Shown here piece after piece: positions 1-64,000 of a DNA stretch of 64,000 bases. Source of the DNA: Eledone cirrhosa (taxonomy: Eukaryota); the NCBI GenBank assembly GCA_964016885.1, contig OZ024763.1:868001-932000 (forward strand), in the 5' to 3' direction. The notes under the pieces were generated by a model. It did not search any database, was not told the DNA's origin, and was given only the letters and a program-made list of their open reading frames with translations. Positions within the stretch are counted from its first letter, which is position 1; each line of letters begins with the position of its first letter. The translations under genes were made by a program, and so were the position numbers.

Positions 1-380
1 TGTCCACTGACAACAAAATAATACAATAAGGAAATGCCATCATCCAGTAAAACTTGGTAATAATCCAGTCTCGTCACAGTAAACAATGGTAAGAACAAAC
101 AAAAACAAGAGAACTATTCAGCAGTTAATGAAGTGAATACATAAAATTTAAAAAAAACTTTACTAAATAAAATAAATTTTTATATATATACCTATCTCTC
201 GCTCTTATATCTGCCATACCTAAATCCTGTGTGCGACTTATAACCAAATATTAATATGGTTCGTTGATTACTCAATGAATATAGTTTTACAATATATTAA
301 AAGCTCTCTACAAGGAAGTTTTCTGGAGTTATTGATATTATTCAAAATATTAATAAATGAAGACATTCACATAATCAAAA

Positions 381-450
381 TATGTTTTATTATATATATT
401 TCGAAGGTACTGTGCTGTTTTTTCAGTACGTCCTCGTCAGATAAAATACA
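381..450 (-). ncRNA. Minimal type I hammerhead ribozyme motif (Penelope-like element type)
   Basis: Minus strand reads tgtattttat-CTGACGA-ggacgtactg(loop)cagtaccttc-GAAA-tatata-TA-ataaaacata. Stem I and stem II pair, stem III is palindromic, cleavage triplet AUA. Confidence 0.6.
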
Positions 451-525
451 TGAATTGATGTATGACATACCTCAACGGTGTTGATGGTTCAATTCCAGTA
501 TTGGCAGTATATTTGTATATATATA

Positions 526-1125
526 GGCGTTCCTTACTTTTAGCGGTCGCAATAATGAAAGTAAATTTATTTTCATTTTCGAACGTCGTGTTTACATTTT
601 GTGTGTGTGTTTAAACGAAACATGCTGGCGACGAAGCTTCTTTGCACAGCTCCATGTGTTCTCTGTGAGCTGTGTGTGTGCACATCAGAGGCCGCAGGAT
701 CTACAAAGTTCCGTTCGTGCACCACAACATCATGAACGTAAATCCCACCTTCAATTTCCGAATAGGAAGCCCAACCATTGGAGATGATGCGGCTGCCTGG
801 CAAAATCCCTGCTGAATGATGGGGACGAGAGTGTCAGAGCTTCGATTTGTGACTTCTACAAGGCAGCAGCGTCCAGAATGGCAGACTCACCATTCTGCAA
901 GCCTCATTACAAGATTACTTCGGTATTGAGTACTCTTCTCTCAACCGTCAACCACACACACACATACATATATATATATAATCAGTTAAAACGACAGAGG
1001 TTCTGATTTTGTCTTTAATCTCAGTAACTAATTGAGATCTAAAAACACACAAAATGTATACACGACGTTCGAAAATGAAAATAAATTTACTTTCATTATT
1101 GTAACCGCTAAAAGTAAGGAACGCC
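526..1125 (-). mobile_element. Internally deleted Merlin (IS1595/ISXO2-like) DNA transposon
   Basis: About 85-bp terminal inverted repeats (GGCGTTCCTTACTTTTAGCGG.../...CCGCTAAAAGTAAGGAACGCC). 8-bp flanks tatatata/tatgtata. Internal minus-strand remnant LVEVTNRSSDTLVPIIQ..LPGSRIISNGWASY..YVHDVVVHERNFVDP..DVHT is typical of IS1595/Merlin DDE transposases. Confidence 0.75.
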
Positions 1126-2122
1126 TATGTATATACTCCATTTAAGACAGCGAAAAAACCAGTACCTCCTTCCAAGAATGCCAAATATGCCTAAGGGATA
1201 CCGGTGTAACACTAATTAAGTTACCGGTGTAGATATTTCAGTTGAACCCTGCTTCAACAAACTCCTCGGTAATTTGAAATCGAGTGAGGGGTGTAAAACA
1301 GAATTGTTTGGAAAATAGTAAATTCTAAACCTGCCAGAAATAGCAGCCAAGTGTCGTACTTTGGGTACGAGGTGCGACTCGTCTTACCTCTTCTAATATA
1401 TATAGATGCGTATGTAGATTCACGGGTCGCGTCGGGGAGAAACCCCAATAGATACAATGTACTTATTAGATTGGCACACAGTATATGTATATATAAATGT
1501 ATATATACATATAAATACTTATATCTATACATAAGTTTTGTTTAATTGCCGATAACTTTAAAATCTATTTCTTAGGTTGCTTAGGCCTACAAACCTTATA
1601 TCAGTGTCCCTTCTTTTGACACTTTCTACGAGTGAATCCTTAAATTGACATTTTATTTTGGGTTGTACTGCCTTATCCCACCTATAACAGCTTGAAGCAG
1701 ATATAGTAAAAACAGGTCCTTGACTGTGAAGACTAACATGAGTTATGTTGAATATAATTGTTGAGGTTTATTCAATCTAAGAGAAGAAAAACGAATTATA
1801 AGTCAAGTGCAAAATTAACGTTTAAAGACAAGAAAAGTATCTCTCTTTCTCTCAGGCAAAATAGATCGGCTGTTTTTAGACCAGGAGGAGGGGAGGATTG
1901 ACTCAGTCAGGTTTAAATGCCCACATGACGGTAATTACGGCAGCCCTACAACAACAGTTAAGTGTCTATAACAACCACGCATTTATGAGACTAAAATCCT
2001 TACTAATGTATTTTTATTTTGGTACTGGAAAACAAAAGTTTAAAAATAATTTCCTCAGTTTTAAATTCATGCAAGTCCAACATACATAGATATATATGTG
2101 TGTATATATTTATCTGTGTGTC

Positions 2123-2153
<31 letters not shown>

Positions 2154-2294
2154 TACCAGTAATGCACTGGGTAATTGCTGGCCTTGTGCCTAAAGTAGAA
2201 ACAATTATTACTTAGGTTCTAAGGAATATTCCGCGAATAATTGGTCCCGCGAATGCCAGGGTCCACTGTATATATATATATATATATACATATA

Positions 2295-2670
2295 TTGCTT
2301 TGACTGCTATTTCTAGCATACACTAGAAAAAACCGGAAGTGGAGAAAATTGAAAAACTTCTTCTTTTTCCCCCTCTAACTTTTCAAACAAAAGAAAATTT
2401 TATGTAAACAAAAACGAAATTTTTGCCAAGAAAGATAACTCTTCTCTGACTTAAATCCAAAATTGGGATACAAAAAATTGCAGAATTTTTTTTGTATCCC
2501 AATTTTGGATTTAAGTCAGAGAAGAGTTATCTTTCTTGGCAAAAATTTCGTTTTTGTTTACATAAAATTTTCTTTTGTTTGAAAAGTTAGAGGGGGAAAA
2601 AGAAGAAGTTTTTCAATTTTCTCCACTTCCGGTTTTTTCTAGTGTATGCTAGAAATAGCAGTCAAAGCAA
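2295..2670. repeat. Perfect 183-bp inverted repeat (10-nt loop) embedded in (TA)n
   Basis: 2295-2477 is the reverse complement of 2488-2670. Both sides are flanked by TA microsatellite. Confidence 0.9.
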
Positions 2671-3999
2671 TATATATATATATATATACCTTTTTGTGAC
2701 AATATATATTGTTTTAACGCTAAATTATTAACAACAATATATTGTATTTGCTCGCCTATTAGACGCCCCTTCGCATAAGACGCTCACTCGATTTTTATTA
2801 AATTTTACGTTGTATTTTGAGGTTTATAGGCATTTCTATGGACCACCTACAATATTCACGGTTTTTCACTATTCTCGGGTTCTCTAGGACCGTAAACACC
2901 ACGAATGCCGGGGGGATAACTGTATATGAATATACGAACTAATAATTTTTCTACTTTTGGCACAAGGCCAGCAATTACCACAGTGCATTACTGGTACTTT
3001 ATTTTATCGACCCCATAAGGATACACATATACATATAAATATATATGTACGAGTCACGGTTTATTACACATTGGAGAGAGAGAGTGAGAGATTTAGCTGT
3101 CATTTTTAGCAGATTTAGAAACTTCGCAAACGCTTTATTTTATTTTTTCTTATTGCCGGTACTCTGAACATGATTTGAAATGACTGGAGTGAGTTTATAA
3201 AAGGGTAAACTGAAAGAGTTGCACCGGTAATATATTTAGTGTTATACTGGTATTTTCGAAACAATCTCTTTCGCATTCGTTTGTAAGAGGTAACGTTTAC
3301 ATACATTATATTTATACACATATAGGATTTTACTAAGTTTGTATTCTTTCTAATGTGAAGAGATAGAAATAATAAGTTAAAACTAAAGTATAATGATATA
3401 ACAACAGTATATAATAGTTTTCTCCACTTTATTGAGATGCAAACGTTTTAAAGAAAAAGCATGACAGTATAATATATATTTAATATCATAACATATAATA
3501 TTTCAGGTAGGATGGTCGTTTCTTTTGTCTTCCACCTCTAGTAGATTTGTCATGTTCAGTGAATGTCCTCTCTAGCCATAATTATGTCGTCGACATATGC
3601 ATAAGTTTGATTTCTTGAATGAATTGCAAATCTTGAGGTAGCCTTCTTGGTACATTTATTAGCTTTAATTCGTGTTTACACTGCTTGTAATAATTCGTAC
3701 GTCTTTTACTTTAGGTGAAACATATATATAAAAACATCTGTGGCTTTAGTATACCTTTAAGTTTGATTTCAATAGAAAAATACTTACTGAAAATGTGTAA
3801 CACAATTATAACTGGAGCTACTAAGTTCCTAGCCACTAGAAAATATATATATATATACAGAAATATATATATATATAATATATATAAATAACGTGAAATA
3901 AAGTGCCTTGCTCTAAAACACAACACCCTACCTGCTCAAAGAATCGAACCTCTAGCCTTAAGGCCATGAATCGAACCTCCTGAGCGCAAAGCTAGTATG

Positions 4000-4034
<35 letters not shown>

Positions 4035-4254
4035 TAACGTGAAATAAAGTGCCTTGCTCAAGGATACAATGCGCCACCTACTCAAAGAATCGAACTTATA
4101 GCCTTACGGCCATGATTGCAAAGCCCTGACTGCAAAGCTAGTATGCATATATAATATAATATATATATAATATATATAGTTATATATAACCTACATGTAA
4201 CTTACATATGTAACGTACATAGGGCACTCTTTTTTCCTGGACCTTATATATAGT

Positions 4255-4296
<42 letters not shown>

Positions 4297-4365
4297 GAGT
4301 TATATATAATATATATAGTTATATATAACAGATATATATATATAATATATAATATATATATATAT

Positions 4366-4498
4366 AAAATATGTAGTTTAGAAAGCCACAACAATGCAGA
4401 TGGGAAATCTCGAGGTAGGAAGTGAGTGAGAAATAGGAGAAAAGTGAAAATTGAGATTTCCCATCTGCATTGTTGTGGCTTTCTAAACTACATATTTT
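4366..4498. repeat. 46-bp inverted repeat with 41-nt spacer in a (TA)n-flanked fragment
   Basis: 4366-4411 is the reverse complement of 4453-4498, followed by the motif cacaatgcttcaag that is also seen at about 7167. Confidence 0.85.
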
Positions 4499-4542
4499 AC
4501 ATATTTCACAATGCTTCAAGCAAACTTTAACACCCTCTTATC

Positions 4543-4573
<31 letters not shown>

Positions 4574-4633
4574 TATACAAATATATATGAATAATACTTA
4601 TATATGTGTTCAATCCGGTGTGAATCAACAAGA

Positions 4634-4704
4634 CAGTAGATAGCTCAGTAGGTAGAGCAGAGGACTGAAGTTTGTTAGGTCGATGGTTCGAATCCGTCTA
4701 GTAA
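4634..4704 (+). pseudogene. Degenerate tRNA-like sequence (Tyr-like body, GAA anticodon); tRNA pseudogene or SINE head
   Basis: A box TAGCTCAGTAGGTAGAGC, anticodon arm GAGGA-CTGAAGT, B box GGTTCGAATCC. Acceptor and anticodon stems pair poorly. Confidence 0.5.
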
Positions 4705-5767
4705 CTTAGGGTTAGAACTACGGTTGAAACTAGGGTCTAAAATTAGAAGTAAGTAAGTAATAATATATATAAATAATGTGAAATAAAGTGCTCTAAAACA
4801 CAACACCCCACCTGCTCAAAGAATCGAACTTATCGCCTTAAGGCCATTAGATAATACATATACTATAAGGGCGCGTTCTGGACGCAGAGCGAATTGTAGG
4901 AAGTGACATAATGCAGACATACAGACAGATATTATAAGGGCGCGACGTTATATGTATGTATCTATCTAAAAAGAGAAAGACTAAGAATTATAGAGCGAGA
5001 TCGCTAAATCGCCGAATGCGGTCCCTAGGGCATTGAAAATTTGAAATGTTTTTTTTGCTCAGAACACTCCCTGAAACATAAGTATTACATGTGTAAAGTT
5101 TGAAAACAGTCGGTTGGGTGGTTCTCGAGTTTTAGGGATTCAAACTCACACACACACTGACAGACATCCTCAGTTTTATATATATAGATATAGTATATAT
5201 ATATATTATAAATAAATGTACTTTACCATATTCTTAGAAATAAATAATAAAAATGAGTCAACATTTGAGAAAAGATTTTATTAGTTTTTTTTTCAGTGTG
5301 TAAATATACATACATGTTTTAGTCTATACATATACATACATCTTTAGGTGTATATATACATACATTTTTCAGTGTATACATATCTTTCATTGTATACAGA
5401 CATACAAATATCTTTTCAGTGTTATAGTGTGTACATATAAAAACATGTTTTAATGTGTACATATACATACATGTTTTAGTGTGTCATAGACAAACAACTT
5501 TTCAGTGTGTACGTGTGTGTTTATATATATATATATGTTCGTGATCAACACATTTGATTAACCAGAGGTAATATTGTATAAATTAATGAATACAATAATG
5601 TATGTGATGTTGGTCAGATAGATTTGTTTCATGTAGAGTACAACAGCTACTTAAACCCTTTCACTACCATATTTCTTATGTTGTTGTTGTTGTGACAGCT
5701 CACACCTATGCAGGTTTAGCTGGTCTCCTCCAAGGTATATCTCGTTGGAGGTGTCTTGGGTAATTTA

Positions 5768-5938
5768 ATGATAGGGACCCCAGTCCCTATCATCTCATTT
5801 CTACAGCTGAGTAAACTGGAGCAACGTGAAATAAAGTGTCTTGCTCAAGGAAACAACACATCACCCGGTCCGAGAATTGAACTCACAACCTTTCGATTGC
5901 AAGCCCAATGCTCTAACCACTAAGCCATGTGCCTTCAC
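5768..5938 (-). mobile_element. tRNA-derived SINE (CORE-like body), 5' half
   Basis: Minus strand TGGCTTAGTGGTTAGAGC (A box), GAGTTCAATTCTC (B box), then CCTTGAGCAAGACACTTTATTTCAC. Near-identical to 17760-17929 and 56156-56316. Confidence 0.75.
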
Positions 5939-6039
5939 CATATTTCTAATGAAAGACACTGTCCCCAATGATTTTCAAATGATTTCGAAAATCAGAAAAT
6001 CGAGAAATGGGAGTGATTTAGTAATATAACTAACATTGT

Positions 6040-6670
6040 CGTTATTAAGCTGGAATTTGGAACATAACTTAACAAAGGTTCTTACATAAAATTATAATGG
6101 AAGGTCTTTACGTAAATATAAACACTTTAAAATGAACTGCAGCTTTGTTCCTTAAAATTAAGGATGGTTTCAAGCAGTTTGGTACCAGAAAGACTAGGCT
6201 AGCGTTTGGAATTTCACAAAGTTTCTTAGATAAAATTATATTGGAAGGTTTTTAGATAAAAACACTTTACAATAAGCAGCACTGTTCCATAGAATTCATG
6301 ACAGTTTCAGGCAGTTTGGTACCAAAAGCATTAAGCTGATATTTGAAATTTAACAAAGGTTCTTAGAAAATACTATGATGGAGGGTGTTTAGATAAATAA
6401 AAGCACTTTACAATAAGCAGCACTGTTCCATAAAATTAATGGCAGTTTCAGGCAGTGTGGTGCCAAAAGTATTAAGCTGATATTTGGAATTTAACAAAGG
6501 TTCTGAAATAAAACTATGATGGAAGGCGTTTAGATAGATATAAACACTTTAAAATAAACAGCACTGTACCATAAAACTAACAGTGGTTTCAAGCAGCTTG
6601 GTACCAAAGGTGTTAAGCTAGTGTTTGGAATTTAACGAAGGATTTTAGATAAAATTATGATGAAAAGTGT
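6040..6670. repeat. Diverged tandem repeat, about 118-bp unit, about 5 copies
   Basis: Recurring aagct..tttggaatttaacaaaggttcttag..aaacacttt..gcagtttggtacca. Confidence 0.65.
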
Positions 6671-6696
6671 TTCGATTATTAATATTATATATATAT

Positions 6697-6888
6697 ATCG
6701 CTCTACAGGTTTATATATAAACCTGTAGAGCAAATATTTATTATTAGTACAGATTAAAGTTTAAGGAAAGAATTTCTACTTTCTCCCTATTACAGGATCT
6801 TCTGAAACTAACTGAGTTTCAGAAGATCCGTAATAGGGTGAAAGCAGAAATAATTTGCTTAAACTTTAATCTGTACTAATAATAAATA
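6697..6888. repeat. Two adjacent imperfect hairpins in (TA)n
   Basis: gctctacaggtttatatataaacctgtagagc palindrome, followed by a ~150-bp fold-back centred on ctgaaactaactgagtttcag. Confidence 0.75.
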
Positions 6889-6910
6889 TATATATATATA
6901 TATATATATA

Positions 6911-7152
6911 CGTTTGAATATGTGTAATAAGGCCAAGACAATGCAGGTATGGACATAGAAAAAAGAATGCAATAGTGAAAGATATTGATGTGAATTCGTC
7001 TTTCACCTTGAATTTATTTAAATGTCCTTAATTTTCGAGATAATATAAATTCAAGGTGAAAGACGAATTCACATCAATATCTTTCACTATTGCATTCTTT
7101 TTTTCTATGTCCATACCTGCATTGTCTTGGCCTTATTACACATATTCAAACG
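6911..7152. repeat. Inverted repeat with ~107-bp arms and 27-nt spacer
   Basis: 6911-7017 is the reverse complement of 7045-7152. (TA)n lies on both sides. It sits about 450 bp downstream of the FARSB stop codon. Confidence 0.9.
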
Positions 7153-7196
7153 TTTATACCTCATTACACAATGCTTCAAGTGAACTATAACCTCCT

Positions 7197-7244
<48 letters not shown>

Positions 7245-7594
7245 ATATATATAGATATATGAAATATGAATTTAAATAATTTTGAAAACCATACAATGCA
7301 TTAGAAAATTAAAGGTGCCAAGATAATAATAGAATCTTACCTTAACAAATTTAATATTCCAAAATATTTTCGGGTTTAAAAACCCATTATCAATGGGTGT
7401 ATCCCCATGAAGATCTTAGAGGACAAAGCGTCTTTGGTGCTGGGAAATATGGTATATAAACCTCAAAATAAACAGTGTCATATCACTGAATGAAGGGCCA
7501 GTTTGCTGTAATTTGATAACAAAAGGGTTTAAAGTGATGTTGGTCTGGTCAGAGACATGTTGATGTATTTCATGTCAGTGTAGGATCTGATAAG

Positions 7595-7743
7595 TTAAAG
7601 TTTCTCAATATTTATTTCTAGAGCAGAACACGGCATGTTCAGTTCAAACTTTGTGATGACATCGGGATGTAACACACCAAACTTACCAATTCTGTGGCTT
7701 TCTATAAAGATCTCGGCACAACGACCAGGGAAATAGGTGGGAT
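7595..7743 (-). CDS. FARSB: FARSB exon 19 (last): [13 protein letters not shown]...LEINIEKL*
   Basis: Acceptor tttatag; TAA at 7595-7597; conserved FPGRCAEI and GVLHPDVI motifs. Confidence 0.95.
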
Positions 7744-7799
7744 CTATAAATAACAAGAGAGGAATTAGAAGTCAGTGATTGGTGTTATAGGAAAATAGG

Positions 7800-8340
7800 T
7801 GTTGGTGATGATGATGGTAGTGATGTTGGTGGTGATGATGATGGTGGGAGTGGGGGGGGGGTAGTCATGATGGTGGGGGGTGGGGGGGGGGGGGGGGGGG
7901 TGATGGTGGGGGGGTGGTGGTGGTATTGATGATGGTGGTGGTGGTGGTGGTGGTGGTGAAAGGAGTGGTGGTGGTGGCGATGATGATGAAAGTAGTGAGT
8001 TGGTGGTGGTGGTATTGATGATGGTAGTGGTGGTGGTGGTGATGATGAAAGTAGTGGTGGTGGTGGTGGTGATGGTAAAGTAGTGGTGGTGGTGGTGATG
8101 ATGATGATGAAAGTGGTGGTGGTGGTGATGATGATGAAAGTAGTGATGTTGGTGGTGTTGGTAGTGATGATGATGGTGGGGGGGGAGGGGTATCGATGAT
8201 GGTAGTGATGATGAAAGTAGTGGTGGTGGTGGTGGTGGTGGTGATGATGAAAGTAGTGATGGTGTTGGTGATGATGATGGTAGTGGTGTTGGTGGTAGCT
8301 GTGGTGATGACAGTAGTGATGGTGTGGTGTTGTTGGTGGT
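7800..8340. repeat. (GGT/GAT/AGT)n low-complexity tract
   Basis: Trinucleotide-like repeats fill FARSB intron 18. Confidence 0.9.
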
Positions 8341-8428
8341 CTCAGGGAGAAATCAGTGGGTTTAGACGTGGGTAGTTTCAGTGGGTTTGCTATTAAAATG
8401 GCTAAAACTAGCTAGATACTCAACCTAC

Positions 8429-8599
8429 CTTCACAAGCCTTGATGTAGTATTTACCAGGGTTGTGTTCAGCGCCGTCTCCATCATATTTGACATCCAGCA
8501 GTTGCATGATTCGATCCATCAGGCCATGTAAGACCTCAAAACCAGAATTCTTGTTGTAGTAGACGGCACATAAATGGCGTTCATTCCTCGCTCCTGTGT
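8429..8599 (-). CDS. FARSB: FARSB exon 18: [34 protein letters not shown]...YYIKACE
   Basis: AG acceptor, GTAGGT donor, 171 nt, phase 1-1. Confidence 0.93.
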
Positions 8600-8770
8600 C
8601 TTCAAGAAATAAAACGAAAGTGACAAATGAACCCTTTCATCATCATCATCATCATCATCAACATCCTCATCATTGTTTAATGTCCACATTCCCGGCAAGT
8701 AAGGGTTGAACAGGTTGTTAGCAGACAAAATGACCCGCCCCTCCCACAATCACAACCCTCTCTCCATTAC

Positions 8771-10617
8771 TGCCCTCCACTGATATTACTAAGATCTTCC
8801 TATAAACTCACCTTTATTGGAGTCCTGCAATACAATATCTGAGACCCCCCAACACTGCCCTCCACTGATACTACTAAGATCTTCCTATAAACTCACCTTT
8901 ATTAGAGTCCTGCAACACTATATCTGAGACCCCCCAACACTGCCCTCCACTGATACTACTAAGATCTCCCTATAAACTCACCTTTATTAGAGTCCTGCAA
9001 CACTATATCTGAGACCCCCCAACACTGCCCTCCACTGATACTACTAAGATCTCCCTATAAACTCACCTTTATTAGAGTCCTGCAACACTATATCTGAGAC
9101 CCCCCAACACTGCCCTCCACTGATACTACTAAGATCTCCCTATAAACTCACCTTTATTAGAGTCCTGCAATACAATATCTGAGACCCCCAACACTGCCCT
9201 CCACTGATATTACTAAGATCTCCCTATAAACTCACCTTTATTAGAGTCCTGCAATACAATATCTGAGACCCCCAACACTGCCCTCCACTGATATTACTAA
9301 GATCTCCCTATAAACTCACCTTTATTAGAGTCCTGCAATACAATATCTGAGACCCCCAACACTGCCCTCCACTGATATTACTAAGATCTCCCTATAAACT
9401 CACCTTTATTAGAGTCCTGCAATACAATATCTGAGACCCCCAACACTGCCCTCCACTGATATTACTAAGATCTCCCTATAAACTCACCTTTATTAGAGTC
9501 CTGCAATACAATATCTGAGACCCCCAACACTGCCCTCCACTGATATTACTAAGATCTCCCTATAAACTCACCTTTATTAGAGTCCTGCAATACAATATCT
9601 GAGACCCCCAACACTGCCCTCCACTGATATTACTAAGATCTCCCTATAAACTCACCTTTATTAGAGTCCTGCAATACAATATCTGAGACCCCCAACACTG
9701 CCCTCCACTGATACTACTAAGATCTCCCTATAAACTCACCTTTATTGGAGTCCTGCAATACAATATCTGAGACCCCCAACACTGCCCTCCACTGATATTA
9801 CTAAGATCTTCCTATAAACTCACCTTTATTAGAGTCCTGCAATACAATATCTGAGACCCCCCAACACTGCCCTCCACTGATACTACTAAGATCTCCCTAT
9901 AAACTCACCTTTATTGGAGTCCTGCAATTCAATATCTGAGACCCCCAACACTGCCCTCCACTGATATTACTAAGATCTTCCTATAAACTCACCTTTATTA
10001 GAGTCCTGCAATACAATATCTGAGACCCCCCAACACTGCCCTCCACTGATACTACTAAGACCTCCCTATAAACTCACCTTTATTAGAGTCCTGCAATACA
10101 ATATCTGAGACCCCCCAACACTGCCCTCCACTGATACTACTAAGACCTCCCTATAAACTCACCTTTGTTGGAGTCCTGCAATACAATGTCTGAGACCCCC
10201 AACACTGCCCTCCACTCATATTACTAAGATCTCCCTATAAACTCACCTTTATTAGAGTCCTGCAATACAATATCTGAGACCCCCAACACTGCCCTCCACT
10301 GATATTACTAAGACCTCCCTATAAACTCACCTTTATTAGAGTCCTGCAATACAATATCTGAGACCCCCAACACTGCCCTCCACTGATACTACTAAGATCT
10401 CCCTATAAACTCACCTTTATTGGAGTCCTGCAATACAATATCTGAGACCCCCAACACTGCCCTCCACTGATATTACTAAGATCTCCCTATAAACTCACCT
10501 TTATTAGAGTCCTGCAATACTATATCTGAGACCCCCAACACTGCCCTCCACTGATATTACTAAGATCTCCCTATAAACTCACCTTTATTAGAGTCCTGCA
10601 ATACAATATCTGAGATC
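8771..10617 (-). repeat. 59-60-bp minisatellite (~31 copies) whose unit contains the 3' end and 5' splice site of FARSB exon 17
   Basis: Minus-strand unit TCTCAGATATTGTATTGCAGGACTCTAATAAAG|GTGAGTTTATAGGGAGATCTTAGTAATATCAGTGGAGGGCAGTGTTGGGGG. Confidence 0.95.
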
Positions 10618-10700
10618 TCAAACAGTTTCAATGGTAGGGGCATGTTTTTGTTGTTAGACAAGGTTTTCAACAACCCGGGTAACAGCATAGTTCGAGCAAC
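10583..10700 (-). CDS. FARSB: FARSB exon 17: [39 protein letters not shown]
   Basis: Acceptor ttctag, donor GTGAGT, 118 nt. Confidence 0.95.
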
Positions 10701-10759
10701 CTAGAAGAGAAAAAGATGAAGATTGTAATGGGTGATGGTCTAATATAAACAGTAATAAT

Positions 10760-11180
10760 CTCTCTCTGGTGTCAGAGGGGCTGTGAAAGCCAAGGGCACT
10801 GTCCCGCCCCCCCTGTCCTACCAGACATCAATCTCTCCAGTCTCAGAAGACCTGTAAAGTCCATGGGCACTGTCCCCCCTCCTCCTGTCCTACCAGACAT
10901 CAAATTCTCTCCAATCCCAGAGGACCTGTGAAGGCCAAGAGCACTGTCCCTCCCTCGTCCTACAAGACATCAATCTCTGGAGTTTCAGAGGACCTGTAAA
11001 GTCCATGGACACAGTCCCTCTCTCCTGTCCTACCAGACATCAATCTCTCTCCAGTCCCAGAAGACCTGTAAAGTCCATGGGCACTGTCCCCCCTCCTCCT
11101 GTCCTACCAGACATCAATCTCTCTCCAGTCCCAGAGGAACTGTGAAGGCCAAGGGCACTGTCCCTTCCTCCTGTCCAAGC
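10760..11180. repeat. About 70-bp tandem repeat, ~6 copies, in FARSB intron 16
   Basis: Recurring ctgtcctaccagacatcaatctct..cagaggacctgtgaagg..gggcactgtccc. Confidence 0.8.
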
Positions 11181-11223
11181 AAGGAGAAAAACCCAAAACT
11201 AGACAAAACAAAACCTTACTTAC

Positions 11224-11316
11224 CTGGAATTCTGCAGTTTTGGGGTTAGAAATGTGGACAGCTTTTGTGTCTTTGATATCCAATCTAAGTTTATCAGCGA
11301 TATCTTCTCGTGAACA
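11224..11316 (-). CDS. FARSB: FARSB exon 16: [31 protein letters not shown]
   Basis: Acceptor tgcag, donor GTAAGT, 93 nt. Confidence 0.95.
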
Positions 11317-12065
11317 CTGCACCAAAATACAACAAAAACAGTTATAAAATAATTATAAAATAGTAGGATTTTTTTTCAACACATGCTGACGTGTGCGTGT
11401 ATGTGTATGTGTGTATGTGTGTGTGTGTATATATAAAAAAAATGTCTCAAGTCTGTCTTAAGCCAGAAGGCTCATTTGGTACTTATCTCGGTTTCATAGC
11501 GTGAAGCGACTGAGAGTACAAGACTCCCCCCCTGGACAGGACACCAGTCCATCGCAGGGTTAAACCCCCAGCTATTGCTGATACTCATTTTCAGATGAGT
11601 ATACTGGAGCAACGTGAAATGAAGTGTTTTTCTCAAGAACACAACACACAACCCAGGAATCCAACCCAAGACATTATGATCATAAGTTCAACATCTTTAG
11701 TGCACCTGAGCACTGTACACAATAATTTCATTATTATTATTATTATTTTACCACTAGGCCACATGCCTCCACGTGTATATATATATATATATATACACTA
11801 GAGTCAGTAGGCACCTCTTAACTCTTTGTACATCCTACCGCCACACCCTACCCCATCCTTCCTCTCCCGTTCCGCCGTCCACTGTGTCGATGACACAACA
11901 GTCCACACTGTAAATGTGGTTGGTGTTACCAAGGACATCCAGCTGTAAAAAAAACCTGCCAGAGACACTTCCATGTGAGCGAGACATGTTCTCTCGACCA
12001 TTCTCGCATCGAATGGAACAAAACCGTCTAACCCATGCTAGCGTGGAACATGGACATTAAACGAT

Positions 12066-12540
12066 GATATATATATATATATATAATTATATATATGTAT
12101 GTGTGTGTATATATATGTGTGTTTGTATATATATATATATATGTGTGTGTGTATATATATATATGTGCGTGTGTGTATATATATATATGTGTGTGTGTAT
12201 ATATATATATATGTGCGTGTGTATATATATATATGTGTGCGTGTGTGTATATATATATATGTGTGTGTGTATATATATATATATGTGCGTGTGTATATAT
12301 ATATATGTGTGTGTGTGTGTGTATATATATATATGTGTGTGTGTATATATATATATGTGTGTGTGTATATATATATATGTGTGTGTGTATATATATATAT
12401 GTGCGTGTGTATATATATATATGTGCGTGTGTATATATATATATGTGTGTGTGTATATATATATATGTGTGTGTGTATATATATATGTGTGTGTGTATAT
12501 ATATATATATGTGTATATATATATACATATATATATATAG
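12066..12540. repeat. Compound (TA)n(TG)n microsatellite
   Basis: Seen directly in sequence. The overlapping Y/I/H/T ORFs are artefacts. Confidence 0.95.
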
Positions 12541-12542
12541 AC

Positions 12543-12647
12543 ATGAAGGTTAAAAAACACTTGTGAATAGTGCAGTTTTAAATCAACATATCTATATGAT
12601 ATGTTGATTTAAAACTGCACTATTCACAAGTGTTTTTTAACCTTCAT
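12543..12647. repeat. Perfect 50-bp inverted repeat, 5-nt loop
   Basis: 12543-12592 is the reverse complement of 12598-12647. It lies directly upstream of a hammerhead motif. Confidence 0.9.
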
Positions 12648-12659
12648 ATCATGTCTTCC

Positions 12660-12730
12660 TATTTTATCTGATGAAAACACAAATGTTATTGCATGATGAT
12701 ATTTGTTTTTGAAATGCGCATAATAAAATA
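12660..12730 (+). ncRNA. Minimal type I hammerhead ribozyme motif (Penelope-like element type)
   Basis: tattttat-CTGATGA-aaacacaaatgttatt..gatgatatttgttttt-GAAA-tgcgca-TA-ataaaata. Perfect 8-bp stem I, long stem II, palindromic stem III (ATGCGCAT), intact catalytic core. Confidence 0.72.
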
Positions 12731-12897
12731 CATGGAACTCTTTTAACCATCTTTTGATCTTATATATTATGTATACTCCAGTCCTACAAACTGTAGAGTG
12801 CTTCTTATCCGATATCTGCATTGCTTTATTGTACTACAATAAAACTCACCTCCTACATATATATATATATGTATATATGTGTATATATGTATGTATA

Positions 12898-12946
<49 letters not shown>

Positions 12947-13295
12947 ATATATATATATATATATATTATAATATATATATATACCCATACATATATGTGT
13001 GTGTGTGTGTGTGTCTGTGTGTGTATGTATCATCATCATCTTTGTTTAACATCTATTTTTCCATGCTAGCATGGGTTCGACAAGTTGTTACGTTATGAGA
13101 CAAGACAGGTGATCATATCTTGCTCATACAGACCTGTGTTTTGGCTTGATTTACAACAGATGAATGCCCTTCCTCATGCCAACCACATTACAGGGTGGAC
13201 TGGGTGCTTTTTATATACAGGTATAACAGTTAATACAGCAAAAATTAGGAAATAATTTTTTTTGGGGGGTGGGGTGATAACAATTTCCACTTTAC

Positions 13296-13376
13296 CAAAG
13301 CAAAAGTGAGAACTTCAGTGAAGCCAGCAGCTGCGATGTTGATCCTTAAAAGATCCCCTAATTGATTCATGGGAAC
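13296..13376 (-). CDS. FARSB: FARSB exon 15: VPMNQLGDLLRINIAAAGFTEVLTFAL
   Basis: Acceptor tttcag, donor GTAAAG, 81 nt. Confidence 0.95.
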
Positions 13377-13478
13377 CTGAAAAATAAATTATGGTAGAAG
13401 GGCTTTAGGAATTTTATATTACTAAATTTCTTAAATTTCTTGATTATTTAAAAGCCACAGACAGTGTTTTTTAATAGA

Positions 13479-13985
13479 AACTAGCAGAAAAACCACCCAA
13501 AGGATGGTTTTCTGCTAGCGCATATGTAATGTGCATATTGATATTATACATGATATAACCGTTATGATATAACAATACTAATATATGAATGTTTATATGA
13601 GTGTTATAATATAGTGTCCGTTATATCATAACCAGAAGTGTTGACATTTCAAAATTTTAAAAGAAGTGAATCTTAAAATAAGCAATCATTATATATAAGA
13701 ATATTTATGTTTAATCAACAGCTACGAAATTTAGTAGATAAATTAAGTAATATTCATTCATTATTTAGAGGGTCGGACGCCATGCTTTGACGCATAGAGT
13801 TACGGCCCTTGCCATTCTGAGTTCAACTCCCGCCGAAGTTAACTTTACCTTTCATCCTTACGGGGGTCGATAAAATAAAGTACCAGTAATGCACTGGGTA
13901 ATTGCTGGCCTTGTGCCAATAGTAGAAACAATTATTTATTCAAAGTAATCCAACTTATTTTACTAATGGGATAAAAAAATATATT
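13479..13985 (+). mobile_element. Non-autonomous element beginning ACTAGCAGAAAAACCACCC with a 5' hairpin (Helitron/Helentron-like), interrupted by a SINE
   Basis: Homologous to 16763-17233. The family assignment is tentative. Confidence 0.5.
13768..13930 (+). mobile_element. tRNA-SINE with MetaSINE-like core and 8-bp target duplication
   Basis: B box GAGTTCAACTCC, core CTTTCATCCTTACGGGGGTCGATAAAATAAAGTACC, and attattta on both sides. The empty site is seen at about 17145. At least 15 further copies occur in the window. Confidence 0.8.
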
Positions 13986-14099
13986 GAGGACACAATCCAC
14001 TACTCCTCCCTCTATTACATTATATGGTAGTGATGTTTCATGATAGCTACTCTTCAGCTTCCAGCTCAGAATACAGTGCTCTTTATATATATATACATA

Positions 14100-14962
14100 T
14101 ACCACACCACCCCCTAAAATGTGAAATTATGTTGGTACCACAACATCCAGTCCGAAACAAATGAGGTCGTGTAGGTGTCGCGACAAAAAAACACACAGTC
14201 CACGCTGTAATGTGGCCGTGTAGGTAACACGGTAAAAACCTCCCAGTCCACACTGTAAACGTGGTTGGTGTTGGGAAGGGCATCCAGCCGTAGAAAACCC
14301 GCCAGACGTGTAGGTGTCACGACAAAAAAACACACAGTCCACGCTGTAATGTGGCCGTGTAGGTAACACGGTAAAAACTTCCCAGTCCACACTGTAAACG
14401 TGGTTGGTGTTGGGAAGGGCATCCAGCCGTAGAAAACCCGCCAGACGTGTAGGTGTCACCACAAAAAAACACACAGTCCACGCTGTAATGTGGCCGTGTA
14501 GGTAACACGGTAAAAACCTCCCAGTCCACACTGTAAACGTGGTTGGTGTTGGGAAGGGCATCCAGCCGTAGAAAACCCGCCAGACGTGTAGGTGTCACGA
14601 CAAAAAAACACACAGTCCACGCTGTAATGTGGCCGTGTAGGTAACACGGTAAAAACTTCCCAGTCCACACTGTAAACGTGGTTGGTGTTGGGAAGGGCAT
14701 CCAGCCGTAGAAAACCCGCCAGACGTGTAGGTGTCACCACAAAAAAACACACAGTCCACGCTGTAATGTGGCCGTGTAGGTAACACAGTAAAAACCTCCC
14801 AGTCCACACTGTAAACGTGGTTGGTGTTAGGAAGGGCATCCAGCCGTGGAAAACCCGCCAGACTGTCCTGAGCAAGTCAACCAATCTTGCCTCAAGTGGA
14901 CAATTCCAATCCAGACCCATGCTAGCGTGGAAAATGGACGTTAAACGATGATGATGATGATA
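14100..14962 (+). mobile_element. SINE-like element with an internal 139-bp tandem array (5 copies) and (ATG)n tail
   Basis: Unit contains gtggttggtgttgggaagggcatccagccgtag. The 3' end is ccatgctagcgtggaaaatggacgttaaacgatgatgatg. Related copies at 11800-12070 (+) and 59270-59700 (-). Confidence 0.7.
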
Positions 14963-15186
14963 ATACAAGGACGATTTGTTAAGGCTTCATTATGTTTATT
15001 GATTGGTGACACGTGTTTCGCTATTGATCAGCTCAAGGTTTGATCTGTATCGATCTGGCCTGACTATCGAATCAAAAGCTCGTTGGGCCAAATCGATACA
15101 GATCGAACCTCGAGCTCATCAATAGCGAAATACGCCTCACCACTCAATAAATGTAATGAAGGCTTAACAAATTGTTCTTGTATTAT
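14961..15186. mobile_element. Fold-back (MITE-like) element, ~225-bp imperfect hairpin
   Basis: taatacaag..ttgttaag..ttcatta / taatgaag..cttaacaa..cttgtatta. A partial relative is at about 27110-27250. Confidence 0.65.
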
Positions 15187-16291
15187 TATATTTACACTCT
15201 GTTTAGCTCTACACCTCGCTACAGGTGTGAATCTAAACATTGTGTGCTCACCTGGGTGAACCTACAGTAATTTCACATTACACTCCCTGGATCACTGATG
15301 AGGGACTCATTTTATAACATGTTATCCATGTGCAACCTGCAGTATTCTTCTCCCCATTTTTTCACATATATTTACCTAAACTGCGATTCTGTTTTTCTCT
15401 CTCTCTCTTACTGCTCCCTCGTTCTCTCTGTTTCTCTTACTTTCTTTCGCCCCCTCTGTCATGTCAGTTAACACTTTCTCTCTACTGACCTCTTCCTCAC
15501 ACTTCCACTCACTCACTCACTGTTTCTCCCCTTCTCACTTCACCCCGTTCGCGACGAAAACAATTTCCTTCTTTCTTACATTGGATTCATCTCGAAAGGT
15601 CTATTTTCTACGCGCTCATATATTCACCCAGCTTATGCTGACAGAATAACTATGTAGCTTGTGCCTCTTCCTATCTACGGTTAGCTTTCCTCTTTGTTGT
15701 TTACTTGTCTCACTCGCTTTACGCGTTCTAATTGTCCTAATAACTTAATTTAGTTATTATTGCACCAACGTGAGGTATATGATTTTTAATGCAATGAAAT
15801 TTCTATGATCGTTGGCAAATCACTGATGAGGGACTCATTTTATAACATGTTATCCATGTGCAACCTGCAGTATTCTTCTCCCCATTTTTTCATATATATA
15901 TATATAGGTACACTAATTTCCATTATATATATATAGGTACACATGTGTGTGTATCTGTGTGTATGTTATGACTCATACACTGTTCACTTTTCTGACATTT
16001 GTACAATTCTATGTAATATACATGCACCTTTGATGATTTGTAGTGCACCTGAGCCCTGTAGTCAATAATTTTCATTAGAGTTATGGGCCTTTGCGTTCTG
16101 AGTTCAAATCCTGTCGAGGTTAACTTTGCCTTTCATCTTTACGGGGTCGATAAAATAAAATACCAGTCACGCACTGGGGTAATTGCTAGCCTTGTGCCAA
16201 AAGTAGAAACAATTATTATAAACAGAAGTAAAAATATAAAAAAAAAAGAAATCAGTGTAAATGAGTAATAAGGTGTATATTTCCTACTTAC

Positions 16292-16392
16292 CTGTGTAGC
16301 TATTGTATAGGTATGAGGAAAGGTGTATGTAATATTGTCATAGCCATATGCTATGGCAACATCCTCTATTATATCACAAGCATGGATGATAT
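16292..16392 (-). CDS. FARSB: FARSB exon 14: [34 protein letters not shown]
   Basis: Conserved B5 Mg-binding motif DIxHxCDxxED; AG/GTAAGT boundaries; 101 nt. Confidence 0.96.
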
Positions 16393-16762
16393 CTGACCAA
16401 TATTAAGGAATAACAGAACTTAGGGAAAACATGGGAATATATCGGCCTTTCTGATTGGTCAGTAGTCTTTGACCAATTAAATTTCATCATTCTCCCCCAC
16501 CCCAACAAAGAAGGAAAAAACACAAGCAAAGGTTGTGGTTCAATTCTCAGACAGGGTGATGTGTTGTGTCCTTGTGCAAGACACTTTATTTCATGTTGAT
16601 CCTTCTGCCAGGAGTTGCAACAGGTAGATAGTATCAGCAATGGAAAGACCAATGGAAACACTGTTTCCTTGGTCAGATTTGACGAGGTCCACCCCACTCG
16701 GCAAGCAAATGAGGGCTGGGATCTTGTCAATTGGTCAGAGCAAGCAAGCGGCTATTATATAT

Positions 16763-17233
16763 ACTAGCAGAAAAACCACCCTTCGGGTGGTTTTCTGCTA
16801 GCGTGTGTAGTGTGAATATTGATGTTATACGCAAGTATATATACATGTAGATATGATACATCAAATAAAATCATAATTGACAATATACACAGAAATTGAA
16901 CGAAGACTGCGTTACACTGTCTTATGTAATCAGTAACGTAATCCATGATACATTAAAAAAAGACGATATTATATATAAACTGCATTAGGAGAAAATTAAT
17001 GATGGAAATATATGAATGTTTATTTAAGCGATCGCTAACTGGAAGTGTTGACATTTGAAAATTTTAAAGAAGTGAATCTTTAAATAAGTAATTAAATAAT
17101 GAACAGCCACAAAATTTAATAGATAAATTATGTAATATTCATTCGTTATTTATTCAAAGTAATCCAACTTATTTTATAAATGGGACAAAAAATTATAAAC
17201 CGTATGCAGTCCTTACTTTATTATAGTTTAGAT
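16763..17233 (+). mobile_element. Second copy of the ACTAGC-start non-autonomous element
   Basis: 5' hairpin ctagcagaaaaaccaccc-ttc-gggtggttttctgctag, 3' end tatagtttagat; aligns with 13479-13985. Confidence 0.55.
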
Positions 17234-17583
17234 ATCATTGTTTAACATCTGCTTTCCTTGCTAGCAAGGGTTGGACAGGTCTATATCTCTTTCTCACTTC
17301 CTTTTTCTCTCTCCTTCTCTGGTAGAAATAGGCTATATTGAAACCTGGAGAAGGGATGGGCTCTGCCAGCTTTAAAAAATGCTCAAGAAACACTATATGA
17401 CACCCCTATGAGTATTCCATTAGATGTCCTGGGTTCATGCATACACTTCTATATATTACAGACTATATATTAGTTTTGTATACTATATACTATAGAAGTT
17501 AAGGGCTGAAGCACTTGCTTGAAGGGGGAATTTCTTCATTGAAGATCTTCTGTCCAGCTATCCTGAGAGTTTCCTACCACTAT

Positions 17584-17929
17584 ATCATCATCATCATCAT
17601 TTCATTTTACGTCCACTTTTTCCCTGCTTGCAAGGGTGGGACGGGAACTGATGCTGGCTTGATTTCTACAGCTGGATGCCCTTCCTAACACCAACCTCAT
17701 TTACAGTGAGTGCTGGGTGCTTTTTTGCCGTGGCACCTCCACGACCACTTTGCAGTGGTATGATAGGGACCCCAGTCCCTATCACCTCATTTCTACAGCT
17801 GAGTAAACTGGAGCAATGTGAAATAAAGTGTCTTGCTCAAGGAAACAACACATCACCCAGTCTGAGAATTGAACTCACAACCTTTCGATTGCAAGGCCAA
17901 TGCTCTAACCACTAAGCCATGTGCCTCCA
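17584..17929 (-). mobile_element. Full-length tRNA/CORE-like SINE with RTE-derived tail
   Basis: Reverse-complement copy of 56156-56480. Confidence 0.8.
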
Positions 17930-18217
17930 TATATATATATATACATATATATACATATATAAATTAGGGGCTAAAACACTCGCTTGAGGGAGGTTTCTTC
18001 TTTGAAGAACCTTCTGCTGTTCAGCTCCCCTGAGAGTGTCTTACCCCCCCTTCTACATTACACAACTTCACAACTGCAGACTCACTCTCTTGAGAATGTC
18101 TTACCCCTCCATTCTACATTACACACCTGCAATCTCGCTCTCCCGAGAGTAACTTGCATTACATTCTACATTACACAACTGCAGCCTCTCTCTCTTCATA
18201 TTTTTCTATAAGGATAC

Positions 18218-18321
18218 CAGTTCTCGTTGGTGGAATATTAACTTCAATTTGGTCATCGTCAATTAAACGACTCTTCAAACACATCTTCGTCAACAGACTG
18301 GCAATACATTCAGGATGTTTA
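18218..18321 (-). CDS. FARSB: FARSB exon 13: KHPECIASLLTKMCLKSRLIDDDQIEVNIPPTRT
   Basis: Acceptor tttcag, donor GTATCC, 104 nt, IPPTR motif. Confidence 0.93.
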
Positions 18322-18840
18322 CTGAAAAATAGAAACCAGTTAACTCTTAATATCCCGCAATGATTCAGCAGAAAATATATTAAAAAATAACAAGGTCTGT
18401 TTATCCAAATGTTTATAGTATCTTTATAAGTGGACAGATCATTGTGAAAATTTGTAATGCTCGAGTAAAGATTATTTTTTAATGTGATGTAGTCATAGTA
18501 TTGTTTTGTAGTTTTCAAGAAAGTCTTACTAATGTGGCTTTGTGTGGTTTGTTAATTCAAATGTTTATAGTATCTTTACTAGTGAACAGATTGTAAAAAT
18601 TCATAGTATTACAGTAAAGACTTTATTATTTAATATGAGGCAGTTGTTATGTTCCAAACAGCAGCTGAATAACAAGAAAGTTAGTTATTTTACTAAATCC
18701 TTCCAAATTCTGGATTATTTTCAGAACTATTTGAAAATCACAGGCCAAGTCTTTCAACAGAAATATGGTAATGAAAAGATTAAAGTGTGTTTACAAACAC
18801 AAACAATACAAAGAATGAAATAAAGTTCACACCAACTTAC

Positions 18841-18902
18841 TTGATTCCAATTTTAGAATTAATTGTTTTTGCACTAATAACCTCTTTTCGATAGGCAAGT
18901 TC
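18841..18902 (-). CDS. FARSB: FARSB exon 12: ELAYRKEVISAKTINSKIGI
   Basis: Acceptor ccag, donor GTAAGT, 62 nt. Confidence 0.93.
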
Positions 18903-18965
18903 CTGGTGAAATATAAGGCAGGTTTATTGGTAAAATATTTTCCTCAAATAGACAATAATAAGCAT

Positions 18966-19160
18966 ATTATTATTACTAATATCATTATTATTATTATTTT
19001 TTATTGCACATCCGAGCACAGCTCTGTGCACCTTGGGTATGTGCAGTGTAGTTTTTGCTGATGTTGTTTCTATTGTATTGATAGTAATTTTCATATGTGT
19101 GCAGTGCCTAGTAGTGCTATCTCTTGTATGTTGTATATATTTGTAAGTCCTGTGGTACTC
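18966..19160 (-). mobile_element. 3' end of an R4/Dong-like non-LTR retrotransposon with (TAA)n tail
   Basis: Minus strand encodes GLTNIYNIQEIALLGTAHI*KLLSIQ*, resembling the C-terminal IQKxxLLGTAHILR motif, followed by a short UTR and TAA repeats. Confidence 0.6.
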
Positions 19161-21080
19161 TATATAATATATATATACAGTACCTAGTAGTGCTATCTTT
19201 TGTATGCTGTATATATTTGTAAGTCTTGTGGTACTCTATATAATATATATATACAGTACCTAGTAGTGCTATCTTTTGTATGCTGTATATATTTGTAAGT
19301 CCTGTGGTACTCTATATAATATATATACAGTACCTAGTAGTGCTATCTTTTGTATACTGTATATATTTGTAAGTCTTGTGGTACTCTATATAATATATAT
19401 ATACAGTACCTAGTAGTGCTATCTTTTGTATGCTGTATATATTTGTAAGTCCTGTGGTACTCTATATAATATATATACAGTACCTAGTAGTGCTATCTTT
19501 TGTATACTGTATATATTTGTAAGTCTTGTGGTACTCTATATAATATATATATACAGTACCTAGTAGTGCTATCTTTTGTATACTGTATATATTTGTAAGT
19601 CCTGTGGTACTCTATATAATATATATATATACAGTACCTAGTAGTGCTATCTTTTGTATACTGTATATATTTGTAAGTCTTGTGGTACTCTATATAATAT
19701 ATATATACAGTACCTAGTAGTGCTATCTTTTGTATGCTGTATATATTTGTAAGTCCTGTGGTACTCTATATAATATATATACAGTACCTAGTAGTGCTAT
19801 CTTTTGTATGCTGTATATATTTGTAAGTCCTGTGGTACTCTATATAATATATATACAGTACCTAGTAGTGCTATCTTTTGTATACTGTATATATTTGTAA
19901 GTCTTGTGGTACTCTATATAATATATATATACAGTACCTAGTAGTGCTATCTTTTGTATACTGTATATATTTGTAAGTCCTGTGGTACTCTATATAATAT
20001 ATATATATATACAGTACCTAGTAGTGCTATCTTTTGTATGCTGTATATATTTGTAAGTCCTGTGGTAGTCTATATAATATATATATACAGTACCTAGTAG
20101 TGCTATCTTTTGTATACTGTATATATTTGTAAGTCCTGTGGTACTCTATATAATATATATATATAGTATCTAGTAATGCTATCTTTTGTATGTTGTATAT
20201 ATTTGTAAGTCCTGTGGTACTCTATATAATATATATATTTAGTACCTAGTAGTGCTATCTTTTGTATGTTGTATATATTTGTAAGTCCTGTGGTACTCTA
20301 TATAATATATATACAGTACCTAGTAGTGCTATCTCTTGTATGTTGTATATATTTGTAAGTCCTGTGGTACTCTATATAATATATATATATACAGTACCTA
20401 GTAATGCTATCTTTTGTATGCTGTATATATTTGTAAGTCCTGTGGTACTCTATATAATATATATACAGTACCTAGTCGTGCTATCTTTTGTATACTGTAT
20501 ATATTTGTAAGTCCTGTGGTAGTCTATATAATATATATACAGTACCTAGTCGTGCTATCTTTTGTATACTGTATATATTTGTAAGTCCTGTGGTAGTCTA
20601 TATAATATATATACAGTACCTAGTCGTGCTATCTTTTGTATACTGTATATATTTGTAAGTCCTGTGGTAGTCTATATAATATATATACAGTACCTAGTAA
20701 TGCTATCTTTTGTATACTGTATATATTTGTAAGTCCTGTGGTAGTCTATATAATATATATACAGTACCTAGTCGTGCTATCTTTTGTATACTGTATATAT
20801 TTTGTAAGTCCTGGGGTAGTCTATATAATATATATACAGTACCTAGTCGTGCTATCTTTTGTATACTGTATATATTTTGTAAGTCCTGGGGTACTCTATA
20901 TAATATATATACAGTACCTAGTAGTGCTATCTTTTGTATACTGTATATATTTGTAAGTCCTGGGGTACTCTATATAATATATATATACAGTACCTAGTAG
21001 TGCTATCTTTTGTATACTGTATATATTTGTAAGTCCTGGGGTACTCTATATAATATACTCTATAATATATATATACAGTA
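19100..21080. repeat. 74-80-bp minisatellite (~26 copies) derived from the R4/Dong-like ORF end
   Basis: Unit cagtacctagtagtgctatcttttgtatgctgtatatatttgtaagtcctgtggtactctatataatatatata. Confidence 0.92.
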
Positions 21081-21329
21081 TCTCACATAATATCAAATCT
21101 ATAAGATTTTGATGTTATTTATTTTGAGAACAATACCTTAACATCATTATGAGAGGCCATACTGGGGCCAAGTAGGGGCCGAGGTATCGGAGTCAGATCA
21201 TCGTGTCATCTTGCATTTGGCCATCGCCACTGTCCACTCTGTTGTCTCTGCAATGAGAGACGTGGGTCATCTGGCCTTCAGCCACCCTCTCGTTCTTCTC
21301 CACTGTCTCGGTGTCCACAGTGATGCTTA

Positions 21330-22110
21330 CACACACTCAACATGCACACACAAACACGCAGACACACACTCAACACACACTCAACACACACACACAAACA
21401 CGCAGACACACACTCAACACACAGACACACACGCAGACACACACTCAACACACACATACAAACACGCAGACACACACTCAACACACAGACACACACTCAA
21501 CACGCACACACAAACACACACTCAACATGCACACACAAACACGCAGACACACACTCAACACGCAGACACACACTCAACACACAGACACACACTCAACACG
21601 CACACACAAACACACACTCAACACACACATACAAACACGCAGACACACACTCAACACGCAGACACACACTCAACACACAGACACACACTCAACACGCACA
21701 CACAAACACGCAGACACACACTCAACACACAGACACACACTCAACACGCACACACAAACACGCAGACACACACTCAACACACAGACACACACTCAATACG
21801 CACACACAAACACGCAGACACACACTCAACACGCAGACACACACTCAACACACAGACACACACTCAACACGCACACACAAACACGCAGACACACACTCAA
21901 CACACAGACACACACTCAACACGCACACACAAACACACAGACACACACTCAACACGCACACACAAACACGCAGACACACACGCACACACAAACACACACT
22001 CAACACGCACACACAAACACGCAGACACACACTCAACACGCACACACAAACACGCAGGCACACACTCAACACACACATACAAACATAGACACACACACCA
22101 CCACACCACC
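21330..22110. repeat. CA-rich compound minisatellite
   Basis: acacactcaacacgcacacacaaacacgcag variants. The H/T/Q-rich ORFs are artefacts. Confidence 0.92.
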
Positions 22111-22126
22111 ACACTGTTATACTCAC

Positions 22127-22178
22127 AGGATATTTCACCACTGTACCATCAGACTGAACAACCTCCACGACTTCAACT
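22127..22178 (-). CDS. FARSB: FARSB exon 11: VEVVEVVQSDGTVVKYP
   Basis: Acceptor tttcag, donor GTGAGT, 52 nt. Confidence 0.9.
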
Positions 22179-22269
22179 CTGAAATGAAATATTGGAAATC
22201 AATCAATACAATCAATAACAACAACAGCAACTTCAACTCTGTAAATATTTCTACATTTTTTTTCATAGC

Positions 22270-22866
22270 ACCCCCCCCTCCTCCTCCTCCTCCTCCCGCG
22301 ACACTACCCCCACCACCACCTCCTCCATATCACCCCACCCCTTCCCCGTATGACACTGCACCCACCACCTCCTCCATACCACCCCACCCCCATCCCTCTC
22401 CCCCCACTACACTACCCCCGCCACCTCCTCCATATCACCCCCACCCCTTTCCCTCCCCCACATGACACTACCCCCGCCACCTCCTCCATATCACCCCGCC
22501 CCTTCCCCCCTATGACACTACCCCCACCACCTCCTCCATATCACCCCGCCCTATGGCACTACCCCCACCACCTCCTCCATATCACACACACCCCCCATGA
22601 CACTACCCCCACCACCTCCTCCATATCACCCCCCACCTCCTCCATATCACCACCCCCCATGACACTACCCCCACCACCTCCTCCATATCACCCCGCCCTA
22701 TGACACTACCCCCACCACCTCCTCCATATCACCCCCCCCATGACACCACCACCACCACCTCCTCCATATCACCCCCCCCCATGACACTACCCCCACCACC
22801 TCCTCCATATCACCCCTCCCCATGACACTACCCCCGCCCACCACCTCCTCCATATCACCACACCCC
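22270..22866. repeat. C-rich ~38-40-bp minisatellite
   Basis: Unit atgacactacccccaccacctcctccatatcaccccc. Confidence 0.88.
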
Positions 22867-23013
22867 TGAGTAGCCTCTCTGCATATAAGTATATTAGTAG
22901 ATGATATACTTATATGCAGAGAGGTTACAAAATAACTTATAAAATAAAGCGTTATGCTCAAGAGGGAAGATATCCTCTAAGGTGACATAAAATAAATGGT
23001 ATTGGTTACTTAC

Positions 23014-23146
23014 TGAAAAGGATTGCTACAGTACTGACTAAACATGGTGACAATAGTATCTAGAACAGCTTTTGCCTTGTTCAAATCTGTCGCTGTACAC
23101 TCAATAAATATATTCTTGGTGTTCAGAGTTATTTTAGAATGATCAC
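23014..23146 (-). CDS. FARSB: FARSB exon 10: [43 protein letters not shown]
   Basis: AG/GTAAGT boundaries, 133 nt. Confidence 0.96.
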
Positions 23147-24273
23147 CTGAAAATAACAGGAAATAATTTGGATTAACTCTTAACATCCTGTAATGACACA
23201 GCAGAAAATATCTAAAATTTCTTACTCTTACTTTTCAATATGATGTCACTGACACTGTCAATAATAATTGTTTCTACTTTAGGCACAAGGTAATTACCCA
23301 GTGCGTTACTGGTACTTTATTTTATCGACCCCGTAAGGATGAAAGGCAAAGTCAACCTCGGCAGGATTTGAACTCAGATCGTAAAGGGACGTAACTATGC
23401 TGGAAAGCATGACGTCCGACTCTCTACCGATACTGCCAATCCACTGCCCTGTCAATCCACTGCCCTGTCAATAATAATGTATCTTAATGAATGTTCTAAG
23501 GACTAGGAATGTAATTACTTGTTTAAACATTGTGTATGCACCGATGATTCCAGACATTTGTCTGGAAGAAACGATCGTCAGCAATTAAATGTATTAAACA
23601 AAAATTTGATTGTTTTACATTTTGTATTTCTGCTCTGTAATACATCTGATATTTTACATTGAGCTATTTTTCTTACTGGTAATCGGGTAGTAAAACATAC
23701 TGCCCTTTTGTATTTATGAAAACAGGTTTATTAATTTAAATATTTATAGTATCTTTACTACTGAATAGATCATTGTGAAAATTAGTAGAATTACAATAAA
23801 GATTTTAATATTTAAGTCTTAACATCCTGTAAGGATTGAGCAGAAAATATCTAAAAACAGTTTTGTTAATTCAAATAATTATAGTATCTTTACAAGTGGT
23901 CATATGGTTGTGAAAATTTATAGTATCAGAATAATAGCGTTAATATTTAATGTTTCATGTGTATGGTTGTTAGTTGAGTGATAATATCCTGTAATCAGCA
24001 GAAATCAAGATAGGACTTGGGCCCCTATCATTAAAACACCAGAGAAACCTCTTATGTGATGCAACATTGAGGCCAGCTAAACCAACATAGGTGTGAGCTG
24101 TAGCAACTTGATAGGACTTTGGGCTCCATCATAAGAAACCTCTTGTAAGACGTAACTTGATAAGAGGCCAGCTAATCCTACATTAGTTGAAGCTGTACCT
24201 TTTTAAAAAACATTTTCACCTGACCAAGGACTACACAACAACAATAACAACATTACAAACAATATATATTTAC

Positions 24274-24382
24274 CATTTATTATTGGTGGAAGAGACAAAA
24301 CAACTTGGTTAACATCATATATAACAGGGTATACAGGTTTGTCTCTAATGATTGGCAGGTAAGCACGAAGATGGCTGTCAGT
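24274..24382 (-). CDS. FARSB: FARSB exon 9: [36 protein letters not shown]
   Basis: VLSxPPIIN motif; AG/GTAAAT boundaries; 109 nt. Confidence 0.96.
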
Positions 24383-25133
24383 CTGGAGAAAGATGGTAAA
24401 TAATATAAACAATAACAAAATGGTAAATATCTCAGGTGGAAATAACGAAACAAATTATCTATATATATATATAAAAGAGATCTGTTTATTGGTTGATAGA
24501 ATCATACAAAAACTACACACACACACATCTAAAGAGTGAGAGACAGAAAGAGAGAGAGATACAATTAAAATATTAAATATTCAGAGAAAGAGAGAGAGAG
24601 AGTAACATCCCACGAAAGTCTCGAAACGGCTTAAACTATAGATCCTTTGATCTATAAGAAGGTTTAACAATATCGCATTAGCTTTTATAAAGTAGTTTTA
24701 CTGTCTTTGATTTTACAGAACAAAGAAAAATTGATACTATTTGAAATTAATCTACCCTCCAGCTTTTATCCATATACTACTTACAGACCGTACTAACAAA
24801 GCTAAACACTTAATAAACAATGTTATGCAGTATTTTGCTGTGTTTCAGATGACGTCCTTTGGAGCTGAACAAGATCATACTGACTATGGTTATTTCACTA
24901 CATTTAAAATCCAAGGCCAATGCTACCATTTAATCAGCAGTTTACTCCCCCAGCCTAATAAGGAAGTTTTATGATTGTTTTGTTTATGTCTCTCTCACAC
25001 ACACACACACACATTATGGTCTCACCTCATACCAGACAATACATCCAATAGTCGTTTTCTCTGTTCTCCCGGGCATAGCCGGGTACCTCAGCTAGTTTTA
25101 AATAAACAAACAAACAAAACTATATCAACATAC

Positions 25134-25284
25134 AGCATAAAACTCCATCAATTCAGTGGCAGTGAAACTCCTGGATTGGTTAAGGGGCTGGAACTGAATC
25201 TCTGAAGGTGGATGAGCCTCATAGCTAAATGGCCCCTCAATTGTATCCAAATCATGCGTTCCTATGGCAACCAACGACCGTTTT
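25134..25284 (-). CDS. FARSB: FARSB exon 8: [23 protein letters not shown]...ELMEFYA
   Basis: AIGTHDLD motif; AG/GTATGT boundaries; 151 nt. Confidence 0.96.
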
Positions 25285-25621
25285 CTGGAAAATAAGAAAA
25301 GAAGAGAAAAATAAGTTTATTGACCCTGAAATTCAACCATCACAAGGTTTGAAGTTGGAGGGACAGAAAGTTGGAACTAATATAGCAAGGTATTTCTAAT
25401 AACTACCAATTTGGTACCTAAATACATGATAACAGACAAATATCGTCATTTCTGTTTAGCGTCAATTCTTCCATGCTTGAATGGGTTAGACGGGTCGTCC
25501 ATACTGGGAGGCAAGTCAGGCCTTGGTTGGCCATGTGTTGCACCTTGCTCCAGTGAGCACTGTAAATTTGGCCAGGTATTTTACAGCTGGATGCCCTTCC
25601 TAACACCAACCACATTTACAG

Positions 25622-25660
<39 letters not shown>

Positions 25661-25671
25661 ATACCATAGAG

Positions 25672-26146
25672 AGGCGGTTTTCCTCTGTACGGTGGCTATG
25701 GTGAAAGAAGTTATATGGTGGAAGAGGTTGAGAGGACTGAGGACAGATGCCTTTCTCTCAGGACAACAATTGATTCCCTTCTTTAAGTATCACTTTAGAA
25801 GGAGAATCAGGGTGGAGAGAGAGGCACTGCACCCCAGTAAATTTACTGAAAGGTGGGTGAATGAAGCGAAAATGCCCCGAGTGATTGGGCCTTCTCTGTT
25901 TATAAGCCTGTAGGTTGAGGAAGAGAGCAAAAGGAAGAAAGGAGCACTTGCACAACACGCTCCTCGAGTTGAGGGTTGTTCTATCGACGGGGTATTAAAC
26001 AACCCATTTGTGGCGCCTCCCCCCTATTGGGGATTTCGATTGTTGAAATTGTTTGTTTTTATATTTTTTACACAACTGTATGTAAAATCCCCAGCATGTC
26101 TTTGTATTGTCCCCTTTCTTGTTGCGCCCTTGTGGCTAATAAAGAA
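25672..26146 (+). mobile_element. 5'-truncated L1/Tx1-like LINE 3' end inserted in (CTAT)n
   Basis: ORF remnant KEVIWWKRLRGL..FFKYHFRRRIRVERE..FTERWV, then a 3' UTR with AATAAA. About 21-bp duplication atctatctatataccatagag on both sides. Confidence 0.6.
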
Positions 26147-26239
26147 ATCTATCTATATACCATAGAGCATAGGAGGTCTTTGTTATATATAGAAATGACT
26201 TCTTCAGGATTAGAATTATTTCATTCATATGAAATCATC

Positions 26240-26279
<40 letters not shown>

Positions 26280-26461
26280 CTGCTCTGTAGAACAACTAAT
26301 GTTATTATATTGAGCTATTTATCTTACTGGTAATAAGGTAGTAATAAATTACTGTCTTTCACTGTTTAGGGTTTAAAATATATATAACTATAAAAAGTTT
26401 TAGTATATACATAACCATAAATAGTATCCTTAATACTATATATATATATATATATATATAT

Positions 26462-27010
26462 ATCATCATCATTTTACGTCCGCTTTTCCCTGCTTGCAAG
26501 GGTGGGACAGGTGCCATTCAGCACAGCATCTCTCCACTTGTCACCGTCCTTCGTCATCTCCTCAGTGAGCTTCAGTGATATGAGGTCAGCTCTCACCACC
26601 TCCGCCCATGTTTTTCGTGATCTTCCTCTACTGCGTCTTCTGTCTACTGGGATTTCTTAGCACTTCTTTACCCAGCGGTCATTCTCCATGCGCATCACAT
26701 GTCCACACCATCTCAACCTTCTCTCCTGCACACTACAACTTATCCCTCTTATACACAGTTTCTCTCTCAACTCGTCTATGCTTGGTCGTTCATGCACATT
26801 GACAATGCACATCCAAAGGAACATACTTGCTTCATTTCTCTCCAGCCGTCGCATATCCTCTGCAGTTGCTGCCCATGTCTCACTACCACCATGCAGCATC
26901 GCACATCTCACACAGGCATCATATAACCAGCCTTTCTTATGCAGGGAGAAACCCGTCTTTGTCAACAAAAGAAGCAGGTCCATAAACTTCTTCCAACCCG
27001 TCCTTATTTT
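26462..27010 (-). mobile_element. 5'-truncated RTE-clade LINE copy
   Basis: LYDACVRCAMLHGGSETWAATAEDMRRLERNE..RRLRWCGHVMRM; homologous to 47030-47583; (ATG)n tail. Confidence 0.88.
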
Positions 27011-27464
27011 AGTGAATGTAACATCCAGTTACTGTAGGTACACTAGAGTGACCACTCGAAGCCTAGTTTCCAGTCGGTATAGAGATGTAGTACTAAGCAG
27101 AGTGTAATAATAATACTAATAATAAAAAGGGTGACGTGTTCATTACGTTTAATGAGGTGTGACTTGCGTTTGATTCCAGAGTCGGACCAGATAGATACAG
27201 ATCGAACTTTGAACTGATCAATCGTGAAACGTGTGTCACACCTCAATAAATATAATTGTTTCTACTTTTGGCACAAGGCCAGCAATTACCCAGTACAATA
27301 CTGGTACTTTATTTTATCGACCCCGTAAGGATGAAAGGCAAAGTTAACCTCGGCGGGATTTGAATTCAGATCGTAAAGGGAAGTAACTATGCTGGAAAGC
27401 ATGTCCGACCCTCTACCGATACTGCCAATGAAGATCTAACACTTTGTACTTTTTATTATTATTA

Positions 27465-27500
<36 letters not shown>

Positions 27501-28055
27501 ATACTTGGGGAGGGTCATATTGTTATACTATTGCTAGAAATAATAACAGAACACACTCACTGTTTGGTTCTAACCGTAACCCAAACAGTGAGTTGACCCT
27601 GCCCAAGTATAACAATATTTGTTTGGACACACGATTTCACATCAAAAACCTTGCAAAACAAATATATATATGTAATAGAATTACAATTTAGCTTCAGGCA
27701 TAGTTGTATACAGATATGTATTGGAATTTCGTATTTTAGAAGAAATACGGTATGTTTAAAATAGACATTTAGAGCCATAGCTATGCCAAAACCTGTCCAG
27801 CAGAAGCAAGGGGGACAACACAAACTCATGCTTACACACGTGCGCAAGTATAGCTCTTATTACAAAACAGTTTTTTCCATTTCAGATAGATGCGCTCCAT
27901 CATCCACTTTTCTAAAAAACAAATCATACACAAAACGCCAGCATCAACAGTTTTGCAAGAGATGTCAACATGAATGGACCTGTTATTTTTATCTAAAGAC
28001 ATTTTTTCCAATTCCATCCCATCCATCCCCTCAATCCATTTTATTTCTCATTCTT

Positions 28056-28091
28056 TCTTCTAATGAAGGACTAGTGTCCGAAACGTTAAGA
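28056..28091 (+). ncRNA. Degenerate hammerhead motif (core mutated)
   Basis: tctt-CTAATGA-a-ggac-tagt-gtcc-GAAAC-GTT-aaga. The stems pair, but the core has CUA in place of CUG. Confidence 0.4.
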
Positions 28092-28202
28092 CCCTCTTGC
28101 TGCTATATCAAGCGCTAACCTAATATATACCTTCCATATACTGTACCGATTGTGTTGTTATTTGTTTACCTTTTACATACATATATATATATATATATAT
28201 AT

Positions 28203-28284
<82 letters not shown>

Positions 28285-28318
28285 TAATTTAAAGAATAAT
28301 AAAAACATACAACTTTAC

Positions 28319-28374
28319 CTGCAAAGATTTTGGTGCAATTTATCCTGCAGCTCAATGAAACTGTTATAACGAGC
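28319..28374 (-). CDS. FARSB: FARSB exon 7: ARYNSFIELQDKLHQNLC
   Basis: YxSFIxLQxKLHQN motif; acceptor cccag, donor GTAAAG; 56 nt. Confidence 0.95.
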
Positions 28375-29826
28375 CTGGGTATACAATGAAAGAAATACTG
28401 TATATATACACTGTTATAACGAGCCTGGGTATACAATGAAAGAAATACTGTATATATACACTGTTATAACGAACCTGGGTATACAATGAAAGAAATACTG
28501 TATATATACACTGTTATAACGAGCCTGGGTATACAATGAAAGAAATACTGTATATATACACTGTTATAATGAGCCTGGGTATATAATAAAAGAAATACTA
28601 TATATACACTGTTATAACGAACCTGGGTATATAAAGAAAGAAATAGTATATATATATACACTGTTATAATGAACCTGGGTATATAATGAAAGAAATAGTA
28701 TATATATACACTGTTATAATGAACCTGGATATAAAATAAAAGAAATAGTATATATATATACACTGTTATAACGAAACTGGGTATATAATGAAAGAAATAG
28801 TATATATACACTGCTATAACAAGCCTGGGTATATAATAAAAGAAATAGTACATATATAAACTGTTATAACGAACCAGGGTATATAATAAAAGAAATAGTA
28901 TATATATATATACACTGTTATAACAAGCCTGGGTATATAAAGAAAGAAACAATATATATACACTGTTATAACAAGCCTGGGTATATAAAGAAAGAAACAA
29001 TATATATACACTGTTATAACAAGCCTGGGTATATAAAGAAAGAAACAATATATATACACTGTTATAACAAGCCTGGGTATATAAAGAAAGAAACAATATA
29101 TATACACTGTTATAACAAGCCTGGGTATATAAAGAAAGAAACAATATATATACACTGTTATAACAAGCCTGGGTATATAAAGAAAGAAACAATATATATA
29201 CACTGTTATAACAAGCCTGGGTATATAAAGAAAGAAACAATATATATACACTGTTATAACAAGCCTGGGTATATAAAGAAAGAAACAATATATATACACT
29301 GTTATAACAAGCCTGGGTATATAAAGAAAGAAACAATATATATACACTGTTATAACAAGCCTGGGTATAAAAGGAAGAAACAATATATATACACTGTTAT
29401 AACAAGCCTGGGTATATAAAGAAAGAAACAATATATATACACTGTTATAACAAGCCTGGGTATATAAAGAAAGAAACAATATATATACACTGTTATAACA
29501 AGCCTGGGTATATAAAGAAAGAAACAATATATATACACTGTTATAACAAGCCTGGGTATATAAAGAAAGAAACAATATATATACACTGTTATAACAAGCC
29601 TGGGTATATAAAGAAAGAAACAATATATATACACTGTTATAACAAGCCTGGGTATATAAAGAAAGAAACAATATATATACACTGTTATAACAAGCCTGGG
29701 TATATAAAGAAAGAAACAATATATATACACAGTTATAACAAGCCTGGGTATATAAAGAAAGAAACAATATATATACACTGTTATAACAAGCCTGGGTATA
29801 AAAGGAAGAAACAATATATATACACT
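28360..29826 (-). repeat. 48-50-bp minisatellite (~30 copies) whose unit contains the 3' splice site and first 15 nt of FARSB exon 7
   Basis: Minus-strand unit GTATATATATTGTTTCTTTCTTTATATACCCAG|GCT(T/C)GTTATAACAGT. Confidence 0.95.
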
Positions 29827-29999
29827 ATATATAACACTGTCCTTGAGAAAGACAAAGGCCAATACAGCTTGACACCAGTGACATCACAACTCATCTATAT
29901 ATATATATATATATCATCTACACTATATATACAGCGTATATATAGTGTATATAACATTGTCTATGAGAAACGCAAAGTCTGGTATAGTCAGAACTCATT

Positions 30000-30745
30000 A
30001 TTTGTAGCTCAAATCCCGCCAAGGTTAACTTTGCCTTTCATCCTTACGGGGTCGATAAAATAAAGTACCAGTAATGCACTGGGTAATTGCTGGCCTTGTG
30101 CCAAACGTAGAAACAATTATTTGTAGCTCAGTGGGCGGTGGATTGGCAGTATCGGTAGAGGGTCGGACGCCATGCTTTGCAGCAAAGACTTATGTCCCTT
30201 TATAGTCTGAGTTCAAATCCCACCGAGGTTAACTTTGCCTTTCATCCTTACGGGGTCGGTAAAATAAAGTACCAGTAATGCACTGGGTAATTGCTGGCCT
30301 TGTTCCAAACGTAGAAACAATTATTTGTAGCTCAGTGGGCGGTGGATTGGCAGTATCGGTAGAGGGTCGGACGCCATGCTTTGCAGCAAAGACTTATGTC
30401 CCTTTATAGTCTGAGTTCAAATCCCACCGAGGTTAACTTTGCCTTTCATCCTTACGGGGTCGGTAAAATAAAGTACCAGTAATGCACTGGGTAATTGCTG
30501 GCCTTGTTCCAAACGTAGAAACAATTATTTGTAGCTCAGTGGGCGGTGGATTGGCAGTATCGGTAGAGGGTCGGACGCCATGCTTTGCAGCAAAGACTTA
30601 TGTCCCTTTATGGTCTGAGTTCAAATTCCGCCGAGGTTGGTTAACTTTGCCTTTCATCCTTACGGGGGTCGGTAAAATAAAGTACCAGTAATGTACTGGG
30701 GTAATTACTGGCCTTGTGCCAAAATTTGAAACAATTATTTGTAGC
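30000..30745 (+). repeat. Head-to-tail array of MetaSINE-like elements, 204-bp period
   Basis: tttgtagctcagtgggcggtggattggcagtatcggtagag recurs at about 30120, 30324 and 30528. Confidence 0.85.
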
Positions 30746-30854
30746 TGAGTGGACTGGAGCAATGTGAAGTAAAGTGTCGTGTTCAAGGAGACAACCTACC
30801 ACAACACTCCTTTACATTAAATAGAAGTACAAAGATTATATAAAACAGTCAAAC

Positions 30855-30914
30855 CTTATCAAAGGTGATGTCCCTTAAGATGGCTGCAACACAATGAGGA
30901 CGAACTTCGGCCGT
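30855..30914 (-). CDS. FARSB: FARSB exon 6: TAEVRPHCVAAILRDITFDK
   Basis: Acceptor tgcag, donor GTTTGA, 60 nt. Confidence 0.92.
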
Positions 30915-31044
30915 CTGCAATAAAATGGTGGGGGAAATTAAAATATGATGAACCGCATATAACCAGTTTTCAACTTAATTTCGGTTTGAAGAGATTTTAT
31001 AATTTAATAAAACTTTCTCATTATTAAGTTGGTGTTTGGAACAG

Positions 31045-31925
31045 AAAATACACCCAGTACACTCTGTAAAGTGGTAGTGTTGGTGTCATGATAAAATACA
31101 CCCAGTACACTCTGTAAAGTGGTAGCGCCAATGCCACAATAAAATACATCCAGTAAACTCTGTAATGACAGTGCCATAATAAAATACATCCAGTACACTC
31201 TGTAAAGTGGTAGTGTTGGTGTCATGATAAAATACATCTAGTGCATTCTGTAAAGTGGTAGTGTTGGTGTCATGATAAAATACACCCAGTACACTTTGTA
31301 TAGTGGTAGTGTTGGTGTCATAATAAAATACACCCAGTACACTCTGTAAAGTGGTAGCGCCAATGCCACAATAAAATACATCCAGTAAACTCTGTATTGT
31401 CAGTGCCATAATAAAATACACCCAGTACACTCTGTAAAGTGGTAGTGTTGGTGTCATGATAAAATACATCTAGTGCATTCTGTAAAGTGGTAGTGTTGGT
31501 GTCATGATAAAATACACCCAGTACACTCTGTAAAGTGCTAGTGTTGGTGTCATGATAAAATACACCCAGTACACTCTGTAAAGTGCTAGTGTTGGTGTCA
31601 TGATAAAATACACCCAGTACACTCTGTAAAGTGCTAGTGTTGGTGTCATGATAAAATACACCCAGTACACTCTGTAAAGTGGTAGCGCCAATGCCACAAT
31701 AAAATACATCCAGTAAACTCTGTATTGTCAGTGCCATAATAAAATACACCCAGTACACTCTGTAAAGTGGTAGTGTTGGTGTCATGATAAAATACATCTA
31801 GTGCATTCTGTAAAGTGGTAGTGTTGGTGTCATGATAAAATACACCCAGTACACTCTGTAAAGTGCTAGTGTTGGTGTCATGATAAAATACACCCAGTAC
31901 ACACAGTAAAGTGCTTGGCCATAGA
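31045..31925. repeat. About 44-bp SINE-body-derived minisatellite
   Basis: Unit aaaatacacccagtacactctgtaaagtggtagtgttggtgtcatgat, continuing into a SINE 3' end at about 32060. Confidence 0.85.
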
Positions 31926-32109
31926 AAGGGCATCCAGCCATAGCAACCAAGCCAGAAACAGTTCTGTATGAGCAAGATGCTCTCACCTGACCCGAATTGC
32001 CTCAAATAGGACAACTTGTCCAACCCATGCTAGCGTGGAAAATGGATGTTAAATGATGGTGGTGAGTGTACAGCGCCCCCAAAAGGGTTAACTTACTAAA
32101 GATACTCAC

Positions 32110-32176
32110 CGTAGGGCTGATATGTAACCTCTGTGGTGTTTCAGGTTCCACTGTTTCGTAAACGGGAATATCTATT
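32110..32176 (-). CDS. FARSB: FARSB exon 5: IDIPVYETVEPETPQRLHISPT
   Basis: AG/GTGAGT boundaries, 67 nt, keeps frame. Confidence 0.88.
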
Positions 32177-32384
32177 CTGAAATGACATAGACACAGTCAG
32201 GTGAGGTCAGGTAAACAACAAGTGAAGAGGACCTTAAATACTGATGTAGTGGGAGAGAGGTGGCCTTGGGCATTTTAAACCATGGACCCTCCTTCTCCAT
32301 GTCAGAACACAGCCAATTAAGGTTAACATCTGATGGTGCTGTACAAGCGCCAGCCTGACACATGGCATGTCCTGATCATTTTAA

Positions 32385-32805
32385 CCCTTTATCATTTACA
32401 TTACTCTATATTTACTATTGTATATTCATGGTAAATGCTTTACCTCACATAATATCTCGCATAACATTTACATTACTCTATATATACTATTGTATTTTCA
32501 CAGTAAACTCTTTACCTCACATAACATTTACATTACTCTATATATACTATTATATTTTCACAGTAAAGGCTTTACCTCACATAATATCTCATAACATTTA
32601 CATTACTCTATATATACTATTATATTTTCACAGTAAAGGGTTTACCTCACTTAATATCTCACATAATATCGAATCTATGAGATTTTGATATTATTTATTT
32701 TGAGAATAATACCTTAAAGTCGTATGAAGGGTAAGTGACAGCTAGTTTGAACAGAAAAAGATGAGAAAATTCTAGCCGGATATGGCCGGTTTAAATGCTA
32801 AAGGG
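32385..32805. mobile_element. piggyBac-type non-autonomous element with internal 60/73-bp tandem repeat
   Basis: TTAA-CCCTTTATCATTTA ... TAAATGCTAAAGGG-TTAA. Confidence 0.8.
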
Positions 32806-33045
32806 TTAAAAATGGGTTATGGAAGGGTTTTTAAATGGGTCATGCAAGGGTTTAAAAATGGGTCGTGGAAGGGTTTAAAAATGGGTCATGGAAGGGTTTA
32901 AAAAGTGGTTCATACAAGAGTTTAAAAAGAGGTCCATACGAGGGTTTAAAAAAGGCATTATGCAAAGGTTAAAAAAGGGACATACAAGGGTTAAAAAGAG
33001 GGTCATAAAAGGGTTAAAACAATATAAGTGAAAGATAAGACTTAC

Positions 33046-33102
33046 TTCTCAAGAAAAACCAGAAGCCCTCGAACAAGTCCTTCGAGACACAGCAGATCAT
33101 AC
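33046..33102 (-). CDS. FARSB: FARSB exon 4: YDLLCLEGLVRGLLVFLE
   Basis: NRYDLLCxEG motif; AG/GTAAGT boundaries; 57 nt. Confidence 0.95.
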
Positions 33103-33774
33103 CTGTTAAATATTGGTGAAATATTGATTGAGAATTTAAACACAAGGCCAGAAAATTTGGAGGAAGAGCAAAGTTAATTAAATCAACCCCAGTACATAAC
33201 AGGTACTTTATTTTATCATCGACCCTGGAAGGGGAAGGATGAAAAGTGAAGTTGACCCCGTTGGGATTTGATTTCAGAATGTAAAGAGTTGGAACAAATA
33301 CCACAATGGCACTTTATCCAACACTCTACTGATTCTGTCAAGATAAATTGCACCAAGTACACTCTGTAAAGTAGTAGCACTGGTGCCAAGATAAGTGAAA
33401 TATTAGTAGGTAATATAACAGGAAGAAAAATTATACAAATTTTTTTAAACACTTTTGCTATGAAACTCTGAAACTGCTGGTTTGACATTACTTTAAAGAA
33501 TTTGTATTATTCCATTATAATCTTATATAGAACCTTTGTTAAGCTATGTTCCAAACAATGGATAAATACAGAGAAAGTTAGTTATATTAGAAAATCCCTT
33601 AAAACTTATGGCTATTTCCAAAATAACTTGAAAACGACAGGGTATTTCATTAAATATGGCAACAAAATGGTTAATGTTTTAAAAATATTGAAGAATTTTT
33701 AAATAAAACCAACCCTTTTCTATGATACAAAACTGTTTATTTCAAAGTATGTATATTTATCTAAAAACTTCTTC

Positions 33775-34660
33775 GTCCACTTATTCCTGAGAGGGTCATG
33801 GGGTCAGAGTCCTCAAACACTCCTTCCAGCGGGTCCTGTCAGAAGCAACCATCTCCAACTGATCTGGTTGTATCCCCCAAGTGTGACCAGCCAGGCTCAT
33901 GGATGTTATCCAACCATCTTGCTCAGGGTCTACCACTGGGTCTCCTGCCAGTTGGTTTTGCCTGTAAAATCTGTCCAGTGATTCTTTCCTGAGACATTCT
34001 AACCACAGTCCATAGTATCAGAGCTGTGATCTCTCAATTAGGAGAAGTAGCAGCTCTCCCTGGAGTGACTCTCTGATCTCTGAGCTACAAAGCTGTCCAG
34101 TGATTCTTTCCTGAGACATTCTAACCACATGGCCATAGTATCAGAGCTGGGATCTCTCAACTGGGAGTAGCAGCTCTCCCTGGAGTAACTCTCTGATCTC
34201 CGAGCTACAAATCTGTCCAGTGATTCTTTCCTGAGACATTCTAACCACATGTCCATAGTATCAGAGCTGTGATCTCTCAATTAGGAGAAGTAGCAGCTCT
34301 CCCTGGAGTAACTCTCTGATCTCTGAGCTACAAACCTGTCCAGTGATTCTTTCCTGAGACATTCTAACCACAGTCCATAGTATCAGAGCTGTGATCTCTC
34401 AACTGGGAGAAGTAGCAGCTCAACCTGGAGTAACTCTCTGATCTCCGAGCTACAAATCTGTCCAGTGATTCTTTCCTGAGACATTCTAACCACATAGCCA
34501 TAGTATCAGAGCTGTGATCTCTCAATTCAGAGAAGTAGCAGCTCAACCTGGAGTGACTCTCTGATCTCTGAGCTACAAACTCTATCAAATAACGTTGTTC
34601 CAAAGACCCTTCAGAGGAACCCCATTTTGACCACGTCTATTCGCAATCGAGGTTCTTACA
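33775..34660 (-). mobile_element. Degenerate LINE 3' fragment with internal ~120-bp tandem amplification
   Basis: Repeated gtccatagtatcagagctgtgatctctcaa..ctttcctgagacattctaaccac. Related pieces at 37940-38130 and 48350-48820. Confidence 0.55.
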
Positions 34661-34821
34661 TAAACTTTTGATTGTAAGAATACATCATCATCATCGTTTA
34701 GCCTAGAAAATGGACATATAACAATGATGATGTATTCTTCCCATGAAAATTTTATGTAATAACCTTTGTTAAGTTACGTTCCAAACAATCAGCTTAAACC
34801 TCTGATTCAACAATAGCTTAC

Positions 34822-34922
34822 CTGTTAGCTGGAATGTCTATTTTATAAACAATCTCTTCAGATAAATCACTACTCTGTTGTGCTTCTCCCTGTTCCTTGG
34901 TCACCATAGCTTTCTCAGATGT
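34822..34922 (-). CDS. FARSB: FARSB exon 3: TSEKAMVTKEQGEAQQSSDLSEEIVYKIDIPAN
   Basis: AG/GTAAGC boundaries, 101 nt. Confidence 0.95.
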
Positions 34923-34957
34923 CTGATAGAAAAAGAAGAAATATATGAAAAATTTAA

Positions 34958-35661
34958 CCCTTTATCATTTACATTACTCTATATATACTATTGTATTTTC
35001 ACAGTAAATTCTTTACCTCACATAACATTTACATTACTCTATATATACTATTGTATTTTCATGGTAAAGGCTTTTCCTCACATAACATTTACATTACTCT
35101 ATATATACTATTGTATTTTCACAGTAAATTCTTTACTTCACATAACATTTACATTACTCTATATATACTATTGTATTTTCACAGTAAATTCTTTACCTCA
35201 CATAACATTTACATTACTCTATATATACTATTGTATTTTCACAGTAAATTCTTTACCTCACATAACATTTACATTACTCTATATATACTATTGTATTTTC
35301 ACAGTAAATTCTTTACCTCACATAACATTTACATTACTCTATATATACTATTGTATTTTCACAGTAAATTCTTTACCTCACATAACATTTACATTACTCT
35401 ATATATACTATTGTATTTTCACAGTAAATTCTTTACCTCACATAACATTTACATTACTCTATATATACTATTGTATTTTCACAGTAAATTCTTTACCTCA
35501 CATAACATTTACATTACTCTATATATACTATTGTATTTTCATGGTAAAGGCTTTTCCTCACATAATATTGAAGCTATGAGATTTTGATGTTATTTATTTT
35601 GAGAACAATACCTTAAGATCAGTATGAGCGGCTAGTTACAGCCGGTTTAAATGATAAAGGG
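34958..35661. mobile_element. piggyBac-type non-autonomous element with about ten 60-bp internal repeats
   Basis: TTAA duplication, perfect 14-bp TIR CCCTTTATCATTTA/TAAATGATAAAGGG. Confidence 0.85.
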
Positions 35662-36183
35662 TTAATGTTTAGTGGCTTCCCTAGTGTTGGTGCCATGAAA
35701 ATACACTAAATACACTCTGTAAAGTGGTTGGTGATAGGAAATACAATCTACACTAGAAACCATGCCAAAAAGAGTTAGGAAGACTCTTCAGTTGTCAACA
35801 GCACAACAACCTCTCTGGGGTTGGTGATTTACACAATAAATACATCCAGTACACCCTGTAAAGTGGTTGGTGATAGGAAAGGCATCCAGCCATAGAAAGC
35901 CTTCCAAAGAGTTGAGAGGACACTTCAGTTGTGTCAATGGCACAAAAACCTCTCTAATGTTGATAATCTACACGATGAATACACCCAGTACACTCTGTAA
36001 AGTATTACAATGGTTTCAAGATAAAATGCTCCCAGTACTCCCTGTAAAGTGGTTAGCATCAGGAAGGAGAGCCAGCTGCAGAAACCATGCCTAATATGGA
36101 ACGTACAACAGACAAGCAACTTCAGTGTATTTCATTAGAAATATTTTAACGAAAGGGTTAATGATATACAAAACATTACTCAC

Positions 36184-36239
36184 CACTTCATCTAATTCAA
36201 GCCCAAAATCAAAACAAAGATCAGCAAATTCTTCTTCAG
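36184..36239 (-). CDS. FARSB: FARSB exon 2: [19 protein letters not shown]
   Basis: AG/GTGAGT boundaries, 56 nt. Confidence 0.96.
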
Positions 36240-36254
36240 CTGAAAGAATTGAAT

Positions 36255-36605
36255 AATAATAATAATAATAATTGTTTCTACTTTAGGCACAAGGCCAGCA
36301 ATTACCCAGTGCATTACTGGTACTTTATTTTATCGACCCCATAAGGATGAAAGGCAGTCAACCTCGGCGGGATTTGAACTCAGATCGTAAAGGGACGTAA
36401 CTATGCTGGAAAGCATGGCGTCCGACCCTCTACCGATACTGCCAATCCACCGTATAATAATAATAATAATAATAATTGTTTCTACTTTAGGCACAAGGCC
36501 AACAATTCTGGGGTAGGGATAGTTGATTAAATCGAACCCAGTGAATTATTGGTACTTTATTTTACCAACCCCGTAAGGATGTAAGACAAAGCTAACCTTG
36601 GTGGA
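36255..36605 (-). mobile_element. Two MetaSINE-like copies in (AAT)n
   Basis: Reverse-complement core ggtactttattttatcgacccc..aaggatgaaaggc. Confidence 0.75.
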
Positions 36606-37136
36606 CGTTAAATGATTATATATATATTTTTTTTTTTTTTTTTTTAAACTTGCATTTTAGACTTAGCTCCGTTTAATTGATTATTTGACTAGTTAATTTC
36701 TACGGACTAAGGAGAAGAAAAATTGGATATATTTTGTCTGACTGTTCTTCAAACTTATAATTTTATATATTCATATATATATATATATGATGGCTGCCCC
36801 GTCGTTATCGAGTATGGCCATTGCACGATATACCATTATTAATAATTATTAATTAATTCTATCGTGCAATGCCTGTGCGTGAAGATATTTTTTAAAGTGA
36901 GGAAAGACTGTGCCACTGAGCCAACCCCACTCTCTGAGGGACAGTAGCTATAACCCAAAAAGAAGTAAAGATCAACATCAGCGGTAACTACTGAGCCGCA
37001 GGTTTTATATCGGAGTTATCCCAGTTTCCTGAGTTGCCTTCTCCTAGAAGAATGCCCTGACAAAGGCTAGGGGTCCTTCACTCCCAGTGGTTTAACACTT
37101 TCGGATGGCCGTTGACTCTTGAGTTCTTCCGCCCTT

Positions 37137-37178
<42 letters not shown>

Positions 37179-37289
37179 AACAAAAGATGGTTAAATATAT
37201 ATTATGTATACTCCAGTCCTACAAACTGTAGAGTGCTTCTTATCCGATATCTGCATTGCTTTATTGTACTACAATAAAACTCACCTCCT

Positions 37290-37291
37290 AC

Positions 37292-37324
<33 letters not shown>

Positions 37325-37601
37325 GACCTGGTATATATACATATACCATATAACATATGTTGATGCCTTAAGGACAGACACTGGTATTTTGGAGACTCAG
37401 GACATAGCAGCGATAATGAGGGACAAAGACCGCTCTAGAGAACTTGTCCATAGATCTCGGGAATTTTACCAGCTCTAGACACAGACCTGCCAACCTCTAA
37501 AAATGCAAACGGGAAGTACCATGTAAAAAAAAGTGCTCCAAAACGGGGAGATTTTACATAATGAAAGCTATACCCATTGACTCTTGAGTTCTTCCGCCCT
37601 T

Positions 37602-37641
<40 letters not shown>

Positions 37642-37890
37642 GACCTGGTATATATACATATACCATATGTTGATGCCTTAAGGACAGACACTGGTATTTT
37701 GGAGACTCAGGACATAGCAGCGATAATGAGGGACAAAGACCGCTCTAGAGAACTTGTCCATAGATCTCGGGAATTTTACCAGCCCTAGACACAGACCTGC
37801 CAACCTCTAAAAACGCAAACGGGAAGTACCATGTAAAAAAAAGTGCTCCAAAACGGGGAGATTTTACATAATGAAAGCTATACCCATTTT
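37290..37890. repeat. About 310-bp tandem duplication
   Basis: cacagacctggtatatatacatatacca...atgaaagctatacccatt occurs at about 37321 and 37638. Confidence 0.85.
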
Positions 37891-38471
37891 CACAAGAAAA
37901 GACATCTCTCACCCACTCCAAAGTGCGTTGGAGTGTGAGATCTCGTTGGACAGAGAGTGTCCTCAAACACTCCTTACAGCAAGTCCTGCCAGAAGCAACT
38001 ATCTCCAACTGATCTGGCTGGATACCCAAGCGTGACCAGCCAAGCTTATGGATGTAATGCACCCATCTTGCTCAGGGTCTACCTCTGGGTCTCCTACCTG
38101 TTGGTTTCGTCCGTAAAATCTGTCCAGCTGATATATACACATATATATATGTGTATATATTGGCTGGACAGATTTTATGTGTGTACGTATGTATATATAT
38201 ACATATATAAAATTAATAAGTATAGACGAGGTGTCAATTTTTCATTATATATACACATACAAACAAACATGTACGTGTATATATATATATATATATATAG
38301 TGTGTGTGTGTAGTGTATATATATATATATACATATGTGTATATACATATTTATACGTGCATTTATCAGTGTATGTATGTATAAATATAAATTAGTACGT
38401 AGAATCGATTAACGTATAATTTCTAACACGAGATCTCTTGTAAATGATAGCCAATATAATATAAGACTTAC

Positions 38472-38529
38472 TGTATGTTTTCCCCAGACATTCGAACAAT
38501 ACAGTTCGATTTACAGTTATTGTCGGCAT
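38472..38529 (-). CDS. FARSB: FARSB exon 1 (start): [19 protein letters not shown]
   Basis: ATG at 38529, donor GTAAGT, 58 nt; conserved MPT start. Confidence 0.95.
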
Positions 38530-40134
38530 GATTATCTATCAATCAGTTTGGTGGTCGATACCACAACGAACTAATAATAATGGACAGGTGATGCAATAAT
38601 GCCGACTTGATAACACAAAAGAGTTACAGACACCACCAGTTGCCTCCCTTGAATGATGGTGGGGGGGGGGGGGCATTAAGCGGACATCACTTAATATAGA
38701 TTTCTTTATTTACCATAAAGGCATAAAAAGAAGGGACAAATACAAAGGGGGAGTTTACATATAATCGAGTAAAAAGGGTGTAACATGAAAATAATCGAAA
38801 ATAACCTCATAGCCCCACTATGAATTTATTACCACATAACTGTTTTAATGTAGATTTTTCAGTGAGATTTCGCTATGTTGTTGTTGATGTAAATTATTTA
38901 ATCTTTTTTATTTGCCATTCGTAGTTGTAGAAATGGCATTACGTTCCTTCTGTATAAAATCTATGACATTATCCTGATTGGCAGATTGTCGGACGCCATG
39001 CTTTGCAGCATAGTTACGACTCTTTATGATCTGAGTTCAAATACCGCCGAGGTAAACTTTGCCGTTTATCCTTACGGGGTCGATAAAATAAAGTACCAGT
39101 AATGTACTGGTTAATTGCTGGCCTTGTGCCAAAAGTAGACACAATTATTAATTAATGACTTAAAATATCGCACTTCAACTTCAATACTCATGTTGGACCT
39201 CAGTCGGTTCAGAACGACGAGTGTCCCGTGTGTTGCATCAACGGAACAGCTTGCTCGTGAAATTAATGCAAGTGACTGAGCATTCCATGGATACGTGTAA
39301 TGAATTTTGGAGATTCCGCGGGACATTATGTTAAAATAAAGTACCAGTAATGCACTGGGTAATTTGCTGGCCTTGTGCCTAAAGTAGAAACAATTATGTT
39401 ACAAAGCCAGTTCGGACGGACTCCTTTTAATTACAAGTACAATTCACTGAGGGGGGAGGTGACAGCAGAGTGGACTGGAACAATATGAAAGAAAGTGTCT
39501 TGCTTAAGGGTACAACGTGCCGCCAAGAACTCACTAAACTCTAAACCACGAACCTTTATCGTGGAAAAACACACTTTAGTAAGGTTGTTACGATTAAAGA
39601 ACATGGCGATTTCTTCGTTTCGTTTCATCTATCCAGAGTTTCATTTTTTTTAATTCATTCGTTAGGGTTAGCTGTAAACCGGTGTTGATGTATAATGTTC
39701 CTGACGAATTAATTGTTTCTACTTTTGGCACAAGGCCAGCAAATACCTCAGTGTATTACTGGTGCTTTATTTTATCGATCCCGTAAGGATGAAAGGCAAA
39801 GCTAACCTCGGTGGGATTTGAACTCAGAACGTAAAGGGTCATAACTTTATGCTGCAAAGCATGGTGTCCGACGCTCTACCGATACTGCCAAACTTATTAC
39901 AGACAGCTGGAACGAAAGAATTTAAAAAAACTGAAACTCCGGATAGCAGAAACGAAACGAAGCAGTCGTCCAAGCTTGATGAAATATCGATACAAAAATA
40001 TATATAATTGATATTGTATCGATATAGTTTCGATATTGTTACTCAAAATTCAAAATAAATAAATACGGGGTAGATGTGAACTCCATAACCCATGCAGACG
40101 GTAGCTCGTCTAGGAAGCAGTTTAGGGAACTGCT

Positions 40135-40390
40135 AGAAAAGGTTTCTCCCTATGAAACTATGTATGAAGTGCCATGGTACATGGTAGTGAGACATGGGCA
40201 GTGAAAGCAGAGGATATGCAAAGGCTGGAGCGAAATAAGGCAAGCATGCTTCAATGGATATGTAATGATGTGTGAGAATGACAAAGCAAGGATGAACTGA
40301 GAAAGAAACTGGGTATAAGAGGAACCAGAAGTGGTGTGTAGGAGAGGAGACTATGTTGGTATGGACATATGACACATAGATGATGATTAC
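40135..40390 (+). mobile_element. Degenerate RTE LINE fragment
   Basis: catggtagtgagacatgggcag..gaggatatg..ctggagcgaaat matches 47150-47350. Confidence 0.75.
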
Positions 40391-40733
40391 TGAATCTGGT
40401 GTAGATATAATTGACTATATCGAGGCAGTGCCTAGCTTGGCCACAGTCTCAGTTAAAAAAAAAAGAACAAAAGAATTTGATTTTCGTTAAAATAATCTCT
40501 TTATTAATTACTCTATTTTCTTATATTTTTGCACAAATAAAATAATTTCGGTCATGTTTTGCATAGATTTTCATGGAAATATATAACAAAGTTGATCGAT
40601 TTAAAATAGGGAAAAATAGAAAATAAAATATGTTAGTGCTTTTTTCTTTCTTTTAGTAGTTTTTCTTGTTTTTGTTGTACCTCAGTCTTCACACTACAGT
40701 GGAATGTTACATATAGTCACACAAACACATATG

Positions 40734-40766
<33 letters not shown>

Positions 40767-42536
40767 GGCAAACAGAAATAAAGCAAACACACATTTATGT
40801 GAGTGCGTTTGTATGTGTGTGTGTGTATCTGTATGTGGTTGACAGCTGAGAGAATGGAGTACTCAATACCGAAGTAGAGTTTTAATATTCATTTTATTGA
40901 GGCTAAATAGTGAGTCTTGTTACTCTGGAGTTTTGCCTGTTTATCACAGGATCAGCCATTGTGTTCTTGGGCAAGACCCTTTATTTCACATTGCTCTAGT
41001 CGACTGTGCCCTCGAGCAAGACACTTTATTTCACACTCCAGATAAAATGAATATATATACACACACACACATATAAACATATACATAGACATATATATAC
41101 CTATTAATAAATATATATAAACACACACACATAAAATAGAATATGTATACGCACATACACACACACATCCATTATCTGAAATGAAGACAATTTTATGCAG
41201 CTGATGCGCCATGTAGACTAACCAATTTCAGAGTCGTTCAAGTGTTGGACATTACTTCAAAAATAAATTTGATTGTTTTAATTCTTTGTTTTATTTCACT
41301 CTAAATTGTCTGGGATGGTTAGTATATAACTTCATCCTTTAACATTTAGATTACACTATATATATATATAACTGTTTTTTTTGTGGTAAAGGCTTTACCT
41401 CACATTATCTCACATAATATCAAATCTGAGATTTTGATGTTATTTATTTTGAGAACAATAACTTATCAGTATGAGCAGCTGGTTATGGCTGGGTTGAACA
41501 GAAAGAGGTGAGAGAATTCTGGCCAGATATGGCTAGTTTAAATGCTAAAGGGTTAAAGTGTTTGGAGAGTAGATGCTTGAATAAGTTTAATATCTCCTGT
41601 TTTCCTATATGAAACACTTGGGTCTAAAATCTATCTTTTATGTAGTCACCAGTTATACATGGTCAAGAGTTCAATTCACAGACCAGGCGCTGAATTGTGT
41701 CCTTGAGCAAGACATTATTTCACATTGCTCCAGTCCACTGTGTCCTCAAGCAAGACACTTTATTTCACATTGCTCCAGTCCACTGTGTCCTCAAGCAAGA
41801 CACTTTATTTCACATTGCTCCTGTCCACTGTGTCCTCGAGCAAGACACTTTATTTTCACATTGCTCCAGTCCTTTATGTCTGAGCAAGACCCCTTAGACA
41901 AGACACTATCACATTATAGGAGTTTTTTCTGATTCACTGAAATCTGAGTTCAAATCCCGCCGAGATTAAATTTGCCTTTAACTGTTTCCCAGGATCAATG
42001 AGGTAAAAAATAAACCATTTATGATCATAAGTCCAACACGCTTACCACTAGACCTCACACCTCAACACAGCCAAACCTGCACCTATATTAACTTCATATA
42101 ATTTCTCGCAAACGATTTATTGCAAAACTCATCTAAGAGCAGGCTAATGTAATGTTCTGAAACAATAATAGCTTTTAATCAATGGTAAATACATCTGTAA
42201 TGTGAGGAGGAAAAGTCCAGAAAATTAACAATTCTTTTCATGTAAGGCAAGGGGGACAACTCTATAATTTAAACATTAAAAATTAAATGAATTATGTTGA
42301 AGAGGTGCAACAGCAGTAAAATTGTAAAAGTTTTAAAATGCTGCAATTCTTTCATCAATTGAATAGTTGGGTCATTAAATTAATGTGCAAGTGTCTAAGC
42401 ATTCCAGAGATACATGCACCGGTAATATAGTTCTCAGGGAGATTCAGAACGGCAGTGTGTAACAAGGCTGGCCCCTAGCATAACAACACTTCCGTTTTTC
42501 AGTAATTCATGCACCTTCACACGATATGTATACATG

Positions 42537-42589
<53 letters not shown>

Positions 42590-43399
42590 TTATGTTTGGA
42601 CCCTATACATATACACATATATACAAATACACACATATATATACATACACACATACATATATATACACACACATACTAAAGTATAATTGTCAGACAAAGT
42701 AAATAGAACTGTTTATCATTTGAATAAAAAAGTTATGTCATGTGGGTAATCAAACTACCCTTTTTACTTCATGACTTTATATATTGCCGAGTCTCATGTA
42801 GGATGAAAGTGCTAGACTCAAATTATAAACGTTTTATTTTTTAAAAATCCAAGTGATAAACAGTGTTTTATTACTTCTGACAAGTATACTTCATTAATAT
42901 ATTACTCTGTACACTACTGAAGACATAGCTATATATATATATTATTATCAATGATTCTTCGTTTCTCTGCTAGCAAAACACTTCCACATGTATATTGGTA
43001 TATACACACACTATATGCACAAGTGTATTTATACATACTGTTATATATATTTTATATATTTACACCAGTATATACACATAATATACACAAGACAAGATAT
43101 ATACACAGGATATATACTGGTATATACACAGGATATATACTGGTATATACACAGGATATATACTGGTATATACACAGGATATATACTGGTATATACACAA
43201 GATATATATACTGGTATATGCACAAGATATATATACTGGTATATACACAGGATATATACATACATGTGTATATACACAAAATATATAGATAGGCTTGTAT
43301 GATAAAATTGTGTGTACAGGCCTCAAAATATACGAATATACAAATAAATATGTCTGCATGTATTTACGTTTGACAGTAAAGTGAAATGATGGCAATACT

Positions 43400-43901
43400 T
43401 TATGGCAAGTCGTTGAGTTTGTTCTCAACAAAGAGCTGCTGTAAAGTATCATAAATTATTCGAAAATGTTCTATAACTCTGTCAATCTCTGTGTTGTCAT
43501 CTTCGTCTGTTTTCAGCTTGGCAACGAGCTGAGATTTCTTGGGAAGGGCGTACATGGCAATATAAACCCCTTGTCTGACAAGCCAAGGGTGGAATTTACA
43601 CAGCGTGTCGTCGTAAGCTTTCTGTGTTACTGCAGAAAGTTTCTCATCTTCCTCGGCGTGTCTGATTCCTTTGATAAATTCCATCACAAATTCAAACGCT
43701 CGGTGTAATCGGAGGAGCGTCCTGCTCCCAGATGAACTGTTTTTTGTTGTGATTTCCTTTTCAATCTCGTACTTCATCATCGTGTTGACTGTGACGTAAT
43801 TCTCTCCCTCCGAGGAATTTCGGTATTTGTGTAATATTGATAGCTTGCCGCTCACTTCCGAAGCTACAAACATGAAACCTTTCCCAAGAAGCAGTATAAA
43901 T
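43400..43901 (-). CDS. CPTP: Ceramide-1-phosphate transfer protein (GLTP fold), exon 2
   Basis: FMFVASEVSGK, SGSRTLLRLHRA, FHPWLVR, and C-terminal LNDLP*; acceptor ttccag. Confidence 0.92.
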
Positions 43902-44052
43902 CTGGAAGAAAAGATATTAAAAAAAAATTTTTTTATTAAATTAAATAAAAAGAGAGGGAGAGAGAAATTCAAACGAAAAAATTTGTCACATATGTTAAAG
44001 ATGGAGATAAATGATTGAAAAATGACAAGAGTTTTTTAAAAGAGAGAGAAGG

Positions 44053-44099
<47 letters not shown>

Positions 44100-44859
44100 T
44101 GAACAATGTCAGCAAGGTTTGGAAAAAGAAAAGAAAAAAATTGAATGTAAAATTGCCAAAAAAGATTTTAAAAAAAGACTGAGTATCTACTGGAGCAACA
44201 TGAAATGAAGTGTCTTGTTCAAGAACCGAACACAGCCTAGTCCAGGAATCGAACCCGCAACATTATGATCATAAGACCAGATCCTAACTTCAAGGTCACA
44301 CACTGTCTACATATTCTATAAGGTGGGCGGGAGGAGGGCAGCCTAAAAAAATATGAATTTTAAAGATATGTTTTGCGGCATAGAGTTACGCCCTTTACGT
44401 ACTAAGTTCGAATCCAACTGAGGTTAACTTTCCCTTTCATCCTAACAGGGTCGATAAAATAAAGTACCAGTAATGCACTGGGGTTGATTTCATCGACTTT
44501 CCCCTCCTCCCCAAAATGGTTGGCCTTGTGCCTAAATCAGAAACTAATATATTACAAGAGTATAAAGCACATAGGGCAGGGCTCTGATAATATAGGGCAG
44601 GGCCCTGACAATGTAGGGCTCATAGCAGATGGTACTAGGTTAACCCAGCACTGGCTTTTATATGCTTAGTCAGGGCCCTGGGCTCACAACAGATGGTACT
44701 AGGTTAACCCAGTACTGGCTTTCAATATGCTTGATCAGGGCCAATTTGTAGCTAAACAAGAGATCCCCACTGAGTGACAGGGAATGAAATTATGTTGGTA
44801 ATATTAATACAAAATATAGTAGGAGGTTTGCCAATGTTCTGCAACAGGAAGATCAGAGG

Positions 44860-47583
44860 CGTGCCGTGTCCCACATTGCAAGGCAGTGTGTCAATGCAAA
44901 TCAGGATGTTGTTGGAGATAAATGTGACCGGAATGATGCCGGTGCACTTAGTGTCACGAATGATCAGAAAAAGGAGGCCTGGAAATGTCATTATGAGAGA
45001 CTGATGAATGTGGAGAACGAATGGGAGAGAGAGAAATTACCCTCAGTAGATCCGACAGAGGGACCAGCTATTGAGATTGACGAATATAGGGTCCAAGAAA
45101 CGATTAAGGAAATGAAAAATGGTAAGGCTGCCGGACCATCGGGAATAGTTGCTGAGATGCTGAAGGCATCAGGGGACGTAGGCACTAAACTGGTTGCACG
45201 CATCATCAATCAGGCTATATATGGTGGTGCCATACCCAAAGACTGGTGCAGCAGTATTCTCATAAATTTCTACAAAGGTAAAGGGGATGCTCTGGAGAGG
45301 AGCAATTATAGAGGTATAAAACTGATGGATCAGGTTATGAAAGTGGCAGAAAGGATATTAGCACAACTAATTAGAGAAAGGGTCAAACTAGATGAGATGC
45401 AGTTTGGTTTTGTGCCTGGGAAGAGTACAACAGATGCCCTCTTCTTGGTGAGACAATTACAAGAGAGGTTCTTAGAGAAAAATAAGCCACTATACTTAGC
45501 CTTTGTTGACCTAGAGCACAGGTTCTCAACCCATTTAGGCCAAACGTCCCCTTTTGTCCCTCGAAATCACGAAACGCCCCCCCCCCCCCTCTTTTTTTTT
45601 CCATTTTTCAATATACTACTAATTTTTATATCAGTAGATTACTAAAAAATTGATTAACAATATTCCAAAGATGTGTGTATTATCTGATTATGTGTTGTAT
45701 GTGGTCCTAGATGTGTGTATTATCTGATTATGTGTTGTATGTGGTCCTAGATGTGTGTATTATCTGATTATGTGTTGTATGTGGTCCTAGATGCGTGTGC
45801 TACTCGCTTCTGTTTTTTTCTTTTCTTTTTTTTTTATTTGTAATATTATTTATACAATAGGGAATAAAATAGATCTACATAGTGTTAACTCGTTACGGTT
45901 CAGTCAATAATTTCAGACATGAAATACATTGTTATCGGTGAAGGAAAGATAAGATTCTAACTGGCTGCGCTCAAAGTGTCCTTGATCCAGTTGACTGTGG
46001 GTTTTTTTCATTTTTAGGGTTTCAATTACTGGTTAACGTCTCAATTACCAGTCATGCCTGCACACCTGTTCACAGCTGCAGTCAGACTATAGTTATGCTG
46101 TCTGCAAGCTCATTCAAATGCATTCACACAGGCTGTCTCAAAGACATACAAATATGGCTTATAAAACTTACCAAAATAAAGAGCCTTCCAGCAGCGCCCC
46201 CTAACCCCCCCCCCCCCTCCCCCAGCTCCAAACGCCCTCCTAACGCGACCTTGCTCCTAAAAACCCCCCTTGGAGTTCCAAAACGCTCCCCGGGGGTGCA
46301 TATGCCCCCCGTTGAGAACCTTTGACGTAGAGAAGGCCTTTGATAGGGTACCCCGATCTGTCATCTGGTGGTCCCTAAGGAAACTAGGTGTTGAGGAATG
46401 GCTTGTGAGGACAGTGCAAACTTTGTACAGAGGTACTGTCAGTAAAGTCAGGGTAGGAATGGAGTTTAGTGAGGAATTCCAGGTACAAGTAGGAGTACAT
46501 CAAGGTTCGGTCCTCAGCCCGCTCTTGTTCATTATAGTCCTCCAAGCCATAACAGAATAGTTTAAGACTGGCTGTCCATGGGAACTTCTCTATGCTGACG
46601 ATATGGTTCTTATAGCAGAATCAGTAGAGGAGCTAGAGAATAAATTCTGGCTATGGAAACAGCAGTTGGAAGCAAGAGGACTGAGAGTGAACCTAGCTAA
46701 GACAAAAGTGTTGATGAGTAGAAAAGAGGACAAAACTGATTCCGTCAGGGAAATGGCCATGTTCGATATGCAAAAAAAGAACTGGCATAAATTCTATAAA
46801 ATGCACACGATGCAGATCCTGGGTACACAAGAGATGTAGTGGGATAGCAGGCAAACTAACAGTTAGGGAGAAATACGTATGCAGTAGATGTACAGGGAAA
46901 TTAGACAGTAGAAGTCGCATTGATAGACACATTTTTCAAATGCAGGCAGGTGCTATAGCAATGGTGGATAGCTTCCGGTACCTAGGAGATCAGATTAGCA
47001 TGGGAGGGGAGTGTTCCGAGGCCATAGTATCTAGAATAAGGACAGGTTGGAAGAAGTTTAGGGAGCTGCTCCCTCTGCTGACGAAGAAGGGTTTCTCCCT
47101 GCGTACGAATGGCCGGTTATATGATGCCTGTGTGAGGAGCGCGATGCTGCATGGTAGTGAGACATGGGCAGCAACTGCAGAGGATATGCGACGGCTGGAG
47201 AGAAATGAGGCAAGCATGCTCCGTTGGATATGCAGTGTCAATGTGCGTGAACGACCCAGCATGGATGTGTTGAGAGAGAAACTGTGTCTGATAGGGATAG
47301 AATGTAGTGTACGGGAGAGGAGACTGAGGTGGTATGGACATGTGATGCACATGGAGGATGACCGATGGGTGAAGAAGTGCCAGGAAATGCCAGTTGAAGG
47401 AAGACGTGGTAGAGGTAGACCATGAAAAACATGGGCGGAGGTGGTGAGAACAGACCTCAGATCGCTGAAGCTCACGGTGGAGATGACAAAGGACCGTGAC
47501 AAGTGGAGAGATGCTGTGCAGAATAAGACCCGTCCCACCCTTGCAAGCAGGGAAGAGCAGACGTAAAATGATGATGATGATGA
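44860..47583 (+). mobile_element. RTE-clade LINE (5'-truncated, degenerate ORF2), in the CPTP intron
   Basis: KAAGPSGI, YKGKGD, QFGF, FVDLE/KAFD, GVHQGSVLSPLLF, YADD and RRLRWYGHV motifs. In-frame stop at 46558 plus frameshifts; (ATG)n tail. Confidence 0.93.
45517..46324. mobile_element. hAT (Charlie-like) non-autonomous transposon nested in the RTE
   Basis: TIR CACAGGTTCTCAAC / GTTGAGAACCTTTG; 8-bp TSD acctagag/acgtagag. Removing it restores DLEKAFDR. Confidence 0.88.
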
Positions 47584-48141
47584 CGATAGAATAAGGTGTG
47601 GTCTTTTGTTGGATATCCGTCAGTTGTAACGATGAGTGTTCCAGTTGTTCAATCAATGGAACAACCTGCTTACGAAATTATTCCACAGACACGTGTACTT
47701 TTAATGTAATTCTCAGGGAGATTCAGCATAACTCAGTATGTGTGGCAAAGCTGACCTTTTGAATTACAGGTACAGTTTATATTCCACAGACACGTACTTT
47801 TAACGTGATTCTCAGCGAGATTCAGCATAATACAGAATGTAGTAAGACTAGTTCTACAAGTCATTTGATTTTTGTAAATTGTCCTTATTTACATCCGTCT
47901 TCATAATTATTCGATACTCGGGTGTAGGAACCAAAAAAAACCCAGTAATTTACGACGCTTTCCTTCAATCACACAACACACCGAGAATCGAACACACGAC
48001 ATTATGATCGTAAGCAGAACAACCTAACCACTCAGCTTTATATACCTTCAAGTGAACAGGTGCTTAAATAATTGCAACAAAAAATAAACTTATATAACTA
48101 GTTTAATGACCTACAACCGCTGTTTTTAGTCCTAGCTTTCC

Positions 48142-48182
<41 letters not shown>

Positions 48183-49665
48183 TATTTTTTTAATGAAATT
48201 TTTCAGAGATATATTTTACAAGGTGGATATTACGATAACGTTGAAATAAATTATAATTTAATTTATTTTTATATAGTTTGGTTCGTTAACGCTTTCATTT
48301 ACTCGAATCCTTTAAATGTGGGTTTGTATGAAATAATGGTTAAACACCTTCACCCAGTTATTCCTGAGAGGGTCGTGGGGGCAGAGTCCTCAAACACTCC
48401 TTCCAGTGGTTGCTGTCAGAACCAACCACCTCCAACTGATCCGGCTGGATCCCCAAGAGAGACCAGCCAAGCTCATGGATGTTATCCAACCATTTTGCTC
48501 AGGGTCTACCCATGGGTCTCCTGCCAGTTTTTTTTTTTTTTTTTTTTTTTTTTTTGCCCCGTAAAAATCACATGTCTATAGTATCGGAGCTGTGATCTCT
48601 CAATTCAGAGAAGTAGCAGCTCTAACTGGAGTGACTCTCTGATCTCCAAACTACAAATCTGTCCAGTGATTCTTTCCTGAGACATTCTAACCACATGCCC
48701 ATAGTATCAGAGCTGTGATCCTTCAAATCAGAGAAGTAGCAGCTCTACCTGGAGCGACTCTCTGATCTACAAATCTGTCCAGCGATTCTTTCCTGGGACA
48801 TTCTAACCACATGTCCATAGGGTTAGACATAATGTTATTAATAAAAAATAATCAATCAAGATAATGTCATTGATTTATTTTATACAGGAGAAAGGTATTG
48901 TTATATCTACAGGTGTTAATTGCGAGGCGACGGAAAAGAATTATTAATTTCTTAAATTTCAACACCATGGAAAATTATAACTTAGCAAAATTTCAATTGT
49001 AGAATCGGTAGAATGTCGGACAACATGCTTTGTGGCATATAGTTATGGCTCTTAACGATATGAGTTTAAACCCCGTCGAGGTTGATAAAATAAAGTACCA
49101 GTAATGGACGGTGTTTGATTTAATCCACTCTCCCCTCTTACCCCAAATTATTGTGCCGAAATCATTAAATCCTTATTGTTACCGGAGGATTCCCGAAAGG
49201 TATCGAGAGGTGACCACAGAGAAAAGAAAAGGGTACTCAAAACGTTATAGAGAAGATCTTTATATTACATAGAAACGACTTCTACAGGACTAGACCCGTT
49301 TCGTTGAACTGAAACAGAATCTGGTCCCGTAGTAGTAATTTCTATATAATATATATATATACACACACATACACACACACAAGATGTCACAAAAAAAATC
49401 TATACACAGATTACCTGTACAGGTAATATTTATTAGAATGCTGTTGAAGTGTATATATATACACTTGGGGGGGGGGGGCTGTATATAAGTTATATACGTG
49501 TGTCAGTGTGTGTATGAGAGTGTACGAGTGTCAGTGCGTGTGTGAATGAGAGTGTAAATTATTATCAAAGTTATATATGTGGTGTGTGAGAGAGAGAGAG
49601 AAACAGAGAGCACTACCCTGGTAGTTATGCAAAACAAACGAGAGTGATCAATCAACAAACCATAC

Positions 49666-49781
49666 TTAGTGATTTCTTTGTATGATTCTAAATAAGCGTC
49701 CATTGATAAACTGTTGTCTTGTAATAAGGTTTTCTGGAGGGCATTGGCCAAGTTTTCCAGTTTAAACGCAGCCTCAGACAT
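49666..49781 (-). CDS. CPTP: CPTP exon 1: MSEAAFKLENLANALQKTLLQDNSLSMDAYLESYKEIT
   Basis: ATG at 49781, donor GTATGG, phase 2; joins exon 2 to give 205 aa. Confidence 0.88.
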
Positions 49782-49945
49782 CTTGGTGGTAAAAAAGGTA
49801 CAACAAACAATACACCACGGAAGGAGAGAAATAGAGCACGACTAAGTTACACCCAATAAATTGACATTTTTATAGTAAAAAAAAATAAATAAATAAAAAA
49901 TTTACTGCGGTACTGTTTTTATGGACACGCACACACATACATATG

Positions 49946-49978
<33 letters not shown>

Positions 49979-50664
49979 CACATATATATATATATACATA
50001 TGCATATATATATATATACACACGCATATATATATATGTACACATATGCATATATATATACATACATATATATGCTAACGTGCACATATACGCGCAACAC
50101 ACACAAATATATATATGTATATATATATGTACACACATTTCGTTACACGAGTAAAAAACGTAAAGTGTGATACTTCTAATAAGATATCAATTAATTAAAA
50201 ACTGATTCATAAATAACAAAATAATTTTTTCTATAAATATTTCAAACATTTAAAGCCATTTATTTATTAAAACAAAATAAAACTAAAACTAAAAATAATT
50301 ATAATAATTATATGAACTGCTGCGGTCCTTTCCTGTGTTGTTAAGTTTGTTGGAAGTACTTTATCTCTAATTAACTCAACTGTATTAATTAGTGAGATTG
50401 AATAAGCACCTTGCATGTAGTTGATTGTTCGACATAGTAGCTAAGCAGAGCTTGATTGCTCGCCTCAATAGCTAAATAGGACTTGATTGTGTCAAGTCTC
50501 TAGCTAGTCTATATAACTTTAAATGTAATCTGACATGACATACACACAACTTCAATCACGATCTTATATGACACACATATATATATATACACACAACTTT
50601 AATAACAATCTTATATGATATATATATAACTTAACGATCTTACATGATATATATATAACTAACG

Positions 50665-50703
<39 letters not shown>

Positions 50704-50833
50704 CAAAGAAAGTGTGGTAAGGTACCAGGTGGACCATAACGCACCAGAGTACTCGATACTTAGGGTAGTAGAGTGCGTTCGGATCTAGCCGTCGAAACGG
50801 CTGGAACTCAGCTGTAGGGGCACTGACTGTTTT

Positions 50834-50886
<53 letters not shown>

Positions 50887-50943
50887 CAATCTGTTGTAGA
50901 TTCTTCCTTCATTTTTCTTTCTTTCCTCAAATTATTTACAACC
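49782..50943. promoter_or_regulatory. Putative shared bidirectional promoter region for CPTP and INTS11
   Basis: Divergent start codons 1162 bp apart. Transcription start sites cannot be determined from sequence. Confidence 0.55.
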
Positions 50944-50971
50944 ATGACTGACATGAAAGTAACCCCTCTCG
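50944..50971 (+). CDS. INTS11: INTS11 exon 1: MTDMKVTPL
   Basis: accATG start, donor GTGAGA, 28 nt. Confidence 0.9.
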
Positions 50972-51899
50972 GTGAGATTCTATATATTTGTTATATTGTT
51001 GTTATATTATTATTGGCTTTGTGGTTAGGGGGTATTCGGCTCACGACGCGTTGTGTCCTTAAGCAAGACACTTTATTTTACGTTGTGTCCTTAAGCAAGA
51101 CACTTTATTTCACGTTGCTCCAGCTGGGGAAAAAAATAGTTGCACCTGTCACATTCTGTGTCACGCTGAATCTCCCTGAGAAGTACGTTAAGACACTTTA
51201 TTGCTCCAGTCCACTCAGCTGGCATAAATGAGTTGTCCCTGTCATACGAATGGCCAGCCTCGTCACATTCTGTGTCATGCCGAATCTCCCTGAGAACTAG
51301 TTACGTTAAGACTACGCGTGTTTGTAGAATGCTCAGTCACTTGCACGTTAATTTCACTAGTAGGCTGTTCTGTTGATCTGATCAACTGAAATACTCGTCG
51401 CCGTAACCGACGGAGTGCCGGTTGTAATATTATTATTTAATCAAAACACGAATTAGGAGATGCGAGATCTCTACACGACAGAAACATTAAACACGATATA
51501 TTCTGAACAGAAACAATAAATATTATATATATATATATACTAATAACAAATTACAATCGATTTTTATGACAAAAATATTGATTATTTTTTAAATCTTTGT
51601 ATAATATTAATAAACTAGTTAAAATGTTCAAGTCGTAATTCGCGCCTTCTTATTAAATAGTCTTGGAAAAAGATCAAAATTTATATATGTGTCTATGTAT
51701 GTATATATTTATATATATATATATATATATGTATGTGGTTGACGGCTGAGAGAAAGGAGTGTACTCAATACTGAAGTAGAGTTTTAATATCCATTATTTT
51801 AAGGCTGAATAGTGAGTCTTGTTACTCTGGAGTTTTCCATCTTTATCACGGGGTCATCAGACAGAACTGTTTCTGGCTTGGTTTCAACAGCTGGGTGCT

Positions 51900-52420
51900 C
51901 TTCCTAACGCCAACCACGTTTACAGTGTGGACTGGGTGCTTTTGTTGTGTCACCTACACTACCACTTTACAGTGTGGACTGGGTGCTTTTGTTGTGTCAC
52001 CTACACTACCACTTTACAGTGTGGACTGGGTGTTTTTTATTGTGATACCTACATAACCACTTTACAGTCTAGACTGGGTGCTTTTTGTCGTTATACCTAC
52101 ACTACCTCTTTACAGTGTGGACTGGGTGCTTTTTGTTGTTATACCTACATGACCACTTTACAGTGTGGACTGGGTGCTTTTTGTGATGACTACTTTACAA
52201 GGTGGACTGCGTGCTTTTTGTCATGACACTTACATGGCCACTTTACAGTGTGGACTGGGTGCTTTTTGTCGTGACATCTACACAACCACTTTACAGTGTG
52301 GACTGGGTGCTTTTTGTCGTGACACCAACATGACCACTTTACAGTATTAACTGGGTGCTTTCTGTCATGACACCAACATGACCATTTTACAGTGTGGACT
52401 GGGTGCTTTTTGTCATGTCA
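51900..52420. repeat. About 44-bp SINE-derived minisatellite
   Basis: Unit accactttacagtgtggactgggtgctttttgtcgtgacacctac. Confidence 0.85.
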
Positions 52421-52992
52421 CCTAGACAATCACACTCAAATGAAGGACTGCCGTGTAATTTGAAACTAAGACAAACTTAACACACCCAAGAGACCTCTAT
52501 TAAGGTGTGACTTCATTAATGTGAGGCCAGCTAAACCTACACAGGTGTGATCTGCAACAACAACATTCATTTTATTGATCATTCAGATAACCTTCCTACT
52601 AATCAGTGAGACATTTTTCATTAAAGATGTTTTGATTAAGCTTCCAGTTAATTAGTCTGTTGTTATTGTAATTATTAGAATGGCCCATGTGAATAGGCCT
52701 ACTGTTAACATGTACCTGTAGGCTGGTTGATTTGGGGAGAGGGGTTCCTTTCCTTGGTCCAGGATTAGTGGTGGTACCTGTGTCACCCCTAACTAGTTCT
52801 AACCCCCCCCCCCCTATTGGGGAATTTTTATTAGTTGATTTTTTTTATTTTTTTTATTTTTACTCAATGTTATTGTACCCCCCCCCCCCACTGTCTTTGT
52901 ATTGTCCCATATATGTCGGCCCTTGGGGTCAATAAAAAAATCATTATTATTAATTTATTTCAAAACTAATTGTGTTTATCTTTTCATTTCAG

Positions 52993-53004
52993 GAGCTGGC
53001 CAAG
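52993..53004 (+). CDS. INTS11: INTS11 exon 2, 12-nt microexon (G-A-G-Q-D)
   Basis: ttttcatttcag|GAGCTGGCCAAG|gtgagt supplies the otherwise missing GAGQ residues. Confidence 0.9.
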
Positions 53005-53894
53005 GTGAGTCATCAAGTATATAATTCTTGTGTTTAAATGTTTAACGAATGTCATCAAGGGACGTTTTCTGAAGTTTTCTTTCCTTCCTGTTGATGCCCT
53101 TCCTGTTGCCAACCCCTTTTAGTTGCCTCTTACAACACACAGAGATACGGTGTACCTATTCTAAATGAATGTGGAATAGAAGAATACAGAGTGTACTGGG
53201 TGTAGTTTATTGTGGCACCAGCACTACCACTATACAGAGTGTACTGGGTGTATTTTCATCAAGGCAGCAACACCATCACTTTACAGAGTGTACTAAATTC
53301 ATATTATCTTGTCACCAGCACTGCCACTTTAGTCCTTTTTTGAGGCTTTGTTACCCTGGCCAGATGCCTTTCCTGTTACCAACCCTTTTTAGTTACATCT
53401 TACAACACACAGAGATATGGTGTCCTTATTCTAAATGAATGTGAAATAGAAGAATTTGTAGAGGAATGATGGGAATTATAGAGCCAGTGGAGAATGCTGT
53501 GACAAGAAATGGAGTGAGATGGTTGGGTCATGTGTTGAGGAAGGATGGCAGTGACAGGGTGAAATTACTCCTGGTTCAATGATACAAACTATTTGCATTA
53601 AACTATATATTTATCTTAAGACTTTCCATTATAATTTTATATAAGAACCTTTGTTAATTTATGTTCCAAACACCAGCTTAATCAAGTGAAAGTTATATTA
53701 CTAAAGTCTTCCAAATTCTTGATTATTTTCAAAATGATATGAAAAAAAAGTGTTTATTTGTTTATCTAAAAAATCTTCCTTCAAAATTTTATATTATACA
53801 ACCTTTGTTAAGTTATGTTCCAAACACCATCGTAATAATCAGCAAGTTAGTTATATTACTAAATTCCTCCAATTTGATTATCACAGACAGTTAA

Positions 53895-54543
53895 CCCTTT
53901 AGCATTTAAACTGGCCATATCTGGCCAGAATTCTCTCACCACTTTTTGTTCAAACCGGTTGTAACTGGTCACTTATATCAAAATCTCATAGATTCAATAT
54001 TATGTGAGGTAAAGACTTTACCATGAAAATACAATTGTAAATATAGAGTAATGTTAATGTTGTGAGGTAAAGCCTTTACTGTGGAAATACAATAGTAAAT
54101 ATAGAGAGTAATGTAAATGTTATGTGAGGTAAAGGATTTACCACTAAAATACAATAGTATATATAGAGTAATGTAAATGTTATGTGAGATATTATGAGGT
54201 AAAGCCTTTACTGTGAAAATACAATAGTATATATAGAGTAATGTAAATGTTATGTGAGATATTAAGTGAGGTAAAGCCTTTACTGTAAAAATACAATAGT
54301 ATATATAGAGTAATGTAAATGTTATGTGAGATATTATGTGAGGTAAAGCCTTTACTGTGAAAATACAATAGTATATATAGAGTAATGTAAATGTAATGAG
54401 ATATTATGTGAGGTAAAGCCTTTACTGTGAAAATACAATAGTATATATAGAGTAATGTAAATGTTATGTGAGATATTATGTGATGTAAAGCCTTTACTGT
54501 GAAAATACAATAGTATATATAGAGTAATGTAAATGGTAAAGAG
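53895..54543. mobile_element. piggyBac-type non-autonomous element with internal 60/73-bp repeats (opposite orientation)
   Basis: TTAA-CCCTTTAGCATTTA ... TAAATGGTAAAGAG-TTAA. Confidence 0.8.
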
Positions 54544-54592
54544 TTAAATAATCACTTTGTACTGATTTTTTTGTTGTTTTTTTGTTTTTTAG

Positions 54593-54678
54593 ATGTTGGT
54601 CGGAGTTGTATTCTGGTGACTGTGGGTGGTAAGAACATCATGTTGGATTGTGGTATGCATATGGGATTTAACGATGAG
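54593..54678 (+). CDS. INTS11: INTS11 exon 3: [28 protein letters not shown]
   Basis: AG/GTGAGA boundaries, 86 nt. Confidence 0.96.
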
Positions 54679-54975
54679 GTGAGAATCTTTATTATTACTA
54701 GCAGAAAAACCATCCCTCTGTGTATATCTAATGTAATTTTAAAAACACATTCAATTATTGAACATCATATCATCATCACTGTTTAACGTCCATTTTCCTC
54801 GCTAGCATGGGTTAGACGGGTTGTCCTGTTTGAGGCAATTCGAGCTCAGATCACCGTTTAACGTACATTTTCCACGCTAGCATGGGTTAGATGGGTTGTC
54901 CTATTTGATGTCAGATGACCATGTCTTGCTCATACAGAATCATATATAATGTATATGTTTTGTTGTTTTTCTTAG

Positions 54976-55049
54976 AGACGTTTCCCAGATTTTACATACA
55001 TCACCAGGAATGGAACCCTTACCGAACATTTGGACTGTGTCATCATCAC
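54976..55049 (+). CDS. INTS11: INTS11 exon 4: RRFPDFTYITRNGTLTEHLDCVII
   Basis: AG/GTAAGT boundaries, 74 nt. Confidence 0.95.
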
Positions 55050-56155
55050 GTAAGTTTATCAAAAATTTCCCCTGCTACAGTTTCTTGGTTATATCATCTT
55101 TATGTCATATCCAGTTTAGCTTTTAACACGCTGTCAGCGACATATCGCACCACAGAGTAATCTCCCCTAACATAATCAAGGGAAACAATCCATAAAAATT
55201 ACTAGCGCGCTTAAGGTATCATGGCCTAGAAAGAGCATCCACCCGTGAAAACTATGCTAAATAGAACGTATGTGGAAGACAGTAAAACAGAAGGCGCTGA
55301 ATAACGCATGTGCACTACGATCCAGCCTTCGCGCATGCGCACTACAGTCCAGGCTATCAATATCTATAACCTAATATAAACACGATATTATATCGTAAGC
55401 TGTTTGATATAATATCTTGGAGTTCTCTCCCTTACATTAGATGAGATAGTTTCAATTGTGTGTGTGCGAATTTGTTTTCAATAGCTTATGTTAAAAACTT
55501 TTTATTCAATATATATATTTTTTTATCCATCTCCGGATCAATCATATTTACGGAATATATAGGGTCATAATAATAAACATTATCAGCTTCTAGACTAAAT
55601 TAATCAATCAATCATAATTATATATATATATATATATATATATAGTATTTTCTTAAGTACGTATGCATACTTACACACACGTATATATCGACTTTCGTCA
55701 AATCGGACCGTGGAAATAATGTTTCCGCTGATCTTTCCAATGGCCAGAAATAATAACAGAACACACTTACTGTTTGGTTGGTTTTTGCTTCTGTATCTTT
55801 TATATCTCCATAGTTAATTTATTTTGGCAATCAATGTTTATCATTGATTGACCAGCGGTTAAAAATACAGATATAAATATATATATATATGTGTATATAT
55901 ATATATATATACTTGGGGAGGATCATATTGTTGTAATATTGCCAGAAATAATAACATAGTTAATTTATTTGGTAATCAATATTTATCATTGATTGACCAC
56001 CGGTTAAAAAATACAGATATATATATATATAGTCTATCAAAGTTCTTCCATTGCACATCTGCAACATCATCAATGGCTCTATTATGTCTCCTCCCATTGT
56101 ATTGTAGGTCTACGCCATTTTCATTTTAATTAATTTATTTATATATATATTGATC

Positions 56156-56480
56156 TGTGAAGGCACATACATGGCTTAGTGGTTAGAGCATTGGCCTTGC
56201 AATCGAAAGGTTGTGAGTTCAATTCTCAGACCGGGTGATGTGTTGTTTCCTTGAGCAAGACACTTTATTTCACATTGCTCCAGTTTACTCAGCTGTAGAA
56301 ATGAGATGATAGGGACTGTAAAGTGGTCATGTAGGTGCCACGGCAAAAAAGCACCCAGCACTCACTGTAAATGAGGTTGGTGTTAGGAAGGGCATCCAGC
56401 TGTAGAAATCAAGCCAGAATCAGTTGCCGTCCCACCCTTGCAAGCAGGGAAAAGTGGACGTAAAAATGAAATGAAAATGA
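56156..56480 (+). mobile_element. Full-length tRNA/CORE-like SINE with RTE-derived tail
   Basis: A and B boxes, CCTTGAGCAAGACACTT body, and 3' end ccgtcccacccttgcaagcagggaaaagtggacgtaaaa shared with the RTE at 47530-47570. Confidence 0.82.
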
Positions 56481-56532
56481 AAAAAAATGATCTATATCAA
56501 TCGATATATTTATTTAACTGTTTGTTTTTCAG

Positions 56533-56644
56533 ACATTTTCATCTTGACCACTGTGGTGCTCTACCATACATGTCTGAAATGGTGGGGTTTGATGGACCCA
56601 TCTATATGACACACCCTACCAAGGCTATATGTCCAATACTGCTG
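56533..56644 (+). CDS. INTS11: INTS11 exon 5: [37 protein letters not shown]
   Basis: HxHxDH catalytic motif; AG/GTAAGT boundaries; 112 nt. Confidence 0.97.
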
Positions 56645-57414
56645 GTAAGTTTGTTTAGTGCTCTCACTGTTGTAACCACTGTGTGATGGGAACTCTCACT
56701 GTAGGGGTTGATATAATCAACTTTGAGAACCCATAGAGTAACGCCTTGTGTTTACTATTATCTACACACAAGGGCCTTGTTTCAGGGGGAGGTACCAGGG
56801 GACAAGTCCCCCCCCCCCACTTTTTCAAATGACTATTTTATTTTTTGTTTATTTGATATAATAAATTCTTTTTAAGCTTATTTTTTTTTTATATCTGAAC
56901 TTCATTTGAATATATAAAATTTAATTAGCGTAAGATTTTACTTGTGATAGGGTCCAGGAAAGGCATCATAAGCAATACTAACATGCTCCTTTAAGAATCA
57001 ACAAATGTTGGTTTGTCCCCCTCACATTTTTAAGGCAAACGAGGCCCCAGCCTACACAGCCGAAACCCTTAGGAGCATCCCACTGGACAACCGACCGACA
57101 TATACACGCACATTAATTGAAATCCAGTTTTCCTATTTAAATTAAAATCTTCCAACATAATTCACATAGAACCATATGTTAAGTTTGTATCTTAATAATT
57201 GTTTCTACTTTTGGCACAAGGCCAGCAATTACCCAGTGCATTACTGGTACTTTATTTTATCGACCCCGTAAGGATGAAAGGCAAAGTCAACCTCGGCGGG
57301 ATTTGAACTCAGATCGTAAAAGGGACGTAACTATGCTGGAAAGCATGGCGTCCGACCCTCTACCGAGTTTGTATCTTAATAATGTAATAATTCTTGAGAA
57401 GAGTTAAAACTTAA

Positions 57415-57872
57415 CCCTTTCATAATCATATTTCTAATGAAAACCACTCTGTCTTAATTAATTAATGAAGAATTCTGACCAATTTATTAAAAGTATTAAT
57501 CTTTAGCGTGCTAATAATTTATATGAGTTGTTTCCCTTGAGAACGCATTATCTATGAAGGGGACATTACGCTATGGTGTGCTGTGTCACCGACACAGATT
57601 AATACTGTTAATAAATTGCTCAAAATTCTTCATTAATGGTGGATTGGCAGTATCGGTAGAGGGTCGGACGCCATGCTTTGATGCATAGAGTTACAGCCCT
57701 TTCCAATCTGAGTTCAAATCCCGCCGAGGTTAACTTTGCCTTTCATCCTTACGGGGTCGATAAAATAAAGTACCAGTAATGCACTGGGTAATTTGCTGGC
57801 CTTGTGCCAAAAGTAGAAACAATTAATTAATTAAAACAGTGGTTTTTAATAGAAATATGGTTATGAAAAGGG
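57415..57872. mobile_element. Second piggyBac-type MITE family, carrying a nested MetaSINE-like copy (~57636-57830)
   Basis: TTAA-CCCTTTCATAATCATATTTCTA..AAAACCACT ... AGTGGTTTT..TAGAAATATGGTTATGAAAAGGG-TTAA. Confidence 0.75.
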
Positions 57873-57926
57873 TTAAATATTAATTTTTCTCAGATTTAAA
57901 CGTTTGAATATTGATTGATTTTTCAG

Positions 57927-58043
57927 GAAGATTATCGGAAGATCACCGTAGAACGGAGAGGAGAGACCAACTTCTTCACATCAGAGATGATAAAATCGTG
58001 TATGAAGAAAGTAATAGCTGTCAACCTTCACCAGACTGTTCAC
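57927..58043 (+). CDS. INTS11: INTS11 exon 6: [39 protein letters not shown]
   Basis: AG/GTATGT boundaries, 117 nt. Confidence 0.95.
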
Positions 58044-58575
58044 GTATGTATAGTAGTGGTGGTGGTGGTGGTGGTAGTGGTTCACGTATGTATAGTAGTA
58101 GTAGTGGTGGTGGTGGTAGTAGTGGTTCACGTATGTATAGTAGTAGTGGTGGTGGTGGTGGTGGTAGTAGTAGTGGTGGTGGTTCACGTATGTATACTAA
58201 TAGTAGTAATGGTGGTGGTGGTTCACGTATGTATACTAATAGTAGTAGTGGTGGTAGTAGTGGTGGTGGTGGTGGTGGTAGTGGTGGTGGTTCACGTATG
58301 TATACTAATAGTGGTGGTGGTGGTGGTTCACGTATGTATACTAATAGTAGTAGTGGTGGTGGTTCACATATGTATAGTAGTAGTAGTGGTGGTGGTGGTT
58401 CACGTATGTATACTAATAGTAGTAGTGGTGGTAATAGTGGTGGTGGTGGTGGTCCACGTATGTATACTAATAGTAGTAGTGGTGGTGGTTCACGTATGTA
58501 TACTAATAGTAATAGTAGTAGTGGTGGTGGTGGTTCACGTATGTATACTAATAGTAGTAGTGGTGGTGGTAGTAG
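58038..58575 (+). repeat. Array of ~12 copies of the INTS11 exon 6 donor separated by (GTG/GTA)n
   Basis: GTTCAC|GTATGTATA is repeated; every copy is in the coding frame. Confidence 0.92.
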
Positions 58576-60044
58576 AAAAACCTCATTTGGTCAGTTCATG
58601 AGAGTGTCTTGGTCAGCCTAGCAGCTTCTCAGCCGACACTCGTGTATGTATGTATGTACATTTTAAAATGGACAGATTTATACCATAAAACCTGGGGTAG
58701 TTTCAGGTGGGTTGCTATAAAAAGGAGTTAAGCAACTGTGACATATATTTATATCTGAAATAATTGTTTCTACTTTAGGCACAAGGCCAGCAATTACCCA
58801 GTACATTACTGGTACTTTATTTTATCGACCCCGTAAGGATGCAAGGCAAAGTTAACCTCCGCGGGATTATCTGAAATAATGGTGTGGTCCTGTAACTCCT
58901 TATTGAGTCATAGGGGCTCTGTATTGACATATGGAGTTTCTTGGGTATTTTAAGCCTGGTAGAGCCCATTCCTCTCCAGCAGATTTCTTCCAGAGAAGGA
59001 GAGAAAGTGAGAGGGAGTGAGTGATATAGAGGAAGAATCGATGAATCCAGTACTAGACCGGTACTTATATATATATATATACACACATACTTATATATAT
59101 ATATATATATCATCATCATCATCATCATCGTTTAATGTCTATCTTCCACGCTATCATGGGTTTAGACGAGAATTGTCCCAATTGAGGCAAGATTGGTTGT
59201 CTTGGTCTGGCAGGTTTTCTACGGCAGGATGCCCTTCCTAACACCAACCACGTTTACAGTGTGTGTATATATCATCATCATCATCATCAGGTTTAGCGTC
59301 CGTGTTCCACGCTTGCATGGGTTTGGACGGGGGTTTTCCCACTTGAGGCAAGAGTGGTTGTCTTGCTCGCATAGGACTGTCTGGCGGGTTTTCTACAGTT
59401 GGATGCCCTTCCTAACACCAACCACATTTACAGTGTGGGGCTGGGAGGTTTTTACCGTGTTGCCTACACGGCCACATTACAGCGTGGACTGTCTGGCGGG
59501 TTTTCTACAGCTGGATGCCCTTCCTAACACCAACCACATTTACAGTGTGGGGCTGGGAGGTTTTTACCGTGTTGCCTACACGGCCACATTTACAGCGTGG
59601 ACTGTGTTTTTTGTCGTGACACCTACACGATCTCATTTGTTTCGGCCTGGATGTTGTGGGACCAACATAACTTTACATTGAAAGGGGCGGTGTGGGTGGA
59701 GTGGAGGTGGTGGGACGGGGGTGTGTTTTGATAGAGATGCCTACTGACTGTAGTAGGTTTTTACTTTGTATTTAGGTAAGGCGGGTCTTCTCTATTACTG
59801 AGTACCGCCAAAGGTCTCGGTCCAGTGACATTGTCTTGGAGAGGTGTAAGCGTGTGAGGTCGGAATTTATCATATATATATAGATATATATATGCAAAAG
59901 TTCTATTTAAAATTGTTGGGATACATCAAGTAAATAAACACTATGACTTATTATATGAACAAATCACTATCCAGACAGCCTCCAAAAGTAATGGTTGTAT
60001 TTTAAAGGGTACGTCAAACCTATTTGTAAAGCTGTTATATATTG

Positions 60045-60109
60045 TATTTTGTCTGATGAAGGCATACCATAATTTAATGTGGTATCCCTGAAATATGTAT
60101 AATGAAATA
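60045..60109 (+). ncRNA. Minimal type I hammerhead ribozyme motif (Penelope-like element type)
   Basis: tattttgt-CTGATGA-aggcataccata..tgtggtatccct-GAAA-tatgta-TA-atgaaata, within a (TA)n-flanked fragment. Confidence 0.58.
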
Positions 60110-60498
60110 AATATGGTTTTATAAATATAGTTTCCATTTATTAATATCGTATATTGATATATATATATATATATATAGATATATATATAGATATATATAT
60201 ATATATATATACAGATATATATATATCCATATATATATATATATATATATGGAGAGATATAGAGGAAGAATCAATCCCAGTACTAGACTGATACTTTTTT
60301 TATCGACCTTGAAAAGATGAAAGGCAAAGTTGACCTCAGTGGGATTTGAACTCAGAGAGCAGAGAGCTGGAACAAATACCACAAGGCATTCTATCTGATG
60401 TTCTAATAACTCTGACAATTCGCCGACTACATCTGATGCAATACTCGGGTGGAATCATTGTTAGGGGCCATATTTAATGTTTTTCTCTGTCTTTACAG

Positions 60499-60597
60499 GT
60501 GGACCTTGATCTTGAAATAAAAGCATATTATGCTGGACATGTCCTTGGAGCTGCCATGTTTTATATCAAATCTGGTCAACAGTCACTTGTCTACACA
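60499..60597 (+). CDS. INTS11: INTS11 exon 7: [33 protein letters not shown]
   Basis: AG/GTAAGG boundaries, 99 nt. Confidence 0.96.
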
Positions 60598-60764
60598 GTA
60601 AGGAGCTTTTGTCTTGGCTTTCTTCCCTCACCCCTCCCTCTTTCCCATTCTATTTGTGTGTGTTTTTGTATGAAGGTGTGCAAGATTTTAGATCAAGTAT
60701 TTTTTTTTTATTTTTACATTGCTGTTGTGTGCAAGCTTCAGCCCCCACATATTCCCACCCCATA

Positions 60765-60896
60765 GCTATCTGACTCGTGCACTGTTCATTTTCCTGACAT
60801 TTGTACATTATTCTATGTACTATACATGCACCTTTGATGAGTTGTAGTGCACCTGAGCACTGTACACAATAATTTCATTATTATTATTATTATTAT
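60765..60896 (+). mobile_element. Short 3'-UTR copy of the CR1 family with (ATT)n tail
   Basis: tgtagtgcacctgagcactgtacacaataatttcattattatt matches the 3' end of the 62272-64000 element. Also at about 11697-11748 and 15978-16077. Confidence 0.78.
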
Positions 60897-61458
60897 GTGC
60901 TGGTAGGAGCATGTCCTCCTCTTTCCACCAGATCATCCTACCAGGGCCTTATTCTTGTTTGACACAGCGGCTACAGACTGAAAGAGGCCCTGCACCAGAT
61001 GGCTGGATGTCATCAGGGAAGATCTCCGGAGGCTCGATATCACCTTGGAGGATGCAGAGAAGCTGGCACAGGACTACCAGTGATAGAGGGCGCTCGTGGA
61101 CCTGGTCAGCTCTATGGACAATGATGCTTTGAGATTGCCGGCTTCATCAAACAAGACCAAGAAGAGGAAGATGTGTTAATTCTTGACATCCTGTACCACA
61201 TGCAACCACATTAGCAAGACATTCTTGAAAAGAGTGTATGTATGTTCATATACATGTATGTATATATGCATACATGTGTGCATATGTATGCACATATGTA
61301 TGTATGTATGTGTACACATGTGTATGTATATATATGCACATAAGTATGTAATGTATATATGTATGTAATGTATGTAATATATATGTATATGCTAGCGTGG
61401 AAGATGAACATTAAATGATGATGATAATATTGTATATATATTATTTTCTTTCGCCTAG

Positions 61459-61632
61459 GGTGACTATAACATGACCCCAGACAGACATCTCGGAGCTGCT
61501 TGGATTGATAAATGTAGACCAGACTTATTAATCACAGAATCCACCTACGCTACAACTATTCGAGACTCCAAACGTTGTCGTGAGAGAGATTTCCTCAAGA
61601 AAGTCCACAATTGTGTTGAGAAAGGGGGCAAG
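61459..61632 (+). CDS. INTS11: INTS11 exon 8: [58 protein letters not shown]
   Basis: AG/GTAAAA boundaries, 174 nt. Confidence 0.96.
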
Positions 61633-61744
61633 GTAAAAAAGGGGGCTTATTATATATCTTCTAACCCTTTTAATATGAAACTGTCTGAAGTCACCCCCCC
61701 TGGTTCCACATTACATATCTGTTTATTAGATATCCTATCTCTTT

Positions 61745-62271
61745 TAACACTGTAGCATTTAAACTGGCCGTATCTGGCCAGAATTCTCTCACCTCTTTCT
61801 GTTCAAACCGGCTGTAACCGACCACTCGTATTAACGTTAAAGTATTGTTCTCAAAATAAATAATATCAAAATCTCATAGACTCGATATTATGTGAGGTAA
61901 AACCTTTACTGTGAAAATATAATAGTATATATAGAGTAATTTAAATGTTATGTGAGGTAAAGCCTTTACTGTGAAAATACAACAGAATATATAGAGTAAT
62001 GTAAATGTTATGTGAGGTAAAGCCTTTACTGTGAAAATACAATAGTATATATAGAGTAATGTAAATGTTATGTGAGATATTATGTGAGGTAAAGCCTTTA
62101 CTGTGAAAATACAATAGTATATATAGAGTAATGTAAATGTTATGTGAGGTAAAGCCTTTACTGTGAAAATACAATAGTATATATAGAGTAATGTAAATGT
62201 TATGTGAGATATTATGTGAGGTAAAGCCTTTACCACTAAAATACAATAGTATATATAGAGTAATGTAAATG
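61745..62271. mobile_element. piggyBac-type element with 60/73-bp array, interrupted by the CR1 insertion
   Basis: Same sequence family as 53895-54543. Confidence 0.72.
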
Positions 62272-64000
62272 TTATAATAATAATAATAATGAAATTATTG
62301 TGTAAAGTGCTCAGGTGCACTACAACTCGTCAATATAGTACATAGAATAATACACAAATGCCAGGGAAGTACATGTTTGTATGTGTTAGCTGTAGTGTTG
62401 GCGGATCTCGGGAAGCATGGAGGCCTTAAAGGATGCAGCGTCTCGACAGCTAACAACTGATGCAGGTAGTTTGTTCCATGCTTCAGCAACTCTGAGCGTG
62501 AAAAAATGTTTCCGAAAGTCATGGGAACTGTGCTGTTTTCTTACTTTGTGGGCATGTCCACGTGTGTTAGACACATGGAAATCGAAAAGGCACTCAGGGT
62601 TGTTGTTGGCAACATGGTTAACAATTTTGTGGGTGTTTACCAAGTCAGTTGCCAGGCGTCGGAGCTTCAATGAATCCATGCCCAGGGAAGCAAGGCGATC
62701 AGAGTATGGTAGATGCCTGATGGAGGGTATTCGCTTGGTTGCACGTCTCTGAACAGTTTCCAGGCGGTCAATGTCCTGAGCAAGATAGGGGTTCCAGACT
62801 GGTGATGCAAATTCTAAGTGTGGTCGCACCATAGCTGTATACAGCCTTAAATAGGTCTTGCTGAGTGATGCTAAGACACCCTCGGCCCTCTTGACAATTT
62901 TAGAGACGTGCCTCGTCCAACGCAAATCGCTGCTGACCGTAATGCCCAGGTCACGTTCACAGGAAGACTTCTTGATATTAGTGCTGTGGAGGGAATATGT
63001 GGACGCTGGGTTTTTACTCCCAAAATGCATGGTGGTGCACTTGTCCACAGCCAGCTTGAGTTGCCAGTCTGTGATCCATTGTTGCATTGTGTCCAGGTCA
63101 GACTGCAAGCAAGATCTATAGTGTTCAGGATCTGTCCTTTTTATCTCAAGGTACAGCTTGATGTCGTCTGCGTACTTTAGTACTGTGGCATTCCTTAAGT
63201 TGGCATCTATGTCATTAATATATGCCACAAACAAAAGGGGGCCAAGAACAGATCCCTGAGGTACACCAGATGACATCTCATATGGTGAGGAATGCTGTCC
63301 CAGAACCGTGACTACCTCTCTTCGACTGAGAATGAAGGACTTCAACCAGTTAAAAAGATCATCCTTCACACCCATTGCAGAGAGTTTTGCCATAAGCCTT
63401 TTGTGCGGCACAGAATTGAAGGCCTTCGCAAAGTCAAGGTAAACAACATCCACCCATGAGCCGCCATCAGTGATCCGGGTGATGTCCTCAAGAAACTCTA
63501 TAAGTTGATCACAGCAGCTGGAGTTGGGGATAAATCCAAATTGCGAAGGCCGGATAAGACTGTGAGAGCTCCAGAAGTTCCAAAGTGTTTCTCTGACACA
63601 GGATTCCATCAGTTTGGCGATGCAACTAGTAAGACTGACTGGACGATAGTTCACAGGTGATGTGCGGTCACCCTTTTTGAACAGAGGAATTACACTGGCA
63701 GTTTTCCACTGTTCTGGAGTAGCACTGTTGTTCAGACAGAATTGGAAGAAGCGTGATAACTGGCGTAGAAGGAAGTACCCACCACGTTTAAGAAGCAGGT
63801 ACGTAACACCATCAAGACCAGGAGAGGCATGGTTGCGTTTATTTTTTAGGTGACGTCGCAGCATTGCAGGTGTAAATTCCATGGTTGTAATAGAGTCCGG
63901 TGTCATAGGTGGTGGAGATGGTACACTCTGGTCTTCAATGGTGAAAATGCCTGCATAGCATTCAGCAATGAGCTCTGCGCATTCCTTGGGGTCGTCAGTA
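62272..64000 (-). mobile_element. CR1-clade LINE, antisense in INTS11 intron 8, continuing beyond the window
   Basis: Open ORF2 with RT motifs, a short 3' UTR and an (ATT)n tail. Confidence 0.92.
62386..63999 (-). CDS. CR1 ORF2 reverse transcriptase (open to the window edge)
   Basis: SPGLDG, NYRPVSLTS, QFGF, YLDFAKAF, GVPQGSVLGPLLF, YADD, ERDLG, VRPHLEFA, VQRRATK and WNKLP motifs; no stop codons. Confidence 0.93.
   Translation of the reverse strand, partial: TDDPKECAELIAECYAGIFTIEDQSVPSPPPMTPDSITTMEFTPAMLRRHLKNKRNHASPGLDGVTYLLLKRGGYFLLRQLSRFFQFCLNNSATPEQWKTASVIPLFKKGDRTSPVNYRPVSLTSCIAKLMESCVRETLWNFWSSHSLIRPSQFGFIPNSSCCDQLIEFLEDITRITDGGSWVDVVYLDFAKAFNSVPHKRLMAKLSAMGVKDDLFNWLKSFILSRREVVTVLGQHSSPYEMSSGVPQGSVLGPLLFVAYINDIDANLRNATVLKYADDIKLYLEIKRTDPEHYRSCLQSDLDTMQQWITDWQLKLAVDKCTTMHFGSKNPASTYSLHSTNIKKSSCERDLGITVSSDLRWTRHVSKIVKRAEGVLASLSKTYLRLYTAMVRPHLEFASPVWNPYLAQDIDRLETVQRRATKRIPSIRHLPYSDRLASLGMDSLKLRRLATDLVNTHKIVNHVANNNPECLFDFHVSNTRGHAHKVRKQHSSHDFRKHFFTLRVAEAWNKLPASVVSCRDAASFKASMLPEIRQHYS

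Follow-up and report, generated by a model that had tools for sequence, protein, structure and literature searches.

A mirage minisatellite with 29 extra copies of a splice boundary upstream of FARSB exon 7 in the octopod Eledone cirrhosa

We analyzed a window of 64,000 nucleotides from Eledone cirrhosa (contig OZ024763.1, positions 868,001 to 932,000) in which the acceptor of exon 7 of the FARSB gene is preceded by a tandem array. At a probability of about 0.8, we read this array as a neutral mirage minisatellite composed of 29 copies of the intron 6/exon 7 boundary, which the splicing machinery ignores through exon definition while it uses the true acceptor.

The host gene and the anatomy of the array

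A model of 19 exons on the minus strand (coding span 7595..38529) has GT/AG at all 18 introns and yields an open reading frame of 592 amino acids for the phenylalanine-tRNA ligase beta subunit, 84-87% identical to the octopod FARSB proteins tested (4/4). Because this model gives such a product, the exon that bears the array is coding exon 7 of FARSB, as the initial annotation had named it. Exon 7 (28319..28374, minus strand; 56 nt, ARYNSFIELQDKLHQNLC(R)) has its acceptor at 28374 and the donor CAG|GTAAAG. It is separated by the 2,480 nt of intron 6 (28375-30854, minus strand) from exon 6 (30855..30914, minus strand), which ends in the donor AAG|GTTTGA, and it is followed by exon 8 (25134..25284, minus strand), whose best homologues are the FARSB proteins of Octopus sinensis (90%) and Argonauta hians (85%). 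Elsewhere in the gene, exon 18 (8429-8599, minus strand) encodes four residues more than its O. sinensis counterpart, inserted in the loop that follows DVKY. A second short copy of the exon 11 acceptor with the first 9 exon bases (CAG AGTTGAAGT) occurs ∼60 nt upstream of the true site, the pair lying at 22230-22245 and 22170-22185 (minus strand); this copy is shorter than the 24-mer comparison of splice sites described below could register. Self-BLAST also detected an inverted repeat of ∼250 bp (6905-7158, arms 93% identical) downstream of the FARSB stop codon.

TRF reported one tandem array at 28360-29836, with a period of 48, 30.2 copies, and 93% matches. Parsed on the minus strand, this minisatellite (28360..29836) resolves into 30 units, each an acceptor plus an exon head, namely 29 extra copies and, as the last unit, the true acceptor at 28374 with the exon start. 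A unit joins the last 32-39 nt of intron 6 to the first 15 nt of exon 7. The array is not a product of chance, since a 24-mer across the exon 7 acceptor has 29 near-copies and 33 of the 35 other FARSB splice sites have none; of the two remaining sites, one has a single distant match with 5 mismatches, and donor 17 has 21. Our analysis thus upholds the claim that ∼30 near-identical tandem acceptors precede exon 7. The accompanying description of each unit needs correction on several points. The AG is kept in 28 of the 29 extra copies (unit 20 reads CTG), and GTATAT follows the head directly in 28 of 29. The units are spaced by 47-54 bp rather than 48-50 bp. ARYNS or ACYNS is encoded by 20 of the 29 heads, and the remaining nine give ACYNC, VRYNS (three copies), ACYSS, FRYNS, VHYNS (two copies), and AHYNS.

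History of the array

The units fall into three blocks on the minus strand. Comparison of the units delimits a proximal block of 50-bp units (units 27-30, 28360..28559), in which units 27 and 29 match the true acceptor unit (unit 30) at every base and unit 28 at all but one. A diverged middle block (units 20-26, 28560..28913) contains units of 48-54 bp, including unit 20 without its AG, and a distal block (units 1-19, 28914..29823) contains units of 47-48 bp. The mean number of differences per pair is 0.5 in the proximal block, 5.2 in the middle block, and 0.5 in the distal block. Divergence from the exon declines towards the exon (Spearman -0.48, n=29, over copies that are not independent), which agrees with the directional growth proposed in the initial annotation. 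That proposal does not account for two homogeneous blocks flanking a diverged middle, and the pattern points to two recent local expansions (units 1-19 and units 27-30) around an older core rather than to steady one-way growth. In this picture, turnover extends to the working acceptor. A variant tail is common to units 1 and 10, which is consistent with a block duplication of ∼9 units. The CG of the head reads TG in 20 copies and CA in 3, probably the two outcomes of CpG decay.

The intron-side end of the array (29817..29857, minus strand, placed by alignment) resembles the exon head (GTTATA..AGT), and an older 41-bp copy of this end is found at 29937-29977 (34/41 identical). Because it resembles the exon head and belongs to an older local duplicate, this end is a plausible microhomology for the first duplication. 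We infer that the first step was one duplication of ∼50 bp between the intronic stretch and its look-alike where the exon begins, which by construction would leave an intact exon at the 3' end. Growth may then have proceeded by (TA)n slippage and unequal exchange before the two recent expansions. Birth of intron 6 itself by boundary duplication was judged unlikely by eye, as the exon 6 donor and tail are unlike the unit.

Use of the last acceptor

Three sequencing runs of one study (X1, X2, and X3), none recorded as RNA, contain the last FARSB exon and were available as assembled contigs, and these were compared with exon 7 plus a single copy, the nearest one (28286-28445). One X3 contig of 2,078 nt (record 16) matches all of exon 7 without a mismatch and runs on, at its two loose ends, into the 3' end of exon 6 and the 5' start of exon 8. 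This spliced contig, the only one with the junctions and from a run of unrecorded kind, shows the canonical exon 6-7-8 junctions and joins exon 6 to the last, true acceptor of exon 7, as had been proposed. No X3 contig lies on the nearest copy, and no joint at +15 or +50 is listed among them; contigs drop rare forms and are hence uninformative on absence.

We then looked at what could distinguish the true acceptor from its copies. Over a length of 50 nt, no difference separates units 27, 29, and 30, and because they share the same upstream sequence, the choice between them must come from downstream. The features of the upstream sequence do not single out the true site. Its pyrimidine content is 0.68, compared with 0.68-0.82 for the copies (0.77-0.82 in the distal units), and its branch-point candidates at -13, -40, and -43 are not convincing, with a further AG at -25. 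RNA structure was rejected as the selector, as the predicted accessibility is no higher at the true acceptor (0.61) than at the copies (0.58-0.84). The proximal 341 nt fold at z=-2.0, and arrays compared with shuffled-unit arrays gave folding z values between -1.2 and -2.0; one of these arrays has no splice site.

What sets the last copy apart is that it alone leads on into the other 41 nt of exon 7 and to a good donor 56 nt away. The extra copies have no usable donor after them, and the spliceosome would likely ignore them via exon definition. Exon length alone is insufficient for this choice, because splicing to any of the four nearest copies (+50 to +200) would produce an exon of 106-256 nt, itself an ordinary size; a preference for the nearest site or enhancers within exon 7 would also be needed. 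Early globin duplication experiments conflicted on which copy was used, as summarised in PMC1557585.

Joining exon 6 to any of the extra copies would introduce a premature stop (29/29), by codon 459 at the latest, even for the four in-frame copies at +150, +300, +402, and +450. Translation of the junctions also confirmed that the nearest copy (+50) shifts the frame. Each stop is positioned well 5' of the last junction, and transcripts with such stops are targets of nonsense-mediated decay (NMD). A leak to a copy would thus end in a premature stop and in removal of the transcript by NMD, which may serve as a backstop. We conclude that the exon 7 array is most likely a neutral by-product, presumably kept harmless by exon definition with NMD behind it.

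Alternative readings of the copies

Two alternatives, which we consider extremely unlikely, concern what the units are. One is that GTATAT, unedited, acts as a weak donor, so that units would be included as in-frame 15-nt microexons, as the initial annotation had speculated. Spliced microexons range from 3 to 27 nt, and the candidate fits on the acceptor side, with 15 nt at a phase-0 junction that preserve the frame and an AG upstream in 28 of 29 copies. The donor side argues against it, since GTATAT does not provide the usable 5' splice site that a microexon takes. AGT|GTATAT has 4/9 matches to the U1-pairing consensus, compared with 5-9 for real donors in the window (27 donors from three genes); it lacks both the G at -1 and the G at +5, as none of the 27 real donors does; and by a window-trained matrix it scores as background, at the 47th percentile of 2,090 intronic GTs. 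Shifting the donor two bases upstream would give an out-of-frame exon of 13 nt; that site has 3/9 matches but reaches the 88th percentile by the matrix. The window does hold a 12-nt coding microexon, in INTS11 (52993-53004, plus strand), and there an AG precedes and the donor AAG|GTGAGT follows a sequence predicted to supply GAGQ between the neighbouring exons. At the protein level, an indel at residues 125-150 was found in 0 of 68 full-length FARSB homologues; this stretch is also conserved in the solved human protein, and ARYNS is present once in each of the octopod proteins (5/5). The TGC motif is absent from the unit tails. These results speak against the microexon claim. The other alternative is that the array is an assembly artefact, missing or much shorter in the genome. 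Its 18 near-identical 48-bp units can be mis-sized, and the support comes from contigs of which none spans the array. Against an artefact, the array contains 13 distinct unit types in an ordered pattern, and short contigs of X1 and X2 carry proximal-type units, distal-type units, and a head-to-tail junction. The repeat is present in the X1/X2 data, in which both runs represent one sample, possibly the assembly's own, and the short contigs give no copy number; summed contig depths over the units far exceed the unique flank, and such depths give no copy number either.

Other alternatives give the copies a role in expression. A sizeable share of transcripts could use the nearest copies and be degraded by NMD, with array length or tissue setting the dose of FARSB. 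The premature stop from every copy (29/29) would suit such a role, as would the identity of units 27 and 29 to the true acceptor unit and the richer pyrimidine tracts of the distal units, which have no internal AG between head and acceptor. We nevertheless regard it as unlikely, because the young array is turning over and shows no conservation, the spliced contig seen in X3 is canonical, and the amphioxus mirages are without aberrant mRNA in the reported cases (PMC3087553, PMC3902484). Even less probable, in our estimate, is that some units serve as recursive splice points or that ADAR edits the A at +5 of GTATAT and thereby creates a usable 15-nt microexon. An AG stands directly before GT in 4 of the 28 AG-bearing copies (units 23, 24, 25, and 28; 28469..28726, minus strand, with heads at 28724, 28674, 28622, and 28474), where splicing to exon 6 would regenerate a donor. 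AAG|GTTCGT has 6/9 consensus matches and the native exon 6 donor 5/9, but the window-trained matrix reverses this order (-1.9 and -5.2 compared with 0.1 for the native donor); only these few copies have AG|GT, and intron 6 is short (2,480 nt), recursive splice sites being usual in introns of tens of kilobases. Coleoids have high RNA editing. The distal units are predicted to pair mutually over 20 nt, G-U pairs included, the +5 A is predicted to be paired in 24 of 29 units (unpaired probability ≤0.17), and the edited donor GTATGT would score 5/9, like the FARSB exon 8 donor. This folding is only mildly above that of shuffled-unit arrays (8/200 as stable) and no better than that of an intron 11 array, which has no splice site (9/200), and in units 26-29 the prediction leaves the +5 A largely unpaired. 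A combined scheme, in which distal pairing and an edited +5 A would yield microexons, units 25 and 28 would allow resplicing, and array length together with editing would tune phenylalanyl-tRNA synthetase output, appears to us just as improbable.

Sister arrays and repeat context

Tandem repeats make up 30% of the window, and within the FARSB span their share is 44%. Two further arrays straddle splice sites. The array at FARSB exon 17 (8769..10615, minus strand) has 84-85 bp units with the last 33 nt of the exon and a strong GTGAGT donor, in 21 extra copies, and the four alternative donors tested (4/4) all lead to a stop. Of the words sampled from 7340-7760, a fraction of 0.93 is present in X3, which would agree, only indirectly, with a contig that lacks an 84-nt insert there. 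Most units of this array contain an AG, 27 nt, and then the donor, which together delimit an in-frame DIVLQDSNK cassette; by its sequence, the cassette would be a better microexon candidate than the exon 7 array, though its acceptor follows a run of G. The INTS11 array (58038..58572, plus strand) repeats the exon end GTTCAC with the GTATGT donor at 58043/58044 in 11 extra copies. Eleven of its 12 units have CAC|GTATGT, and the spacings (36-69 nt) are all multiples of 3. Because of these spacings and an open frame, a transcript spliced from one of the later donors would gain valine-rich residues and avoid NMD.

Arrays that straddle a boundary are thus found at 3 of the 53 splice sites in the window. 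For placement, we took 25 arrays, less 5 of low complexity and 4 outside genes, and divided them into locus-born and dispersed after seeing the data. Under random placement in repeat-collapsed genes, 3 of the 7 locus-born arrays are at a boundary where 0.45 is expected (P=0.007), and without the exon 7 array, which had been selected, the figures are 2 of 6 and 0.39 (P=0.05). With dispersed families included, 3 of 16 arrays are at a boundary where 1.38 is expected (P=0.15). As the classes were set after seeing the data, the enrichment at splice boundaries is at most a hint.

Repeats away from splice sites are also common. Other FARSB intron arrays (19102-21057, 10773-11176, and 32801-33019) have units without a match elsewhere in the window. 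One satellite family of 60-72 bp occupies four intronic sites in two genes (32393-32666, 34966-35569, 54003-54543, and 61888-62275), and families of 48 bp, 139 bp, and 204 bp also recur. A gene of the GLTP family (Pfam GLTP; 43400-49780, minus strand) with two coding exons lies head to head with INTS11, and its intron contains LINE reverse-transcriptase remnants at 44788-47425.

Relation to known mirage minisatellites

The exon 7 array is a mirage minisatellite, a class already named in amphioxus and mirrored by human F7. Amphioxus mirages are described in Adh3, troponin C, the globins BflGb6 and BflGb9, and PGBD5, and for BflGb6, RT-PCR suggested that regular splicing was unaffected (PMC3087553, PMC3902484). 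Length instability between haplotypes or in the soma is one of five mirage features, and the octopod array displays the other four: a unit that spans the boundary (32-39 nt of intron tail plus 15 nt of exon 7); a splice signal kept in many but not all units (AG in 28/29); regular mRNA, as judged from one canonical exon 6-7-8 contig, which is silent on rare forms; and concerted evolution (0.5 differences per pair in units 1-19 and in units 27-30). As reported for amphioxus (PMC3087553), tandem copies of an intron-exon boundary sit inside the intron, with the same acceptor-side layout in BflGb6; many but not all units keep their signals, and the unit length is within the reported 10-160 bp; evolution is concerted in blocks, the mRNA is normal, and both 5' and 3' boundaries are affected. 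The cases differ in that the host is an octopod mollusc and not a cephalochordate, and in that 29 copies are present compared with 3-6 in BflGb6 (PMC3087553). Moreover, the end units of BflGb6 are reported to escape homogenisation (PMC3087553), whereas the exon-side end unit of the octopod array is identical to two of its neighbours.

The 37-bp VNTR in intron 7 of human F7, a donor-side case that has been put to the test, also presents identical tandem splice sites of which only the exon-proximal one is used (PMC1557585), and it corresponds directly to the two sister arrays on the donor side. It differs from the exon 7 array in being on the donor side and in having 5-9 copies (PMC1557585). The 5'-to-3' scan proposed for F7 (PMC1557585) would pick the first site, whereas the octopod array requires the last of 30 acceptors. 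Growth of minisatellites across splice boundaries is likewise shared with internal tandem repeats of human paralogues, which sit at exon-intron boundaries and have units of tens of bases (PMC2812944), and with the Rogers duplication model of intron gain (cited in PMC3087553). Such repeats can create new introns or alternative transcripts (PMC2812944, PMC3087553), whereas the octopod array lengthens the 3' end of an intron with no new intron or isoform seen.

Implications

The exon 7 array extends mirage minisatellites to cephalopods, for which we found no mirage case in the open-access literature searched. With 3 arrays per 53 splice sites, octopod gene models and short-read junction mapping may often meet decoy sites. 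Should the decoys be used, or should recursive rescue or inclusion through editing take place, a variable repeat would set the dose of an essential enzyme. As the array stands, with three acceptors identical in their upstream sequence, 26 near-identical ones, and the last one used, it offers a natural test of 3' splice-site choice.
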